Shown piece by piece: positions 1 to 64,000 of a stretch of DNA of 64,000 nucleotides (positions are counted from its first letter, which is position 1; each line of letters begins with the position of its first letter). The DNA is from Clostridia bacterium (GTDB taxonomy: Bacteria; Bacillota; Clostridia; Christensenellales; CAG-138): positions 2,598-66,597 of the forward strand of contig JAFWOT010000027.1 of NCBI GenBank assembly GCA_017509785.1, given 5' to 3'. The notes below the pieces were generated by a model, which saw only the letters and a program-made list of their open reading frames with translations, was not told where the DNA came from and did not search any database. A program made the translations under genes and the position numbers.

Positions 1-249
1 TCCGATCGCCTCATACACGTCGTAGAAGGTAATTTCAGACAAGTCCCTCGTCAGTTCAATTCCGCCAGTACCTCTTGCCACGTTGATCAGCCCGGCGTTT
101 TTGAGCTGCGTCAGGATCTTCCGTATGATGACCGGATTGGTGTTGATCGACCCGGCAAGAAAGTCGCTGGTGACCTTGTATTCATCCTTGAACACATCCA
201 CACAAGAAAAGATGTGCAAGGCAATTGTGAATCTACTTGAAATCTGCAT
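1..249 (-). CDS. Rrf2/BadM family transcriptional regulator, N-terminal part only (C-terminus lies beyond the window start)
   Basis: Own translation of the minus strand from ATG 249-247, with a GGAGG-type RBS at about 255-261: MQISSRFTIALHIFSCVDVFKDEYKVTSDFLAGSINTNPVIIRKILTQLKNAGLINVARGTGGIELTRDLSEITFYDVYEAIG. This is a typical Rrf2 winged-helix N-terminus. The frame is open to position 1. It is absent from the ORF track because no stop lies in the window. Confidence 0.75.
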   Translation of the reverse strand, partial: MQISSRFTIALHIFSCVDVFKDEYKVTSDFLAGSINTNPVIIRKILTQLKNAGLINVARGTGGIELTRDLSEITFYDVYEAIG

Positions 250-306
250 AGGTTCCCCTCCGTGAGAGTATTATACCGCAGAATTCATGTAAATTCAACG
301 GTTACA

Positions 307-1077
307 TTAAAACTTTCCGTTCGGATTCTGCCAGGTCTCTTTGGCAGCCAGTGTCTCCATCACGTCCCAATGCTCCGCGATAAAGCCGTTTTCAACACGG
401 AAGAGATCGTAATAGGTGGTCGGAACACCGCCGAAGGAGCCTTCGCTGCAGGCGAGAGCGTAGTCGCCGTCGGCAAGGACCATATGCGTCTTGTAATAGA
501 CCATCGAAATGCCCTGTTCCGCCATAGCCGCAAGAGCAGCACCGAGTCCGGAAAGACCGTCAGCGATGGAGATATTGTGCTGGATGTACTTGTCGCCGTC
601 GTAGTAGGAGGTCAGCTTTTCGGGATGCTCTCCGCGAAGCACGTCGCCTACGAATCCCGCAACGATGCGGCGAGTCTCTTCCTTATCGACGTCTTTCTTT
701 TCAAGCGTACCGTCGATCTGGGTGTGACCGGGAGGATTGGGATCAGCAACGTTCTGAAGATTGTCCCAATGCTCATCGATCTTGCCGTCGGCGTTGAAAT
801 GGAACACGTCAAACGCTACCTGTTCGCCCGCGCCGGCGAAATTGTAAACGGTCTGAAGGAAAACGCAGTCACCATCCTCGAAAGCGCGGATGTTGTTGAC
901 CGTCGTCTTTACGGGCGCCTGCTGAAGACCCGCGACCGCCGCCACGAATGCGTCGGCGCCGGTGCCGAAAGCGAGGTTGTGCTGCTTGTACTCGGGGGCA
1001 AGCAGAGACTTCGCCAGATCCAGATCTCCGGATACGAAAGTGCCGATCAGAGCCAGGGCTTTTTCTTTGTTAGTCAT
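307..1077 (-). CDS. NTF2/SnoaL-like protein with two tandem SnoaL-type halves; function unknown
   Basis: ORF 307..1329 trimmed to ATG 1077, which is preceded by a GGAGG RBS (1085-1091 on the plus strand). There is an internal duplication: each half ends in an EHWD motif (IDEHWDNLQ and IAEHWDVME) and carries Y(I/K)QHN. It lies directly upstream of, and is co-oriented with, the Rrf2 gene at 1-249. Confidence 0.6.
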   Translation of the reverse strand: MTNKEKALALIGTFVSGDLDLAKSLLAPEYKQHNLAFGTGADAFVAAVAGLQQAPVKTTVNNIRAFEDGDCVFLQTVYNFAGAGEQVAFDVFHFNADGKIDEHWDNLQNVADPNPPGHTQIDGTLEKKDVDKEETRRIVAGFVGDVLRGEHPEKLTSYYDGDKYIQHNISIADGLSGLGAALAAMAEQGISMVYYKTHMVLADGDYALACSEGSFGGVPTTYYDLFRVENGFIAEHWDVMETLAAKETWQNPNGKF

Positions 1078-1134
1078 AGTAGGATACCTCCGAAAATTCA
1101 TTTGATGTAACCACCGTGGTTTCATCTTGGCTGC

Positions 1135-1163
1135 AGTATAGCACGTCAGAGATGTAACGTCAA
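1135..1163 (-). promoter_or_regulatory. Sigma-70/SigA-type promoter for the SnoaL-like/Rrf2 operon
   Basis: On the minus strand: TTGACG (1163-1158), a 17-nt spacer, then TATACT (1140-1135). It lies about 60 nt upstream of the ATG at 1077. Confidence 0.5.
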
Positions 1164-1171
1164 TAGTTACA
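1153..1171. promoter_or_regulatory. 19-bp inverted repeat TGTAAC-N7-GTTACA overlapping the -35 box; candidate Rrf2 operator
   Basis: Perfect 6-bp arms at 1153-1158 and 1166-1171. The -35 hexamer lies inside the repeat. An Rrf2 regulator is encoded in the same operon. Confidence 0.35.
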
Positions 1172-1362
1172 ACAAATATATTTGATCCCTTTTTTGAAAA
1201 GAGAAGAAGCCCTCGGTTTTGTCTTGATGCCGCTGCCGAGGGTTTCGTGTTATCTGACGTATTCCTGCTGCAGGGCATAAAAAAACGGGCGCCGGAGCGC
1301 CGATCGACCGCTCCGAAGCCCGATTTCACTTTATTTTGCCCGTTTTACGCCCAAAATGCAAG

Positions 1363-1396
1363 AAAAAACCTCTCTTGTCTTGGCAGACAAAAGAGG
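1363..1396 (-). terminator. Rho-independent terminator downstream of tRNA-Ala
   Basis: Stem 1369-1380 pairs with 1385-1396 (12 bp, one mismatch) around loop TGGC. On the minus strand a run of six U follows (A 1363-1368 on plus). Confidence 0.75.
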
Positions 1397-1405
1397 TTTC
1401 TTTCA

Positions 1406-1482
1406 TGGTGGAGCTTACCGGATTCGAACCGGTGATCTCTACACTGCCAGTGTAGCGCGATAGCCAACTTCGCTAAAGCCCC
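1406..1482 (-). tRNA. tRNA-Ala (anticodon GGC), CCA encoded
   Basis: The reverse complement folds by hand into a cloverleaf: acceptor GGGGCTT/AAGCTCC with the G3:U70 alanine identity pair, D stem GCGA/TCGC, anticodon stem CTACA/TGTAG with loop CTGGCAG, and T arm ACCGG-TTCGAAT-CCGGT. Length 77 nt. Confidence 0.9.
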
Positions 1483-1554
1483 AAGGCGCTTTTCAAACTG
1501 CTTTGCTATTATACGCCAGCAAAACGGATTTGTAAAGCCCTTATTTAAAGTATA

Positions 1555-3981
1555 TTATTCCGCGCCGACGACCACGTCGTCAAGCAGGGCCATTACCATT
1601 AGCTGACCCTTACCGCTCCTCGATTCGATCTTGACCTCCTCGGAATTGACGGAGGTCTTCGTGCCGTGGGCCTGGGTGACGATTATATCGCGCGGCCGGG
1701 TAACGTGGGTGGCGGCGACTATCTCCGTTCCGTTGGAGCCGTTCTTCTTGAAGCCGAAGCAAATGCATCCCTTGCCGTTTCTTCCCTGAAGGTCGTGGTC
1801 GAATATGAAGCTGCGCTTCATGTAGCCGCGGTCGGTGACCGTCAGCAGCTCGCCCTCCTCGCTGACGGAGTGACCGTAGACCACGGAATCGCCGTCCTCG
1901 AGCTTCATCCCGTGAACGCCGCCCGTCTGGCGCCCCGTCACGGGGACGGAGGCGATATCGAACCTTATGCCCATACCGTGTTTTGAAACGAGCATTATGC
2001 TGAGCTCGGTCTCGTCGGCGACGTATTCATAGCCGATGAGCGTATCGTCCTTCAGATTTATGGCGGCGACGCGCTTCGTCCTTGTGAGATACTCCTCCGC
2101 GGCGGTGGACTTGACCATGCCGTTCGCGGTATAGAATATGAATCTTCCGGTCTTCTCCCCGTCGATGAAGGAGCCGATGACCTTCTCGCCGTTCTCAACG
2201 GGAATGAGCGCGGAGAGGTTCGTGGGCTTGGCGGTCAGCTTCGTTTCGGGTATGTCGGAAACGGCGAGCGAGAGCATGGCGCCCCGATCCGTGAACATGC
2301 GAAGGGTCGAGCTCGTCATTGTCTTGTACGCGGCTGCGGCGTTTTCCGAAGCCTCGACCTCGTCGGAGAGGAGCTTTAACGGCATGCGGCGGAGTCTGTT
2401 CTCCGGCAGGACGAGCACGGCTGTCGGCTCGTCGAGAGTGACGGGCTCCTCCGTCTCCTCCTCGCCGCCTTCCTCGGAGATGAGCTGGGTCCTGCGCGGG
2501 TCGGCGTATTTGGCGGATATCTCGGTGAGCTCGTCGATTATGAGCTTATCGAGCTTCTTCTTTGAGGCGAGAAGGCCCTTCAGCCTCGCTATCTCCTTTT
2601 GGAGATCGGCGTGCTCGCGCTCGATGGCGATCTGCTCGAGATTCGTCAGGCGCTGCAGACGAAGGTCGAGTATGGCGTCCGCCTGTACCGCGGTGAGTTC
2701 GAACCGCTCCATCAGGCCCTGCTTTGCGATCTTCGGGGATTTTGAGGCGCGTATGAGGGCTATGACCTCGTCGATATTGAGAAGCGCGATCAGGAGGCCG
2801 TCGAGTATGTGAGCGCGGTGCTCGGCGGATTCGAGCTCGTTCTTCGTGCGGCGGGTCACGACGTCCTCCTGATAGCGGACGTAGTGATCGATCAGCTCTA
2901 TGAGCGAGAGCTGCCTGGGCTTGCCCTCCGCGATGGCGACCATTATGACGCCGAAGGTCCTCTCGAGATCGGAATACTTGAATAGCTGCTTTAATATCTT
3001 CTGCTCGTCCGCGTCCTTCTTCAGCTCTATGACCGCCCTTATCCCGTGCCTGTCGGATTCGTCCCTTATGTCGGTGACGTTCTGGAATGCCGATCTCTTC
3101 TCCTGAACGAGCTTCAGTATCCCCTCGAGCGCCCTCGCCTTATTGACCTGATACGGGAACTCGGTGACGACTATGAGCTTCCTGCCGTTCTTCAGGGTCT
3201 CAACGTGGGTCTTCGCCCTGTTGCGGAGCTTGCCGCGGCCCGTGGCGTAGGCGTTCCGTATCTCCTCGGACTTTATGATATAGCCCCCCGTCGGGAAATC
3301 GGGGCAGGGCATTATCTTCATCAGCTCGTCGAGAGATATCTTCGGATCCTTTATCCTGGCGATGACGGCGTCGATGGCCTCCTTGGGATTATGGGTCGGG
3401 ATGGACGTCGTGAGGCCGACCGCGATACCGTTGGCTCCGTTTATGAGCAGGTTCGGGAACCTGCCCGGGAGCATCTCGGGTTCCTTCAGCGTATCGGAGA
3501 AGTTGAGGCAGAATTTGACCGTGTCCTTGTCTATGTCGCGCACCATGTCCATGGCAGCGGGAGCCATCCTGACCTCGGTGTAGCGCATGGCGGCGGCGGA
3601 ATCGCCGTCGATGGAACCGAAGTTGCCGTGCCCGTCGACGAGCGGAAGGCGCATATTGAAATCCTGCGCCATGCGCACCATCGCGTCATAGACGGAGCTG
3701 TCACCGTGCGGGTGGAATTTACCGAGGCAGTCGCCGACTATACGCGCCGACTTCCTGTGGGGCTTATCGGGCGTGTTGCCGAGCTCGAGCATCGTGTAGA
3801 GTATGCGGCGCTGAACGGGCTTCAGGCCGTCCTCGACCCTCGGTAGAGCGCGTTCAAGAATAACGTGCTCCGCATATGGGAGCATGGAATTGTGCATCAC
3901 GTCGTCCATGCTGACGACGTTGAAGATCTCCGTCCTCGTGTCGAAGCCTATCTGATCGTTGTCCTTACCCTTCCTTGCCAT
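1555..3981 (-). CDS. Type IIA DNA topoisomerase subunit A (ParC/GyrA family; ParC-like)
   Basis: 808 aa. Motifs [35 protein letters not shown], and the catalytic Tyr context [11 protein letters not shown]. It has a beta-pinwheel type C-terminal domain. I could not find a GyrA-box (QRRGGKG), hence ParC-like. Confidence 0.9.
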
Positions 3982-4637
3982 CAGTTACCTCTGAGTATGC
4001 TTATCATTTCGGCCCTGTCGGGAGCCTTGAATACGGCGTTCCCGGCGACGAGCACGTTCGCGCCCGCGTCACGGCAGAGCTTCGCCGTCTTTTCGTTCAC
4101 TCCCCCGTCGACCTCGATGAACGGGTCGAGCCCGCGCTTGGCGCACATGTTCCTTATTCGCTCGATCTTCGGCAGGACGGCGTCGATGAACTTCTGCCCG
4201 CCGAAGCCGGGATTGACGCTCATGACGAGTATGAGGTCGGCGTCATCCAGCAGGTACTCTATATCGTTCTCGCTCGTCGCGGGATTGAGAGCGACGCCCG
4301 CCTTTTTGCCGAGGCTCCTGATGAGCTGCAGAGTCCTGTGCGCGTGGGGATCCGCCTCGCGGTGGATCGTGATCACGTCCGCGCCCGCCTCAGCAAACGC
4401 GGGGACCCACTTTGCGGGCTCCGCCACCATGAGGTGCGCGTCGAAAACGAGGCCGCTCACCGGGCGCAGAGCGCGGCACATCGGCGCGCCGAAAGTGATG
4501 TTGGGGACGAAATGCCCGTCCATTATATCGAGATGCACCCAATCCGCCTCGAGTGCGGAGAGCGCCTCCACCTCGCTGCCGAGCCTTGTGAAATCCGCCG
4601 AGAGTATCGACGGCGCGATCAGGATCCTGTCAGTCAT
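3981..4637 (-). CDS. rpe: Ribulose-phosphate 3-epimerase
   Basis: 218 aa: [10 protein letters not shown]...[16 protein letters not shown]...[12 protein letters not shown]. Confidence 0.93.
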
Positions 4638-5535
4638 ATCTGTGCCTCCTTGCTTCTATCGATTCCTTTGCTATTTTAACGTAACGTGCGTAGCGTTCCC
4701 CGTTTATGCGCCCCTCCGCGACGGCGGCCTTCACGGCACAGTCGGGCTCCGATATATGCATGCAGCCTATGAAGCGGCAGCAGCCGTTGTATTCGGCGAA
4801 TTCCGGATACATCAGCGGGATCTCCTCCGGCTCGGCGGGAATGCTCTCGAGCATCGAAAACCCCGGGGTATCGGCGAGGAGCCCGCCCGAAGGGGTCGGT
4901 ATGAGCTCGGCATGGCGCGTCGTATGGCGGCCGCGCTCCGTCTTTTTGGAGAGCTCTCCCGTTTCGAGATCCAGCCCGAGGAGAGCGTTTATGAGCGAAG
5001 ATTTCCCCACCGCCGACTGCCCTGCAAGGCAGATGACGGAACCGGAGAGCAGCTCCGCCAGTGCGTCCATGCCGTATCCCGTTCTTGCGGAAACGGCGGC
5101 TGCCGATCCGACCGCGCCCGCGTACTGCTCCCGTATTGCGGCGGCTTCGCGGCTCTCGCCCGAATCGCATTTATTGATGACGAGCACGGGCCTTATGCCC
5201 TGCTTCGCGCAGTAGAGCAGGAGCTTGTCGCAGAGCTCGAGATCCGGCTGCGGCTCGGAAGCCGAAACCGCTATGAGCAGCATATCGACGTTGGCTACCG
5301 CGGGGCGGAGCAGCTCGTTCCGCCTCGGGAGAATGTCCTTCAGATAGCCCTCCTGCCTGCCGTTAACGGTGAATTCCACGGCGTCGCCGGGAAGCGGAGT
5401 CTTCCCCTGCCTGCGGAAAAGCCCGCGCGCCTTGCAGACGACCCGCTCGTTTTCCGGAGTGAGTACGGTGTAGAACCCGCCAACGCCCTTTATTATCCTG
5501 CCGGTGCGTTCCCTTTCCAAGCTTGCCCCCGTCAT
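4630..5535 (-). CDS. rsgA: Ribosome small-subunit-dependent GTPase A
   Basis: 301 aa with circularly permuted GTPase motifs VINKCD, GQSAVGKSSLINAL and DTPGF, plus the C-terminal Cys/His cluster CRFIGCMHISEPDC. Confidence 0.92.
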   Translation of the reverse strand: MTGASLERERTGRIIKGVGGFYTVLTPENERVVCKARGLFRRQGKTPLPGDAVEFTVNGRQEGYLKDILPRRNELLRPAVANVDMLLIAVSASEPQPDLELCDKLLLYCAKQGIRPVLVINKCDSGESREAAAIREQYAGAVGSAAAVSARTGYGMDALAELLSGSVICLAGQSAVGKSSLINALLGLDLETGELSKKTERGRHTTRHAELIPTPSGGLLADTPGFSMLESIPAEPEEIPLMYPEFAEYNGCCRFIGCMHISEPDCAVKAAVAEGRINGERYARYVKIAKESIEARRHRYD

Positions 5536-7436
5536 TCGAAATTCCTTATGAAGGTGGTGTCAACGGCTCCGTTGACGTAGATTATGCAGGTGTAGCTGCC
5601 CTTCTGCCAGTAATGCCCCGTGAACGCGAGAGTCGTGGAGCCCGCCGGGTACTCGCCCCTGTGCAGGACGATCTCGCCTGTCGGAGTCAGCATAACGACC
5701 GAGACGTCGTTCTTCTCATTGGAGAGGGTCAGGTTGTTGGCGAAATCGGCGGTGTATACGCCCGCGTCCTCGCGGTAGATCGTGAGCACCGCCTTTATCG
5801 TGTCGCCTATAACGTCGATCCCACCCGTCGGGCTCTGGGAAACGACGGCATTGTTCGCGAAGCGGCGGGAAAGCTCCTCGTTCGTGTCGACGACTATGCA
5901 GTAATTCTCCAGCCCGGCTTTCCCGAGCCTATCGACGGCTTCGGCAATATCGAGCCCGACGACGTTCGGCATGCTGACGCTCGCCTGGGCCGGGTCTCCG
6001 CACACGGTTATGCTGACCGACTCGCCCACCATAAGGGTCTCGCCGGGCTTGGTGCTCTGCTGTATGACGGTGCCGACGGGGTGATCGTTATCCATGTAAT
6101 ACTCGATCCTGCTGTCGAGCGTGAGCTCCGCCGCGCGAAGGGCGCGCTCGGCCTCCTCGACTGTCCTGCCGAGAAGATCCGGCACGGTGCGCAGCTCGTT
6201 CCCCGTGCTGACGGTTACGCGTATCACCGCGCCCTTATCGGCCTTCGATTGGGCGGGAGGATCCTGATCGCAGATCTCGCCCTCGGCATATTCGTCGGAG
6301 GGCTCGCTCCCGCTGACCTCTACCGTGAACTCGCGGTTCTCGGCAAATTCCCTCGCCGACTGCACGGTGTAACCGAGCAGGTTCGGCACCTTGCTGCCGT
6401 GGTCGTCTATCTTCGACATCGAGATAAGGAACATGACTATGAACACGGCGATTATGCCGACGACCGCCCCTATTATGGCGAAATGCGGCAGATGCTCGCG
6501 CAGATAGCCGCGCCTGTTTTCATCATCCGCGTTCGGGGAGGCCTGCTCCATCCTCCGGAGCTCCTCCTTTTGAAACTTTGCGAACCTCGAAAGCGGGTTC
6601 CTGAGAGCGCGCTTCAGATCGTTTCGCATTATCTCCGCCGAGGCGTAGCGCACGGAACGATCCTTTGCGGTGGCCCTTGCTATGACGTCGCTCAGGGCGA
6701 CGCTGATCCTGTCGTCAACGTCGTGAAGCGGCTTGATATCGTCGTTGATGTGTTTCAGGGCGATCTGCACCGCGTTCTCCCCCGTGTAGGGAGGCTCGCC
6801 GGTCAGCATCTCGTAGAGCATTACGCCGACGGAGTAGAGATCCGTCTGCGCTCCGACGAGCTCGCCCTTGGCCTGCTCCGGGGAGATATAGTAGACGGAG
6901 CCCATCGCCTCGCCGCCCTCGTAGGTCTTGGTGGTGCTGCCGGCGAATTTGGCGATGCCGAAATCGGTGAGCTTTATGACTCCCTCCTCCGTCATCATTA
7001 TGTTCTGGGGCTTGACGTCGCGGTGTATGAGCCCCATCTTATGCGCGTGGGCAAGGCCGTCCAGCACGTCGCAGGCGATCGCGACGGCCTCCTTCGGTTC
7101 GAGCCTGCCGACGTCGTCCATGTATTCGCGGAGGGTCCTTCCGTTTACGAATTCGAGCACGAGATAGTGCACGTCCCCCTCGTTGCCCATATTGTAGAGG
7201 GAAACGACGTGATCGTTCTTCAGCGAGACCATCGCCTGCGCCTCGCGCGAGAGGCGGCGCAGGTACTGCGGATCGCGGCTGTACTCGTCCTTCAATACCT
7301 TGATCGCGACGATCCTTCCCTCTTCGACCAGGTCGAACGCCTCGTAAACGTCCGCCATGCCGCCCGAGCCGACCTTGCGGACTATGCGGTATCTTTCGTT
7401 GAGTATCCTGTTAAGCACGGCGGGCCACCCCCTCAT
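5532..7436 (-). CDS. prkC: Ser/Thr protein kinase with extracellular PASTA repeats (PrkC/Stk1 type)
   Basis: 634 aa with Hanks kinase motifs GSGGMADVY, HRDVKPQNIM and DFGIA, a central TM segment (FAIIGAVVGIIAVFIVMFLI), and repeated PASTA-like modules. The start is uncertain: ATG 7436 or in-frame GTG 7418. Confidence 0.92.
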   Translation of the reverse strand: MRGWPAVLNRILNERYRIVRKVGSGGMADVYEAFDLVEEGRIVAIKVLKDEYSRDPQYLRRLSREAQAMVSLKNDHVVSLYNMGNEGDVHYLVLEFVNGRTLREYMDDVGRLEPKEAVAIACDVLDGLAHAHKMGLIHRDVKPQNIMMTEEGVIKLTDFGIAKFAGSTTKTYEGGEAMGSVYYISPEQAKGELVGAQTDLYSVGVMLYEMLTGEPPYTGENAVQIALKHINDDIKPLHDVDDRISVALSDVIARATAKDRSVRYASAEIMRNDLKRALRNPLSRFAKFQKEELRRMEQASPNADDENRRGYLREHLPHFAIIGAVVGIIAVFIVMFLISMSKIDDHGSKVPNLLGYTVQSAREFAENREFTVEVSGSEPSDEYAEGEICDQDPPAQSKADKGAVIRVTVSTGNELRTVPDLLGRTVEEAERALRAAELTLDSRIEYYMDNDHPVGTVIQQSTKPGETLMVGESVSITVCGDPAQASVSMPNVVGLDIAEAVDRLGKAGLENYCIVVDTNEELSRRFANNAVVSQSPTGGIDVIGDTIKAVLTIYREDAGVYTADFANNLTLSNEKNDVSVVMLTPTGEIVLHRGEYPAGSTTLAFTGHYWQKGSYTCIIYVNGAVDTTFIRNFE

Positions 7437-8145
7437 TCTTCACGAGGACGACCGTGATATTGTCGGTCGAACCGAGCTCCAGCGCGAGCTCCGCCAGCTT
7501 ATCGCAGGCTTCGGGCAGATCCGCCGAGCCGAGGAGCACCCTCTCCATATCCCTGTCGTCGACCGTGCCGCAGAGCCCGTCCGAGCAGAGCATCAGCACG
7601 TCTCCGTCCTTCCAGCTCTTCACGCCGACGTCGGCCTTCTCGAATCTCGACGTGCCGACAGCCCTCGTCACGAGGTTCCTCTGCGGGTGATCCTTCGCCT
7701 GCTCCTCGGTTATGAGGCCGGAGGAAACGAGCTCCTGCACGTAGGAATGATCCCGCGTGACGCGGCGGAGCCGCTGCCCGTCAAAATGATAGAGCCTGCT
7801 GTCGCCGATGTTGGCGACGGTGTATTTGTTCCTTTCGAGCAGAGCCATGACTACGGTCGTCCCCATGCCGGTGCAGCGGTCGTCGGTCATCGCAAGGTCG
7901 AATATATCGCGGTTCGCGTCGTTTACCGCCTGGCGAAGGAGGGAGATGCTGCTGAGCCCTTCATCGGAAGAATCCATGAAGCGGACGATCCTTTCGACCG
8001 CCATGCCGCTCGCGATCTCGCCCGCGCGGTGGCCGCCCATTCCGTCCGCCACTATGACGACGGGGAGCGCACCCTCCGCGGGAACGTAGAACGAATCCTC
8101 ATTGTGTTTTCTCGCGCCCTTATCCGAGCGATAGGCGTATATCAT
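7411..8145 (-). CDS. stp: PP2C-family Ser/Thr phosphatase (Stp/PrpC)
   Basis: ORF trimmed to ATG 8145 (RBS GGAGGA). Motifs: MIYAYRSDKGARKHNEDSF, DGMGGHRAGE, and DNITVVLV at the C-terminus. Paired with prkC as in other Firmicutes. Confidence 0.9.
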   Translation of the reverse strand: MIYAYRSDKGARKHNEDSFYVPAEGALPVVIVADGMGGHRAGEIASGMAVERIVRFMDSSDEGLSSISLLRQAVNDANRDIFDLAMTDDRCTGMGTTVVMALLERNKYTVANIGDSRLYHFDGQRLRRVTRDHSYVQELVSSGLITEEQAKDHPQRNLVTRAVGTSRFEKADVGVKSWKDGDVLMLCSDGLCGTVDDRDMERVLLGSADLPEACDKLAELALELGSTDNITVVLVKNEGVARRA

Positions 8146-9200
8146 GCTTCCTCCTTGGTTTGGGAACCGATGTGCTTGTTTCGCAGCTGACCGCACGCGC
8201 CGTCGATATCGGTGCCGAGTTCGCGCCTTACCGTGGCGGAGACGCGCAGCCTGCCGAGCAGGGCGGCGAATTCCGCGGCTTTTTTGCGGGTGACGCCCGA
8301 AAGACAGCGCTCCTCAACGCTGTTGAGCGGGATGAGATTTACGTGGCAGTTGATCCCCCGAAGGAGCCGCGCAAGCTCGCGGGCGTCCTCCTCCGAGGAA
8401 TTGACCCCCTCTATGAGGGCGTATTCGAATATCACGCGCCTGCCGGTCACGTCGGCGTAATGCTTCGCCGCGGGGATGAGCTCCGAGAGCGAATAGGCGT
8501 TGGCTATCGGCATCGTCTTCCTGCGGAGCTCGTCGTTCGGCGCGTGGAGCGAGATGCAGAGCGTTATATGCGGAGCGTCCTCCGTAAAGCTGTATATCTT
8601 CGGGACTATCCCGCAGGTCGAGACCGAGATGTTCCTCGGGCTGATGCCGAGGCCGTCCGCGGCCGTCGCCCTCTCAAGGAACCTCAGCGTGTTTTCGTAA
8701 TTGTCAAGCGGTTCCCCGCAGCCCATCATGACTATGTTCGTGACTGTGCGCTTGCGGTCCTCCGCGGCGGGGATGAGCCTTTCGACGGAGGTCACCTCGG
8801 AGAGCATCTCCCCGGCGGTGAGATCGCGCACCTTGCCGTTTAAAGTCGAAGCGCAGAACGCGCAGCCCATGCGGCAGCCGACCTGGCTCGAAATACAGAG
8901 CGTGTTCCCGTAGGAATAGCTCATCAGAACGCCCTCGACTATGTTCCCGTCGGCGAGCTCATAGAGGAACTTCTGCGTCTCGTCCCTCTTCGAAAACTTT
9001 CTTTCGATTATTTTCGCTCCGCCGAAAGGTATCGCGGAGAGCTTCTCCTTGAGGGACGCGGGCACGTTCGTCATCCCCTCCGGGGCGACTCCGCGCGCGA
9101 GCCAGGAAAGCACCTGCTTTGCGCGGAACTTCGGCTCGCCGAGCTCCGCCATCAGGGCGGTGAGCTCTTCGATATTCATTGATGCGAGATCGTTTGCCAT
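8142..9200 (-). CDS. rlmN: 23S rRNA (adenine2503-C2)/tRNA methyltransferase, radical SAM
   Basis: 352 aa with the CxxxCxxC motif CRMGCAFC, MGCGEPLDN, and a conserved C-terminal Cys (DGACGQL). Confidence 0.92.
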   Translation of the reverse strand: MANDLASMNIEELTALMAELGEPKFRAKQVLSWLARGVAPEGMTNVPASLKEKLSAIPFGGAKIIERKFSKRDETQKFLYELADGNIVEGVLMSYSYGNTLCISSQVGCRMGCAFCASTLNGKVRDLTAGEMLSEVTSVERLIPAAEDRKRTVTNIVMMGCGEPLDNYENTLRFLERATAADGLGISPRNISVSTCGIVPKIYSFTEDAPHITLCISLHAPNDELRRKTMPIANAYSLSELIPAAKHYADVTGRRVIFEYALIEGVNSSEEDARELARLLRGINCHVNLIPLNSVEERCLSGVTRKKAAEFAALLGRLRVSATVRRELGTDIDGACGQLRNKHIGSQTKEEA

Positions 9201-9201
9201 T

Positions 9202-10509
9202 TCATGCCTTTCTGACGAGCCTTGCTATGAAGAATCCCTCCGTCCCGTCGACGTTCGGGAAGAGCGTCAGCATTCCGGTATCGCCGCGCCCGCGCAGGGC
9301 TTCGGGCAGGAAGCCCGCAAGGGGATCGGCGTAAAAATTCGTGTGGGTCTCAAGGAAGTCCCGTACAGCGCCCTCGTTCTCCCTTTCGGAGAGGGTGCAC
9401 GTGGAGTACACGAGCGCGCCCCCCGGAGCGAGGTATCCGCTGCAGGCTTCGAGTATCCGCCTTTGGACAGAGGAGATCTCCTCTATGCTCTCCCTCGTGC
9501 GCCTGTAACGCGCGTCGGGCTTCGAGCCCCCTCCGAGGCCGGAGCAGGGCACGTCGAGAAGTATCGCGTCGAACGCGTTTTCGTATTCCGGGGCGGGGAC
9601 GGAAGCGTCCCGCACGGAGCAGTCGACGCCCTCTATCCCGAGGCGGCGGAGCGTGTTTTTGATGAGCACGACCCGGTGCGGGTGGATATCCCACGCGGTG
9701 ACGCTGCCGCGCCTCTGCATGAGGTCGCAGATATACGCCGTCTTCCCGCCGGGGGCGGCGCAGGCGTCGAGCACGCGCAGGCCCGGCTTTACGCCGAGGC
9801 AGCGCGCCGCGAGCATCGCGCCTTCGGATTGGACGGTCATCCCGCCCGAGGCAAAGAATTCGTCCCCCGTTATGGCGGCGAGGCTCTCTGGCAGGGCCGC
9901 GCCTTCTATGAGCGCGCTCTTCACGTAGGGGACTCCGAGCCCGTCAAGCCGGGCGAAGAGCTCCTCCGGCGTGTGTGGGTACACCGCACGCACGGCCGCG
10001 CCCTTTACGTGGGCGGAAAGCAGCTCCTCCGTGAAGCTCTCGCCGTATCTGCGGGCGTATTCCTCCGCCATGAAGGCGGGGACGCCGTGCAGTATCTCCA
10101 TCCTTTCGGGGAAGCTCTCGGGAAGAGGCGGAAGGGCGTCCGCGTCCCTGTCCCTTATGACGTTCCTCAGCACTCCGTTTACGAACCCCTTCAGCTTCGC
10201 CTTGCCGATGGAGGCAGTAAGCCCCGTATACCTGCTGCAGGCGGCGTGATCCGGGGTATCCATGAAGAATATCTCCGTCAGAGCGAGGCGCAGCACCCCG
10301 CGTATCACGCTGTGCAGTCTGCCCTTCGCGTAGTGATCGATGATATGATCGCAGTAATTGAGGTTTTCGAGCGCCGTATATACGAGCGCCGTCACCCGGG
10401 CGGCGTTCGCGGGCTCGTCCGCGAGGCCGTCCTTTAAGGCGAGGTTCGCGTAAGCGCCCCCGCGGGTTATCTCCTGAAGTATCTCGAGAGCCTTTCTTTC
10501 AGCCGTCAT
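9202..10509 (-). CDS. rsmB: 16S rRNA (cytosine967-C5)-methyltransferase
   Basis: ORF trimmed to ATG 10509, which overlaps the fmt stop as ATGA. NusB-like N-domain, then SAM-MTase motifs DACAAPGGKT, LLDVPCSG and YSTCT. Confidence 0.9.
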   Translation of the reverse strand: MTAERKALEILQEITRGGAYANLALKDGLADEPANAARVTALVYTALENLNYCDHIIDHYAKGRLHSVIRGVLRLALTEIFFMDTPDHAACSRYTGLTASIGKAKLKGFVNGVLRNVIRDRDADALPPLPESFPERMEILHGVPAFMAEEYARRYGESFTEELLSAHVKGAAVRAVYPHTPEELFARLDGLGVPYVKSALIEGAALPESLAAITGDEFFASGGMTVQSEGAMLAARCLGVKPGLRVLDACAAPGGKTAYICDLMQRRGSVTAWDIHPHRVVLIKNTLRRLGIEGVDCSVRDASVPAPEYENAFDAILLDVPCSGLGGGSKPDARYRRTRESIEEISSVQRRILEACSGYLAPGGALVYSTCTLSERENEGAVRDFLETHTNFYADPLAGFLPEALRGRGDTGMLTLFPNVDGTEGFFIARLVRKA

Positions 10510-11447
10510 TGCCCCAAAACCCTGCCGAGCAGCTTCTTGCTGTTTAACGCGGCCCTGGCTTCCATTCGGCGGGAGCCCGCGAATTGAAGCTCGGTTATGC
10601 CAATGAGCCCGTCCCCGCAGCAGACGAACAGCCCGCGCTTCGGATCGGCTATCACGCATTCCCCCGGGACGGCGGAAGCGATATCCGCCTCGTATGGGAC
10701 GTCGAGCCCGGTTTTGAACACTTTTATTATCTGCCCGTCGAGGCTCGTGAACGCGGCGGGCGCGGGATACATCCCGCGGACGAGGTCGCGGACAGCCTTC
10801 GCGGGCTTCGTGAAATCTATCTCGGCCATGGACTTTTTTATCATGCCGCAGTAGGTCGCCGCGCTTTCATCCTGCGGGGTCCTCGGAAGGGTCCCTTCAA
10901 GGAGCCTGTCGATGGTCTCCTTTAATAGCTCCGCCCCCATTACGGCGAGCCTCGAATAGAGATCGCCCGCCGTCTCGTCGGGGCCGATCTCCGTCTCTCG
11001 CGAGAGGAGTATATCCCCCGTATCGAGGCCTATATCCGTCATCATGGTGGTGACTCCCGTCACCGTCTCGCCGTTTATTATCGACCATTGTATGGGCGCG
11101 GCGCCCCTGTATTTCGGCAGGAGGCTGCCGTGCACGTTTATGCAGCCAAAGCGCGGCGCCGCGAGGTTCTCCGCGGAGAGGATCTGCCCGAAGGCCGCCG
11201 TCACCATGAGATCGGGCGCAAGGGCGCGCAGCGCTTCGACGCCCTCCGGATCCCTTACGCGGCGGAACTGGTATACGGGCAGCCCGTAAGAGAGGGCGAG
11301 CTCCTTCACGGGAGGCATGGCGAGGCCGTGCCCCCGGTCCTTCGGGCGATCCGGCTGTGTGAATACGCTTATCTCATGCCCCTCGCGGATGAGCATCTCG
11401 AGCGAGGGCAGGGCGAACTCGGGCGTGCCGAGGAATGCAATGCGCAT
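10506..11447 (-). CDS. fmt: Methionyl-tRNA formyltransferase
   Basis: 313 aa: MRIAFLGTPEFA, INVHGSLLPKYRGAAPIQ. Confidence 0.93.
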   Translation of the reverse strand: MRIAFLGTPEFALPSLEMLIREGHEISVFTQPDRPKDRGHGLAMPPVKELALSYGLPVYQFRRVRDPEGVEALRALAPDLMVTAAFGQILSAENLAAPRFGCINVHGSLLPKYRGAAPIQWSIINGETVTGVTTMMTDIGLDTGDILLSRETEIGPDETAGDLYSRLAVMGAELLKETIDRLLEGTLPRTPQDESAATYCGMIKKSMAEIDFTKPAKAVRDLVRGMYPAPAAFTSLDGQIIKVFKTGLDVPYEADIASAVPGECVIADPKRGLFVCCGDGLIGITELQFAGSRRMEARAALNSKKLLGRVLGQ

Positions 11448-11485
11448 GATACGCCTCCTTTTTCAACAGAAATGAACGCTTTTCG

Positions 11486-11959
11486 TCACTCCGCCTTATC
11501 CTCCTCCGGCGCGGGGATCACGAGGCGCTTATAGACCTTGCCGTCAAGGTGGTCGCACTCGTGGAGCATAGCCCTTGCGAGGAGCCCCTCGCCGCGGATC
11601 TCGAACTCATTGCCGTTCCTGTCAAAGGCGCGCATGACGGCAACGTTCGGGCGGATGACGTAACCCTGCTCGTCGGGGAACGAGAGGCAGCCCTCATAGC
11701 CGCCCTGTTCGCCGGAGGTCTCGATTATCTCGGGGTTGACCGCCTCGATGAGGCCGTTCCTGTCCTCGGTGCAGTCGATGACTATCACGCGGCGCAGTAT
11801 CCCCACCTGAGGCGCGGCAAGGCCGACGCCGTCCGCGTCGTACATTGTCTCCGCCATGTCGTCAAGCAGGGAGTGGAGCTTCCCGTCAAACGCCGTGACG
11901 GGCTTCGCCTTTTTATATAGGCAGGGCGCGCTGCCGGTTTGTATCTTTCTTATTGCCAT
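11486..11959 (-). CDS. def: Peptide deformylase
   Basis: 157 aa carrying the three PDF motifs GVGLAAPQVG, EGCLSFP and HECDHLDG. Confidence 0.93.
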   Translation of the reverse strand: MAIRKIQTGSAPCLYKKAKPVTAFDGKLHSLLDDMAETMYDADGVGLAAPQVGILRRVIVIDCTEDRNGLIEAVNPEIIETSGEQGGYEGCLSFPDEQGYVIRPNVAVMRAFDRNGNEFEIRGEGLLARAMLHECDHLDGKVYKRLVIPAPEEDKAE

Positions 11960-12093
11960 GTTGCACCTCCGAAAGAGAAAAATACCTGATTTACAGACTT
12001 AATCATAGTATTATACCACAGATCGCGCCGATGTTAAAATATATAAGTACGGGTATCCTCACAATTATTTCCCGCTCCGTATGATTTTGCTTG

Positions 12094-12122
12094 TTGCCAT
12101 TTCGACACTTTTCCTGTATAAT
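12094..12122 (+). promoter_or_regulatory. SigA-type promoter upstream of lon
   Basis: TTGCCA (12094-12099), 17 nt, TATAAT (12117-12122), about 40 nt upstream of the lon ATG. Confidence 0.5.
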
Positions 12123-12162
12123 CCCCCTTAAAGAAAAAAACGAGCGAAAGGAGACCGCTATA

Positions 12163-14559
12163 ATGAACGAAGAAAACAACGCAAGCTTACCCGCCGCCGC
12201 GCTTCGCGGAATAGTCGCGATGCCCTACACGGTGCTGAGCTTTGACGTCGGCATGGCGTACAACGCGGAGGCGGTCGATGAAGCCATCAATTCCGACAAC
12301 AGGATCGTCCTTGCCTGCGCGAAGGACCCCAAGGCCCCGGAGATCTCCGGCGACGGGCTCTTCGATCACGGCTGCATCTGCCGCATAACGAAGATATTCA
12401 AGCTCAACGACGGGACGAGAAGGGTCTTCGTCGAGGGCATGACGCGCGTCCGCATAAACGAGGTCGTGCAGACCCGCCCCTGCTTCAGGGTCGCTTACAC
12501 CGAGCTCGGCGATCATCCCGGCACCTACGGCGAGGCGCTCACCCTTCGGCAAATGATATCCCGCAAGTTCAAGGATTTCACCTTCGGAGGAGGAAGCGCG
12601 CCCATAAAGAGCGTCATCGATTCGATAGAGCTCATCCCCGACGACATCCGCTACGTTTACAGCGTGGCGAACGTGGTGCTTCAGCACTATGAGGACAGGA
12701 TCGATTTCCTCCGTCAGGAGGATCAGTCCGCAAGATGCCTCGATCTGCTCCAGGTCATGAACCGCGAGGCGGAGTTCGCAAAGCTCATGAGCAGGATCAA
12801 CGACGACGTTCATAAACAGATCGAAAAGAATCAGCGCGAATACTTCCTGCGGGAGCAGATCAAATCCATAAGGAAGGAGCTCGGCGAGAGCGAGCAGAAC
12901 GAGGCGGACGAGTTCCGCGAGAGGCTTAAAAACAAGGTCGTCCCCGACGAGGTGCGCGAGCGCATTTCCCGGGAAATAGAGCGTTTTTCGACACTCCCCG
13001 CCGGAAGCCACGAGATGCCCTCCATGCGGACGTTCATCGAGTGCATGCTGGATCTGCCCTTCACGGAGGAGAGCCGTGACAATCTCGACGTCGAAAACGC
13101 GAGAGCCGTGCTCGACCGCGACCATTACGGGCTCGAAAAGGTCAAGGAGCGCGTGCTCGAGCATCTTGCCGTCGCACAGCTGACGGGCAGGGTCAACGGA
13201 CAGATAATCTGCTTCGTGGGGCCTCCCGGCGTCGGAAAGACCTCCATATCCTCATCGATAGCGGAGGCTCTCGGGAGGAAATTCGTCCGCATGAGCCTCG
13301 GCGGTATCAAGGACGAGGCGGAGATAAGGGGCCACAGGCGCACATATATAGGCGCAATGCCGGGCAGGATAATCGCCGCAATGCGCACGGCGGGCACCGT
13401 GAACCCCGTGCTGCTCTTCGATGAGATCGACAAGCTCTCGAAGGATTATCAGGGCGACCCCTCCGCCGCGATGCTCGAGGTGCTCGACAGCGCGCAGAAC
13501 TTCGCGTTCCGCGATCACTTCCTCGAGATGCCGTACGATCTTTCAAAGGTCATGTTCATAACGACGGCGAACAGCCTCTACGATATCCCCGGGCCCTTAC
13601 GCGACAGGATGGAGATAATCGAGGTGCCGAGCTACCTTGCGACGGAGAAGGTGCAGATAGCCCTCCGCCACCTTATACCGAAGCAGCTCGAGAAGCACGG
13701 GATAAAGAAGTCCATGCTGAGCATCCCCGAGGAGACGGTGGAAAGGATCGTGTCCGAATACACGCACGAGGCGGGCGTCCGCTCGCTCGAAAGGTGCATC
13801 GCTTCCATCTGCCGGAAGGCGGCCTGCGATATCGCCTCCGGAAAGAAGTGCATCAGGGTGACGAGATCGAAGCTTCGCGAATACCTCGGCGTACCCAAAT
13901 TCACGGATGACGAGGTCGAAGCCTCCCCCGCAGTCGGGCTCGTGAACGGGCTCGCGTGGACGGCGGTCGGCGGCTCGACGATGCAGATAGAAGCGGCGAC
14001 GCTTGCCGGCTCCGGTCAGATACAGCTCACCGGTCAGCTCGGCGACGTGATGCAGGAGAGCGCGAAGGCGGCCCTCACGTATATCAGGGCGCACGCGGCC
14101 GAGCTCCGCATCCCCGCGGATTTCATGAAGACCACGGATATCCACATCCACGTGCCGGAGGGAGCCGTCCCGAAGGACGGGCCTTCTGCGGGAACAGCGC
14201 TCCTCACCGCGGCGGCAAGCGCCCTGAGCGGCTCACCCGTCAAGGCGAAGCTCGCGATGACGGGCGAGATAACCATCCGCGGAAGGGTCCTGCCGATAGG
14301 CGGCCTGCGTGAGAAGCTCCTCGCCGCCGTCCGCGCCGGAGTGACTGAGGTGCTCCTCCCCGAGGGGAACCGCAAGGATATCGAGGACGTGCCCGGTGAT
14401 ATTGTTTCAAAGCTCGTTATCACCTACGTCCGCTCCGCCGACGAGGTGCTTTCAAAGGCGCTCCTCCCCGCGCCCGAAAGGCCCGCTCCCAAGGTGAAGC
14501 CCGCCGGGATCCCGATAATCAGCGTCGACGACCGGGGCGGCGCTCCCGTAAACGCCTGA
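12163..14559 (+). CDS. lon: ATP-dependent Lon protease (LonA)
   Basis: ORF trimmed to ATG 12163 (RBS AAAGGAG). Lon N-domain, Walker A GPPGVGKTS, and proteolytic site PKDGPSAG. Confidence 0.93.
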   Translation: MNEENNASLPAAALRGIVAMPYTVLSFDVGMAYNAEAVDEAINSDNRIVLACAKDPKAPEISGDGLFDHGCICRITKIFKLNDGTRRVFVEGMTRVRINEVVQTRPCFRVAYTELGDHPGTYGEALTLRQMISRKFKDFTFGGGSAPIKSVIDSIELIPDDIRYVYSVANVVLQHYEDRIDFLRQEDQSARCLDLLQVMNREAEFAKLMSRINDDVHKQIEKNQREYFLREQIKSIRKELGESEQNEADEFRERLKNKVVPDEVRERISREIERFSTLPAGSHEMPSMRTFIECMLDLPFTEESRDNLDVENARAVLDRDHYGLEKVKERVLEHLAVAQLTGRVNGQIICFVGPPGVGKTSISSSIAEALGRKFVRMSLGGIKDEAEIRGHRRTYIGAMPGRIIAAMRTAGTVNPVLLFDEIDKLSKDYQGDPSAAMLEVLDSAQNFAFRDHFLEMPYDLSKVMFITTANSLYDIPGPLRDRMEIIEVPSYLATEKVQIALRHLIPKQLEKHGIKKSMLSIPEETVERIVSEYTHEAGVRSLERCIASICRKAACDIASGKKCIRVTRSKLREYLGVPKFTDDEVEASPAVGLVNGLAWTAVGGSTMQIEAATLAGSGQIQLTGQLGDVMQESAKAALTYIRAHAAELRIPADFMKTTDIHIHVPEGAVPKDGPSAGTALLTAAASALSGSPVKAKLAMTGEITIRGRVLPIGGLREKLLAAVRAGVTEVLLPEGNRKDIEDVPGDIVSKLVITYVRSADEVLSKALLPAPERPAPKVKPAGIPIISVDDRGGAPVNA

Positions 14560-14566
14560 ACCTGCG

Positions 14567-14596
14567 CCGGCTCTCCCAAAGAGGGCCGGTTTTTTA
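14567..14596 (+). terminator. Rho-independent terminator after lon
   Basis: A 9-bp stem (CCGGCTCTC pairing with GAGGGCCGG), loop CCAAA, then a T-run of seven (14590-14596). Confidence 0.75.
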
Positions 14597-14610
14597 TACC
14601 GAAAAATATA

Positions 14611-14629
14611 TCCTACCAAATCAGTAGGA
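14611..14629. promoter_or_regulatory. 19-bp inverted repeat TCCTAC-N7-GTAGGA just upstream of the -35 box; candidate IscR/Rrf2 operator
   Basis: Perfect 6-bp arms at 14611-14616 and 14624-14629, ending 4 nt before the -35 hexamer of the Rrf2-nifS-nifU promoter. Confidence 0.35.
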
Positions 14630-14633
14630 ATTA

Positions 14634-14662
14634 TTGACAGGCGCATCCCGCGGTGTTAAAAT
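14634..14662 (+). promoter_or_regulatory. SigA-type promoter of the Rrf2-nifS-nifU operon
   Basis: TTGACA (14634-14639), 17 nt, TAAAAT (14657-14662) with a TG extension (TGTTAAAAT). Confidence 0.6.
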
Positions 14663-14692
14663 GGGGACAACAAGAAGGAGTGCGATCTCATT

Positions 14693-15124
14693 ATGAAGCT
14701 TTCGACAAAAGGCAGATACGGGATAAAGGCGATGGTCGATCTCGCCCTCGTTTACGGGAGCGAGCGGCTTTCGGTCAACCAGCTTGCGGAGAAGCAGGGC
14801 ATTTCGGACACGTATCTCGAGCAGCTCATAGCCGCCCTGAAGAAGGCGAAGCTCGTGGATTCCGCGCGCGGCGCGGCAGGCGGGTATACCCTCTCCCGTC
14901 CGCCGGAGGAGATCTCCGTCGGCGAGGTGCTCCGTTCGCTCGAGAAGACGACCGCGATAGTCGACTGTGTGGACGTTGAGGGCTCGCCCTGCGCAAACGC
15001 TTGCACGTGCTCCGCACGTCCGCTCTGGCTGAAGCTTCAGCACCGCATAGACGACGTGCTCAACACCACCACCATAAAGGATATGGCGGACGATTATATG
15101 ACTCAGTTGGAAAGGAGCCTCTGA
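14693..15124 (+). CDS. Rrf2 family regulator, IscR-like (Cys cluster present)
   Basis: 143 aa: MKLSTKGRYGIKAMVDLA... winged helix, then Cys ligand region DCVDVEGSPCANACTCS. It heads the nifS-nifU operon. Confidence 0.88.
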   Translation: MKLSTKGRYGIKAMVDLALVYGSERLSVNQLAEKQGISDTYLEQLIAALKKAKLVDSARGAAGGYTLSRPPEEISVGEVLRSLEKTTAIVDCVDVEGSPCANACTCSARPLWLKLQHRIDDVLNTTTIKDMADDYMTQLERSL

Positions 15125-15146
15125 CGAGGCGATAGGAGGATCGAAT

Positions 15147-16307
15147 ATGAAACGAATCTATCTTGACAACGCGGCAACGACCAAGCTCGCTCCCGAAGCG
15201 CTCGAGGCTATGATGCCCTACATGACGGAGATCTACGGCAACCCCTCCAGCCCGCATTATTTCGGGCAGCAGGTGGCGGCGGCTCTCGATAAGGCAAGGC
15301 AGCAGGTGGCGGGCGCCATCAATGCCGAACCCGGCGAGATAATATTCATGAGCGGCGGCACCGAGGCCGACAACACCGCCATCCGCGGCATAGCCGAGCG
15401 CTACGCGAAGAAGGGCCGGCACATAATCACGACGGCGGTCGAGCACCACGCCGTGCTGCACACCTGCAAGCTGCTCGAAAGGCAGGGCTATGAGGTCACC
15501 TATCTGCCCGTCGACGAGTACGGCATGGTGACGGTCGATCAGGTCAGGGAAGCCATGCGCGACGATACCATCCTCGTTACCGTGATGTTCGCGAACAACG
15601 AGGTCGGCACCATAATGCCCATACCCGAGATCGGCGCTCTCTGCCGCGAGAGGAAGGTCTTCTTCCACACCGACGCCGTGCAGGCGGTCGGGCATCTGCC
15701 CATCGACGTGAAGGCGATGAATATCGATATGCTCTCCATGTCCGGCCATAAGTTCCACGGGCCCAAGGGCGTCGGCGCGCTCTACGTCAGGAAGGGCATC
15801 GTGCTGCCCCCCCTCATCGAAGGCGGCGCGCAGGAGCGCAACCGCAGGGCGGGTACCGAGAACGTGCCCGGCATAGTCGGCATGGGCAGGGCGATAGAGC
15901 TTGCCTGCGACGGTCTCCTCGAAAAGGGCGAAAAGATGAAGCTCCTGCGCGATAAGCTCATCCGCGAGCTCCCTCTCCGCATACCCGAGATAAAGCTCAA
16001 CGGTCACCCGACCATGAGGCTCCCCAACAACGTCAACTACTCCATCAAGTATATCGAGGGCGAATCGATACTGCTCATGCTCGACCTCAAGGGCATCGCC
16101 GCTTCGAGCGGCTCCGCCTGCACGAGCGGGTCTCTTGATCCGAGCCACGTGCTGCTCGCCATGGGTCTCACGCACGAGGTCGCACACGGTTCCGTCCGCA
16201 TGACCCTTTCCGACGAAACGACGGAAGAGGATATCGACTACGTTCTGGAGGTGCTTCCGCGGATCGCCGAGAGGCTCCGCGGCATGTCCCCCCTGTATAA
16301 AGGCTGA
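15147..16307 (+). CDS. nifS: Cysteine desulfurase (NifS type)
   Basis: 386 aa class-V aminotransferase with PLP lysine context SMSGHKFHGPKG and active-site Cys SSGSACTSG. Confidence 0.93.
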   Translation: MKRIYLDNAATTKLAPEALEAMMPYMTEIYGNPSSPHYFGQQVAAALDKARQQVAGAINAEPGEIIFMSGGTEADNTAIRGIAERYAKKGRHIITTAVEHHAVLHTCKLLERQGYEVTYLPVDEYGMVTVDQVREAMRDDTILVTVMFANNEVGTIMPIPEIGALCRERKVFFHTDAVQAVGHLPIDVKAMNIDMLSMSGHKFHGPKGVGALYVRKGIVLPPLIEGGAQERNRRAGTENVPGIVGMGRAIELACDGLLEKGEKMKLLRDKLIRELPLRIPEIKLNGHPTMRLPNNVNYSIKYIEGESILLMLDLKGIAASSGSACTSGSLDPSHVLLAMGLTHEVAHGSVRMTLSDETTEEDIDYVLEVLPRIAERLRGMSPLYKG

Positions 16308-16327
16308 ATTTTAAGGAGGTAACACCT

Positions 16328-16768
16328 ATGTACACCGAGAAGGTATTGGATCATTTTCAGCATCCCCGCAATCAGAAGGAAGTTGAAAACTACAACGGCA
16401 TGGGCATGGTCGGCAACGCGAAGTGCGGCGACATAATGCAGATGTTCATCAGGGTCAACGACGACGGCATAATCGAGGACGTCGGCTTCAAGACCTTCGG
16501 CTGCGGCGCCGCCATCGCGACGAGCTCCATGGCCACCGAGATGATCAAGGGCAAGTCCGTGGATGAGGCGCTCAAGCTCTCCAACGCGGCGGTAGTCGAG
16601 GCGCTCGAGGGGCTGCCCCCCGTAAAGATCCATTGCTCCGTTCTCGCCGAGGAAGCCGTAAAGGCCGCCGTTGACGATTACCACAAGAGGATGGAAGAAA
16701 AAGCCGGCGGCGCGGAGAGCGGCAAGCCCGCGGACGAGCCGGAGGTTAACGGATCGGCAGAAGCCTGA
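16328..16768 (+). CDS. nifU: Fe-S cluster assembly scaffold (NifU/IscU N-domain type)
   Basis: 146 aa with conserved Cys motifs GNAKCGD, FGCGAAIA and the third Cys in KIHCSVLAEE, plus an acidic/Ala-rich tail. Confidence 0.9.
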   Translation: MYTEKVLDHFQHPRNQKEVENYNGMGMVGNAKCGDIMQMFIRVNDDGIIEDVGFKTFGCGAAIATSSMATEMIKGKSVDEALKLSNAAVVEALEGLPPVKIHCSVLAEEAVKAAVDDYHKRMEEKAGGAESGKPADEPEVNGSAEA

Positions 16769-16772
16769 CCGT

Positions 16773-17672
16773 ATGCTCGATTTTAAGGAACTGACAGTAA
16801 AAGCAATGGCCGACGTCCGGCCATTGCTTGAATTTCAGGAGTTCAGGAGCTGTGATTATTCCGTCGGCGGGATGCACATGTGGCGGGATCATTTCCGGCT
16901 CCTTTACTGTATCAAGGGCGATATGCTCTTCTGGACCTCCGATTACATGGATAAGGGCGTAAGCTACGGAGTGCCCGTCGGCCCCGGCAGCCTCGAAGCG
17001 GCCGTCGGCGAGATCCGCCGCGACGCCGCCGAAAGGCATATCCCGGTAAGGTTCTGTACGGTGCCCGGGGGATTCGTCGGCAGGCTTTCAGAGCTCGTCG
17101 GGCGCCCGTCCGAAAACGCCGTGTACCGCGAATGGGCGGATTACCTTTACCCCTACTCCAATTTCCTCGGCTATCACGGAAAGAAGCTCGTCACCCAGAG
17201 GAATCACTGCAACCGGTTCATGCGGGAGTATCCGCGGTATGAGTACCTCGCCCTGACTCCCGGGCTGGCGAAGGAGGCGAAAAGCTTCCTCGTCGAAAAC
17301 CGCGCTCACTTCATGAAGGACGCGCCCATCGCGCGGGAGGATCTCATCAAATCGATCGAGGCGTTCGGCCTTTTTTCGGAGCTCGGCTATTCCGGAGGGA
17401 TGCTCAGGGTCGACGGGAAGACGATCGGCGTGACCCTCGGAGAGACGATCCGCGACACACTGTACGTCCATGTCGAAAAGGCGCTTTCGGTATACTCCGG
17501 CGCGTATCCGATGCTCGCCCGCCTCTATGCCGAACAGATGGCGCGGGACGGGCTCCTCTACATCAACCGCGAGGATGACTCCGGCGATCCGGGGCTGCGA
17601 TGGTCCAAAACGGAATACAGGCCGATAACGCTCATCGAAAAGTATACGATGGATTTCGGCCCCGAGGTATAG
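16773..17672 (+). CDS. DUF2156 / MprF C-terminal (lysyl-PG synthase-like, GNAT-fold) domain protein
   Basis: ORF trimmed to ATG 16773, 5 nt after the nifU stop. The N-terminal pattern LDFKELT...RSCDYSVGGMHMWRDHF resembles stand-alone DUF2156 proteins as I remember them. No HMM was run. Confidence 0.55.
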   Translation: MLDFKELTVKAMADVRPLLEFQEFRSCDYSVGGMHMWRDHFRLLYCIKGDMLFWTSDYMDKGVSYGVPVGPGSLEAAVGEIRRDAAERHIPVRFCTVPGGFVGRLSELVGRPSENAVYREWADYLYPYSNFLGYHGKKLVTQRNHCNRFMREYPRYEYLALTPGLAKEAKSFLVENRAHFMKDAPIAREDLIKSIEAFGLFSELGYSGGMLRVDGKTIGVTLGETIRDTLYVHVEKALSVYSGAYPMLARLYAEQMARDGLLYINREDDSGDPGLRWSKTEYRPITLIEKYTMDFGPEV

Positions 17673-17718
17673 AACGACCCCGCTCCTTTACGGAACGGGG
17701 CGCGTTGTTTTTATTCGG

Positions 17719-18495
17719 TCACTGGCCCGCGGCCTTGTAGATGTTCTCGTTATGCTCGACGTCCGGCAGATTGCCGACGTTCGAGACAGACCCGTCGAAG
17801 AATATGCAGAAGTGCCCTTCGACGCCGTTATCGGCGTAGGAATCCGCGCCGTGCGGCCAGCATTGGATGGAGGCCGCGATCTCCTGCCCGTCGATCGAGA
17901 CCACGACCGGGCGCTTCAGATAGTTGTACTCGCTCCCGCAGATGGCCTTGACTTCCTCAAGCGCCTCCGGGGTGCCGGGCTCCATCTCAGCGTGGTTCTC
18001 CCCGCCCGTGAACATGAGCGAGAACGTGCTGCCCGTATAACAGTCGGTGAAGGTATAGCTCCTGCCCGTGCGGAGCATGGACTTGACGCTGCTCCATGAA
18101 ACGAGCGAGCCGGTCTTCTGCATGGTCGACGAGCCGTGCTTCGGGCCGGAGGGGATGGAAACGCCGCTTAAAGTCACGCGGAGCGCGTCATAGCGGAAGA
18201 GGTACGTGAGCGACTCCCCGCCGAGGCTGCCCGTGACCTGCATATCGAATCCCGAATCGCGGTAGTTGGTCTGGAACGCCTTGACAGCGCTGACCGTCAT
18301 GGACTTATACGAGCCGGTGGGCTTGAAGTTGAGATAGCCCAGCTCGCGCAGACGCTTCTGGATCCGCACGACGGGAGCCCCGGTCGAGTTCTTATCATAG
18401 ACCGCGCCGGAAGACGCGCCGGCTTCCATCACCGGCGAAGCGCACGCTATGGCGGCAAACAATATGAACATCACGAGCGAAACAAATCTTTTCAT
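17719..18495 (-). CDS. Secreted protein with a peptidoglycan-binding (PG_binding_1-like) domain and a C-terminal domain of unknown function
   Basis: ORF trimmed to ATG 18495. Signal peptide MKRFVSLVMFILFAAIACASP. The VVRIQKRLRELGYL...TVSAVKAFQ motif is typical of PG-binding repeats. Confidence 0.6.
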   Translation of the reverse strand: MKRFVSLVMFILFAAIACASPVMEAGASSGAVYDKNSTGAPVVRIQKRLRELGYLNFKPTGSYKSMTVSAVKAFQTNYRDSGFDMQVTGSLGGESLTYLFRYDALRVTLSGVSIPSGPKHGSSTMQKTGSLVSWSSVKSMLRTGRSYTFTDCYTGSTFSLMFTGGENHAEMEPGTPEALEEVKAICGSEYNYLKRPVVVSIDGQEIAASIQCWPHGADSYADNGVEGHFCIFFDGSVSNVGNLPDVEHNENIYKAAGQ

Positions 18496-18609
18496 ATATA
18501 CATTATAACACGCGCGGAGGGATTTGTCACCTTTTTTTCTCAAATTCTGTTTGAAAGTATGGAAATCATCGGATGAATGTATTATAATACTGCCTGCAGG
18601 AGGTCAAAT

Positions 18610-19170
18610 ATGCGTCACATTCCCAATATCCTCACCCTGATGCGGGTGGCAATGGTCTTCGTTTTCATTTGGTTTTTCATCAAGGAATCATACGCCGTCT
18701 GTCTCTATATCTACATAGCCGCTTTCGTGACGGACGTGCTCGACGGATTCCTCGCGAGGAAGTTCAACTGGGTCTCCGATTTCGGCAAGCTCGTCGATCC
18801 CTTCGCGGATAAGGCGATGCTCATAACCGCGCTCGTCTGCCTCGCGGTGGCGGGGGCGTTCCCGATATACCTTCTCATCGTCATGGCGGTGAAGGAGCTC
18901 CTCATGATAATCGGCGGGCTCATCCTATTAAAGAAAAAGAAGGTCACCGTCTATGCCGATTACTGGGGCAAGGCGGCGACGGGGCTTTTCTTCCTCTCCA
19001 TCACGCTCTCGCTCGTGAAGCTCGCGTATGCTTCCGCGATACCCGCTTGGCTTTTGACGGCGCTCTACGTATGCGCCATCTGCGTGAGCGTATTCTCGCT
19101 CTTCCACTACGCCTATAAGGGCGGCTTCATCGGGAAGAAATACCGCGTCCACAACGCGTACGAAGAATAA
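18610..19170 (+). CDS. pgsA: CDP-diacylglycerol--glycerol-3-phosphate 3-phosphatidyltransferase
   Basis: ORF trimmed to ATG 18610 (RBS AGGAGG). CDP-alcohol phosphatidyltransferase motif DVLDGFLARKFNWVSDFGKLVDPFADK. Multiple TM segments. Confidence 0.88.
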   Translation: MRHIPNILTLMRVAMVFVFIWFFIKESYAVCLYIYIAAFVTDVLDGFLARKFNWVSDFGKLVDPFADKAMLITALVCLAVAGAFPIYLLIVMAVKELLMIIGGLILLKKKKVTVYADYWGKAATGLFFLSITLSLVKLAYASAIPAWLLTALYVCAICVSVFSLFHYAYKGGFIGKKYRVHNAYEE

Positions 19171-19237
19171 CAGGATCCGTAAACATATCGGCCCGTGCCG
19201 AATAGTATAGAGCAACAGACTTTTTTCGGAGGTTATA

Positions 19238-20251
19238 ATGAAAAGGTTCGCTGCTCTTTTTTTGTCCGCCGCCGTGCTGCTCTCGATTTTCGCGTTCACC
19301 GGCTGCGGAAGGGACGACGGAGACGCCCGGCGCATCACCCTCAACGAGGTCACACGCTCGGTATTCTACGCGCCGCTCTATGCCGCCGTGACGAAGGGCT
19401 TCTTTGCCGAGGAGGGCCTTGAGCTCGAGATCGTGACAGGCGGCGGAAGCGACGCCAGCATGACGGCGCTCCTCGCGCACGAGGCGGATTTCGCGCTGAT
19501 GGGGCCCGAGACGGGCGTCTACGTCGTCGGCGAGGGAAAGGCGGAACACCCCGTCATAATAGGCCAGCTCACGAAACGCGACGGGTCCTTTCTCATCGGT
19601 AGGGAATCCGTGGAGGATTTCTCATGGGAGATGCTGCGCGGCAGATCCGTCATCGGAGGCAGGGTCGGAGGGATGCCCTACATGACGCTGCGATGGGTGC
19701 TCGACAAGAACGGCCTCACCCCGGACGAGGACGTCGAGATAATAAGCAGCATCCAGTTCAATCTGATGGGCGGCGCCTTCGAGAGCGGCACGGGCGATTT
19801 CGTCACCCTCTTCGAGCCGACGGCGACGACCTTCCAGAATAACGGCTCGGGCTTCAAGGTCGCGAACATCGGGCTGGAATCCGGCGAAGTCCCCTACACC
19901 GCGTTCATGACCTCGCCCGAAACGGTTCGGGACGACCCCGATCTCGTTATGAGGTTCATCCGCGCGATAGCCCGCGCGCAGAGATGGGTCGCCTCGGCGG
20001 ATGACGACGAGATCGCGGAAGCGATGCTCCCCTTCTTCCCCGACAGCAGCCCGGAGGATCTCGTGAACGTCTCACGGAGCTATCGCGAGACGGACTCGTG
20101 GATGACCGACCCCGTTATGACGGAGGAGGCCTTCGCACGGCTGCTCGAGATAATGGAATTCAACGGCGAGCTGAAAGCTCCCGTCGGCTTTGACGAGCTC
20201 GTCGACAACAGCTTCGCGGAGAGGGCGAAAGCGGAGCTCGCAAACGAATGA
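19238..20251 (+). CDS. ABC-transporter substrate-binding lipoprotein, NMT1/THI5 (NitT/TauT) like
   Basis: 337 aa with signal peptide and lipobox (FAFTGC), and an SBP pattern (VFYAPLYAAVTKGFFAEEGLELE). No permease or ATPase gene is adjacent. Confidence 0.75.
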   Translation: MKRFAALFLSAAVLLSIFAFTGCGRDDGDARRITLNEVTRSVFYAPLYAAVTKGFFAEEGLELEIVTGGGSDASMTALLAHEADFALMGPETGVYVVGEGKAEHPVIIGQLTKRDGSFLIGRESVEDFSWEMLRGRSVIGGRVGGMPYMTLRWVLDKNGLTPDEDVEIISSIQFNLMGGAFESGTGDFVTLFEPTATTFQNNGSGFKVANIGLESGEVPYTAFMTSPETVRDDPDLVMRFIRAIARAQRWVASADDDEIAEAMLPFFPDSSPEDLVNVSRSYRETDSWMTDPVMTEEAFARLLEIMEFNGELKAPVGFDELVDNSFAERAKAELANE

Positions 20252-20265
20252 GCTGAAAAGAAAAA

Positions 20266-20301
20266 CGGTGCGGGAAGCTCTTCCCCGCACCGATCGTGTT
20301 T
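20266..20301 (+). terminator. Rho-independent terminator after the SBP gene
   Basis: Stem CGGTGCGGG pairs with CCCGCACCG, followed after 6 nt by TTTT. Confidence 0.5.
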
Positions 20302-20359
20302 TATGAAAGCGGCCGCGCTTCACCGTTCGCGTGAAAACTCCGCGCGCGGCAGAAGCCCG

Positions 20360-20773
20360 TCACTCCCCCCTGCCCCTGCGGCGGCGCTTGCCGCTGACGG
20401 GGTTATGCACGGTGACTTCTATCTCGCCGAGGCCGTCGTCCGCCGGGGCCTCGCCATGCTCTATGAGGATCCGCTCCCAGTATTCGACGAGCTCCGGCGT
20501 GAGCTCAGTCGGCTCGTCGGGCGAATAGACGGGCTCCTCCCGTTTCGGCTTCGGAGCCGCCTTTTTATAGAGCGGCGCGACGTCGCGCTTCGGGACCTCG
20601 AGCTGATCCCGTGTGATGACGCGGGAGCGGAATTCGTTCCCCTCGTCCTCCATCGCAATGCACCTGCAGCAGTTATCGCAGATCTTGTTCGGATCCAGAT
20701 CGCAGCGGTCGCATTCGCCGCAGTCGTCGCAGATCTTCTTCTCGTCAAGCAGACAAATCCTTTTTCCTTCCAT
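20360..20773 (-). CDS. Small Cys-rich protein of unknown function (137 aa), divergent from lexA
   Basis: ORF trimmed to ATG 20773. N-terminus MEGKRICLLDEKKICDDCGECDRCDLDPNKICDNCCRC has 9 Cys in 38 residues, including CxxCxxCxxC. Then a Pro/Lys/Glu-rich linker, a conserved-looking EYWERILIEHGE block, and the basic tail GKRRRRGRGE. Confidence 0.6.
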   Translation of the reverse strand: MEGKRICLLDEKKICDDCGECDRCDLDPNKICDNCCRCIAMEDEGNEFRSRVITRDQLEVPKRDVAPLYKKAAPKPKREEPVYSPDEPTELTPELVEYWERILIEHGEAPADDGLGEIEVTVHNPVSGKRRRRGRGE

Positions 20774-20801
20774 ACTATCCCCGATTTTTAAAAAAAATAT
20801 C

Positions 20802-20816
20802 AGTACAAATGTTTGC
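20802..20816. promoter_or_regulatory. Candidate LexA (Cheo/SOS) box, degenerate
   Basis: AGTACAAATGTTTGC compared with the Gram-positive consensus CGAACnnnnGTTCG: core GTAC-N4-GTTT, two core mismatches. It overlaps the -35 box of the lexA promoter and lies 29-43 nt upstream of the divergent Cys-rich gene. Confidence 0.35.
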
Positions 20817-20841
20817 ATTATCCGCGGATCCGTGTTATAAT
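20813..20841 (+). promoter_or_regulatory. SigA-type promoter of lexA
   Basis: TTGCAT (20813-20818), 17 nt, TATAAT (20836-20841) with a TG extension (TGTTATAAT). Confidence 0.6.
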
Positions 20842-20929
20842 AAGGTCGTGGATCCATCGGAGCTTATTATAGCACGTTTCCGGGGTCTGCGAAACCCTTT
20901 TAAAAACCTTTTTCGGAAAAGGAGCGACA

Positions 20930-21598
20930 ATGAGCAAGAACGGCGAAACAAGAATGGCGGTTTACGACTACATATACGACCGCATCAAGAGCGGCAAGCC
21001 CGCCCCCACGGTGAGGGAGATATGCTCTCAGCTTCATCTCAAATCCACCTCCACCGCGCATCTGCACCTGACCAATCTGCAGAAGGACGGCTATATCGAT
21101 TTTGACCGCAACCTGCAGAGAACCGTCCGCCTGACGGACAGCATCCCCCCCGAATCGAAGTCCTTCCGCAGGAACGCCGCGGCCGAGAAGCTCAAAAAGA
21201 ACGAGTCGGTCTGCCGCCTGCCCCTGATAGGCAAGGTCGCCGCGGGTCAGCCGATACTCGCGTTCGACGATTATGAGGACGGCTATATGCTCCCCCGCGA
21301 ATTCCTGCGCAGCGCGGATCCATCCGAGACCTTCCTTTTGACCGTCGACGGGGAGAGCATGATCGACGCCGGCATATACACCGGGGATCTCATCATCGTC
21401 ACCCGCTCGTTCGAGGTGCGCGACGGGGATATAGTCGTTGCGAGGATCAACGGCGATTCCGCGACGGTCAAGCGCATCTACCGTGAGGGCAAGTACGTCC
21501 GCCTCCAGCCGGAGAACCCCACGATGGCGCCGATAATCGTCGAAGGGTTTGCCGTGGAGATCGTCGGCAAGGTCATCGGGCTCATTCGCTCGTATTGA
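20930..21598 (+). CDS. lexA: LexA repressor (S24 peptidase)
   Basis: 222 aa. N-terminal wHTH (TVREICSQLHLKSTSTAHLHLTNLQKDGYI), Ala-Gly cleavage site in KVAAGQPI, catalytic Ser in DGESM, and Lys in ATVKR. Confidence 0.93.
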   Translation: MSKNGETRMAVYDYIYDRIKSGKPAPTVREICSQLHLKSTSTAHLHLTNLQKDGYIDFDRNLQRTVRLTDSIPPESKSFRRNAAAEKLKKNESVCRLPLIGKVAAGQPILAFDDYEDGYMLPREFLRSADPSETFLLTVDGESMIDAGIYTGDLIIVTRSFEVRDGDIVVARINGDSATVKRIYREGKYVRLQPENPTMAPIIVEGFAVEIVGKVIGLIRSY

Positions 21599-21615
21599 CG
21601 ATATCACAACAAACG

Positions 21616-21652
21616 CAAACGGGAAACGCGGCGGCGCTTCCCGTTTTGTTTT
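21616..21652. terminator. Bidirectional rho-independent terminator between lexA and the convergent hfq operon
   Basis: Hairpin CGGGAA(A)CGC-GGCG-GCG(C)TTCCCG, flanked by AAAC on the left and TTTTGTTTT on the right. Confidence 0.7.
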
Positions 21653-21660
21653 CATGCCTT

Positions 21661-22899
21661 TTACATATCCTTCATCAGGCTGTCGAGCACGGCTTCGGCG
21701 GCGATCCTGCCGTGGGAATAGGTGAGGCCGCCCTGGATATAGGCGGTATAGGGTTCCCTTATTGGACCGTCGGCGGAAAGCTCTATCGAGGAACCCTGCA
21801 CGAAAGCGCCCGCCGCCATGATGACCTCGTCCGTGTAGCCGGGCATTGCCCATGGTTCGGGAACGACGAAGCTGTCCACAGGTGAGACGGACTGTATCAC
21901 GCGGCAGAATTCCGTGAGCTGCTCCTTCCTGTTGAAGCGGAGCGCCTGGACTATGTCGGAACGGTCCGCCTCGGAGGAGGGCATCGACATGAGGCCGAGC
22001 TTTTCAAAAACGCGGGCGAAGAGCGCGGCGTTCTTCAGCGCCTGGCAGACGACGTGCGGCGCCATGAATATCCCCTGATAGAAGGGCAGATACCCCGCCG
22101 GCCAGCAGCCCGCCTCGCGTCCGATGCCGGGAACGGTCACGCGGTTGGCGCAGATATCGATGAGGTCCCTCCTGCCGGCTATATAGCCGCCCGTCTGCGC
22201 GATCCCCGCGCCGGGATTCTTGATTAGCGAGCCCATTATGATATCCGCTCCGTAAGCCGTGGGCTCATGCTCGCGGGTGAACTCGCCGTAGCAGTTGTCG
22301 ACCATTATTATCGACTCCGGCGAACGCTCTTTTATGAGATCGAACGCGGGCTTCATCCCCTCGGGAAGGAGGGAATTCCTCCAAGCGTACCCGCGCGAGC
22401 GCTGGAAATAGACTATCTTCGGCTTCTCCGCGAGCTCCTCCGCGAGCGTAATGAGGTCGATCTCCCCCTTTGGCGTCAGCTCCGTCATCCGGCAGGAAAC
22501 GCCGAATTCCCGAAGCGAACCGGGCGCGTTCCCCTCTATGCCGATGGCTTCGAGCAGCGTATCATAGGGCGAGCCCGTCGCGCAGAGCAGCGTATCGCCG
22601 GGGCGCAGCAGCGCGGAAAGCGCCGTGAATATGGTCTGAGTGCCGGATGAGAACTGCGGCACGACGAGCGCCGCCTCCGTTTCGAACACCTCGGCGAATA
22701 TCCTGTCGAGAGCGTCGCGGCCTTCGTCGTCGTAGCCGTAGCCCGTCGTGAAATTGAAATGCCTCGCGGCGACGCGATTGCCCCGAAACGCCCCGAGCAC
22801 GCGGCGCGCGCAGGTCAGCTCGACGGCCTCCATCCGCCCGAACACGGCGGCAAGCTCCTTTTCCGCGGCTTCTATTATCTTCCCGGCTGTAAGTTTCAT
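21661..22899 (-). CDS. PLP-dependent 'aluminium resistance'/YnbB family protein (Cys/Met-metabolism lyase-like)
   Basis: 412 aa. The N-terminal pattern and its position immediately after hfq match the YnbB-type gene common downstream of miaA-hfq in Firmicutes. Called from recognition only. Confidence 0.7.
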   Translation of the reverse strand: MKLTAGKIIEAAEKELAAVFGRMEAVELTCARRVLGAFRGNRVAARHFNFTTGYGYDDEGRDALDRIFAEVFETEAALVVPQFSSGTQTIFTALSALLRPGDTLLCATGSPYDTLLEAIGIEGNAPGSLREFGVSCRMTELTPKGEIDLITLAEELAEKPKIVYFQRSRGYAWRNSLLPEGMKPAFDLIKERSPESIIMVDNCYGEFTREHEPTAYGADIIMGSLIKNPGAGIAQTGGYIAGRRDLIDICANRVTVPGIGREAGCWPAGYLPFYQGIFMAPHVVCQALKNAALFARVFEKLGLMSMPSSEADRSDIVQALRFNRKEQLTEFCRVIQSVSPVDSFVVPEPWAMPGYTDEVIMAAGAFVQGSSIELSADGPIREPYTAYIQGGLTYSHGRIAAEAVLDSLMKDM

Positions 22900-23138
22900 T
22901 TCGTTCCCTCCTCCTCGGAGAGCTTCAGAGGAGCCTCCGGCATTATCGTGGAGACGGCGTGCTTGTAGACGAGCATCTGCCTGCCCTCCGTCTCGATGAG
23001 TATGGCGTAGCTGTCAAAGCTCAGCACCTTCGCCCCCGTGATCTTGAATCCGTTCGTCACGAATATGGAAAGGGGCGTTCCGCTCCTCCTCGCGCAATTC
23101 AGGAACACGTCCTGTACGTTGGGTCTAACTGCGTTCAA
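22896..23138 (-). CDS. hfq: RNA chaperone Hfq
   Basis: 80 aa: QDVFLNCARRSGTPLSIFVTNGFKITGAKVLSFDSYAILIE...MLVYKHAVSTI (Sm1/Sm2 motifs). Confidence 0.93.
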   Translation of the reverse strand: MNAVRPNVQDVFLNCARRSGTPLSIFVTNGFKITGAKVLSFDSYAILIETEGRQMLVYKHAVSTIMPEAPLKLSEEEGTK

Positions 23139-24093
23139 TCCTATCCCTCTCCTCTTTAAAATAATCGATCATCGCGGTGTGGAGCGCGCCCCTGTCGGGG
23201 AAGGCCTCCGTATCGAACCAACGGATCCTCTCATCCCTCTTGAACCACGCGATCTGCCTCTTGGCGAAACGGCGCGTGTCGCGCTTTATGAGTCCGACCG
23301 TCTCCTGGAAGGTCGAAAGCCCCTCATAATACGCCGTGAACTGTTTGTAGCCTATCGCCTGGAGCGAGAGCGGGAGATCCTCCCCCGCCTCCCTTATGAG
23401 GCCGAGAGCCTCCTCCGCGAGGCCGTTTTTTATCATCGCGTCTACGCGCCTGTCTATCCTTTCATAGAGGAGGCTCCTTTCCATCATGAGCCCCGCTATG
23501 ACGGGCTCGTACGGGATCTCTCCTCCGCGCCCGTTTGCAAAATCCCCGCCGCATTCGGTGAGGCTCCTGCCCGTCAGCTCATGGACCTCGAGCGCGCGGA
23601 CTATGCGCTTCACGTCGTTGGGGTGGAGCCGGGCATAACTCACCGGGTCGACCTCCCTCAGCCTCTCGTGAAGGGAGCCGGGGACCGCCCGCTCCTCCGC
23701 CTCGAGCCTTTCACGGAGGGCCCTGTCGGGCTTGACCTCGGTAAAATCGAGCGGATAGAGCAGCGAATTCACGTAGAGCCCGGTGCCGCCTGCGACTATC
23801 GGCGCGCGCCCGCGTGCGGTGATATCCTCTATGACACGGGCGGCGTCGGCCGCGAACCGTGCGACGTTGTAATCCCCGTCGGTATGATCGACGAAGTCTA
23901 TAAGGTGATGCGGGACGCCGCGCTTCTCCTCCTCCGAGGGTTTGGCGGAGCCCCTGTCAAGGCGGCGGTAGATCTGTATCGCGTCGGCGGAGACGATCTC
24001 GCCCCCGAGCGCCAGCGCCGCTTCGACCGCTGCGTCCGTCTTGCCGGAGGCGGTCGGCCCCACGATGAAGAATACGACGGGCTTGGGCATCAT
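23125..24093 (-). CDS. miaA: tRNA dimethylallyltransferase
   Basis: 322 aa with P-loop GPTASGKT and motifs PHHLID and VGGTGLY-like (AGGTGLYV). Confidence 0.93.
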   Translation of the reverse strand: MMPKPVVFFIVGPTASGKTDAAVEAALALGGEIVSADAIQIYRRLDRGSAKPSEEEKRGVPHHLIDFVDHTDGDYNVARFAADAARVIEDITARGRAPIVAGGTGLYVNSLLYPLDFTEVKPDRALRERLEAEERAVPGSLHERLREVDPVSYARLHPNDVKRIVRALEVHELTGRSLTECGGDFANGRGGEIPYEPVIAGLMMERSLLYERIDRRVDAMIKNGLAEEALGLIREAGEDLPLSLQAIGYKQFTAYYEGLSTFQETVGLIKRDTRRFAKRQIAWFKRDERIRWFDTEAFPDRGALHTAMIDYFKEERDRIERS

Positions 24094-25982
24094 TGTATCC
24101 TCTTGAAGAGCTTCTCGAGATCGCGCCTGCGGTACGAGAGCATGACCGGCCTCCCGTGGGGGCAGGTGAGCGGAGTAGAGCCGTCGGCATAGTGGCTGAG
24201 GAGCTCGTTTATCTCGTATTCGTTCAGCATCCTGCCGCCCTTTATCGCGTGCTTGCAGGATGCCTGTATGAGCGACGAACGCACGACGTCGAGCTCCGTT
24301 ACACTACCCTGCTTCATAACGCAGCCGATCATATCGCGCAGGAGCTTTTCGACCGAATCCCTCCCGGCGCCCGTCGGGATCGAGTGCACGGAAACGCTCA
24401 GCGGACCGAACTCCTCTATCTCGAAGCCGAGCTCGGTGAAGCGGTCGGCGTTTTCCATGAGAGCCGCGTGCTCCGTGGGCGTGAGGTTGACGACGCAGCT
24501 CGTCATCAGTATCTGGGAATCGAAGCGGAGCTCTCCGCGGATGAGCTTTTCGTAAAGTATGCGCTCGTGCGCGGCGTGCTGATCGATGCAGAAAACGCTG
24601 TCGCCCTGTTCCACAAGTATATAGGTATCGAAGAGCACGCCCTTTACCGTGTAGTCTTCGATCCCGAAGGCGATGGGCTCCGCCTTATCGACGGCGGGAG
24701 CCTCCTTGCGGAAGCTGTAGTGCAGCACGCCGTTGAAGTCCTCCGTCTCGGCCGCGGGCTCTGAAACGGCGCTGTCCCTGACGTATACCGCCGGGGCTTC
24801 GCGCGGCGTCGGCTCCCGCTCCGCGGGCTCCTCCGGGGGCTCAGGCGTCGGTTCCTCATTCGGCTTCGGCATGGGGATATCGGGGAATTCCGGGCTGCGC
24901 CCGTTCCTTCCGAAGACGGTGTAGATATCGGGCTTTTCCGCGGGCTCGACGGGCGCTTCTTCGTATTGGCCGGGGAGCTCCTCCCGCGGGGCGCCCGAAA
25001 GCGCGTCCCGCACGGCGATCATCACGGCGGAGGCGACGCGCTCCTCGTCGCGGAAACGGACGGTGAGCTTGTTCGGATGGACGTTGACGTCCACCTCCCT
25101 CGGGGAGATGCGCACCGAAAGCGCGAGGAACGGGAACCGCCCGACCATGAGCTTCGTGTTATAGGCCCTCTGCGCGGCGAAGCTGAGCTGCTGCGAGCGG
25201 ATGTATCTTCCGTTTACGAATATGCTCTGCTGGACGCGGGTGCTCCTTGAGATGCTCTCGTCGCCGCAGAAGCCCTCCACGCGGATATAGCCGTCGTCAT
25301 ATCGGACGTGGAGCAGATGCTCCGCCGTCTCCGCGCCGTAGACGCAGTAGATCGCGTTTTCAAGCGAGCCGTCGCCCGCGCTGTGATACACGGGCTTGCC
25401 GTTGTTTATGAATTTGAACGAGACGCGGGTATCCCCCAATATGAGCCTCAGTACGTGATCGCCGACGGCCGCAGCCTCGCCCCTTGCGGATTTGAGAAAT
25501 TTCAGCCTCGCGGGGACGTTGAAGAATAGGTCGCTCACCTCTATCGTGGTGCCGACGGGGCACCCGCAGGGAGAGCATTCCCTGACCTTGCCGCCCTCTA
25601 TCACTATGAGCGTGCCGTACTCGTCCTGCTCGGTGCGGGTCCGCATCGCTACCCGCGAGACCGCCGCGATGGAGGCCAGCGCCTCCCCGCGGAAGCCGAG
25701 CGTCTCTATGCCGTCCAGCCCCTCGACCGAGCGGAGCTTGCTCGTCGCGTGGCGCAGGAAAGCGGTCTCGACGTCCTCCGCCGGGATGCCGCATCCGTTA
25801 TCGGTTATCCTTATGTACTCCGCCCCGCCCTCCTTTATTTCGACGGTGACGGCGGAAGCGCCCGCGTCAAGCGAATTCTCGACGAGCTCCTTCACGACCG
25901 AAGCCGGCCTTTCGACGACCTCGCCCGCCGCTATCTTGTTGGCGAGCGCGGGATCGAGCACCTGTATCCTTCTTATTATCAT
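24090..25982 (-). CDS. mutL: DNA mismatch repair protein MutL
   Basis: 630 aa with GHKL ATPase N-terminus IAAGEVVERPASVVKELVENSLDAG and DNGCGI, and the C-terminal dimerisation/endonuclease region with DQHAAHERI. Confidence 0.93.
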   Translation of the reverse strand: MIIRRIQVLDPALANKIAAGEVVERPASVVKELVENSLDAGASAVTVEIKEGGAEYIRITDNGCGIPAEDVETAFLRHATSKLRSVEGLDGIETLGFRGEALASIAAVSRVAMRTRTEQDEYGTLIVIEGGKVRECSPCGCPVGTTIEVSDLFFNVPARLKFLKSARGEAAAVGDHVLRLILGDTRVSFKFINNGKPVYHSAGDGSLENAIYCVYGAETAEHLLHVRYDDGYIRVEGFCGDESISRSTRVQQSIFVNGRYIRSQQLSFAAQRAYNTKLMVGRFPFLALSVRISPREVDVNVHPNKLTVRFRDEERVASAVMIAVRDALSGAPREELPGQYEEAPVEPAEKPDIYTVFGRNGRSPEFPDIPMPKPNEEPTPEPPEEPAEREPTPREAPAVYVRDSAVSEPAAETEDFNGVLHYSFRKEAPAVDKAEPIAFGIEDYTVKGVLFDTYILVEQGDSVFCIDQHAAHERILYEKLIRGELRFDSQILMTSCVVNLTPTEHAALMENADRFTELGFEIEEFGPLSVSVHSIPTGAGRDSVEKLLRDMIGCVMKQGSVTELDVVRSSLIQASCKHAIKGGRMLNEYEINELLSHYADGSTPLTCPHGRPVMLSYRRRDLEKLFKRIQ

Positions 25983-28582
25983 AGCTTTGCCCTCGTGCTG
26001 AGCTCATAAAGCTTGCTCAGCGCCTCCATCGGGGTCAACGTGTTAACGTCGATCGAGCGGAGCTCCTCTAAAATATCGCCGTCCTCGGTGGAGCCGAGCA
26101 GGCTGACCTGCTCCGCGACCGCCTGCTTCACCCTGGCGGCGGCGTTGTTGATATCCGAATCCTCAAGCTGGCGGAGTATCTCCTTCGCCCTCTCTATGAG
26201 GCTCAGGGGCAGCCCCGCAAGCCGCGCCACCTGTATGCCGAAGCTCTTGTCCGCGCCGCCGCGCATTATGCGGCGGAGGAAGATGATGCTGTCTCCATGC
26301 TCCTTGACGGTGATCCTGTAGTTCTTGACTCCCTCAAGCTTGCCCTCGAGCTCCGTAAGCTCATGGTAATGGGTGGCGAAGAGGGTCTTCGCGCCGCATT
26401 TGCGCTTGTCGGCGATGTGCTCGACGACCGCCCACGCGATGCTGAGCCCGTCGAACGTGGAGGTGCCCCTGCCTATCTCGTCGATGATGAGCAGGCTCCT
26501 CGACGTGGCGTTATTGAGTATGTTCGCCATCTCACTCATCTCCACCATGAAAGTCGACTGCCCGGTGGAGAGGCTGTCGGAAGCTCCGACCCTTGTGAAG
26601 ATCTTATCAGTCAGAGGGATATTCGCCTGCTTCGCGGGGACGAACGAGCCCATGTGCGCCATGAGTGTTATGAGCGCGACCTGCCTCATATAGGTGCTCT
26701 TGCCCGCCATGTTGGGCCCCGTCAATATGATTATGCGCTCGTCCCTGTCGTCGAGCTCGGTGGAATTGGGGATGAAGGGATCCTTCACGCTCCGCTCCAC
26801 TATCGGGTGGCGGCCGTCGATTATCTTCAGCTTCCCGCTCTTCGAGATCCTCGGGCGGCAGTAATCGTGATCGGCGGCGGCTCCCGCGAGCGAGCAATAA
26901 CAATCGAGCTCCGCAAGCATGAGCGAATCGGCCTTAAGCCTGTCCGTACAGCCGAGCAGCAGGCTCCTTATCCCGCAGAAGAGATCGTATTCGAGGCTTA
27001 CCACCTTCTCCTCCGCGCCGACGATCCTTTCCTCAAGAGCCTTCAGCTCGGGCGTGACGAAACGCTCGGCGTTGGCAAGGGTCTGCTTGCGCTGATATTC
27101 GAGCGGCACGAGATGCCTGTATGAATTCGTGACCTCTATATAGTAGCCGAAAACGCGGTTGTATCCGACCTTGAGATTCTTGATCCCGGTGCGCTCGCGC
27201 TCGCGCGCCTCGAGCTCCGCGAGGCTGCCGCGCCCCCCGTGGGAGAGCGCGCGAAGCTCGTCGACCTCCGCGTTGTAGCCCGCGCGTATGAAATTCCCCT
27301 CCTTGACGGAGAGAGGCGGTTCGTCGACGATCGCGCTTTCGAGGAGGCTCCTCACGTCCTCCATCGGGTCGATATGCTCCGCGATGTAGGAGAGCGCCTC
27401 CGACCCCGTCACCGCCTCCGCGACGGCGCGGACGAAGGGGATCTTCGCGAGCGTCTTTCTGAGGGCGTCGCAGTCCCTTGCGTTGACTGTGCCGTAGGCG
27501 ATCTTCGAGCAGAGCCTTTCTATATCGTAGACGCCGCCGAGCGTCTCCCTGATGAGACCGCGCTCTTTCGTCTGCTTCACGAGCGCTTCGACCGCGTCGA
27601 GCCTGCGCTCTATCCCCTCCGCGGTCTGGAGGGGCTGATCCGTCCATGCGCGGAGGAGCCTCGCGCCCATGGAGGTACAGGTCCTGTCAAGTATGCCGAG
27701 GAGCGTGTGCTTCCGGTTCCCGTCAAAGCGGAGCGGCGCCGTAAGCTCGAGATTGCGCCTCGTCGCGGCGTCCAGCCCCATGAATTCCTTCGCGCGGACG
27801 ACGGATATCCTCCTTATGTGGGTGAGGGCGTTCTTCTGCGTATCCTCAAGATAGCGGATGAGCGCGCCTGCGGCGCAGACCGCCATGGATCTGTCGGCAA
27901 GGCCGAACCCCGCGAGCGTCGCAACGCCGAAATGCTCCTGCAGCGCCTGCTGACCGCGTTCTATATCGAAGAGCTTCTGCTCCTTTTTTTCCGTATAGAA
28001 GCGGGAAGTGATCCATTTTATTATGAATTCCCTCGTGAAGAGGAACTCGTTTGCGATTATCTCGCGCGGCTCTATCCTCGCAAGCTGATCCATCAGCTCG
28101 TCCTGATACCTGTCGCCGATGAGCTCGGCGGTGTAGAAATCCCCGGTGGAGACGTCGCACCAGGCAAGCTCGAATACGCCGTTCGCCGCGAAGATCGAGA
28201 GAATGTAGCTGTTCGCGTCATCGGGGAGCATCTGCTCCTCTATGACGGTGCCGGGGGTGATGACCCTTATGACGTCCCTCTCGACGAGACCCTTTGCGAG
28301 GGCCGGATCCTCGAGCTGTTCGCAGATGGCGACCTTATAACCCTTTTCGATGAGCTTTGTTATGTAGCCGTTGACGGAGTGATACGGCACCCCGCACATG
28401 GGGGCGCGCTCCTTAAGGCCGCAGTCGCGCCCCGTGAGCACGAGCTCCAGCTCGCGCGAGGCGGTGACCGCGTCGTCAAAGAACATCTCATAGAAATCCC
28501 CGAGTCTGAAAAAGAGCAGACAATCGCTGTATTTTTCCTTCAGCTCAAGATACTGCTGCATCATCGGAGTCAACGAAGCCAT
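25979..28582 (-). CDS. mutS: DNA mismatch repair protein MutS
   Basis: 867 aa: TPMMQQYLELKEKY, mismatch-binding GDFYE, Walker A GPNMAGKST, STFMVEM, and DEIGRGTST. Confidence 0.95.
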   Translation of the reverse strand: MASLTPMMQQYLELKEKYSDCLLFFRLGDFYEMFFDDAVTASRELELVLTGRDCGLKERAPMCGVPYHSVNGYITKLIEKGYKVAICEQLEDPALAKGLVERDVIRVITPGTVIEEQMLPDDANSYILSIFAANGVFELAWCDVSTGDFYTAELIGDRYQDELMDQLARIEPREIIANEFLFTREFIIKWITSRFYTEKKEQKLFDIERGQQALQEHFGVATLAGFGLADRSMAVCAAGALIRYLEDTQKNALTHIRRISVVRAKEFMGLDAATRRNLELTAPLRFDGNRKHTLLGILDRTCTSMGARLLRAWTDQPLQTAEGIERRLDAVEALVKQTKERGLIRETLGGVYDIERLCSKIAYGTVNARDCDALRKTLAKIPFVRAVAEAVTGSEALSYIAEHIDPMEDVRSLLESAIVDEPPLSVKEGNFIRAGYNAEVDELRALSHGGRGSLAELEARERERTGIKNLKVGYNRVFGYYIEVTNSYRHLVPLEYQRKQTLANAERFVTPELKALEERIVGAEEKVVSLEYDLFCGIRSLLLGCTDRLKADSLMLAELDCYCSLAGAAADHDYCRPRISKSGKLKIIDGRHPIVERSVKDPFIPNSTELDDRDERIIILTGPNMAGKSTYMRQVALITLMAHMGSFVPAKQANIPLTDKIFTRVGASDSLSTGQSTFMVEMSEMANILNNATSRSLLIIDEIGRGTSTFDGLSIAWAVVEHIADKRKCGAKTLFATHYHELTELEGKLEGVKNYRITVKEHGDSIIFLRRIMRGGADKSFGIQVARLAGLPLSLIERAKEILRQLEDSDINNAAARVKQAVAEQVSLLGSTEDGDILEELRSIDVNTLTPMEALSKLYELSTRAKL

Positions 28583-28605
28583 ATTTCTACCTTCCGTTTC
28601 AAATC

Positions 28606-29994
28606 TTAAATGAGCTCGCCGACGAGGGAATTGAACCTCGTGCCGGTGATCCTGACCTTATAGTAATTGCCTATCATGCTCTCATCGCCGTTCACGTAGA
28701 CCATCTTCAGCGAGGGGAGCTTGCCGAACATCATGGGTTCACCCCGCCTGTCGCAGCCCTCGATGAGTATCTCTCCCTCGACGCCCATGTATTTGTCGTT
28801 CGCGCCGTTGACGGACTCCATTATGACGGCGTTGAGCCTTTGGAGACGCTCCTTCTTGACCTCCTCGGGGATCTGCCCCTCCATGCGGGCGGCGGCCGTC
28901 CCCTGCCGCACGGAATAGGCGAATGAATATGCCGCCGAGAATCCGACCTCCCTCACGAGGGAGAGCGTATCCTCAAGATCCTCCTCCGTCTCGGTCGGGA
29001 AGCCGACTATTATATCCGTCGTGATCTCGACCCCGGGGACGTTCTCCCGCAGGTCGCGGATGAGATCGAGGTAATGCTCCCGCGTGTAGCGGCGGTTCAT
29101 GAGCTTCAATATCCTGTTGCTGCCGGACTGCACGGGCAAATGTATATGCTCGCAGACGTTGGGCGTCTCCGCCATGGCCATGACGAGCTCGTGTGAGAGA
29201 TCCTTCGGGTGCGAGGTCATGAAGCGAAGGCGCTTCAGGCCCTCCACGCGGCTGACGCGGCGCAGGAGCTCCGGGAAGCGGAGCCCTTCGTCATCATACG
29301 AATTGACGTTCTGCCCGAGGAGAGTCACCTCCGTGAAGCCCTCCGCTGCGGCGCGTTCGACCTCGGCGACAACGTCCTCCGCCCTGCGGGAGCGCTCCCG
29401 CCCCCTGACGTAGGGAACTATGCAGTAGGAGCAGAAATTGTTGCACCCGTACATTATGTTGACGAACGTGGAGAAGCCCTCGTTCCTCCTGATGGGGAGG
29501 CCCTCGGGGATCTCGCCGTCGATATTCTTTATTTCAAATACCCTCTCGCCGCCCATGACGCGCTCCAGCAGCTGCGGGAACACGGCAAGCTCGTTCGTCC
29601 CGAAAACGAGATCGACGAACGGGAACCTGTCGCGGAGCCTCTGCGCGACTTCGCGCTGCTGCATCATGCACCCGCATACCGCGGTGATGAGGCCGGGATT
29701 GTTCTGCTTTATCTCCTTCACGAAGCCGACGTTGCCGAAGGTGCGCTTCTCGGCATGCTCCCTTATGCAGCAGGTGTTGAAGAGTATGAGATCGGCTTCG
29801 CTCTTCTCCGCCGCCTTCTCATAGCCCATGCGCTCGAGCATACCGGCGATGGTCTCGGAATCGTGCTCGTTCATCTGACAGCCGTAGGTCTCTATATAAT
29901 AGCGGGGCGCGGCTCCGCCCAGCATTTTCTTGATCCTCTCTATCGCCGCGTAGGATCCTTCTATTACGGATCCATCAACAAAATTCGCCTTCAT
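28606..29994 (-). CDS. miaB: tRNA-i6A37 methylthiotransferase, radical SAM
   Basis: 462 aa. N-terminal UPF0004 Cys (YGCQMN...), radical SAM CNNFCSYC, and a C-terminal TRAM domain. Confidence 0.92.
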   Translation of the reverse strand: MKANFVDGSVIEGSYAAIERIKKMLGGAAPRYYIETYGCQMNEHDSETIAGMLERMGYEKAAEKSEADLILFNTCCIREHAEKRTFGNVGFVKEIKQNNPGLITAVCGCMMQQREVAQRLRDRFPFVDLVFGTNELAVFPQLLERVMGGERVFEIKNIDGEIPEGLPIRRNEGFSTFVNIMYGCNNFCSYCIVPYVRGRERSRRAEDVVAEVERAAAEGFTEVTLLGQNVNSYDDEGLRFPELLRRVSRVEGLKRLRFMTSHPKDLSHELVMAMAETPNVCEHIHLPVQSGSNRILKLMNRRYTREHYLDLIRDLRENVPGVEITTDIIVGFPTETEEDLEDTLSLVREVGFSAAYSFAYSVRQGTAAARMEGQIPEEVKKERLQRLNAVIMESVNGANDKYMGVEGEILIEGCDRRGEPMMFGKLPSLKMVYVNGDESMIGNYYKVRITGTRFNSLVGELI

Positions 29995-30085
29995 TCGTTC
30001 CTCCGAACATATTGATACAGTTTGATTATACTATAAAATCCGCCGTCTTTCAATACGCCGGAAGGGAGCTCTGTGCAAAAAAAGC

Positions 30086-30113
30086 TTGAATTGCGGCCGC
30101 AGTTTGGTATAAT
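30086..30113 (+). promoter_or_regulatory. SigA-type promoter of the lipoprotein gene
   Basis: TTGAAT (30086-30091), 16 nt, TATAAT (30108-30113) with a TG extension (TGGTATAAT). Confidence 0.5.
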
Positions 30114-30140
30114 AGAGGTATATCATCAAGGAGTCCGCAT

Positions 30141-31571
30141 ATGAATTTCAGAAAAATAAAAACAACAGCCGCGCTGATGGGCTTCGTGCTCGCTTTCGGT
30201 CTGACCGGGTGCAGGCTCACCCCCGAAGCGAACGTGCCCGTCGATGAGACTGCGCCCGCGGAAGTTACCGCCGCGCCGGAGGTCTCCGAGCAGCCGGATA
30301 TCACTTATGAACCGGAGGCGACGGCATGGCCCGGCAACGAGCAGGCCGACGGGAAGAGCGTCATAATGCGCTGCGGGGATACGGAGTTCATGCTCTACGA
30401 CTTCGGGCAGGCGTTCTACAGCAGCCAGTATCTCCAATATTATATGTACGGCATGGTCACGCCCGACCAATACTGCGATATGGTGATCGACGAGCTCAAG
30501 GGGCTCATGTATATGGTCGCCGCCGCGAAGGACGCGGGCATCGAGCTGACGCAGGATGAGATCGACGAGATCGACTCCAACATAGCCGATTACGTGGAGC
30601 AGGTCAAGGTGAGCTACCGTGATTACGTCGAGGAGGGCGTGGATGACGTCGAAGCCGCGGCTCTCGCCATGCTTGAGGAGGATCTCGCGCAGGACGGGCT
30701 CGACCTCGATTCATTCGTCGTGCTCGCCGCTAATAATCTGCGCATACACAAGATCGCCGAGAAGTATTATGAGACCCTCCAAGAGTCCGTCAGCGTGAGC
30801 GACGACGACGTGAGGACGTATCTCGACGAAAAGCTCGAGACCGCGCCGGACGAATCCGTTTCCGATTTCGTCGCCGATATGAACGGCTATTACGAGGGCA
30901 GCGCCCCCTACCCCGTCTACATCGTGGACGACTGTTTCTCCGTCAACCACATCTACATGGGGTTCGAGAGCAGCACCGATGATGAAGGCAACATCGTTTA
31001 TGATACCGCGAGCCGCGCAGAGGACGAGGCCGAGGTAGAGGCAAAGATAGAAGAGGCCGCGGATTACGACGCCTTCATGGAGCTTGAGACCGTCTACGGC
31101 GAGGATCCCGGCATGGATTCCGAGACCTACCGTGAGAACGGCTACATAATCCACGGGGATCTCGTCAACGATTATTTCGCCGGGTTCGTTTACGCGGCGA
31201 TGAATCTGCACGAGGGCGAATGGTCCGTTCCCGTCGACGGGGGCGCTTCGGATGAGCCCGCCCCCGCGGAGCCGGAGCTCGCGTTCTTCACGCTGAAGGA
31301 CGGGACGCGCGTCGTGAAGGTATGCACGGAATCCGGCGTGCATTACATAATCGTCAACAAGGAGTACAAGCGCGGGCCCGTCAAGTACACCGTCGGCGAT
31401 GAGATCTGGGAATCCTGGCGCGACGCCGCCACCGAAACGCGCATGTCCGATCTTTACGACACGCTCAGCGAGGAATGGAGGGGCCAATACTCCATTGATA
31501 CCGACGTGTTCACGATCAAGGCGCATTACCCGCCCGCCGACGATTATTACGAGGATCCCGACAGCAAATAA
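30141..31571 (+). CDS. Lipoprotein of unknown function (possibly PrsA/SurA-N-like foldase)
   Basis: 476 aa with signal peptide and lipobox (FGLTGC). The acidic, helical N-half resembles SurA_N/PrsA N-domains. I could not verify a clear parvulin motif. Confidence 0.55.
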   Translation: MNFRKIKTTAALMGFVLAFGLTGCRLTPEANVPVDETAPAEVTAAPEVSEQPDITYEPEATAWPGNEQADGKSVIMRCGDTEFMLYDFGQAFYSSQYLQYYMYGMVTPDQYCDMVIDELKGLMYMVAAAKDAGIELTQDEIDEIDSNIADYVEQVKVSYRDYVEEGVDDVEAAALAMLEEDLAQDGLDLDSFVVLAANNLRIHKIAEKYYETLQESVSVSDDDVRTYLDEKLETAPDESVSDFVADMNGYYEGSAPYPVYIVDDCFSVNHIYMGFESSTDDEGNIVYDTASRAEDEAEVEAKIEEAADYDAFMELETVYGEDPGMDSETYRENGYIIHGDLVNDYFAGFVYAAMNLHEGEWSVPVDGGASDEPAPAEPELAFFTLKDGTRVVKVCTESGVHYIIVNKEYKRGPVKYTVGDEIWESWRDAATETRMSDLYDTLSEEWRGQYSIDTDVFTIKAHYPPADDYYEDPDSK

Positions 31572-31589
31572 GCTCTTTCGAGCCGCTTT

Positions 31590-31619
31590 ACGCCGCCTGT
31601 TCCGCAGGCGGCGTTTTAA
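31590..31619 (+). terminator. Rho-independent terminator after the lipoprotein gene
   Basis: Stem CGCCGCCTG pairs with CAGGCGGCG, followed by TTTTAAT. Confidence 0.8.
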
Positions 31620-31624
31620 TATGA

Positions 31625-31653
31625 AAGGGCCGCAGGCAAAGCCTGCGGCCCGG
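31625..31653 (-). terminator. Terminator hairpin after ispH-S1
   Basis: Stem GGGCCGCAGGC, loop AAA, GCCTGCGGCCC (11 bp). On the minus strand a short TTT follows. Confidence 0.55.
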
Positions 31654-31667
31654 AGAATCTATGCTTC

Positions 31668-34040
31668 TCAGCTATTCTCTTCCTCGGTCGTGATGGCGGA
31701 CAGATCGCCGAACAGGTTAGCGAGCGAGGTCGTGGAGGACTGTACGGGAGGAAGCTCGTAATCGGCATCCTCACGACGGCGCCTCTCGGGCCTGGGCTCA
31801 CCGCTGCGCTCGCCGCGCTCACGGCGGCGATCCTCGCGCTGCTGGTTCTGCTGCTGACGGTTCTGCTCCTCCTGAGCACGCCTCTCGGCACGCTCGGCAC
31901 GCTCACGGTTGCGCTCCTCGCGCTCCTTGGCGATCTCCTCGGCGATCTCGGGGTTCTCCTCAAGGATGACTTCCTTGCGGGAGAGGGAGATGCGGCGCTG
32001 CTCGGGGTTGACCTCGAGCACCTTGCAGCGGACGATATCGCCCACGTGGAGCTCGTCCTCGACCTTGGTGACGCGGCGGGGACCGACCTGAGAAATGTGA
32101 ATGAGACCGTCGATCGTGGGCTCAAGGGCGACGAACGCGCCGAAGGTCACGATGCGGACGACCTTGCCCTCTACGATGGAGCCGACGGGATACTTCTCGC
32201 CCGCCATCGTCCAGGGCTTGGGCTGGAGCTGCTTGTAGCCGAGGGAAACCCTCTGCTTCTCAGCATCCACGTTGAGGATGAGGACCTCGATCTCCTGACC
32301 GACCTTGAGCACCTCATTGACGTGCTTCACGCGGCCCCAGGCGGCGTCGGTCACGTGAACGAGACCGTCGATACCGCCGATGTCGACGAAGGCGCCGAAA
32401 TCGGTAAGGCGGCGTACAACGCCCTTTACCTTCGCACCGACCTCGAGCTCGGCCCACTTCTGGCGCTTGGCTTCTTCGGCCTCGGCAAGAAGGACGGCCT
32501 TGCGGGAAGCGACGACGCGCTTGCGCTGCTTGTCGACCTCGATGATCTTGACCTTCATGGTCTGACCGACGAACTCATCGAGCTTCTCGATGTACTTGGT
32601 GGAAACCTGGGACGCGGGGATGAAAGCCCTGATGCCGTTGATGTTGGCAATGAGGCCGCCCTTGACGACTTCCTTGCCGACCGCTTCAACGACCTTACCC
32701 TCGGACTCGGCGTCGGCAGAGAACTGCTCCCAAACCTTCTTGCTCTCGACGTTCTTGCGGGAGAGAAGGACGTTTCCTTCACCGTCGTTGACCTTGAGAA
32801 CCTCGACCTCGATCTGATCGCCTACGGACACAACGGTCGCGGGATCGACTTCGGGATCGCTCGAGAACTCGTCGCGGGGAATAAAGCCGTCTGCCTTGTA
32901 TCCAACGCTTACGCCTACCACGCCGCCTTCCATTACGGAAAGAACGGTGCCGGTAAGGATCTGACCGTTGCGGATACGCACCAGCGTCTTTTCGAGAGCT
33001 TCTTCAAAGTTGGGTTCGCCCTCTTCAACGACGGGCTCTTCTGCAGCGGGCGCAGCTTCGGCTGCTTCTTTGACGGCTTCCACAACGGGAGCGGCCTCTT
33101 CGACAGCGGCTTCAGCTACGGGTGCTGCGGTTTCTGCGGCCGTTTCGGCCGCGGTCTCAATGTTTTCGGCTGTGCAGTTTTCTACGTTAGCCTTATCCAG
33201 TTCGCTCATTCTTGTAATAACCTCCCTAATCAGCGAATCCGGTGTCGATGCACCGGCAACAACTCCTGTTATTATACCATTTATCTCGGGGATTTCAATA
33301 GGAAATTCGGCTATATTTGAAATTCTTTTTACGATTTTGCTATGTTTTTCGCAGATCGTGGCCAGTTTCCGGGTGTTGGAGCTGTGTTTATCCCCTAAAA
33401 CAAGCATCATGTCGCATTTCTTACTCAATTCCGCCGCCTCGTTCTGGCGGTCCCTCGTGGTGCTGCAGACGGTGTTGAACACCTTTCCTTCGGGGAAAAG
33501 GCGTTTGAATTCGGCCTCTATCCCGCGGAAGGAATCAAGATCGAACGTCGTCTGCGAGACGAGGCAGAACCGCTCTCCCTCCTCGCGGGAGCGGAGAAGC
33601 GCGACCTCCTCCGGGGTACGGACGAAGCGCGCCGTCCCTTCGCAGCAGCCGTTGATGCCGACCGTCTCCGGGTGCTTCGGATCGCCGGAGATGACTATCC
33701 CCCACCCCTCCCTGTAGAGTGAAGTCACGATATCGTGGATCTTCATGACAAAGGGACAGGTGCAGTCGACGATGGGGATGTTCCTCACGGCGCATTTTTC
33801 GTAGATCTCCGGAGGAACGCCGTGCGATCTTATGACGAGCGCCGCCCCTTCGGGCAGCTCGTCGAGAGAATCTATATGGAGCACGCCCTCGTGCTCGAGC
33901 TCCTCCACGGCGGTATGGTTGTGTATGAGCTCGCCGAGGGTGTAGACCCGCCCACGCTCGCGGGCGGCGGCCTTCGCCATCTCGACGGCCCGCCTCACGC
34001 CGAAGCAGAAGCCGATGTTTTTCGCAGTCAGGATCCGCAT
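31668..34040 (-). CDS. ispH: Bifunctional 4-hydroxy-3-methylbut-2-enyl diphosphate reductase (IspH) / ribosomal protein S1 fusion
   Basis: 790 aa. N-terminal IspH (MRILTAKNIGFCFGVRRAV..., CPFV, three Cys ligands), an Ala/Glu-rich linker, four S1 (OB) repeats, and an Arg/Glu-rich tail. This fusion is well known in Clostridia. Confidence 0.92.
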   Translation of the reverse strand: MRILTAKNIGFCFGVRRAVEMAKAAARERGRVYTLGELIHNHTAVEELEHEGVLHIDSLDELPEGAALVIRSHGVPPEIYEKCAVRNIPIVDCTCPFVMKIHDIVTSLYREGWGIVISGDPKHPETVGINGCCEGTARFVRTPEEVALLRSREEGERFCLVSQTTFDLDSFRGIEAEFKRLFPEGKVFNTVCSTTRDRQNEAAELSKKCDMMLVLGDKHSSNTRKLATICEKHSKIVKRISNIAEFPIEIPEINGIITGVVAGASTPDSLIREVITRMSELDKANVENCTAENIETAAETAAETAAPVAEAAVEEAAPVVEAVKEAAEAAPAAEEPVVEEGEPNFEEALEKTLVRIRNGQILTGTVLSVMEGGVVGVSVGYKADGFIPRDEFSSDPEVDPATVVSVGDQIEVEVLKVNDGEGNVLLSRKNVESKKVWEQFSADAESEGKVVEAVGKEVVKGGLIANINGIRAFIPASQVSTKYIEKLDEFVGQTMKVKIIEVDKQRKRVVASRKAVLLAEAEEAKRQKWAELEVGAKVKGVVRRLTDFGAFVDIGGIDGLVHVTDAAWGRVKHVNEVLKVGQEIEVLILNVDAEKQRVSLGYKQLQPKPWTMAGEKYPVGSIVEGKVVRIVTFGAFVALEPTIDGLIHISQVGPRRVTKVEDELHVGDIVRCKVLEVNPEQRRISLSRKEVILEENPEIAEEIAKEREERNRERAERAERRAQEEQNRQQQNQQREDRRRERGERSGEPRPERRRREDADYELPPVQSSTTSLANLFGDLSAITTEEENS

Positions 34041-34633
34041 ATGTCGTCAAGCTCCCTCTTGAGGGCGTTCATCCTGTTCATTATGCGCTGGGTGAATATC
34101 TGCTCGTTCTCGCGCCTCGACGCCCCTTCGAGATGGGATTCCGCGGGGTAGATCGGCTCGCCCACGATGAGCTTCGGGCGCGACATCTTATAAGCCCTTA
34201 CGTGCATGTAGATGGGCACGACGGGCACGCCCGTGCGTATCGCTATCATGGACGTGCCGAGCTCGAACTCGTCCATGCAGTCGGCGACCATCCTGCGCCC
34301 CTCGGGGAATATTCCGAACACCCCGCCCTTCTCGAGCACCTTGATGGCGTTCTTGATGGACTTCAGATCCGCCGTCCCGCGTGAGACGGGGAACGCGAAG
34401 CAGGCCTTGAAAAACCCGCGCAGTATGGGGTTCGCGAAAATCTCCTTCTTCGCCATGAAGTGGATAATGCGCGGGGACACGATGCCGAGCAGCACCGGAT
34501 CCGCCATGGAGATATGGTTGCAGATGAATATCGCTCCGCCCTTGGTGGCGAGCGCCTTCCTGTTTCCGTAGACCTTCGGGCGGAAAATGAGCCAGATCAG
34601 AGGTTTCAACAGATAGAAAAAGTAGTAGATCAT
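34028..34633 (-). CDS. plsC: 1-acyl-sn-glycerol-3-phosphate acyltransferase
   Basis: 201 aa with acyltransferase motifs NHISMADP and FPEGRR. Confidence 0.88.
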   Translation of the reverse strand: MIYYFFYLLKPLIWLIFRPKVYGNRKALATKGGAIFICNHISMADPVLLGIVSPRIIHFMAKKEIFANPILRGFFKACFAFPVSRGTADLKSIKNAIKVLEKGGVFGIFPEGRRMVADCMDEFELGTSMIAIRTGVPVVPIYMHVRAYKMSRPKLIVGEPIYPAESHLEGASRRENEQIFTQRIMNRMNALKRELDDICGS

Positions 34634-34742
34634 TTATGCATCCATGCCTTTCCCGGCAGACAGTGCCGTTTCAGCCCGATCACCCGGCCCCTCCGAAGGC
34701 GGAGTAAATTTTTGCGCGGGAGCCGGTGAAAGCTTCTCGGGA

Positions 34743-35417
34743 TCATTCTTTAATGCAGCGCATTACGGCTTCGATCGATTCCTCTATCGAAAGGTAGGTC
34801 GTATCTATGAGTATGGCGTCGGGCGCCTTTTTAAGAGGCATGCATTCGCGCCCGGAATCGCGCGCGTCGCGCTCGTGCATCTCGAGGAGGAGCTCGCCGA
34901 AAGTCATGCCGTTGAGAGAGCCCTTCTCCGCCAGCTCCTTATAGCGCCTCGAGGTCCTCGCGTCGGGCGAGGCGGTGACGTAGAATTTATATTCGGCGTT
35001 CGGCAGCACGTAGGAGCAGATATCGCGCCCGTCCATCGTGAGGGAGGTGCGCTCCGCCAGCTTCTGCTGCAGCCCGACCATCTTCCGCCTGACCTCGGGG
35101 ATCGCGCTCACCTTTGATGCGGCGTTCGATATCTCCTGCGTGCGAATGAGGCCGGTGACGTCCTCCCCGTCGAGAAAGACGTGCTGAGCGCCTTCCGAAA
35201 AGCCGAGGGAGATATCGGTCGCGTCGAGTATGGGGATGACCTGCTCCGCGCAGTCGGCGGGGATACCGAGGCGCACTGCCTTTAAGCCCATCGCCCTGTA
35301 CATGGCGCCGGTATCGACGTAAACGACGCCGAGCCTTTTGGCAACGCCCTTGGCGACGGTGCTCTTGCCCGCGCCGGAGGGCCCGTCTATCGCGACGGAA
35401 AATATCCTGTTTTCCAT
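34743..35417 (-). CDS. cmk: Cytidylate kinase
   Basis: 224 aa: AIDGPSGAGKSTVAK, YVDTGAMYR. Confidence 0.93.
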   Translation of the reverse strand: MENRIFSVAIDGPSGAGKSTVAKGVAKRLGVVYVDTGAMYRAMGLKAVRLGIPADCAEQVIPILDATDISLGFSEGAQHVFLDGEDVTGLIRTQEISNAASKVSAIPEVRRKMVGLQQKLAERTSLTMDGRDICSYVLPNAEYKFYVTASPDARTSRRYKELAEKGSLNGMTFGELLLEMHERDARDSGRECMPLKKAPDAILIDTTYLSIEESIEAVMRCIKE

Positions 35418-35435
35418 TATTTACCCTGCCTTTCT

Positions 35436-36665
35436 TTATTCCTGCCCGCCTGCCGCGCGGCCCGCGGCGGCGCCCGTTGAATACGCTATCTGCAGATTGA
35501 ACCCGCCGGTGAACGCGTCGACGTCTATGACCTCGCCCGCGAAGTAGAGCCCGGGCACGAGCTTTGACTCCATGGTCTTCGGGTCGATCTCCTTAACGGA
35601 AACGCCGCCCCTCGTGATCACGGCCTCCTCTATGGGGGCAGCGGCAGCGACGGAGAGCGGGATCGCCTTCAAGGTTGAGACGAGGCTGCGCCGTTCCTCC
35701 CGCGTGAAGCTGTCGGTGGTCTTTTCCGGGTCTATACCGGAAAGCTCCAGCACGATCGGCACCATGCGCGACGGGAGCAGCCCCATTATCGCGTTTTTCA
35801 TCCGCTTATGGCGGTTTGCTTCGAGATCGCGGAGTATCCTCGCCTCGAGGGTCTGTTCGTCGAGGGCTGGCTTCATATCGATGAGGAGCTTCGTTCCCGC
35901 GGGCTCGTCCGCGATCCTCGCGCTGGCGCTGAGGACGAGCGGCCCGCTGACGCCCGTATGCGTGAAGAGCATCTCGCCGAGCTCGGAGCAGACCTTCTTT
36001 CCGTTCTTGACGGCGGTGAGCGTGACGTTTTTGAGCGAGAGCCCCGCAAGCTCAGCCGGCCATTTCTCCGCGGTGACGAGCGAAACGAGCGAGGGAGCCG
36101 TCGGCGTCACGGTGTGACCGAAGGCGCGGGCGAAAGCGTATCCGTCCCCGGTGGAGCCGGTAGAGGGGTAGCTGAGGCCGCCGGTCGCGATAATGACCGA
36201 ATCGAACCTGCGGTCGCCCCGGCCGGATATCTCAAGCACGAAGCCTTCCTTCGTGCGGCTGACGGAGCGCACCCTCGAATCGAGGTTTATCACTGCGCCC
36301 CGCTCCTCGGTGAAGCGGACGAGCGCACGTATGACGTCGCTCGATTTATCGCTGACGGGGAATACCCTGCCCCCGCGTTCGACCTTCGTCGGGACGCCCT
36401 GCCCCTCGATAACGTCGATGATATCGTAATTGAAGAACCCGCGGAACGCGCTGTAAAGGAAGCGCGGATTGCGCGGTATGTTCCGCATGAAATCCTCCAT
36501 GCCGGCGTCGTTCGTAATGTTGCACCTGCCCTTGCCCGTGAGGTAGAGCTTCTTGCCCGCCTTCTCGTTGCGGTCGAATATCTCGACCTCGGCGCCCTCC
36601 GCCGCGGCGAAAGCGGCGGCGATCATGCCGGCGGGGCCGGCGCCTATCACGGCTATGCGCTTCAC
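35436..36665 (-). CDS. FAD-dependent oxidoreductase, HI0933/BaiN family
   Basis: 409 aa: VIGAGPAGMIAA, GKGRCNITN, and C-terminal FAGEVIDVD..GGFNLQ. Confidence 0.88.
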   Translation of the reverse strand: MKRIAVIGAGPAGMIAAAFAAAEGAEVEIFDRNEKAGKKLYLTGKGRCNITNDAGMEDFMRNIPRNPRFLYSAFRGFFNYDIIDVIEGQGVPTKVERGGRVFPVSDKSSDVIRALVRFTEERGAVINLDSRVRSVSRTKEGFVLEISGRGDRRFDSVIIATGGLSYPSTGSTGDGYAFARAFGHTVTPTAPSLVSLVTAEKWPAELAGLSLKNVTLTAVKNGKKVCSELGEMLFTHTGVSGPLVLSASARIADEPAGTKLLIDMKPALDEQTLEARILRDLEANRHKRMKNAIMGLLPSRMVPIVLELSGIDPEKTTDSFTREERRSLVSTLKAIPLSVAAAAPIEEAVITRGGVSVKEIDPKTMESKLVPGLYFAGEVIDVDAFTGGFNLQIAYSTGAAAGRAAGGQE

Positions 36666-37438
36666 AGGGGAGCCTCCTTTTCAAAAAGCCTCTTTGCATG
36701 GCCGAACCTTTCGCGGTCGGCCACGTCGTAAGTCAGCGGCGTCACGACGACGTACCCGTCGCGCACGGCCTTTTCGTCGGTGATATCGTCCTCGGCGCAG
36801 ACGGTCTTCTTGCCGCGGCGGGCGCTGTACGCCGTCCTGCCGTCGGGCTCCTTCGTTTCATCATAGCGCAGTTCATAGCGCTGCAGAGCAAGACCGCAGA
36901 CCCGCACGCCCCTGTAACCTTCACGCGCGCAGGCGGGGAAATTTACGCTGAGCATGCCCGGCCCGCTCTCAAAAAAGCGCATGAGCCCGGGCAGCATATC
37001 GGCGAAGCACTCCGAGGCTTCGCGCATGTGGGCCGTATCGAAGCCGTCCTTCGCGGCGGCGATGGAGGGCTTATCCACCATGAACCCCTCTATCGCGGCG
37101 GAGATCGTCCCAGAATAGACGGCGTCGGAGCCGAGGTTCGGCTCGTCGTTCATGCCGGAGACGATGAGATCCGGATCGAACCCGAGGTTCCCCAGAGCCA
37201 GCCGGACGCAGTCCGAGGGCGTCCCGTCGACGGCGTAAACACGCACGCCCGGCAGTTCCGGAAGTATCTTCGCTTCCGCGTGCAGGGGGCGGCGGAGAGT
37301 CAGCCCGTGGCTGACGCAGCTCATATTCTGCGCCGGCGCGGCGATCATTATCCCGTGCCCGGCTTTTACGAGCGCGAGAGCTGTTTCAATTATGCCGACG
37401 GCGTTATAGCCGTCGTCGTTGGTCAAAAGTATCTTCAT
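36662..37438 (-). CDS. surE: 5'/3'-nucleotidase SurE
   Basis: ORF trimmed to ATG 37438: MKILLTNDDGYNAVGI, GTPSDCV, SGMN. Confidence 0.9.
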   Translation of the reverse strand: MKILLTNDDGYNAVGIIETALALVKAGHGIMIAAPAQNMSCVSHGLTLRRPLHAEAKILPELPGVRVYAVDGTPSDCVRLALGNLGFDPDLIVSGMNDEPNLGSDAVYSGTISAAIEGFMVDKPSIAAAKDGFDTAHMREASECFADMLPGLMRFFESGPGMLSVNFPACAREGYRGVRVCGLALQRYELRYDETKEPDGRTAYSARRGKKTVCAEDDITDEKAVRDGYVVVTPLTYDVADRERFGHAKRLFEKEAPL

Positions 37439-37496
37439 TGTTTCCACCCATATTTTCCTATAATACATTATAGCAGATAGGCGCGGTTTCTTCAAC

Positions 37497-37530
37497 ACAA
37501 AAATACGGCCGCTCCGAACGAAGCGGCCGT
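37497..37530 (-). terminator. Rho-independent terminator of the decarboxylase operon
   Basis: Stem ACGGCCGCT pairs with AGCGGCCGT (9 bp). On the minus strand it is followed by ATTTTTGTGTT. Confidence 0.8.
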
Positions 37531-37543
37531 AACGGTATTGCTT

Positions 37544-39007
37544 TTACACTTTCTCGGTCAGATCCTCGACGTAGAGGGTGCGGACGCCGCTGTCGGCGGG
37601 CGCGGCCTTTGCGGGCGCGGCCTGCGCCGCGGGCTCGGGCTTTGCCGCGGGAGTCTCCCCCGCCTTCTTGTCGCGGTTCTCGAAGAACTTCATCGCGACC
37701 TGGGGGAAGAGCGCGTAGCTCAGAACGTCCTCCTCGGACTTGGCTATGCCCTTCAGCTCCTCGGTGTACTTCGCGAGCTCGGGCTCAAGAAGATCCGCCG
37801 GGCGGCAGGTGATGACCTTGCCGTCGGGGCCGAGGGCCTTCCTGCGGACCTCCTCGTTGACCTTGCCGGGGAGCCTGCCGTATTCGCCGGCAAGCACGCC
37901 CTTGGACTCCTTGGTGAACATCTTGTAGCGTTCGCCGGAGAGCACGTTCAAAACCGCCTGGGAGCCGACTATCTGGCTCGTCGGGGTGACGAGGGGCGGA
38001 TAACCGAAATCCTCACGCACGCGGGGGATCTCGGCGAGGACCTCGTAATACTTATCCTCGGCGTTGGCCTGCTTGAGCTGGTTGATGAGGTTGGAGAGCA
38101 TCCCGCCCGGGACCTGATACATGAGGGTGTTCGTATCGACGGAGAGGACCTTCGGATCCAGCACGCCCTCCTTCTTGAGCCTTGCGGCGACGCCGCGGAA
38201 ATGCTTGGCGGCCTCCGCCATCTTGTTGAGGTCGAGCCCGGTATCGCGCTCGGTTCCCTTCAGAGTCGCAACGAGGGGTTCCGTCGCGGGCTGGCTCGTG
38301 CCGTTGCCGAGGGGCGAGAGCGCGGTGTCGACTATATCGACGCCCGCCTCGACCGCCTTCAATATGGTCATATCGCCGGTGCCGGTGGTGTTGTGGGTGT
38401 GCAGATGGATGGGAACGTCGATCTCGGCCTTGAGGCGCTTCACGAGAGAATACGCCGAATACGGCAGGAGCAGGTTCGCCATATCCTTGATGCAGATGGA
38501 ATCCGCGCCCATCTGGACGAGCTCCTTCGCGAGCTTGACGAAATAATCCTCGGAATGGACGGGGCTTATCGTGTAGCTCAGGGCGGGCTCGCACCAGCCG
38601 CCGTATTTCTTGGTGTACTTGATGGCGGCTTCGAGGTTCCTTACGTCGTTCAGGGCGTCGAATATCCTGATCACGTCGATGCCGTTCTCTATCGCCTTGC
38701 GGCAGAACTGCTCGACGACGTCGTCCGCGTAGTGCTTGTAGCCGAGAATGTTCTGCCCGCGGAAGAGCATTTGAAGCTTCGTGTGGGGAAGAGCCTTCCT
38801 AAGTGTGCGGAGGCGCTCCCACGGATCCTCGTTGAGGAAGCGGAGGCAGGAGTCAAAGGTGGCTCCGCCCCAGCACTCGAGGGACCAGTAGCCGATCGAA
38901 TCGAGTATATCGCATGCGGGGAGCATATCCTCGATGCGCATACGGGTCGCCGCCTGGGACTGATGCGCGTCGCGCAGTATGGTATCTGTGATGAAAAGCT
39001 TAGCCAT
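37544..39007 (-). CDS. Oxaloacetate decarboxylase alpha / pyruvate carboxylase 5S-type carboxyltransferase subunit, lacking a biotinyl domain
   Basis: 487 aa: FITDTILRDAHQSQAATRM (HMGL-like TIM barrel), HTHNTTG. The Ala/Pro-rich C-terminus ends without an AMKM biotin motif. Confidence 0.88.
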   Translation of the reverse strand: MAKLFITDTILRDAHQSQAATRMRIEDMLPACDILDSIGYWSLECWGGATFDSCLRFLNEDPWERLRTLRKALPHTKLQMLFRGQNILGYKHYADDVVEQFCRKAIENGIDVIRIFDALNDVRNLEAAIKYTKKYGGWCEPALSYTISPVHSEDYFVKLAKELVQMGADSICIKDMANLLLPYSAYSLVKRLKAEIDVPIHLHTHNTTGTGDMTILKAVEAGVDIVDTALSPLGNGTSQPATEPLVATLKGTERDTGLDLNKMAEAAKHFRGVAARLKKEGVLDPKVLSVDTNTLMYQVPGGMLSNLINQLKQANAEDKYYEVLAEIPRVREDFGYPPLVTPTSQIVGSQAVLNVLSGERYKMFTKESKGVLAGEYGRLPGKVNEEVRRKALGPDGKVITCRPADLLEPELAKYTEELKGIAKSEEDVLSYALFPQVAMKFFENRDKKAGETPAAKPEPAAQAAPAKAAPADSGVRTLYVEDLTEKV

Positions 39008-39022
39008 AAACCGGATCCTTTC

Positions 39023-40204
39023 TTAATTGAACAGGGCGAGGAATACGCCGGCCGCTATCGCGGAGCCGATAACGCCCGCGACATTGGGGCCCATAGCGTG
39101 CATGAGAAGGAAATTCGAGGGATTCTCCTTCTGACCGACGACCTGGGAGACACGCGCCGCCATCGGTACCGCGGAAACGCCGGCGGAGCCGATGAGGGGG
39201 TTGATCTTGCCCCGGGTCACGAGGCACATGAGCTTGCCGAGGAGTATTCCGCCGATGGTGCCGAATATGAACGCCGCGATGCCCATGGCGAAGATGCCGA
39301 GGGTGTCGAGGCGCAGGAACATCTGCGCGGTCGCCGTCGCTCCGACGGAGATGCCGAGGAATATAGTGACTATGTTCATCAGCTCGTTCTGGGCCGTCTT
39401 CGAGAGCCTGTCGACTACGCCGCTCTCACGCAGGAGGTTGCCCAGCATCAGCATGCCGACGAGGCTTGCCGCGGAGGGAACGAGCAGCGCGGTGAATATG
39501 GTAACGACTATCGGGAAGACGATCTTCTCCGTCTTCGAAACAGGGCGAAGCTGCTGCATTACGATCTGACGCTCCTTCTTGGTGGTGAGGAGCTTCATGA
39601 ACGGAGGCTGTATCAGCGGGACGAGCGCCATGTACGAATACGCGGCGATCGCGATGGAGCCGAGGTATTCGGGAGCGAGCTTCGACGTGACGAATATGGC
39701 GGTCGGGCCGTCCGCGCCGCCGATGATGCCTATGGAGGCGGCGACGTTATCGGGGAAGCCGATTATGAGCCTCGCGCCGATGAACGCGATGAATATGCCC
39801 GCCTGCGCCGCAGCGCCGAGCAGAAGGCTCTTCGGGTTGGCGATAAGGGGACCGAAATCCGTCATCGCGCCCACGCCGAGGAATATGAGGCAGGGGTATA
39901 TGCCCAGCTTGACGCCGAGATACAGGTAGTCTATGAGACCCGCCGTGTTCGAGAAATCGCCCCAATGGACGTGGCCCCCCTCGAACAGAACGGGGTGATA
40001 CATTTCGGCTCCGGGCAGATTCGTCAGCAGCATGCCGAATGCGATGGGAAGAAGGAGCATGGGCTCGAACTTCTTGACTATGGCGAGATAGAGCAGCAGG
40101 CACGCCACGCCTATCATAACCAGAGTCTGCCACCAAGCGGCGTCTCCCGACGTGAACAGCCGGTAAAAGCCCGATTGCTGCAGAAAGTTTAAAATAGATT
40201 CCAT
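39023..40204 (-). CDS. Na+-translocating decarboxylase beta subunit (OadB/GcdB/MmdB family)
   Basis: 393 aa polytopic membrane protein. Motifs such as [17 protein letters not shown] and AYSYMALVP are characteristic of the OadB family. Confidence 0.9.
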
Positions 40205-40215
40205 ATTTCTATGCT

Positions 40216-40575
40216 TTATTCAAAAGCAATGAGAACGTCACCCGAGTTTACAGAGGAGCCCTTGGTGGTGTTTACGTTGAGAACGCGGCCGTCGCGGGGA
40301 GCGAGGATCTCGTTTTCCATTTTCATGGCCTCGAGAACGAGAAGGACTTGTCCGCGCTTGAAGCTGTCGCCGACCTTGACGTTGACGCCGACGATGGTGC
40401 CGGGCATGGGAGCGGAGATGGTCTCCGCCGCGCCGGAAGCGGCGGGCGCCGCGGGTGCGGGGGCGGCCTTGGGCGCTGCGGGAGCGGGCGCTGCGGCGGG
40501 AGCCTTGGCGCCGTCGATCTCCTCGACCTCTACCTCATAGGAAGTACCGTTGACATTGACTAAAAATTTACGCAT
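40216..40575 (-). CDS. Biotin carboxyl carrier (biotinyl/lipoyl) subunit of the decarboxylase
   Basis: ORF trimmed to ATG 40575 (RBS GGAGG). 119 aa with an Ala/Pro linker and biotinylation motif [10 protein letters not shown]. Confidence 0.9.
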
Positions 40576-40618
40576 TTTAACCTCCGAAACGGCTGTTGCC
40601 GAATATTTGCTGATCAGT

Positions 40619-41059
40619 TCAGGCCGCCCTGCGGATCGACCTGATGCGGATGCCGGAAACGTCCCCGCCCATCTCTTCTGCGATGGCGGCGGAGATGACG
40701 GCGATGAGCTCGCGCCTCTCATCGGGCGTGAGCGCGGCCTGTCCGCCCACGCGCCTGAACGAGTGGATGCGGATGCCGGAAACGTCCGTGCCGAGGTACT
40801 CGGCCACGGCGGCGGAAACGGCGGCGATCGTCTGCCGCCTCTGCTCGGGAGACATACTCGCTTCCGGTACGGAAGCGGCCGGCACGAAGCCGGAAGTCAC
40901 GGGAGCGACCTCGGGGCGGTTTGCCTTCGCCGGCCTGCGCTCACGCGTGAAGAGCCTGACTATGAGGCTCATGAGATAGATGATCCCGATAAGACAGATA
41001 AGCCCGACGAAAACAACGCCGAGACCTATCAACAACACAGTTAATGCTTCCTGTACCAT
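40619..41059 (-). CDS. OadG-family (decarboxylase gamma/delta) membrane anchor with a duplicated C-terminal module
   Basis: ORF trimmed to ATG 41059 (RBS AGGAGG). N-terminal TM helix LTVLLIGLGVVFVGLICLIGIIYLM, then two copies of about 35 aa each: SPEQRRQTIAAVSAAVAEYLGTDVSGIRIHSFRRV and TPDERRELIAVISAAIAEEMGGDVSGIRIRSIRRA. Confidence 0.8.
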   Translation of the reverse strand: MVQEALTVLLIGLGVVFVGLICLIGIIYLMSLIVRLFTRERRPAKANRPEVAPVTSGFVPAASVPEASMSPEQRRQTIAAVSAAVAEYLGTDVSGIRIHSFRRVGGQAALTPDERRELIAVISAAIAEEMGGDVSGIRIRSIRRAA

Positions 41060-41192
41060 TGGGAAACCTCCTGTTATCCGATGAAGCAGCGGCATAAATG
41101 CCCTGCCTCAATTCTTCCCGATTTCTGATATTCGACCGAAATCCCTTTTCTCCTGCCTGCGGGGAGGTACAAAACCAAATATATTTTGCCTG

Positions 41193-41912
41193 TCATGTTT
41201 CGGGCCCCGCGTTCGCCCGGAGGAAGCCCGCCTTCTCCTCATCCGTGAGGAGCCTTCTCTGCCCGGGCTTCATGCCCTTCAGCTCAACTTCGCCTATCGC
41301 GATGCGGCAGAGCTTCAGCGTATCGTGACCGAGAGCCTCCATCATGCGCCTTACCTGGCGGTTGCGCCCCTCGAATATGGATATGACGAGCTCGGACTTT
41401 TCCTCCCCCCTTTTCGTCACGCGGACGATAGCGGGGGCGGTCGGCCCGTCCTCCAGCTCCACGCCGGAGGCGAGCAGCCTTTCGTCGCGCTTCGTGACCT
41501 CGCCCGTGACGAGCACGCGGTAGGTCTTGGATTTCATATAGCGGGGGTGGGTGAGCTTGTCCGCGAAATCGCCGTCGTTCGTGACGAATATGAGCCCTTC
41601 GGAATCGTAATCGAGGCGGCCGACGGTGTATAGCCGCAGGGGCACGTCGCGGAAATAATCTATGACCCTGACCCTGTCCTCGCCCGGGTCGGCGGTGCAG
41701 ATGACGTTCTTCGGCTTATAGAAGGCGTAGACGACCTTCTCCCCGGCCGGGGCGACGCGCTTTCCGTCAAGGAGGACGGTATCGCCCTCCTCCACGGTCT
41801 GCCCGACGGAGGCGGTCACGCCGTTGACCTTCACCCTTCCTTCGGATATAAGTTCCTCGCATTTCCTGCGGGAGGCGACCCCCGCGTCTGCGAGATATTT
41901 TTGAAGTCTCAT
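41193..41912 (-). CDS. rluB: Pseudouridine synthase, RsuA/RluB family
   Basis: ORF trimmed to ATG 41912. S4 domain (MRLQKYLADAGVASRRKCEELI) and catalytic motif GRLDYDSEGL. Confidence 0.88.
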   Translation of the reverse strand: MRLQKYLADAGVASRRKCEELISEGRVKVNGVTASVGQTVEEGDTVLLDGKRVAPAGEKVVYAFYKPKNVICTADPGEDRVRVIDYFRDVPLRLYTVGRLDYDSEGLIFVTNDGDFADKLTHPRYMKSKTYRVLVTGEVTKRDERLLASGVELEDGPTAPAIVRVTKRGEEKSELVISIFEGRNRQVRRMMEALGHDTLKLCRIAIGEVELKGMKPGQRRLLTDEEKAGFLRANAGPET

Positions 41913-41929
41913 TGCTTTCTCCGTTGTTT

Positions 41930-43063
41930 TTATGCCGCGAAGAGCGAAGCGAGCAGCCTCCACCAGAAGCCGAGATCCGTCTTCGGAACGGTCTTTTCGG
42001 CTACGAGCTCCGTTTCGCCGACGAGCTCATCCCCGTCGTAGACGGAGAGCCTGCCTACCGTCTGCCCCCGGGATACCGGCGCTTCGACGTATTCCGGCAG
42101 ATCGACCCGAGTCGTAAGGCGCAGCCTCTCGCCCTTTCGCATCACTGCTATTATACTACTTTTCGACGAAACTTCCAACACGTTTTCGGCTCCTTCTCGA
42201 ATATATGTCTTGCCGGCGGGCTGCCCGGCGGGGACGACCCCGATCTTTTCATACTCATCGAAGGCTTCGTCCATCATGCGGGAGGCGGCTTCGAACATGG
42301 GGCGGCAGTTGAGCACGCAGCCGATGAGCTCCATCCCCTCGCGCTCCGCTCCGTAGACGAGGCATCTTCCCGCCCCGGAGGTGTAGCCCGTCTTGACTCC
42401 GAAGGCTCCTTCGTAATCCCAGAGGAGGGCGTTTTTGTTCTTGAACGTCCGTGCGCAGGCGCCCGACTCCGTCCTGTAATACTTCGTCGAGACCATCTCG
42501 CGGAAATCGGCGTTTTTCATCGCCTCCCTTGCAATAAGGCAGAGCTCGTATGCCGTGGTGCGGTGTCCCTCCGCGTCGAGGCCGTTAGGCGTGACGAAGC
42601 GCGTCGCGGCAAGGCCGAGCTCCGCCGCCTTCGCGTTCATCATTTCGACGAAGCCCGTCACGCTCCCGCCGACGTGTACGGCGAGCGCGACGGCCGCGTC
42701 GTTGCCGGAGGCGAGCATCAGCCCGTAGAGGAGGTCGCGCACGGTCATGCTCTCCCCCCTTTGGAGGTACACGGACGAGCCCTCGACCCCGACGGCCTCG
42801 TCCGGAACGCGGACGAGCTCATCGGGGGAACTGTTTTGAAGCGTCACGAGGGCGGTCATTATCTTCGTCGTGCTCGCCATTGGAAGGAGCGTGTCGGCGT
42901 TCTTCGCAAACAGGAGCCTGCCCGTTTCCGCCTCTATGAGGGCGTATGCCGCGGCCTCCTCCGCCGCCGCGGAGGCGGGCTCCGCCTTCGGCGCAGCCGC
43001 CATCACCGCGAGCGTGAACGCCAGTATTATCGCCGCCGATACGGCGATCCATCTCCTGCTCAT
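41930..43063 (-). CDS. D-alanyl-D-alanine carboxypeptidase (peptidase S11, DacB/DacF-like)
   Basis: 377 aa with signal/TM segment, SxxK (ASTTKIMT), SGN (LASGNDAA) and KTG (VKTGYT). Confidence 0.9.
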   Translation of the reverse strand: MSRRWIAVSAAIILAFTLAVMAAAPKAEPASAAAEEAAAYALIEAETGRLLFAKNADTLLPMASTTKIMTALVTLQNSSPDELVRVPDEAVGVEGSSVYLQRGESMTVRDLLYGLMLASGNDAAVALAVHVGGSVTGFVEMMNAKAAELGLAATRFVTPNGLDAEGHRTTAYELCLIAREAMKNADFREMVSTKYYRTESGACARTFKNKNALLWDYEGAFGVKTGYTSGAGRCLVYGAEREGMELIGCVLNCRPMFEAASRMMDEAFDEYEKIGVVPAGQPAGKTYIREGAENVLEVSSKSSIIAVMRKGERLRLTTRVDLPEYVEAPVSRGQTVGRLSVYDGDELVGETELVAEKTVPKTDLGFWWRLLASLFAA

Positions 43064-43611
43064 TCGGCTTCGTCCCCGTCGTACTCAATATCGATGCGGA
43101 AGCGGTCTTCGGGCTTCTCCCCCGCGGGAGCCGCGCTCTCTTCGGGCTCGGGGCGCTTCTCAAACGAGGCGAAGCGCCCGTGTCTGCGCCTCGTCTTCGG
43201 GGCGGGAGCGCAGTCGCCGCCGAGCTCCTTTATGAGCCGCTCCGCCGCGTCCATCGCCTGCGGGAGCATATCCACGAGGCGGTCGAGGGTCGAATCCTGT
43301 TTGGCGGGGAGCACGCGGACGGAATCCCCCTGCACGGAGAGGAACGCGAGCGGGGTCAGGCTCATGCCGAGGGTCGAAGCTCCTATGAAGGGGTAATTGC
43401 CCTCGCAGTTTATCTCGACCGCGCTCTTCTTCGGGACGGAGGCGGCGATGTACTCTCCCCCGCCGACGAGCATCCCGAGGGCGACCTTCGACACGGGCAG
43501 TATCATACCGCCATCCGTCATTATCGGGCTGCCGATGACGGTGTTCACGTCGGCAAGAGCCTTGATGTGCTCCATTGACGACTGCATTATGTTTTCGATG
43601 GGATGGTTCAT
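43060..43611 (-). CDS. ytfJ: Sporulation protein YtfJ/GerW family
   Basis: 183 aa: IKALADVNTVIGSPIMTDGGMILPVSKVALGMLVGGGEY, typical of GerW/YtfJ, plus a C-terminal acidic extension. RBS AAGGAGA. Confidence 0.85.
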   Translation of the reverse strand: MNHPIENIMQSSMEHIKALADVNTVIGSPIMTDGGMILPVSKVALGMLVGGGEYIAASVPKKSAVEINCEGNYPFIGASTLGMSLTPLAFLSVQGDSVRVLPAKQDSTLDRLVDMLPQAMDAAERLIKELGGDCAPAPKTRRRHGRFASFEKRPEPEESAAPAGEKPEDRFRIDIEYDGDEAE

Positions 43612-43612
43612 G

Positions 43613-44122
43613 TTATCTCCTTTTCGATTTGATTATCTCCATTACTAATTTACCCGGAGAGAAAACGGCTATTCCTTCCACATTAAGGTCGAATACCGTT
43701 TTTTGAAGATCGGGCGTTATACTGAGCCGCGCTCTCTCCGGCTTGAGGAGCGCCGCCGCGGATGAAAGGACCGCGCCGAGAGCCCCCGCGAGTATAACGC
43801 CTGTATCCGGCCTGCCGCTTAGCCCTGCCGTGCAGGAGATCCCGAGCTCCTTTACGCGCAGGAACGCGAGCGGCCGCATGCGGGAACGCCCGCGGCGGCG
43901 CTTCTTTTCGGCGGCGGGACGCGGCGGCGCGCCGTTAACGGATATCATAAGCCCCGCTCCCGCCTTCGGAAACACGCGGAACCGCAGAAGCCGGAAACGC
44001 CTCCCGAACATGGATAACCACACGGTCCCCCGGAGCGAGAGCCCCTCTGACGCGATTCGGAACGGCAGACTCTTGTTTACAAGTATCAGCGCGGCAAGCG
44101 CCGCCGCGAGCAAAAGCGGCAC
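43613..44122 (-). CDS. DUF2953-like (YtfI-like) sporulation-associated membrane protein
   Basis: The track ORF is 43613..44212. I prefer GTG 44122 because AGGAGG lies 6 nt upstream and the product then starts with a hydrophobic segment (VPLLLAAALAALILV). ATG 44212 would sit 17 nt from ruvC with no RBS. Family call from its position beside ytfJ and general resemblance only. Confidence 0.55.
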   Translation of the reverse strand: MPLLLAAALAALILVNKSLPFRIASEGLSLRGTVWLSMFGRRFRLLRFRVFPKAGAGLMISVNGAPPRPAAEKKRRRGRSRMRPLAFLRVKELGISCTAGLSGRPDTGVILAGALGAVLSSAAALLKPERARLSITPDLQKTVFDLNVEGIAVFSPGKLVMEIIKSKRR

Positions 44123-44229
44123 GGGTCTCCTCCTTAAAAAACATATCGCATTTAGTTTGGCCGAAAAGCTTGTAAATATTTTGTTTTCATGGTAAGATAG
44201 TATAGGAAACATTTTGGGAGGAGCGTCCG

Positions 44230-44727
44230 ATGATCATTCTCGGCATAGACCCGGGATACGCGATACTCGGCTACGGGGTATTGAAGTTCGACCGGGGCAT
44301 ATTCACGGTACTCGATTACGGCGTCATCGAAACGAAGGCGGACAGGACCTTCCCCGAAAGGCTGGAGATACTGCATCGGGGCGTGAGCATGCTCATCGAA
44401 AGATACAAGCCCGATCACATCGCGTTCGAGGAGCTCTTCTTCTACCACAACGCGAAGACGGCTATACAGGTCGCGGCGGGGCGCGGAGTCGCGCTTTTGG
44501 CGGCGCAGCAGGCGGGGCTCCCGCTGTACGAGTACACGCCGATGCAGATAAAGCTTTCCGTGACGGGCGACGGCCACGCGGACAAGCTCCAGGTGCAGAC
44601 CATGGTAAAGCTTCTTTTGAAGCTGAAGGACATACCCAAGCCCGACGACGCGGCCGACGCCCTCGGCGCGGCCATCTGCCACGCAAGCTCGGTCGGGCCC
44701 GCTTTGGAGGAATTCAGGATCAAATAA
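44230..44727 (+). CDS. ruvC: Crossover junction endodeoxyribonuclease RuvC
   Basis: 165 aa: MIILGIDPGYAILGYGV, FEELFF, DAADALGAAICH. Confidence 0.93.
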   Translation: MIILGIDPGYAILGYGVLKFDRGIFTVLDYGVIETKADRTFPERLEILHRGVSMLIERYKPDHIAFEELFFYHNAKTAIQVAAGRGVALLAAQQAGLPLYEYTPMQIKLSVTGDGHADKLQVQTMVKLLLKLKDIPKPDDAADALGAAICHASSVGPALEEFRIK

Positions 44728-45317
44728 TGTACGCGCATATAAGAGGCATTGTCGATACCGTACTGCCCGACCGCTGCGTGATAGACGCGGGCGGAGTCGG
44801 CTACGAGCTCTTCTGCAGCTCGAACACTTTGAAAAAGCTCCTCCCCGGGAAGGAGGCGAAGCTCCTTGCGCATTTCCATCTCGCGCAGGACGCCGTCGCG
44901 CTCTACGGCTTCGCGGATGAAGCCGAGCGCGCTATGTTCAGGAAGCTCATCTCCGTTTCGAGGATCGGCCCGAAGGTGGCTTTGAACGTGCTCTCCGTCC
45001 TCTCGCCGGAGGACGTGGCGCTCGCTGTCGTCACCGATAACGCCGCCGCTTTCGACCGCGTCCAGGGCATGGGCAGGAAGACCGCCGCGAGGGTCATACT
45101 GGAGCTCAAGGAGAAGGTCGAAGCCGACTCCATGATCCCGGCGGGCAGGGCTGACGCCGCCGAAAGCGCCTCCGCCATCCGCACGGAGGCGATAGCCGCG
45201 CTCGTTTCCCTCGGCTACGACGGGGCTCTGGCGGGCAGGGTCGTCGCCGATCTTCCCGAGAAGAGCACAGTCGAGGAAATGATAAAATCAGCATTGAGGG
45301 AGATCTCCAAGAGATAA
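44727..45317 (+). CDS. ruvA: Holliday junction helicase subunit RuvA
   Basis: The in-frame part of ORF 44214..45317 starting at ATG 44727, which overlaps the ruvC stop (TAATG): MYAHIRGIVDTVLPDRCVIDAGGVGYELFCS, HhH motifs (GIGPKVALNVLS-like), and a C-terminal RuvB-binding domain. Confidence 0.92.
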   Translation: MYAHIRGIVDTVLPDRCVIDAGGVGYELFCSSNTLKKLLPGKEAKLLAHFHLAQDAVALYGFADEAERAMFRKLISVSRIGPKVALNVLSVLSPEDVALAVVTDNAAAFDRVQGMGRKTAARVILELKEKVEADSMIPAGRADAAESASAIRTEAIAALVSLGYDGALAGRVVADLPEKSTVEEMIKSALREISKR

Positions 45318-45320
45318 GCT

Positions 45321-46361
45321 ATGGAATTCGACGAAAGGATAATCTCCTCTTCCTTCCAGGAGGAGGACGAGAAAATAGAATACAGCCTGCGCCCGAAATT
45401 CCTCGCCGAGTACATCGGTCAGTCGGGCGTCAAGGAGCATATAGGCGTCTATATCAAGGCGGCGAAGCTTCGCGGGGAAGCGCTGGATCACGTGCTTCTC
45501 TACGGGCCTCCCGGCCTCGGAAAGACGACTCTCGCCTCCATCATCTCAAACGAGATGGGCGGCAAGCTCTCCGTGACGAGCGGCCCCGCCATCACCCACA
45601 GCCGCGACCTTGCGGCGATACTCTCCAACATAAACGAGGGGGACATACTCTTCATCGACGAGATACACAGGCTCAACGCCTCCGTCGAGGAGATACTCTA
45701 CCCCGCGATGGAGGATTTCGCCTACGATATCGTCATCGGCAAGGGTCCCGGCGCGAGGAGCATCCGCATGGATCTGCCGAAGTTCACGCTCGTCGGAGCG
45801 ACGACGAGGCTGGGGCTTTTGACCTCGCCCCTGCGCGACAGGTTCGGCATTAAGGAACAGCTCGAACTCTATTCGCCGGAGGATCTCAAGGAGATAATCG
45901 TGAGGAGCGCGGGCATACTCGGAGTCGAGATAACCGAGGACGGCGCGCTCGAGATCGCGTCGAGATCCCGCGGGACTCCCCGAGTCGCCAACAGGCTCTT
46001 AAAGCGCGTGCGCGATTTCGCGCAGGTCAAGGGCAGCGGCCTTATCGACTGCGAAACGGCGATGCGCGGGCTCGATATGCTGGGCGTGGACGAGCTGGGG
46101 CTTGACTCCGTCGACCGCCGAATGCTGGAAGCCATGATAGTCAAGTTCCGCGGGCGTCCCGTAGGACTCGACACGATAGCCGCCTCCACGGGCGAGGACG
46201 CGACCACCATCGAGGACGTATACGAGCCCTACCTCATGCAGCTGGGCTTTATCGCAAGGACGCCTCGCGGAAGGATACTCCTTCCCGGAGCTTACGAGCA
46301 CATGGGTTATCCCGTCCCCGCGGAGCAGTTGAACGATCAGCAATCTTTTTTCAATAAATAG
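45321..46361 (+). CDS. ruvB: Holliday junction helicase RuvB
   Basis: 346 aa: [12 protein letters not shown], Walker [10 protein letters not shown], Walker [20 protein letters not shown]. Confidence 0.95.
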
Positions 46362-46371
46362 GAGGTCCAGT

Positions 46372-47370
46372 ATGTTTGGTAAGAAGGCTAAGGAACTGCA
46401 GGAGCTTCTGACTCAGCGCAATTCCGAGAACGAGCTGATGAAGAAGCGGATCGCCGAGCTTGAGGCCGAAAACGAACGCCTCAGGGAGCAGGAGTCGCTC
46501 GTGCTTCGCGCAATAACCGAAGCCAACCGGACGGCGAACCGCATCGAACAGGAGGCGAACGACGAGCGCGACAAGCTCATCGCATCCGCCGAGGAGCAGG
46601 TGCGCGAGGCCGAGGAGAAGGCGAACGACGTCCTCACGAAGGCGGACGAGGAGGCGGCGGGCCTTAAGAAGGACGCCGACGATTATTCCGAGAACGTCCG
46701 TCTGGACGCGAACATCTACGTCGAGCGCACGATAATCGCCTCCCAGATGGAGGTCAACAAGCGCAAGGACGTGATGGCGCAGATGAACGATCTTTTGAGG
46801 AAGACGACAGATCACATCAACGAGCAGATGGCCTCCTTCAAGGAGCTGCTCGCCTCCGTCATCGAGGAGAACGAGGAGCAGACGCACGAGCTCTGCGCCG
46901 ATATCGAGAAGTGCAATTGCTCGTGCGAGGAGTGCGAGAACCCCTGCGCCGCGCAGAGCGCCTCCGCCGGCAAGCCCAAGAAGGGCGACGGCGAGGATGA
47001 AGGCGATGACGAAGGCGAAGACGGCGATGAGCCCGCGGAGGAGGCCGAAGCCGCACCCGCGGAGGAGCCCGCCGAGGCCGACGAGGGCGAGCAGCCCGCG
47101 GCGAAGCTCGGCGCGGACGAGCCGGAGGCCGAAGAGGGACCGGAGTTCGATCCCGTCGTGCTTCCCAACGAATACAGGAATCCCGCGGAGCTGATGAAGA
47201 ACATCTACTATCTTCAGAAGAGGGATATCCCCACGATCACAAGATCCGATTTCAGCGATCCCGTTCCCGAGGGCGGTCTCACCTTCCCCGACGAGCTCGG
47301 CGATGACGCGGAGCTTCCCCGCGACGAGAAGCTCGGAGAGCTCGTGACGGAGGTCATGCCCGCCTCATAA
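46372..47370 (+). CDS. Coiled-coil protein with a Cys cluster and an acidic low-complexity region; unknown function
   Basis: 332 aa. About 170 aa of heptad-rich sequence (DivIVA-like coiled coil but no DivIVA N-terminal motif), CADIEKCNCSCEECENPC, a Glu/Asp/Ala/Pro-rich stretch, then a conserved-looking C-terminus (NPAELMKNIYYLQKRDIPTI). Confidence 0.6.
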   Translation: MFGKKAKELQELLTQRNSENELMKKRIAELEAENERLREQESLVLRAITEANRTANRIEQEANDERDKLIASAEEQVREAEEKANDVLTKADEEAAGLKKDADDYSENVRLDANIYVERTIIASQMEVNKRKDVMAQMNDLLRKTTDHINEQMASFKELLASVIEENEEQTHELCADIEKCNCSCEECENPCAAQSASAGKPKKGDGEDEGDDEGEDGDEPAEEAEAAPAEEPAEADEGEQPAAKLGADEPEAEEGPEFDPVVLPNEYRNPAELMKNIYYLQKRDIPTITRSDFSDPVPEGGLTFPDELGDDAELPRDEKLGELVTEVMPAS

Positions 47371-47397
47371 CGCGGGAAGTATATAGTGCCCGTAAAG

Positions 47398-47426
47398 TTG
47401 ACACGGGGTATCGATAAGGTTATAAT
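47398..47426 (+). promoter_or_regulatory. Perfect-consensus SigA promoter of proS
   Basis: TTGACA (47398-47403), 17 nt, TATAAT (47421-47426). The roughly 75-nt leader contains an 8-bp hairpin (47444-47451 with 47462-47469) that has no U-run. Confidence 0.7.
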
Positions 47427-47505
47427 GCCGTTTGGCAGGAACACGGAGCCGTTTTGATAAGCGGCTCCGAATAAATGCAGAAAAGGAATCAGAGGTAAAT
47501 TGTTT

Positions 47506-49245
47506 ATGAAGGTCCGCAGCATACTCGGCGAAAGGTTCAAGGAGCGCGCGTTCGATATCGAGAGCCAGAATCTCATGACGCGCGGCGGTTATATTAAGCA
47601 GGTCGGCAACGGCATCTATTCGCTGTTCACGCCCGCAAAGCGCATTCAGAACAAGATAGAAGCCATCCTCCGCGAGGAGATGGACGCCATCGACGGACAG
47701 GAGGTGCTCTTCCCCGTCGTCATGCCCGCGACGCTCTGGCAGAGCTCCGGCAGGTTCGAGTCCATTGGCAAGGAACTCCTGCGCTTCAAGGACCGCAGCG
47801 GCGCCGATATGGTCCTCGGCATGACGCACGAGGAGGCTGCGGTGCAGCTTGCGATGAACGTCGCCGGCACGTACCAGAAGTACCCCTTCATGATCTATCA
47901 GATACAGACCAAATTCCGCGACGAGCCGAGGGCGAGGGGCGGCCTTATCCGCGTGCGCGAGTTCACCATGAAGGACGCCTACTCCTTCCACACCTCTCAG
48001 GAGGATCTCGAAAGGTATTACGAGCGCGCCTACCGCGCCTATGAACGCATCTACGCGAGGGCGGGCGTGCCCGAGGTCATCGCCGTCAAGTCCGATTCCG
48101 GCATGATGGGCGGCAAGGTCAGCCACGAGTTCATGCTGCTGACCGACATCGGCGAGGATTCCATCGTCACCTGCCCCGAGTGCGGCTTCCGCGCCAACAT
48201 GGAGGCCTGCGAGGCCATCACGGAAAACGAGGCCGACGCGGAGCTTCTTCCCATGACCGAGGTCTTCACGGGCGAAGCGCACACGATCGACGATGTCGGT
48301 CAGATGCTCGGTCTTCCCAACGAGAAGAGCTGCAAGGCCGTCGTCTACCAGAGGAATGCCGACGACAGCTACGTGCTCATATTCTGCCGCGGCGACCGCG
48401 AGATAAACGAGACGAAGCTCACGAATTATTTAAAGAGCGAGATCCACCCCGCCGTCGATATTGAAAACGCGAATCTCCATGCCGGCAATATCGGCCCCGT
48501 TGGGCTTACGACAACCGCGACGGTGCTCTTCGACCGCACGCTCGCGGGCGCGACGAACCTCGTATGCGGCGCGAACAAGCCCGAGTATCACTTCACGGGC
48601 TTTACCCCCGCGCGCGATCTGCCCGAGGGAACGGAGTTCATCGATCTTTCAAAGGCCGTCGAGGGCGGCGTATGCCCCAACTGCGGGAAGCACAGCCTGA
48701 AGATCAACCGCGGGATCGAGGTCGGCAACATATTCCAGCTCGGCAAGCGCTACACCGAGGCCATGGGCATGACCTATGACGACGAGAACGGCGCCCGCGT
48801 GAACCCGATAATGGGCTGCTACGGCATCGGCGTCGGCAGGCTCATCGCCTCCGTCTGCGAGGCGCATCACGATGATTACGGTCCCCTCTGGCCCATCACC
48901 ATCGCTCCCTGGCAGGTGGAGATCTGCGCCCTCCGCGCGAACGACGAGGCCGTAAAGGCCGCCGCCGACAAGCTCTATGAGGAGCTTCAGAACGCGGGCG
49001 TTGAGGTGCTCTATGACGACCGTCCCGTTTCCGCCGGATTCATGTTCTCCGACGCGGATCTGCTGGGCGCTCCCGTCAGGGTGGTCATCAGCCCGAAGAC
49101 CCTCTCCCGCGGGTGCTTTGAGCTCACCGCGAGGGATAAATCCTTCGGCGGCGACGTCGCGGTCGAAGAGGCGAAGGAAGCCGTCATCGCGAAGATCCGC
49201 GAGCTGACCGAAGCCGTCAACGCCAAGGTCCCCGAGAGGATGTAA
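47506..49245 (+). CDS. proS: Proline--tRNA ligase (bacterial type with INS editing domain)
   Basis: Track ORF 47500 (TTG) trimmed to ATG 47506. Class II aaRS motifs (FRDEPRARGGLIRVREF, GCYGIGVGRL), an inserted editing domain, and a C-terminal anticodon-binding domain. Confidence 0.93.
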   Translation: MKVRSILGERFKERAFDIESQNLMTRGGYIKQVGNGIYSLFTPAKRIQNKIEAILREEMDAIDGQEVLFPVVMPATLWQSSGRFESIGKELLRFKDRSGADMVLGMTHEEAAVQLAMNVAGTYQKYPFMIYQIQTKFRDEPRARGGLIRVREFTMKDAYSFHTSQEDLERYYERAYRAYERIYARAGVPEVIAVKSDSGMMGGKVSHEFMLLTDIGEDSIVTCPECGFRANMEACEAITENEADAELLPMTEVFTGEAHTIDDVGQMLGLPNEKSCKAVVYQRNADDSYVLIFCRGDREINETKLTNYLKSEIHPAVDIENANLHAGNIGPVGLTTTATVLFDRTLAGATNLVCGANKPEYHFTGFTPARDLPEGTEFIDLSKAVEGGVCPNCGKHSLKINRGIEVGNIFQLGKRYTEAMGMTYDDENGARVNPIMGCYGIGVGRLIASVCEAHHDDYGPLWPITIAPWQVEICALRANDEAVKAAADKLYEELQNAGVEVLYDDRPVSAGFMFSDADLLGAPVRVVISPKTLSRGCFELTARDKSFGGDVAVEEAKEAVIAKIRELTEAVNAKVPERM

Positions 49246-49258
49246 AACCGCATAAAGA

Positions 49259-49297
49259 ACGAGGCCCGGGGCGAACCCCGGGCCTCTTGTTTCTTTG
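49259..49297. terminator. Bidirectional rho-independent terminator between proS and the convergent lipoprotein gene
   Basis: 11-bp stem GAGGCCCGGGG, loop CGAA, CCCCGGGCCTC, flanked by AAAGAAC and TTGTTTCTTT. Confidence 0.85.
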
Positions 49298-49299
49298 GC

Positions 49300-49821
49300 T
49301 CATTTGCCTATGAAATCCGAAAACGCTTCCCTCGCGGCTTCGGCGTTCCCGCCGACGATGAGTACCGCGAAGCTTCCCTCGGTGAATATAACAGCGCCGT
49401 CCATTTCGGCGGCAAGCTCCGGCGCGTAAACGTCGTAGAGCGCCTTCCTGCTCTTCACGTGGGCGGAGAACGTATCCGCCGCGGTCTGCGCGTCAGCCTC
49501 GTCCTTCATGCGGATGACGACCGTCTCGTCGGCGCTCTTGCTGCCGTCGGCGGCGTAGAGCATGAAGAAGGAATCCACCTTTTCGTAGTCTGTCTCCGTA
49601 ACGTAGGCGAGCTCTTCAGCGGCGTTATCGTCGGAGGAGCTGACGTAGGCAAGCTCGCTTTCGGAGCCCCACGCGGAGCGCATCGCCTCCGAAAGATCGT
49701 ACATGCTGACGCTCGCCTGAGGCGCGGGCGTCGTCTCCGGGGCGGGCTGCTTTGCGCCGCAGCCCGTCAGAAGGGTCATTGCGGCAAGCGCCGCGGCAAA
49801 GATCGAAACCATCCTCTTCAT
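49300..49821 (-). CDS. Lipoprotein, DUF4358-like
   Basis: 173 aa with signal peptide and lipobox (LLTGC). The overall pattern (ETVVIRMKDEADAQTAADTF...YAPE...AVLIVGGNAE) resembles DUF4358 lipoproteins of Clostridia. Called from recognition only. Confidence 0.6.
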   Translation of the reverse strand: MKRMVSIFAAALAAMTLLTGCGAKQPAPETTPAPQASVSMYDLSEAMRSAWGSESELAYVSSSDDNAAEELAYVTETDYEKVDSFFMLYAADGSKSADETVVIRMKDEADAQTAADTFSAHVKSRKALYDVYAPELAAEMDGAVIFTEGSFAVLIVGGNAEAAREAFSDFIGK

Positions 49822-49822
49822 G

Positions 49823-50998
49823 TCAGCCTCCTATCTCTCCGAACCCGCCGCCGGAGCTGTAACCGTCGCTCTCGAAATAGATGTCGCCGAAGGCTTTTTC
49901 AAGCGAATCCTCTACCTTTTCGATCGACTTCTCGTCGAGATCCTCCGGGATATCCGATTCGTACTTCCTGCAGAACATGCAGAGCACGAGCCCGCCCTCG
50001 CTGTTCTGAGTCCAATAATATTCGAAGCTCATATCGTCGTATGTCATGTTGATGAGCTCCGCGACCCTCGTTATCATGTACATCGCGGCGGGATGATCCT
50101 CCTCCTTGAGATCCCCGAACGAGCAGGAGAAGCCTTCCTCCCCCGCCTTCAGCTTCCCGGCGACGAATTCGGGCAGGGCGTAGATATCGTCAAGCGCGAC
50201 GCTCTCGCGCACCATGCGGTTGTACTTCACGCCCGCAGCCTTGGGGAAGAACGCGGTGTTCCATTCGTGATCGTTCGACATGGCCGCGTCGTTAAGGTTG
50301 AAATGCCTGTATGTGGCGCCAGTGTCGAAATAGCAGTCGAGGTGATACCATTCCCCGTCCAGCTTCACGAGATCCCACGAATGCGAAAGGCTCGTATCGT
50401 GAACGACCATGCAGTCGATATCCATCATGTGCATGAGGAGGCGGAACGTCGTCGCGTAACCGACGCAGACCGCGGTGCGGTATTTCAGCACGCCGAAGGG
50501 CTCGCCGCTTTCGGCGGAGGAAGTGGGCACGACGGTGAGCATGCCCGTTTCGCCCTTGAGCTTTGTGGTGAGCCATACGTAGACGGCCTCCTCCTTCTCC
50601 TCGTCGGTCATGCCGTCCGTTATTATCTCGTCGATAAGGTCGCTCGCCATCTTGAGCGTCTCCTTCTGCTTATCGTCCAGGGCGGAGGTATCCCCGCTCT
50701 TGTAGGCTTCCGAAATGGCGCTCGTGTCCCTTATCCAATACTCCTGCGCGATGCAGACGTCGTTCTCCTGCGCGACGTCCTCCTGTGAGAAGGCGCTGCG
50801 CATCTCGTCGATGCTCTCCGAAACGAAGTCCTTCAGCTCGGTGTTCGAGGTCTCCGCGTCCTTCGCGGACTGCTCCACCGCCTGCCTGACCTCAGAAATG
50901 CCCCTGTATGCGAGAGCGCTTACGGCCGCGCTCCCCAAAGCCGCGGCAAGAATGACCGCCGCCGCGATAACAGCAAATATCTTGGTTGACTTTTTCAT
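49823..50998 (-). CDS. Membrane-anchored/secreted transglutaminase-like cysteine protease-fold protein
   Basis: ORF trimmed to ATG 50998 (RBS GGAGG). N-terminal TM/signal segment, and a transglutaminase core with a Cys-His-Asp pattern: YRTAVCVGYATTFRLLM ... SHSWDLVKLDGEWYHLDCYFD. Confidence 0.75.
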   Translation of the reverse strand: MKKSTKIFAVIAAAVILAAALGSAAVSALAYRGISEVRQAVEQSAKDAETSNTELKDFVSESIDEMRSAFSQEDVAQENDVCIAQEYWIRDTSAISEAYKSGDTSALDDKQKETLKMASDLIDEIITDGMTDEEKEEAVYVWLTTKLKGETGMLTVVPTSSAESGEPFGVLKYRTAVCVGYATTFRLLMHMMDIDCMVVHDTSLSHSWDLVKLDGEWYHLDCYFDTGATYRHFNLNDAAMSNDHEWNTAFFPKAAGVKYNRMVRESVALDDIYALPEFVAGKLKAGEEGFSCSFGDLKEEDHPAAMYMITRVAELINMTYDDMSFEYYWTQNSEGGLVLCMFCRKYESDIPEDLDEKSIEKVEDSLEKAFGDIYFESDGYSSGGGFGEIGG

Positions 50999-51044
50999 GG
51001 TTACCTCCACAACATTTTTACCCGTTTTTTCACACGGGAATGTA

Positions 51045-51073
51045 ATTATATTTCTGCGTCTCCCGTTTGTCAA
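51045..51073 (-). promoter_or_regulatory. Perfect-consensus SigA promoter for the transglutaminase-like/lipoprotein operon
   Basis: On the minus strand: TTGACA (51073-51068), 17 nt, TATAAT (51050-51045). Confidence 0.65.
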
Positions 51074-51191
51074 TATTAAAACGGCCCACAGGCAAAATAT
51101 CTTTTATTGTATACGCGGGAGAGCCGCCGGGCTATGACTCCGATCCCTTTCCGCGGCGCGCGTTCCGTTCTCAAAACGCCGGAATGGCGCG

Positions 51192-51225
51192 AAAAAAAGC
51201 GCCTTTGCCGGCAGACAAAAGACGC
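51192..51225 (-). terminator. Rho-independent terminator of the NUDIX/PPase-like cassette
   Basis: On the minus-strand RNA, an 8-bp stem (GCGUCUUU pairing with AAAGGCGC, one G-U pair) is followed by seven U (A 51192-51198 on plus). It shares GCAGACAAAAGA with the tRNA terminators. Confidence 0.6.
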
Positions 51226-51301
51226 TTTTTTGCCGTGATAAACGTGCCGAAGGATACCAAACCGCATACGAAAAAGCGAAAGGTACGCCGCAAACGGGAA
51301 G

Positions 51302-51649
51302 TTATCTGCGAATCATTATGCCTTTCATATACTTTGTTTCATTGTGTGTTTGATACACAACCGTTTTCTCTTCTTCATTGCAGCCGATCAGTATCTTGAT
51401 CTCCGAATCTTTCTTCATCAAATCAACGATACACATGACGGCGTCGACCTTTTTATCGCCGCTTCCGACCCATACGTCAATTCCCGCACCATCCATAGAG
51501 GAGGTATCTTTCAAATATCCATAGTCAACACGATAGATAAAATCGGGAAACCGGGGATGTGCGGAACCTTTCGGTCTGTCAATAACGATCTCCGAAGAGT
51601 TCACCAACTCATCCAGCGCATTCCAGAAATCTTCATTATATTCATTCAC
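51302..51649 (-). CDS. Minimal family-I inorganic pyrophosphatase-like protein (115 aa)
   Basis: GTG start 51649 with GGAGG 7 nt upstream. VIDRPKGSAHPRFPDFIYRVDYGYLKDTSSMDGAGIDVWV parallels the PPase core (YPxNYGxIPxTxxxDGDPxDVLV). Low G+C. Confidence 0.65.
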   Translation of the reverse strand: MNEYNEDFWNALDELVNSSEIVIDRPKGSAHPRFPDFIYRVDYGYLKDTSSMDGAGIDVWVGSGDKKVDAVMCIVDLMKKDSEIKILIGCNEEEKTVVYQTHNETKYMKGIMIRR

Positions 51650-51676
51650 TATATCACCTCCGCAAATGGGAATTTG

Positions 51677-52114
51677 TCACCCTTTAAGCAGGCGACAATT
51701 CAATTCATATAATGCGGTTTTATTGGAATCCCATGTCAGCCTCGATAGTGCATCATCGTAGGTCATCCACTCCAATCCAATATGCTCACTTGAAAGCACC
51801 ATCTCCGAATTACATTCAAAACCGAAAGTGTATTCTGGAATAACTATTGTATCAGGAGACCACAGATCTCTGTGCTTTTTTGAAATGACCTTGGCGGGAA
51901 TGTAGGCCATAGAAGTTAGTGGCAAGATATTTGCCGCTTTGACAGATGTCTCTTCGTAGATCTCTCTTGTTGCAGCTTCTATCGGTTTTTCGTCATCTTC
52001 GCCACCACCAGCCACAAACTGGTACTGGTCGATGTCTGAGCGGTGTAGAACACAATATTGCAAATGCGGTTTTAACCTATATGGAATTGCTAATATCTGA
52101 AATGGTGCTCTCAT
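51677..52114 (-). CDS. NUDIX hydrolase, NudB-like
   Basis: Track ORF (GTG 52129) trimmed to ATG 52114 (AAGGA RBS). NUDIX box GGGEDDEKPIEAATREIYEETSV. The overall layout parallels E. coli NudB, including the C-terminal EH..(Y/L)(K/E)W...A...L motif. Low G+C. Confidence 0.75.
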   Translation of the reverse strand: MRAPFQILAIPYRLKPHLQYCVLHRSDIDQYQFVAGGGEDDEKPIEAATREIYEETSVKAANILPLTSMAYIPAKVISKKHRDLWSPDTIVIPEYTFGFECNSEMVLSSEHIGLEWMTYDDALSRLTWDSNKTALYELNCRLLKG

Positions 52115-52150
52115 AGTAATTTCCTTCACAAACTCCGATTTCTCGAGATG

Positions 52151-52179
52151 ATTATACCATATTCAAACGAACAGAACAA
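52151..52179 (-). promoter_or_regulatory. SigA-type promoter of the NUDIX/PPase-like cassette
   Basis: On the minus strand: TTGTTC (52179-52174), 17 nt, TATAAT (52156-52151) with a TG extension (TGGTATAAT). Confidence 0.55.
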
Positions 52180-52180
52180 C

Positions 52181-52215
52181 AAGAAAACCTCTCTTGCCCT
52201 CGCAGACAAAAGAGG
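52181..52215 (-). terminator. Terminator hairpin downstream of tRNA-Arg
   Basis: Stem 52188-52196 pairs with 52207-52215 (one mismatch), followed on the minus strand by UUUUCUU. Nearly identical to the tRNA-Ala terminator at 1363-1396. Confidence 0.6.
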
Positions 52216-52219
52216 TTTC

Positions 52220-52296
52220 TGGCGCACCCGGCGGGACTCGAACCCACTGCCTTATGCTCCGGAGGCATACGCTCTATCCGGGTGAGCTACGGGTGC
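52220..52296 (-). tRNA. tRNA-Arg (anticodon CCG), CCA encoded
   Basis: Reverse complement GCACCCG-TA-GCTC-ACCCGGATA-GAGC-G-TATGC-CTCCGGA-GCATA-AGGCA-GTGGG-TTCGAGT-CCCGC-CGGGTGC-G-CCA folds by hand into a cloverleaf. Length 77 nt. Confidence 0.88.
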
Positions 52297-52445
52297 ATGC
52301 AAGGTATTATAGCACGGTTTCGCGCGTTTGGCAACCGAAAAAAACGGCGATCTTTCACGCGGGCTATTCCCCTTCATATACTTTTATGCTATAATCCTGT
52401 TGAATGATCGGAGTGCCCCGCATCACCGAATAAAAGGAGGAGCAT

Positions 52446-53387
52446 ATGAGCAGCATCGAAAAAGCCTCGTTTGAGGAGATACGCGGAGTTTTTGAGGAGG
52501 CTTACCGCATCGGCCTCGCTTCGACCCGCCTCGGCAAGGTGGCGGATTACATCCCCGAGCTCGCGAAGGCGAACGCGGATGATTTCGGCATCTGCATGAA
52601 GGACGCCGACGGGCGCGAGCTCTCGTTCGGCGAATGCGAAAAGCGCTTCTCGATGCAGTCGGTCTCAAAGGTGGTGCTGCTCGCCGCGGCGCTCGCGCAC
52701 TGCGGGTTTGAGGAGACCTTCTCCCACGTGATGATGGAGCCCTCCGGGGATTCGTTCAATTCGATATTGAAGCTCGATACGACGAGCAATCTGCCCTTCA
52801 ACCCGATGATAAACGCGGGCGCGATAGAGACGGCAAGCCTCATATCGGGGGATCTCTCCTTTGAGGATATGCTCGCCTATGCGCGGGAGCTCTGCGGCGA
52901 CCCCGGGATCGCGCTTGACGAGGCGGTCTTCGCAAGCGAATTCGAAACGGGCGACCGCAACCGCGCGATAGTCTACCTTTTAAAGAGCAAGGGCGTGCTG
53001 ATGGGCGAGCCGAAGCGCACGCTTGACCTGTATTTTAAAATGTGCTCGCTTTCCGTCAACGCGAGATCCCTCGCGCACATGGGGCTCGTGATAGCAAACG
53101 GCGGCATTGACCCCGCGACTGGCAGGCGGCTCATCTCGCCGGAGCACGTGCGCCCGCTGAAGGTCATAATGTTCACCTGCGGAATGTACGATTATTCAGG
53201 CAAATTCAGCGTGCGGGTCGGCGTGCCCGCGAAGAGCGGCGTGGGCGGCGGGCTCGTCTGCGCGGCAAAGGGCCCGATGGGGATAGGCCTCTACGGTCCC
53301 GCGCTCGATTCCTTCGGCAACAGCAAGGCGGCCGTCAAGGCCATGGAGCATATCTCGAAGGAGCTCGGGCTGCATTCGTTCGATTGA
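52446..53387 (+). CDS. glsA: Glutaminase A
   Basis: 313 aa: GKVADYIPELA, catalytic FSMQSVSKV, NPMINAGAI, and PAKSGVGGG. Confidence 0.92.
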   Translation: MSSIEKASFEEIRGVFEEAYRIGLASTRLGKVADYIPELAKANADDFGICMKDADGRELSFGECEKRFSMQSVSKVVLLAAALAHCGFEETFSHVMMEPSGDSFNSILKLDTTSNLPFNPMINAGAIETASLISGDLSFEDMLAYARELCGDPGIALDEAVFASEFETGDRNRAIVYLLKSKGVLMGEPKRTLDLYFKMCSLSVNARSLAHMGLVIANGGIDPATGRRLISPEHVRPLKVIMFTCGMYDYSGKFSVRVGVPAKSGVGGGLVCAAKGPMGIGLYGPALDSFGNSKAAVKAMEHISKELGLHSFD

Positions 53388-53394
53388 CGCGATA

Positions 53395-53436
53395 AACGGC
53401 CGGCGGCGCTGTAACAGCGCCGCCGATTTGTTTTAT
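53395..53436. terminator. Bidirectional rho-independent terminator between glsA and deoB
   Basis: 11-bp stem CGGCGGCGCTG, loop TAA, CAGCGCCGCCG, flanked by ATAAA and ATTTGTTTTA. Confidence 0.8.
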
Positions 53437-54593
53437 ATGAGCTTATCGAGGAACGATTCGCCGCAGCGCCATCTTTCGCCCGTGAGGTACTCGTAGACCG
53501 TTGCGCCTATATCCGCAAACGAGCGGCGGACGCCGAGGTCGGCGGGCTTGCCGCGGCCTATGACGGCGAGTATCGGAATGTACTCCCTCGTATGATCGGT
53601 GCCGGGGAAGCACGGGTCGCAGCCGTGATCGGCGGTGATGATGAGCATATCCTCCTTCGTCATGGCGGAGCGGATCTCGGGGAGCTTCGCATCGAAGTAT
53701 TCAAGCGCGCGGGCATAGCCCTCGGGGTCGTTCCTGTGGCCGTAGAGCATGTCCGTATCGACGAGGTTCGTGAATATGAAGTCGCCCTTCCCCTCGCGCA
53801 GGAAGCGGAGCGTCGCCTCTATGCCGTCGGGATTGTTCTTGGTATGATCGACGGTCGTGATCCCGCGGTGGGCGAAAATATCCTCTATCTTGCCTATGCC
53901 GACGATGTCGAGCCCCTTCTGCGAGAGGCCGTCGAGAATGGTCTCCCCCATGGGCTCGAGGGCGTAATCGCGGCGGTTCTCCGTCCTCGTATAGGAGCCG
54001 TTCGAGCCTATGAACGGGCGCGCGATGACGCGGCCGACGAGGTTGTCCCCGACGAGTATCTCGCGTGCTATGGAGCAGTAACGGTAGAGCTCCTTAAGGG
54101 GGATGACCTCCTCGTGGGCGGCGATCTGGAATACGCTGTCCGCGGAGGTGTAGACGATGGGCATGCCCGTCCTCACGTGGATGTCTCCGAGCCTTTGGAT
54201 TATCTCCGTGCCGGAAGCGACCTCGTTGCCGAGTATGCCGCGCCCGATGCGGCGCCGGAACTCACTGATGACCTCTTCGGGGAACCCGTTGGGATACGTG
54301 CGGAACGGGACCTCCATCGGGAAGCCCGCCATCTCCCAATGGCCGCTCGTCGTATCCTTGGCGTGGGTCACCTCCATGGATTTGCCGTACGCGGCGGAGG
54401 GGAACGCGACGCGGGGCAGCATGGAGCCCTTTATATTGCCGAGGCCCATCCCGAGCATGTTGGGGATCTTCATCCCCCTGTACGCGTAGACGTGCCCGAA
54501 GGTATGCGCCCCGATATCCCCGAAATCACGCGCGTCGGGAAGATACCCGATGCCGGCGCTGTCAAGTACGATAATGGTTGCCCTTTTTTTCAT
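53433..54593 (-). CDS. deoB: Phosphopentomutase
   Basis: Track ORF (GTG 54602) trimmed to ATG 54593 (RBS GAGGTG). MKKRATIIVLDSAGIG, TSGHWEMAG, ITADHGCDP. Confidence 0.92.
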   Translation of the reverse strand: MKKRATIIVLDSAGIGYLPDARDFGDIGAHTFGHVYAYRGMKIPNMLGMGLGNIKGSMLPRVAFPSAAYGKSMEVTHAKDTTSGHWEMAGFPMEVPFRTYPNGFPEEVISEFRRRIGRGILGNEVASGTEIIQRLGDIHVRTGMPIVYTSADSVFQIAAHEEVIPLKELYRYCSIAREILVGDNLVGRVIARPFIGSNGSYTRTENRRDYALEPMGETILDGLSQKGLDIVGIGKIEDIFAHRGITTVDHTKNNPDGIEATLRFLREGKGDFIFTNLVDTDMLYGHRNDPEGYARALEYFDAKLPEIRSAMTKEDMLIITADHGCDPCFPGTDHTREYIPILAVIGRGKPADLGVRRSFADIGATVYEYLTGERWRCGESFLDKLI

Positions 54594-54615
54594 ATATATC
54601 ACCTCATAAATAAGA

Positions 54616-55410
54616 TCAGTATTCCATTGCGAGCCTCGCGATGAACTCGGCGTTGGTCGGTTTGCCGCGAGCTTCGTCGACGCTCATGCCGAAGACGCTG
54701 TGCTGGTATTCGATATCGCCCGTCGTCCATGCCGATTCGATCGCTGTGCGGATCGCCTTCTCGACCGCCCGCGGGGTCGTCCCGTAGTATTCGGCGATGC
54801 TCCGGTAGAGCTTCTTCGGTTCGGGGGCGGAGCACACCGAGCTCTGTACGGCTATCGCCGCAATAAGATATTTGTGCCCGAGCAGCCTCCGGCTTACGCC
54901 GAGCTTTTCGAGCTTGTCCGCTATGGAGCGCCTCAGGCGGAGCTCGTCGTGCGTGCTGTCGCTCCAGATGAGATCCGTAACGATCGGGGCGAACTGCTTC
55001 ATGCCCATGAGGTTGACTCCGTACTTGATGGAGGTCTTGTACTTTTTAAATACGTCCGCCGCATCGCGCGAGGGATCTTCCGAGATCAGTATGTGATCGT
55101 TCAGCACCCCGTTTTGGATGAGGGATGCGAGCGTCTCATCGTTCGATTTGGCGAGCCCTATCGTCATCGACCTGCGGAACCTGTCGTTCTGCGAGATGCT
55201 CATGAGCGTACCCGCGAATTCTATATCGACCTCGGCGAGTATGAGCATGGGCTCGAAGGTGTACAGCCTCTCCGCGAGGCCCTCCTCACCCCTGGTGAAG
55301 AGGAAACTCATTTCAAACAGTTCCTCGATCTTCTTCACCACTTCGGCTATGCAGCCGTCAGGCCTTCCGATGAAAAGTCCCCTGTGTTCGAGAATGAGTC
55401 CTTCCCGCAT
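54616..55410 (-). CDS. spo0A: Spo0A-like regulator: canonical Spo0A C-terminal DNA-binding domain fused to a degenerate (pseudo-)receiver domain
   Basis: Track ORF 54616..55683 trimmed to ATG 55410 (GGAGG 8 nt upstream; overlaps the spoIVB stop as TAATG). 264 aa. The C-terminus (LGHKYLIAAIAV..., YGTTPRAVEKAIRTAIESAWTTGD, GKPTNAEFIARLA) matches Spo0A_C. It sits in the syntenic position after recN-spoIVB. The N-domain lacks the conserved D/D/D/T/K residues in my hand alignment. Confidence 0.8.
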   Translation of the reverse strand: MREGLILEHRGLFIGRPDGCIAEVVKKIEELFEMSFLFTRGEEGLAERLYTFEPMLILAEVDIEFAGTLMSISQNDRFRRSMTIGLAKSNDETLASLIQNGVLNDHILISEDPSRDAADVFKKYKTSIKYGVNLMGMKQFAPIVTDLIWSDSTHDELRLRRSIADKLEKLGVSRRLLGHKYLIAAIAVQSSVCSAPEPKKLYRSIAEYYGTTPRAVEKAIRTAIESAWTTGDIEYQHSVFGMSVDEARGKPTNAEFIARLAMEY

Positions 55411-56654
55411 TATCCCGCCTCCGTTATCTGCCTGTACATCCAATAGGCATAGGCTCCGCAGCCCTTTGTCGGGTCGTTCACGAAAACGTGAGTGACCGCC
55501 CCGACAAGCCTCCCGTCCTGTATTATGGGGCTGCCGCTCATGCCCTGAACGACTCCCCCGGTGAGCTCGAGCAGGCGCTCGTCGGTCACCTCTATTATGA
55601 GGCCCTTCTGCGCGGGCTCGCTCTGCCTTTCCGTTTTCAAAATGCGGCATTCGTAAATTTCCGCTCTGCCGGACGCCGCGCATATGAGCTCCGCTTCCCC
55701 CGTATGGACTTCGTCCGGGAACGCGGTCTCGAGCTCCTCAGCCGAAAGGAGTTCCATCGCCTCCTCCGTGAGCCTGCCGAATATGCCGAGCTCTGTGTTT
55801 GCGTCGATGCTCCCGAGTTCGCGGCTCGCGGAGCCGAAAGTCCCGTGGAGCTCGCCGGGGGCGCCCTGACGCCCCTTCGTGACTCCGATTATACCCGCGA
55901 TCACGAGCCTGCCGTCCCGCACCTTAAGGAGCGAGCCGGTGTCCGCATCCGCAGCGGCATGGCCGAGTGCCGCCATGAGCCCCGTCCCCCTTTCGAAGAA
56001 GGAGAGCGTGCCGACTCCGACGGTGCTGTCCCTCACCCATGCGCCGAGGCGCGCCTCGCCGGAAGGATCCCTTTCCGTTTCTGCCGTCACGGTGGATCTT
56101 CTTCCGCCGCGCTCTATTGTGAGCCTGACCGTGTTCCCCGCCCGGGAGAGCTTCCGGGAAAGCTCCTCCGAGGAGGAGATCCCCTCCCCGTCGACGAGGA
56201 GTATGACGTCGCCCGGGCGCAGCCCCGCACGGGAAGCGGGCGAGGTCCTTTCCCCTTCCGCGTTCACGAAATCGGAAAGCCCGACGACGAGCACTCCGTC
56301 GGTATAGATGCTGACGCCGACCGCCTCTCCCCCCGGGACGAGGCGCGGCCTGCCGCCGACGAACGCGGGTATCTCCCGCAGGGTGACCCCGAACGGCAGG
56401 CTGAGCGCGACGCGCCTTCCGCCGAGGGATTCATCACCGCTGCTGACGGCGGAAACCGTAAGCTCCCCCACGGGAAGTCCGCCGAGCTTCTCGTAAAGCT
56501 CCGTCTCCGTTTCGGCGAACACCGCCTCCGGCAGGGAGCGGAGCCCGCGCATCGCGGCCGTGTTGTTGAAGGCAAGCAGCGCGAAAGAAAAAAGTACGGC
56601 AAAAGTTTTTTTCAGAACGCGGCGCGCGCCGCCCCGGTGTATGGTTTTACTCAT
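55410..56654 (-). CDS. spoIVB: SpoIVB stage IV sporulation signalling serine peptidase (S55)
   Basis: 414 aa. N-terminal TM segment, PDZ domain (GLRPGDVILLVDGEGISS), and peptidase S55 motifs (LGHAAADADTG; GMSGSPIIQDGRLVGAVTHVF). Confidence 0.9.
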   Translation of the reverse strand: MSKTIHRGGARRVLKKTFAVLFSFALLAFNNTAAMRGLRSLPEAVFAETETELYEKLGGLPVGELTVSAVSSGDESLGGRRVALSLPFGVTLREIPAFVGGRPRLVPGGEAVGVSIYTDGVLVVGLSDFVNAEGERTSPASRAGLRPGDVILLVDGEGISSSEELSRKLSRAGNTVRLTIERGGRRSTVTAETERDPSGEARLGAWVRDSTVGVGTLSFFERGTGLMAALGHAAADADTGSLLKVRDGRLVIAGIIGVTKGRQGAPGELHGTFGSASRELGSIDANTELGIFGRLTEEAMELLSAEELETAFPDEVHTGEAELICAASGRAEIYECRILKTERQSEPAQKGLIIEVTDERLLELTGGVVQGMSGSPIIQDGRLVGAVTHVFVNDPTKGCGAYAYWMYRQITEAG

Positions 56655-56671
56655 CGAACGCTCCTTAGCTT

Positions 56672-56688
56672 AAACTCAAATTGAGTTT
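56672..56688. repeat. Perfect 17-bp palindrome AAACTCAA-A-TTGAGTTT between recN and spoIVB
   Basis: 8-bp arms read directly from the sequence. It lies 18-34 nt upstream of the spoIVB start codon and 24 nt downstream of the recN stop. Confidence 0.6.
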
Positions 56689-56711
56689 TTGAAGAAGCGC
56701 GGCTGTTTATA

Positions 56712-58397
56712 CTAATTCAATGATGCTTCGGAGGCTTTTTTTATGAGCTCCTCCGCGTGGGTGACGGCGGCGGCGTTTTCGCCCTGCGCGCCCATTATCC
56801 TGGCGAGCTCCGCCGGGCGCTCACCTTCTTCAAGGCGCTTTACGTTCGTGACCGTCCTTCCGCCCTCCTCATGCTTCGAGACGACGAAATGCGTGTCCGC
56901 AAAGGCCGCTATCTGCGGCAGATGCGTGACGCAGAGCACCTGATGCTTCGACGCGATGCGCTTCATCCTGAGTCCTACGGTGTTCGCCGTCGATCCGCTG
57001 ATGCCGGTGTCGACCTCGTCGAATATGAGGGTCGGTATCTCGTCCGCGTCGGTGATGACCGTCTTCAGGGCGAGCATTATCCTTGAAAGCTCGCCTCCGG
57101 AGGCGACCTTTGAGAGCGGCTTTAAAGGCTCGCCCTCGTTCGCGGAAAGGAGCAGGCTCACGGCGTCCGCGCCGTTCTCGTGCGGCTCGTCGTCGATGAC
57201 CGTGAAGCTCGCGCTGAGCTTCGCCTTCTTCATGCCGAGGTGCTTCAGCTGCTCCTCCGCGAGGGAACAGAGCTTTTCCGCGGAACGCTTCCTTGCGGCG
57301 GTGAGCTTTGCGGCCGATTCGCGGTATCGGGCCAAAGCTTCCTTCTTCTTCTTTTCAAGCGCCTCCCTCTTCGAGGCGTCGCCCGTGAGCTCTTCGAGCT
57401 CTCGCGCAGCTTCATCGCGGAAGCGGAGCACCTCGCCGAGGGTACTCCCGTACTTATGCTTCAGACCGTCGAGCACGTCGAGCCTCGTTTCGAGCTCGTC
57501 TATGCGGCGCGGGTCGAAATCGGCCTCGAGCCTCAGATCGCGGACGGAATACGCCGCGTCCTCGACCTCGTAATAGAGATCGCCGAGCCTCGAATACAGC
57601 TCCCCGTAACGGGGCGAGAACTCCCCTATCGCGGAGAGCTCGTCCACGGCCCTTTTGAGGGCCTGCACCGCGCCGCCCTCCCCGGTGAGGAGATCGGAAG
57701 CCGCGGTGAGCCCGCCCGTGATGCGCTCCGCGTTCGTGAGGACCGAGAGCTCCTCCTTGACGCGGTCCTCCTCGTCCGGGGAAAGAGCGGCCTTATCTAT
57801 CTCGTTTATCTGATAATTCAATATATCTATGCGGCGCTCGCGCTCGGCCTCGGAGAGAAAGCCCGAATTCAGCTTTGCGCGGACGGCGGAATACTCCTCA
57901 TAAACGGAGCGGACGGAATCCTTTAGGGGGGAGATCTCCTCCGCCATGAACGCGTCCGTGACGCCGAGGTGGTTTTCCTCGTCGAGAAGGGACTGATGCT
58001 CGTGCTGGCCGTGAACGTCGACGAGCATATCGGTGACCTCCTTCAGGGAGGCGAGCGGCAGTATCACGCCGTTCACGCGGCAGAGGCTCCTGCCCGAAAC
58101 GGAGAGCTCGCGCATTATGCTCATCCGCCCCTCGTCGGGCTCTATGCCGAGCTCCGCGAGTTTTTCGATAACGGCGGGCTTTTCGGAGATATCGAAAATT
58201 CCCTCCACGCGGCATTTCTGTTTCCCGTAGGAGATGAGCTCGCGGCTGCCGCGGCTGCCGAGTATGAGGTTGATGCCGTCTATGATTATGGATTTGCCCG
58301 CGCCCGTTTCTCCCGTGAGCACGGTGAATCCGCCGGAAAGCTCAAGGTCGAGCTTTTCTATTAGGGCGACGTTTTCGATTAGCAGTCTTTCAAGCAT
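56712..58397 (-). CDS. recN: DNA repair protein RecN
   Basis: 561 aa: LTGETGAGKSIIIDG, a long coiled coil, then C-terminal ASGGELSRIMLAL and FDEVDTGISG. Confidence 0.93.
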   Translation of the reverse strand: MLERLLIENVALIEKLDLELSGGFTVLTGETGAGKSIIIDGINLILGSRGSRELISYGKQKCRVEGIFDISEKPAVIEKLAELGIEPDEGRMSIMRELSVSGRSLCRVNGVILPLASLKEVTDMLVDVHGQHEHQSLLDEENHLGVTDAFMAEEISPLKDSVRSVYEEYSAVRAKLNSGFLSEAERERRIDILNYQINEIDKAALSPDEEDRVKEELSVLTNAERITGGLTAASDLLTGEGGAVQALKRAVDELSAIGEFSPRYGELYSRLGDLYYEVEDAAYSVRDLRLEADFDPRRIDELETRLDVLDGLKHKYGSTLGEVLRFRDEAARELEELTGDASKREALEKKKKEALARYRESAAKLTAARKRSAEKLCSLAEEQLKHLGMKKAKLSASFTVIDDEPHENGADAVSLLLSANEGEPLKPLSKVASGGELSRIMLALKTVITDADEIPTLIFDEVDTGISGSTANTVGLRMKRIASKHQVLCVTHLPQIAAFADTHFVVSKHEEGGRTVTNVKRLEEGERPAELARIMGAQGENAAAVTHAEELIKKASEASLN

Positions 58398-59207
58398 TTA
58401 TTTGAGTTTCTCCCTGATGAGGCGGAATACGTTGCGCTTTTCAAAGCGGATGAACGCCGCGGAGCGTTCCGATCTTCTGAACACGAGCCTGTCCCCCGGC
58501 TCCAGTATGCGGGCGCTCTGCCCGTCCCTGCTGAGGCGGCAGACGCATTTTATTCTTGCTTCGACGACGGACTCCGTCGAGGCGACTATGGGCCTGACCG
58601 TCAGCGAATGGGGGCAGATGGGCGTCACGAGTATGCAGTCGAGCTTCGGGGCGACCACGGGCCCGCCGGCGGACATGGTGTATGCCGTCGAGCCGGAAGG
58701 GGTAGCCACGATGAGCCCGTCCGCCATGACGTCGCCGACCGCGTCGCCGTCGACCGAAAGCTCGAGCTGGGTGATGGAGGAAAGCTCCTCCCTGTGAACG
58801 GAAAAATCGTTGAGGCATTCGCCGAAGCTTTCCCCGTTGACGAGACAGGTGAGCATCGAGGGGCGCTCCAAAGCGTATTCGCCGCGCTCGAGCTTGCGGA
58901 GCGCGAGGCCGAACTCGTCGGCTCCGATCTCGCTGAAGAAGCCTATCCTGCCCATGTTCACGCCGAGCACGGGCACGCCGTGCGGCGCCGCCGCCGAGAC
59001 CGCCCGGAGTATCGTCCCGTCGCCGCCCAACGTGACGACGCAGAAGGTCTCCGCCCACTGTCTGCCGGTTATGCCGGCAAGGAGCGCTTCATCGGCAAAC
59101 GGAACGGCGTTAAAGCCCGCTTCCTCCGAAGCGGCGCAGAGCTCGCGCATCAGGCTGACGGCGTTGGGCTTTTTGGGGTTGGTATAGATTATAAGCGTCT
59201 TTTTCAT
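58398..59207 (-). CDS. nadK: NAD+ kinase
   Basis: 269 aa: LGGDGTILRA, NMGRIGFF, and GLIVATPSGSTAY. Confidence 0.92.
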   Translation of the reverse strand: MKKTLIIYTNPKKPNAVSLMRELCAASEEAGFNAVPFADEALLAGITGRQWAETFCVVTLGGDGTILRAVSAAAPHGVPVLGVNMGRIGFFSEIGADEFGLALRKLERGEYALERPSMLTCLVNGESFGECLNDFSVHREELSSITQLELSVDGDAVGDVMADGLIVATPSGSTAYTMSAGGPVVAPKLDCILVTPICPHSLTVRPIVASTESVVEARIKCVCRLSRDGQSARILEPGDRLVFRRSERSAAFIRFEKRNVFRLIREKLK

Positions 59208-59219
59208 AGTCCTATAATA

Positions 59220-60023
59220 TCACGCGAGCTCCTCATGCGAAAGATCCACGACGGTCTCCGCCATTTCTTTTACGTCGGTCTCCGGGCCGCCCTGCGACTT
59301 TTCGAGGTACATGAGGTATTCAATGTTGCCCTTCGGCCCCGTGATGGGCGAATGGTCGAGCGCGAGTATCGAAAACCCGCATTCCCGCGCGAGGATGGCG
59401 GAATTCACGAGCACCTCGAGATGGGTCGCCTTCTCCCGAACGACGCCGTTCTTGCCGACCTTGCCGCGCCCCGCCTCGAACTGGGGCTTGACGAGCACGA
59501 CGGCACGCCCGTTCTCCTCAAGGCAGTCGTACATCCGCGGAAGTATGTGGCGGATGGAGATGAACGAAACGTCGCACGAGGCGAACGAAGGGACGGAATC
59601 GAACCACGAGGGCTCCATCTCACGCGCGTTGCGCCTTTCCATGCAGACGACGCGGTCGTCGTTCCGCAGACGCCAATCGAGCTGACCATAGCCGACGTCG
59701 ACCGCGAACACCCGGGACGCGCCGTTTTGCAGCATGCAGTCGGTAAAGCCGCCCGTGGAGGCGCCCACGTCAAGGCAGATCCTGCCGGAAAGATCTATCC
59801 CGTACTTGCGAACCGCCTTATCGAGCTTCAGCCCGCCCCTTGAAACGAAAGGGATGGGATCCGCGCGGACGGTCAGCACCGTTCCGTCCGGGAATGCATC
59901 CGAGGGCTTATTGACCTTGACCTCGTTATGATAGACGACCCCCTCCATTATGAGGGCCTTCGCCCGCTCCCTTCCGGGGGCGAGCCCGGCCTCGACGAGA
60001 AGCACGTCGGCGCGTTTAGTCAT
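59220..60023 (-). CDS. tlyA: TlyA-family rRNA (cytidine-2'-O)-methyltransferase
   Basis: 267 aa with an S4 domain (KRADVLLVEAGLAPGRERAKALI) and FtsJ-type MTase motif LDVGASTGGFTDC. Confidence 0.9.
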   Translation of the reverse strand: MTKRADVLLVEAGLAPGRERAKALIMEGVVYHNEVKVNKPSDAFPDGTVLTVRADPIPFVSRGGLKLDKAVRKYGIDLSGRICLDVGASTGGFTDCMLQNGASRVFAVDVGYGQLDWRLRNDDRVVCMERRNAREMEPSWFDSVPSFASCDVSFISIRHILPRMYDCLEENGRAVVLVKPQFEAGRGKVGKNGVVREKATHLEVLVNSAILARECGFSILALDHSPITGPKGNIEYLMYLEKSQGGPETDVKEMAETVVDLSHEELA

Positions 60024-61881
60024 ATATGCCTCCCATGCAGCTCTTTATTGTCTGCCTGAGTTTTTCAGCGGAAAGCCCGCATTCCTCATCCTGCTCCGCG
60101 ACGGAGCCCTGCTCAATGACGCGGTTCGGGATGCCGACGGGGATAACCATCGTGCCGCTCGCCCTTCGGCTCATGTACGCGGCGACCTGCGTGCCGAAGC
60201 CCTCGTTCACAACGCCGTCCTCAACGGTGACGACGTAATGCGCGTGGGAGAGCTTTTCAAGAGCAGCCTCGTCCATCGGGCGGATCGCCCTCGCGTTGTA
60301 GAGGCCGACGTTCAGCCCCTCGCAGGCCTTTATCGCCGTGTCGACCATCCTGCCCGTCGCGGCGACGCATACGCTCCGGAAGGGCTTTATGCATTCCCAC
60401 GAGAGCATATCCTCCGCAGAGCCGCAGAGCTCCCTTTCGGGAAGGACGCCCCTGTTGTAGCGGATCGCGCAGGGGGAGGAATTGTATTTGACTGCCCAAT
60501 CGAGGCAGGCGCGAAGCTCCTGCGCGGAGGAGGGCGAGAGTATCTTCATATTGGGGAGCGCGGAAAGGTAGGCTATATCGTAAATGCCGTGATGCGTCTC
60601 GCCGTCCGCGCCGACGAGGCCGGCCCTGTCCACGCCGAATACGACGTGCAGATCCTGCAGGCAGACGTCGTGCGCGAGCTGATCGAACCCGCGCTGCAGG
60701 AACGAGGAGTACACGCAGAACACCGGCTTCGCGCCGGATATCGCCATGCCCGCCGCCATAGTGACGGCGTGCTGCTCTGCGATGCCCACGTCGAAGAAGC
60801 GTTCGGGGAACCTTTCTTTAAAAGAATCGAGCCCCGTGCCGGAGGCCATCGCCGCGGTTATCGCGCAGATGGAGGGATCCTCCTCCGCGAGGGAGCAGAG
60901 CTCGTCCGATATGATCGCGGAGTTGCCGAAGGTCGATTTCGACTCCCCGGTCTCCTCGTTGAATCTGCCTATGCCGTGGAACTTTTCGGGGTTCCTCTCG
61001 GCGGGCTCGTAGCCCTTGCCCTTCTTTGTGATGGTGTGGATGACGACGGGCGTATCCATGAGCTTCGCGTGTTCGAAGACCTCGATGAGCGCCTCGATAT
61101 CGTGCCCGTTGATCGGGCCGAGGTACGTAAAGCCGAGCTCCTCGAAGAGCACGTTCGGGAGTATGAAATACTTGATCCTGTTCTTTAAGCCCTCGAACCT
61201 GTCGCTCAGCCAGCTGCCGACGCCGGGTATGCGCTTCAGGGCGCGCGAAAAGCCCTTCTTGAAGCCCCGGTATCCCCTTGCGGAGCGCATCTTCGCAAGG
61301 TGGCGGCTGAGCCCTCCGACGTTGCCGGATATGCTCATCTCGTTGTCGTTCAGCACGACTATGAGCGGCAGCTTCTGCTGACCGACGTCGTCGAGCGCCT
61401 CATACGCCATGCCGCCCGTCAACGCTCCGTCGCCGATGAGGGCGACTACGCGGCGGCTTCTCCCGAGCATGGCATCCGCCCGCATTATGCCGATGGCGGC
61501 GGATATGGAGGTCGACGAATGCCCCGTGTTGAAGGCGTCGTAATGGCTCTCGTTCGTCTTCGGGAAGCCTGCTATGCCGCCCCTTTGGCGAAGCGTCGGG
61601 AAGGCCTCCGCCCTTCCCGTGAGGAGCTTATGCACGTAGCTCTGATGGCCCACGTCGAAAACGAGCCTGTCCTCGCCGAAATCGAAAACCCGCTCGAGCG
61701 CGATGGTCGTTTCCACCACCCCGAGGTTTGAAGCAAGATGCCCGCCCGTCTTCGATACGACGGAAACGAGGTACCTGCGTATCTCGTCGGCGAGCTCGTT
61801 AAGCTGTTGATACGAGAGCCCATCGAGATCCCGCGGGGACTTGATCCCCGGGAGCAGGCGGAGCTCAGAGTATTCTGTCAT
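60016..61881 (-). CDS. dxs: 1-deoxy-D-xylulose-5-phosphate synthase
   Basis: 621 aa: GGHLASNLG, DVGHQSY, GHSSTSISAA, and TPP motif GDGALTGGMAYEAL. Confidence 0.95.
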   Translation of the reverse strand: MTEYSELRLLPGIKSPRDLDGLSYQQLNELADEIRRYLVSVVSKTGGHLASNLGVVETTIALERVFDFGEDRLVFDVGHQSYVHKLLTGRAEAFPTLRQRGGIAGFPKTNESHYDAFNTGHSSTSISAAIGIMRADAMLGRSRRVVALIGDGALTGGMAYEALDDVGQQKLPLIVVLNDNEMSISGNVGGLSRHLAKMRSARGYRGFKKGFSRALKRIPGVGSWLSDRFEGLKNRIKYFILPNVLFEELGFTYLGPINGHDIEALIEVFEHAKLMDTPVVIHTITKKGKGYEPAERNPEKFHGIGRFNEETGESKSTFGNSAIISDELCSLAEEDPSICAITAAMASGTGLDSFKERFPERFFDVGIAEQHAVTMAAGMAISGAKPVFCVYSSFLQRGFDQLAHDVCLQDLHVVFGVDRAGLVGADGETHHGIYDIAYLSALPNMKILSPSSAQELRACLDWAVKYNSSPCAIRYNRGVLPERELCGSAEDMLSWECIKPFRSVCVAATGRMVDTAIKACEGLNVGLYNARAIRPMDEAALEKLSHAHYVVTVEDGVVNEGFGTQVAAYMSRRASGTMVIPVGIPNRVIEQGSVAEQDEECGLSAEKLRQTIKSCMGGIYD

Positions 61882-61947
61882 TTCCCTTCATCAAGGCTCC
61901 GTGAAAAGGGAGCCTTCCTCCCGAATCTGTTATTTAAACGATTGGTT

Positions 61948-62844
61948 TTATCTGTCCCTTGTGAGCATGTTGTCTATGACCGCCGTGAGGTAGCCGTTCG
62001 TGTCGATATCCTTCACGGCCTCCTTGGCGGCGTCCGCCGCGGCTTCGGCCGCCTCCCTCGCGCCGTCCAGCCCGAGGAGCCCGACGTACGTCAGCTTGCC
62101 CTTTGCGGCGTCCTTGCCGAGGGTCTTGCCCATGAGCGCCTCGTCGCCGACGGCGTCGAGTATGTCGTCCGTGATCTGGAAGAGCATGCCCATGCTTTCG
62201 GAGTAACGGCGGAGCGAGCGGACGATCCACCCGTCGGCCCCCGCCGCGAGAGCGCCGCAGACGACGGCGGCTTCGAGCATATCGGCGGTCTTATGGCGGT
62301 GGACGTAGCGGAGCATCTCCTCCGTCTGAACGTCCGCGCCCTCGTATTCGATATCGGCGGCCTGGCCCGTGACCATGCCCCCCGCGCCCGCGCGAAGGGC
62401 GGCCTCGTACGCCGCCGCGAGCAGGTTCGGGCTGCCGGAGCGGACAGCCGCGCCGAGCATCGTCTCAAACGCGAAGGAAAGGAGCCCGTCCCCCGCGAGA
62501 ACGGCCATCGCCTCGCCGAAGACCTTGTGGTTGGAGGGCCTTCCGCGGCGCATGTCGTCATCGTCCATACAGGGAAGATCGTCGTGTATGAGCGAGTAGG
62601 TGTGTATCATCTCGAGCCCGCAGGCTATGGGAAGAGCGCTTGCGATATCCCCGCCGAGCATCTCGCACACGGCGAGCGTGAGGCAGGGCCTCAGCCGCTT
62701 GCCGCCGCTTTCAAGGCTGTAAAACATCGCTTCGCGCAGGGCGGGGTGAATGCTCCCCTCCGTCCCCGCTTTTATGGCGGAAAGCTCCCTCTCGACCACG
62801 CCGAGATAGCGCTTCGAGGCTTCGGAAAATTCGGCTTTCGTCAT
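61948..62844 (-). CDS. ispA: (2E,6E)-farnesyl/geranyl diphosphate synthase (polyprenyl synthetase)
   Basis: 298 aa with the first DDxxD in LIHDDLPCMDDDDMRRG and the second in FQITDDILD. Confidence 0.9.
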   Translation of the reverse strand: MTKAEFSEASKRYLGVVERELSAIKAGTEGSIHPALREAMFYSLESGGKRLRPCLTLAVCEMLGGDIASALPIACGLEMIHTYSLIHDDLPCMDDDDMRRGRPSNHKVFGEAMAVLAGDGLLSFAFETMLGAAVRSGSPNLLAAAYEAALRAGAGGMVTGQAADIEYEGADVQTEEMLRYVHRHKTADMLEAAVVCGALAAGADGWIVRSLRRYSESMGMLFQITDDILDAVGDEALMGKTLGKDAAKGKLTYVGLLGLDGAREAAEAAADAAKEAVKDIDTNGYLTAVIDNMLTRDR

Positions 62845-63095
62845 CAGAAGGGCGCCTCCCCGTCGTCGGTCTCATCGGGGGCTTCCTCCATCGTGCGCTC
62901 GAGCACGGCCTTCGAGACCTTCTCGAGCCTCGCTTCATAGCCCTTCAACAGCGACTCGCAGCGGGCGGCAAGCGCCATGCCCTCTTCGTAGAGGGACATG
63001 AGCTTATCCAAAGGCGTCGCCGCCTCGCCCATCGCGGCGGTTATCTCCTCAAGCCTCGAAAAGGCCTGTTCATAGCTCATTTCTTCGATTTCCAT
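62844..63095 (-). CDS. xseB: Exodeoxyribonuclease VII small subunit
   Basis: 83 aa: SYEQAFSRLEEI...LDKLMSLYEEGMALAARCESLL. It sits directly after xseA. Confidence 0.88.
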   Translation of the reverse strand: MEIEEMSYEQAFSRLEEITAAMGEAATPLDKLMSLYEEGMALAARCESLLKGYEARLEKVSKAVLERTMEEAPDETDDGEAPF

Positions 63096-63096
63096 A

Positions 63097-63999
63097 TCAG
63101 CTTTCTCCGTTCAATTCTATGCTTTCGACGGCGGCTTTCGCGCTTCCGCCCTTCATTACGAGGCGTATGCTTTCGCCCGGAACGAGCTCATCCGCCCGCG
63201 GGAGGGGCTTGCCCTGCGGATCTGAGACTATGGCGTAACCTCGCTCCATCACGGCGGCGGGGCTGAGCGAACCGAGCTTCGAGAACTGCGAGGAGAGCTT
63301 CTCCCCGGCGTTCACGACGGCGGCCCTTGCCGCGCTGTCTGCCGAGCGGACGAGTGCGCGGAGCCTTTCCTGCCTTATCTCGACGGCGTGCCCGGGGTTC
63401 GCCATTGCGGCGGAGCCCGTGAGCATTTCGAGCGAGCGCGCGCTTTCCGCAAGAGCGGCCTGCGCAGTGTGAAGAATGAAAGCGGCGTTCGACTCCGTCT
63501 CGTTCAAAAGATCCTCCAGCCGGGGGCAGCAGAGCTCCGCCGCGGCGGACGGAGTCGGCGCCCGAAGATCGGCGGCGAAATCGGCGATGGTGAAATCCGT
63601 CTCATGCCCGACTGCGCTGACGACCGGCACGCGGGAGGAGAATATCGCCCTCGCGACGCGCTCGTCGTTGAAGCAGCTCAGATCCTCGTAGCTGCCTCCC
63701 CCGCGGCCCGTGATTATGACGTCCACCTCCGGGAAGAGGCCGAGCGCCCTTACCGCGGCGGCTATCTCCGCCGGGGCGGAGGGGCCCTGCACCTGGCAGG
63801 GCGCGAGAAGTACGTTCATGTTCGGGAACCTGCGCCGCGTGACGTTGATTATATCCTGCAGGGCGGCGCCGGAGCCGCTCGTCGCCACGCCGATGACGCG
63901 CGGAAGCCGCGGCAGGGCCCTCGCGTTTTCGAAAACGCCCTCCGCTTCGAGCTTCTCCTTGAGCATGAGGAAGCGGCGGTAGAGCTCTCCGTCGCCCTC
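63097..63999 (-). CDS. xseA: Exodeoxyribonuclease VII large subunit, C-terminal ~300 aa (N-terminus beyond the window end)
   Basis: The frame stays open upstream of the track's Met at 63966 (own translation ...EGDGELYRRFLMLKEKLEAEGVF), matching the conserved XseA G.G.L...F..LK..L..EGLF region. Also RVIGVATSGSGAALQDI and ITGRGGGS. Confidence 0.9.
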   Translation of the reverse strand, partial: EGDGELYRRFLMLKEKLEAEGVFENARALPRLPRVIGVATSGSGAALQDIINVTRRRFPNMNVLLAPCQVQGPSAPAEIAAAVRALGLFPEVDVIITGRGGGSYEDLSCFNDERVARAIFSSRVPVVSAVGHETDFTIADFAADLRAPTPSAAAELCCPRLEDLLNETESNAAFILHTAQAALAESARSLEMLTGSAAMANPGHAVEIRQERLRALVRSADSAARAAVVNAGEKLSSQFSKLGSLSPAAVMERGYAIVSDPQGKPLPRADELVPGESIRLVMKGGSAKAAVESIELNGES

Positions 64000-64000
64000 G

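Follow-up and report, generated by a model that had tools for sequence, protein, structure and literature searches.

We find that the gene at the ancestral spo0A position in the 64,000-nucleotide stretch of DNA analysed here (the window) encodes a receiver-like domain without phosphorylation residues, fused to a genuine Spo0A DNA-binding domain. We refer to this gene as X; NCBI names its product “Spo0A C-terminal domain-containing protein” (MBR3383376.1). We favor the reading, with a probability of about 0.65, that X is the positional orthologue of Spo0A, that it carries an aspartate-less pseudo-receiver, and that it acts without phosphorylation. The core of this reading, a pseudo-receiver joined to a true Spo0A output domain at the syntenic spo0A locus, was proposed in an earlier note on the same DNA and is supported by the predicted fold, profile alignments, the PF08769 match, and synteny. 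The features that we discuss are located in Table 1.

Table 1. Positions in the window of gene X, its parts, and its neighbors.
Feature	Position	Strand	Evidence
Gene X, positional orthologue of spo0A (pseudo-receiver, conserved linker, Spo0A_C)	54616..55410	-	ORF, family alignment
GGAGG ribosome-binding site of X, within the 3' end of spoIVB	55418..55422	-	Sequence
Pseudo-receiver domain, aa 9-127	55030..55386	-	AlphaFold, Foldseek, remote profile matches
Codons G15-R16, site of the metal-binding acidic pair (DD) after strand β1	55363..55368	-	Alignment to YycF, PhoP, canonical Spo0A D10/D11
Codon GAG for E60, site of the phospho-acceptor Asp, C-terminal end of strand β3	55231..55233	-	Alignments, model
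Linker, aa 128-151, motif KYGxNL…MPIVT…WHD	54958..55029	-	Family alignments
Spo0A_C DNA-binding and transcription-activation domain, aa 163-261	54628..54924	-	PF08769, PDB, Foldseek
spoIVB, 414 aa, PDZ and S55 peptidase; stop overlaps start of X	55410..56654	-	TIGR02860, Pfam Peptidase_S55 and PDZ
recN, synteny anchor upstream of spoIVB	56712..58397	-	Pfam SMC_N and AAA_23
deoB-like gene, phosphopentomutase-like metalloenzyme	53433..54593	-	Pfam Metalloenzyme
ytfJ/gerW sporulation gene	43060..43611	-	TIGR02874, Pfam Spore_YtfJ

X encodes a protein of 264 aa, with its stop codon at 54616-54618 on the minus strand and a start at 55410 that is backed by the family alignment. Its ATG overlaps the spoIVB stop codon (TAATG), and a GGAGG sequence lies 8 nt upstream of the ATG. 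A GGAGG-like site is present in all 16 family loci inspected, where the gap between spoIVB and X ranges from -19 to +33 nt. Seventeen contigs, drawn from several samples, encode an identical protein; X is thus not an assembly error. Gene order in the window is asp23-asp23-nusB-xseA-xseB-ispA-dxs-tlyA-nadK-recN-spoIVB-X, then deoB, and the segment nadK-recN-spoIVB-X-deoB is kept in all 15 family loci from GTDB. In the window and in each of these 15 loci, X sits directly downstream of spoIVB, which is the ancestral position of spo0A. The intact, ribosome-binding-site-equipped ORF coupled to spoIVB, and the classical spo0A neighborhood on the minus strand (xseA through spoIVB-X), both described in the earlier note, are therefore borne out by the annotated genes.

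The C-terminal half of X is a Spo0A DNA-binding domain, as the earlier note had recognized by eye. It matches PF08769 with 89.8 bits (E 1.3e-25; Pfam cut-off 25) and the Spo0A C-domain structures 1fc3 and 1lq1 with E 3e-16, or 1e-26 when the family profile is used. Spo0A_C structures are also the top Foldseek matches of the X model. Against the NCBI Spo0A equivalog TIGR02875, X scores 78.6 bits, below the cut-off of 200, with only profile positions 142-252 matched.

The N-terminal half is a receiver by fold and remote homology, at a level below Pfam detection. The AlphaFold model forms five strand-helix units, (βα)5, across this domain with a pLDDT of ~90, and Foldseek aligns the modeled domain with isolated receivers (3lte, TM 0.76; RR468, TM 0.75), in keeping with the receiver-like pattern noted earlier. 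When the N-domain profile is compared with the PDB, the best nine matches are all receivers (E 0.013-0.26). Searched against 1.84 billion representative proteins, the same profile returns non-family matches that carry Pfam Response_reg in eight of the eight cases tested (E 2e-7 to 6e-4). One further hit of the representative search, a protein of 2,700 aa with 22 short repeated matches (P0066), was rejected as a repetitive-protein artefact.

Pfam Response_reg (PF00072) itself gives no match to X even at E<=10, and the Pfam annotation of all 59 family members examined is PF08769 alone, without Response_reg. An N-domain-only hhalign comparison with canonical Spo0A receivers yields E 0.079 and a probability below 1%, and an HMM built from canonical Spo0A trims the family N-domains off, leaving no alignment. 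At the level of sequence, direct likeness to Spo0A's own receiver is thus essentially gone. The receiver kinship of the domain is visible only through broader receiver profiles and the predicted fold.

All of the residues of receiver phospho-chemistry are substituted in X. We assigned them from profile-to-PDB alignments (YycF and PhoP) and from hhalign against canonical Spo0A, three independent alignments that all agree. The canonical acidic pair D10/D11 corresponds to G15/R16, the acceptor D56 to E60, T84 to A87, and K106 to I109. The claim in the earlier note that every such residue is replaced therefore stands, although its hand alignment placed only T84 correctly; it had paired D10/D11 with E8/H9, D56 with A59, and K106 with S110. 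Strand β3 comprises aa 56-60 in the model, and E60 is aligned both with the acceptor Asp of YycF (the D in LILLDI) and with D56 of canonical Spo0A, so that the acceptor is replaced by Glu, a possibility that the earlier note had raised (LAEVD). Neither the profile alignments nor the structure model contains a phosphorylatable acceptor Asp with an acidic pocket, Glu60 being the residue at the acceptor position.

Pseudo-receivers are defined as receiver-type domains that lack at least one of DD, D, T/S, and K, and aspartate-less receivers (ALRs) as those that lack the phospho-acceptor Asp (PMC12632262, PMC4395418). X falls within both definitions. The substitutions, first seen in a single gene, extend to a conserved family: none of the canonical residues at the five phospho-chemistry columns is kept family-wide among 58 members. 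The first DD position is Gly in 56 of the 58. The acceptor column holds E in 26 members, D in 6, R in 6, V in 6, P in 4, and other residues in the rest, and in the six with an acceptor Asp the first DD residue is nonetheless replaced by Gly. Thr or Ser occupies the T84-equivalent column in 13/58 and Lys the K106-equivalent column in 20/58.

The X family comprises ~58 clusters at 90% identity and ~15 GTDB species, two of which are classified as Christensenellales; CAG-138; UBA3857. Its hosts are uncultured MAGs of rumen and gut Clostridia. X evolves much faster than its neighbors, with 38-52% identity across family loci as against 63-85% for the adjacent genes, and this could reflect relaxed constraint. 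For the three closest pairs, dN/dS is 0.13-0.25 in the N-domain and 0.04-0.13 in the C-domain, values that indicate that the pseudo-receiver is still under purifying selection. Mean identity within the family is 67% for Spo0A_C. The linker is better conserved than the N-domain (mean pairwise identity 53% versus 36%), and its residues W149 and D151 are invariant in the family alignments; AlphaFold models it with low confidence. Linkers of canonical Spo0A, in contrast, are variable (Galperin 2022 preprint).

X is embedded in a compact group of genes. spoIVB lies upstream of it in all family loci, and RecN, encoded one gene further upstream, is 63-77% identical among them. The deoB-like gene follows X at a distance of 11-22 nt, the value varying with the assumed start; its product is 73-85% identical and it adjoins X in every family locus, making it the third member of a tight spoIVB-X-deoB unit. 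Scans around this unit revealed neither a σ70-type promoter of convincing quality ahead of X nor, between the three genes, any minus-strand terminator-like site, which is consistent with co-transcription without proving it. In Bacillus, spoIVB is expressed in the forespore. The tight coupling to spoIVB leaves no intergenic space for a classical spo0A promoter, and thus the timing and role of X may differ from those of a sporulation initiator.

Other sporulation genes give no sign of general erosion, in agreement with the earlier note. SpoIVB scores 338.6 bits against its equivalog TIGR02860 (cut-off 305.25), GerW/YtfJ scores 118.6 bits against TIGR02874 (cut-off 116.3), and a complete eight-gene spoIIIAA-AH operon is found on the same contig ~1.7 kb past the end of the window. 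Counting against the favored reading, the 0A-box heptamer TGTCGAA shows no enrichment across the window (10 matches, 7.9 expected).

If X is an aspartate-less Spo0A orthologue, it would be beyond the reach of His-Asp phosphotransfer from a kinase or phosphorelay. Most likely, it would bind 0A-box-like DNA and regulate transcription free of phosphorylation, being either constitutively active or controlled in some other way. One route of control might be the amount of X protein, set through the tight, probably co-transcribed spoIVB-X-deoB unit. Another might be a partner or ligand that acts on the still-selected pseudo-receiver and on the family-specific linker (MPIVT…WHD); one or both of these routes could operate. 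A broader scenario, which we offer tentatively as a possibility, is that an entire Christensenellales clade of the gut and rumen has kept its endospore machinery (spoIIIA, spoIVB, and gerW) while sporulation initiation has been cut from His-Asp phosphotransfer. X would then be the sole Spo0A, with a new input: either expression coupling to spoIVB and deoB, or a ligand or partner reading the MPIVT…WHD linker and the remodeled receiver.

Alternatively, X could be a relic, or a regulator put to a new use, in a lineage that has given up sporulation, its receiver having drifted after the loss of phosphorelay input and the protein having taken on another transcriptional role or heading for loss. Many non-spore-formers keep Spo0A, and a “highly degraded” spo0A has been reported in Macrococcus (Galperin 2022 preprint). 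Closer to the present lineage, PMC11536998 calls cultured Christensenella species non-spore-forming, the machine-learning study SpoMAG predicts that most Christensenellales MAGs do not sporulate (PMC12536801), and partly degenerate Spo0A_C proteins located away from spoIVB occur in other Christensenellales-like MAGs. The rapid evolution of X relative to its neighbors points in the same direction. However, we consider such a fate unlikely: SpoIVB and GerW/YtfJ pass strict equivalog cut-offs, the full spoIIIAA-AH operon is close by, and no family species has lost spoIVB from its place upstream of X. Furthermore, purifying selection on the N-domain and linker, together with their family-specific invariant residues, makes X unlike a gene in neutral decay.

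We consider it improbable that X is a diverged extra copy, with sporulation initiation still run from another locus by a canonical spo0A whose product can be phosphorylated. Gut Clostridia do contain several types of Spo0A_C protein side by side, some of them short and receiver-less, and phage copies of Spo0A without a receiver are known (PMC10294663); yet it is X that holds the ancestral position after spoIVB in every family genome. A two-motif scan, a weak test in this respect, found no second Spo0A_C locus per family genome among the 80 GTDB loci listed; the scan motif GKPTNAEF is common to the canonical spo0A copies typical of the lineage. The nearest non-family NCBI match in which only a Spo0A_C domain is recognized (P0062) has an accession ~370,000 away from that of X and so very likely comes from a different MAG. 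We regard phosphorylation of X at a non-canonical site as similarly improbable. The candidate sites are a nearby Asp (such as D62, at acceptor +2, or D18) or a Ser/Thr modified by a Hanks-type kinase, for which PrkC, of the PrkC/PrpC pair at 5532-8196 in the window, would be an example. Asp is present at D62 in 24/58 members and at D18 in 28/58, but neither position is conserved. Moreover, the geometry that would bind metal and phosphoryl group in Asp phosphorylation is absent, given a Gly as the first DD residue and no conserved Thr or Lys (PMC12632262). The PrkC/PrpC pair, for its part, belongs to its usual housekeeping operon, and nothing ties it to X.

A natural Spo0A without the acceptor Asp is not described in the literature that we searched, which took in Davidson 2018, the Galperin 2022 preprint, the ALR survey, and the 2025 pseudo-receiver review with its supplements, and which had most subscription journals outside its coverage. 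This agrees with the earlier note, which was aware of no such description for the syntenic Spo0A; degraded spo0A genes of non-spore-formers and receiver-less phage homologues are partial precedents. Endospore formation is described as being triggered universally by the phosphorylation of Spo0A; a natural, clade-wide, unphosphorylatable Spo0A amid seemingly intact sporulation genes would be a counter-example. The X family would also allow the rewiring of a master developmental switch to be studied, and its linker motif, specific to the family, and its still-selected pseudo-receiver are concrete targets for asking how pseudo-receivers are regulated. Under the broader scenario, related Asp-less Spo0A forms from other uncultured Clostridia, with candidate loci carrying Ser (one) or Glu (three), would imply that such rewiring has happened more than once. 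There is also a practical consequence for pipelines in which spo0A serves as the marker of sporulation in MAGs: owing to the failure of the equivalog model they either miss X genes, or they count them blind to their differing switch.

X shares with canonical Spo0A (B. subtilis, Geobacillus, and C. difficile; TIGR02875, COG5801) its location after spoIVB, its length, and its two-domain plan. The C-terminal domains are clearly homologous (PF08769; PDB 1fc3 and 1lq1), and both the recognition-helix segment AVEKAIRxAIExAW and the KPTNAEFIA helix are kept. Unlike canonical Spo0A, X has a receiver that is missed by Pfam and by the NCBI equivalog model, five replaced phosphorylation residues, a linker that is conserved rather than variable, and no intergenic promoter region. 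In B. subtilis, Spo0A is constitutively active when a functional N-domain is lacking, as in sad67 or in the isolated C-domain: Spo0A_C binds DNA and activates transcription once inhibition by the receiver is removed. The functional logic that we propose for X would be the same, although sad67-type proteins are laboratory mutants, whereas X is natural and conserved across a clade.

A receiver fold without a phospho-acceptor is also found in ALR and pseudo-receiver regulators such as ChxR of Chlamydia, HP1043/HsrA, BldM/WhiI, GlnR, and CmrT of C. difficile. Glu is the commonest ALR substitution at the acceptor (26%; PMC4395418), and ChxR and CmrT have Glu at this site, as X does at E60. Several aspartate-less receivers act without phosphorylation (PMC4395418, PMC12548384, PMC12632262). 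These regulators have OmpR-, NarL-, or other outputs and usually Pfam-recognized receivers, whereas X combines a Spo0A_C output with a receiver below Pfam detection; the ALR survey (PMC4395418) and the 2025 pseudo-receiver review, including supplements, make no mention of Spo0A. The receiver-less Spo0A effector-domain homologues of gut phages (PMC10294663) resemble X in that the Spo0A DNA-binding domain is freed from phosphorelay input. They are truncated and reside on phage genomes, whereas X is full length and chromosomal, occupies the ancestral locus, and retains a selected (pseudo-)receiver and linker. Finally, the degraded spo0A of Macrococcus caseolyticus (Galperin 2022 preprint) is, like X, a divergent spo0A in a host whose sporulation status is in doubt. 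X differs from it in being under purifying selection, in spanning ~15 species, and in adjoining seemingly intact sporulation genes.

The gene directly 3' of spoIVB, at the usual and ancestral spo0A position (hereafter X), codes for a receiver-fold domain joined to a Spo0A C-terminal domain. None of the residues of Asp phosphorylation remain in the receiver-fold part, and purifying selection acts on the gene. An intact 264-aa gene with a good RBS, coupled to spoIVB within the classical spo0A neighborhood, had been proposed in an earlier note, and we find the same. The X ATG overlaps the upstream stop (TAATG), GGAGG lies 8 nt 5' of X, and the called genes on public contigs with identical X run asp23-asp23-nusB-xseA-xseB-ispA-dxs-tlyA-nadK-recN-spoIVB(PDZ+S55)-X-metalloenzyme(deoB-like). 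Identical X occurs on 17 contigs from several samples and is thus no assembly artefact. A longer, 355-aa ORF simply continues X in frame into spoIVB; family alignment sets the start at 55410.

A protein search returned 59 relatives of full or nearly full length (~265 aa; 32-100% identity), all annotated by Pfam with Spo0A_C only. In a GTDB scan with one genome per species, full-length members occur in ~15 species, all represented by uncultured rumen or gut MAGs; two hosts, RGIG6884 and RGIG8203 (91-93% complete), belong to Clostridia; Christensenellales; CAG-138; UBA3857 according to their source paper's supplement. Every family locus with enough flank carries nadK-recN-spoIVB-X-deoB; L011 and L017, on short contigs, are missing some of the upstream sequence. 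Neighbors are far better kept (RecN 63-77%, DeoB 73-85% identity) than X (38-52%). Mean pairwise identity is 36% for the N-domain (the receiver-like half), 53% for the linker and 67% for the C-domain; dN/dS in the three closest pairs is 0.13-0.25 for the N-domain and 0.04-0.13 for the C-domain. The pseudo-receiver changes at two to three times the rate of the DNA-binding domain but is clearly constrained. Alignments reveal family-specific conserved residues outside the old active site: R10, G15, E53-P54 (YEPMLI motif), and D116.

Features of X, of the window, and of related public contig stretches (L-handles)
Feature	Coordinates	Strand	Remarks
X	54616-55410	-	ORF, 264 aa
X linker	54958-55029	-	aa 128-151; KYGxNL…MPIVT…WHD, W149 and D151 invariant in family
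X N-domain (AlphaFold2)	aa 9-127		β1 9-14, α1 19-32, β2 34-39, α2 42-51, β3 56-60, α3 63-72, β4 82-87, α4 92-99, β5 105-108, α5 113-127
PrkC-like kinase, PrpC-like phosphatase	5532-8196	-	kinase 634 aa
ORF	20303-20791	+	no significant Pfam/NCBIfam family
ORF	20900-21853	-	no significant Pfam/NCBIfam family
ORF	30141-31571	+	no significant Pfam/NCBIfam family
IspH-S1 fusion	31668-34040	-	790 aa
ORF adjoining ytfJ	43613-44212	-	199 aa; no significant Pfam/NCBIfam family
ORF	46372-47370	+	no significant Pfam/NCBIfam family
PRC-barrel gene (YlmC/YmxH-like)	L085:470-724		upstream of spoIIIA operon
spoIIIAA-AH, eight genes	L085:2874-7203		same contig, ~1.7-6 kb past window position 64000; Pfam
Spo0A, acceptor Ser	L018:1741-2484		adjoins spoIVB
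Spo0A-type, acceptor Glu	L042:586-1422		
Spo0A-type, acceptor Glu	L075:5602-6348		

The C-terminal domain is recognized readily. The sole Pfam match in X is Spo0A_C (aa 163-261, 89.8 bits), with no Response_reg match even at E<=10, and a PDB sequence search matches only the Spo0A C-domains 1fc3 and 1lq1. Against the NCBI Spo0A equivalog model TIGR02875, X reaches 78.6 where the cut-off is 200, with a match over the C-terminal part only. Because only Spo0A_C is matched, NCBI names X (MBR3383376.1) "Spo0A C-terminal domain-containing protein". For the N-domain, an AlphaFold2 model built from a 36-sequence family alignment (mean pLDDT 83.5) predicts the (βα)5 arrangement typical of receivers, at pLDDT ~90. 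Foldseek against the PDB ranks Spo0A C-domains top and response regulators next; the isolated receivers 3lte, RR468 in 5uht, and 3crn give TM 0.75-0.76 at rmsd ~3 Å. With an N-domain-only profile, all nine top PDB matches are receivers (YycF at 0.013, RR468, CheY, PhoP). Exhaustive HMMER over 1.84 billion representative proteins gave only 20 matches at E<=1e-3 and nine at E<=1e-10, seven of the latter being family members or fragments, the others P0071 and P0066, a repeat artefact. All eight non-family matches tested carry Response_reg (E 2e-7 to 6e-4). By predicted fold and remote homology, then, the N-domain is a receiver, as the earlier note supposed. Its resemblance to its Spo0A orthologues is almost gone, with an hhalign E of 0.079 against canonical Spo0A receivers alone.

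Residues were mapped by aligning the family profile with YycF, PhoP, and RR468, and by hhalign with 14 canonical Spo0A proteins. Three independent alignments agree: D10/D11 correspond to G15/R16, the acceptor D56 to E60 (where β3 ends in the model), T84 to A87, and K106 to I109. Every phospho-chemistry residue is therefore substituted, as first proposed from a hand alignment to B. subtilis Spo0A; that alignment had A87 right and was out of register at E8/H9, A59, and S110. Among 58 family members, the first DD position is Gly in 56 and the second is E (23), K (14), or R (9). The acceptor is E 26, D 6, R 6, V 6, P 4, and others 10; the T position V 20, A 16, T 10, S 3; and the K position K 20, R 6, I 6, L 6, and others. 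Judged from these variable columns, active-site chemistry is under no selection anywhere in the family. Under published definitions (Bourret et al. 2025, PMC12632262; Maule et al. 2015, PMC4395418), the aligned N-domain counts as a pseudo-receiver and falls into the aspartate-less (ALR) subclass, in which Glu is the commonest acceptor substitution (PMC4395418).

The C-terminal, DNA-binding part looks functional. When aligned with 1fc3 and 1lq1, it keeps the recognition-helix segment (TTPxAVEKAIRxAIExAW in the family vs TTASRVERAIRHAIEVAW) and the KPTNAEFIA helix. In B. subtilis numbering, E213 and R217 are retained, with Lys in place of R214, and the σA-activating region retains G227, F236, and V240. 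The linker is better conserved than the pseudo-receiver, its structure is predicted at low confidence, and its motif has no counterpart in canonical Spo0A. Since canonical linkers are so variable that Galperin et al. (2022 preprint) left them out for phylogeny, the conserved linker is a new feature, and probably a functional one.

We consider X, with a probability of roughly 65%, to be a Spo0A orthologue whose pseudo-receiver receives no His-Asp input and which acts without phosphorylation. It would bind 0A-like boxes; 0A boxes are not enriched within the window. Spo0A with an N-terminal deletion is constitutively active. X could be controlled by expression, through a tight, probably co-transcribed spoIVB-X-deoB unit: in family loci spoIVB and X are spaced by -19 to +33 nt, a GGAGG-like site is present, and X and deoB are likewise close together; a sequence scan found no promoter-like or terminator-like sites between the three genes. 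Alternatively or additionally, a partner or ligand might read the pseudo-receiver and linker. The ALR regulators ChxR and CmrT, active without phosphorylation, provide precedent (PMC4395418, PMC12548384).

X might instead be a relic that a non-sporulating lineage has put to another use, which we regard as unlikely. A degraded spo0A has been reported in a non-spore-former (Galperin et al. 2022 preprint). Here, SpoIVB (338.6 vs 305.25) and GerW/YtfJ (118.6 vs 116.3) exceed their NCBI equivalog cut-offs, in keeping with the earlier view of both as functional, and a dacB-type PBP5 gene adjoins ytfJ. The spoIIIA operon, directly upstream of asp23-asp23-nusB-xseA as in Bacillus, encodes Spore_III_AA, SpoIIIAC twice, Spore_III_AE, and SpoIIIAH by Pfam, with small genes at the AB, AF, and AG positions. 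From these genes, the lineage does not look generally eroded in sporulation. For the 199-aa neighbor of ytfJ, the DUF2953 assignment of the earlier note was not confirmed (no NCBIfam match, no Pfam on record). Elsewhere in the window, 4-hydroxy-3-methylbut-2-enyl diphosphate reductase (IspH) is fused to ribosomal protein S1 (NF000907, 724.7 bits; precomputed Pfam record empty).

That X is an extra copy beside a canonical spo0A elsewhere in the genome seems very improbable; for a second gene, the one-genome-per-species GTDB scan is a weak test. The nearest non-family NCBI match, P0062, has an accession ~370,000 away from that of X and very likely comes from another MAG. Phosphorylation of X at a non-canonical site we judge very improbable. 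A PASTA-domain Ser/Thr kinase and a PP2C phosphatase lie in their usual operon (def-fmt-rsmB-rlmN-prpC-prkC-rsgA-rpe); they were considered as an alternative input, and nothing ties the pair to X.

Among uncultured gut Clostridia, Spo0A_C proteins without the acceptor Asp seem to be common. L018, from the uncultured Christensenellaceae MAG CAYJIQ01, has a receiver above the Pfam cut-off (33.7 bits) with Ser as acceptor (PDIVIVSLVLP) and the changes DD->DE, T->Y, and K->R. In this syntenic spo0A, the phospho-acceptor appears to have been lost either independently or at an earlier stage. L042, L075 (receivers 54-57 bits), and L057 (= P0064, PF00072 precomputed, named "sporulation transcription factor Spo0A" by NCBI) have Pfam-recognized receivers with Glu at the acceptor and the patterns D-S-E-S-K, D-G-E-T-K, and D-A-E-S-K. 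Other loci have Ser (L050, L081, L077, L083), Glu (L028, L049, L073), or Gly (L033).

In the literature searched, which left most subscription journals outside its scope, we met no account of a naturally Asp-less Spo0A that is shared across a clade and encoded at the spo0A locus. Pseudo-receivers and ALRs are already known, at ~4% of receivers (PMC12548384). Phages carry truncated, receiver-less spo0A homologues (PMC10294663), which are resembled by four short proteins from various Clostridia MAGs (L031, L058, L045, and L076; 124-182 aa), each with a Spo0A_C match and no room for a receiver.
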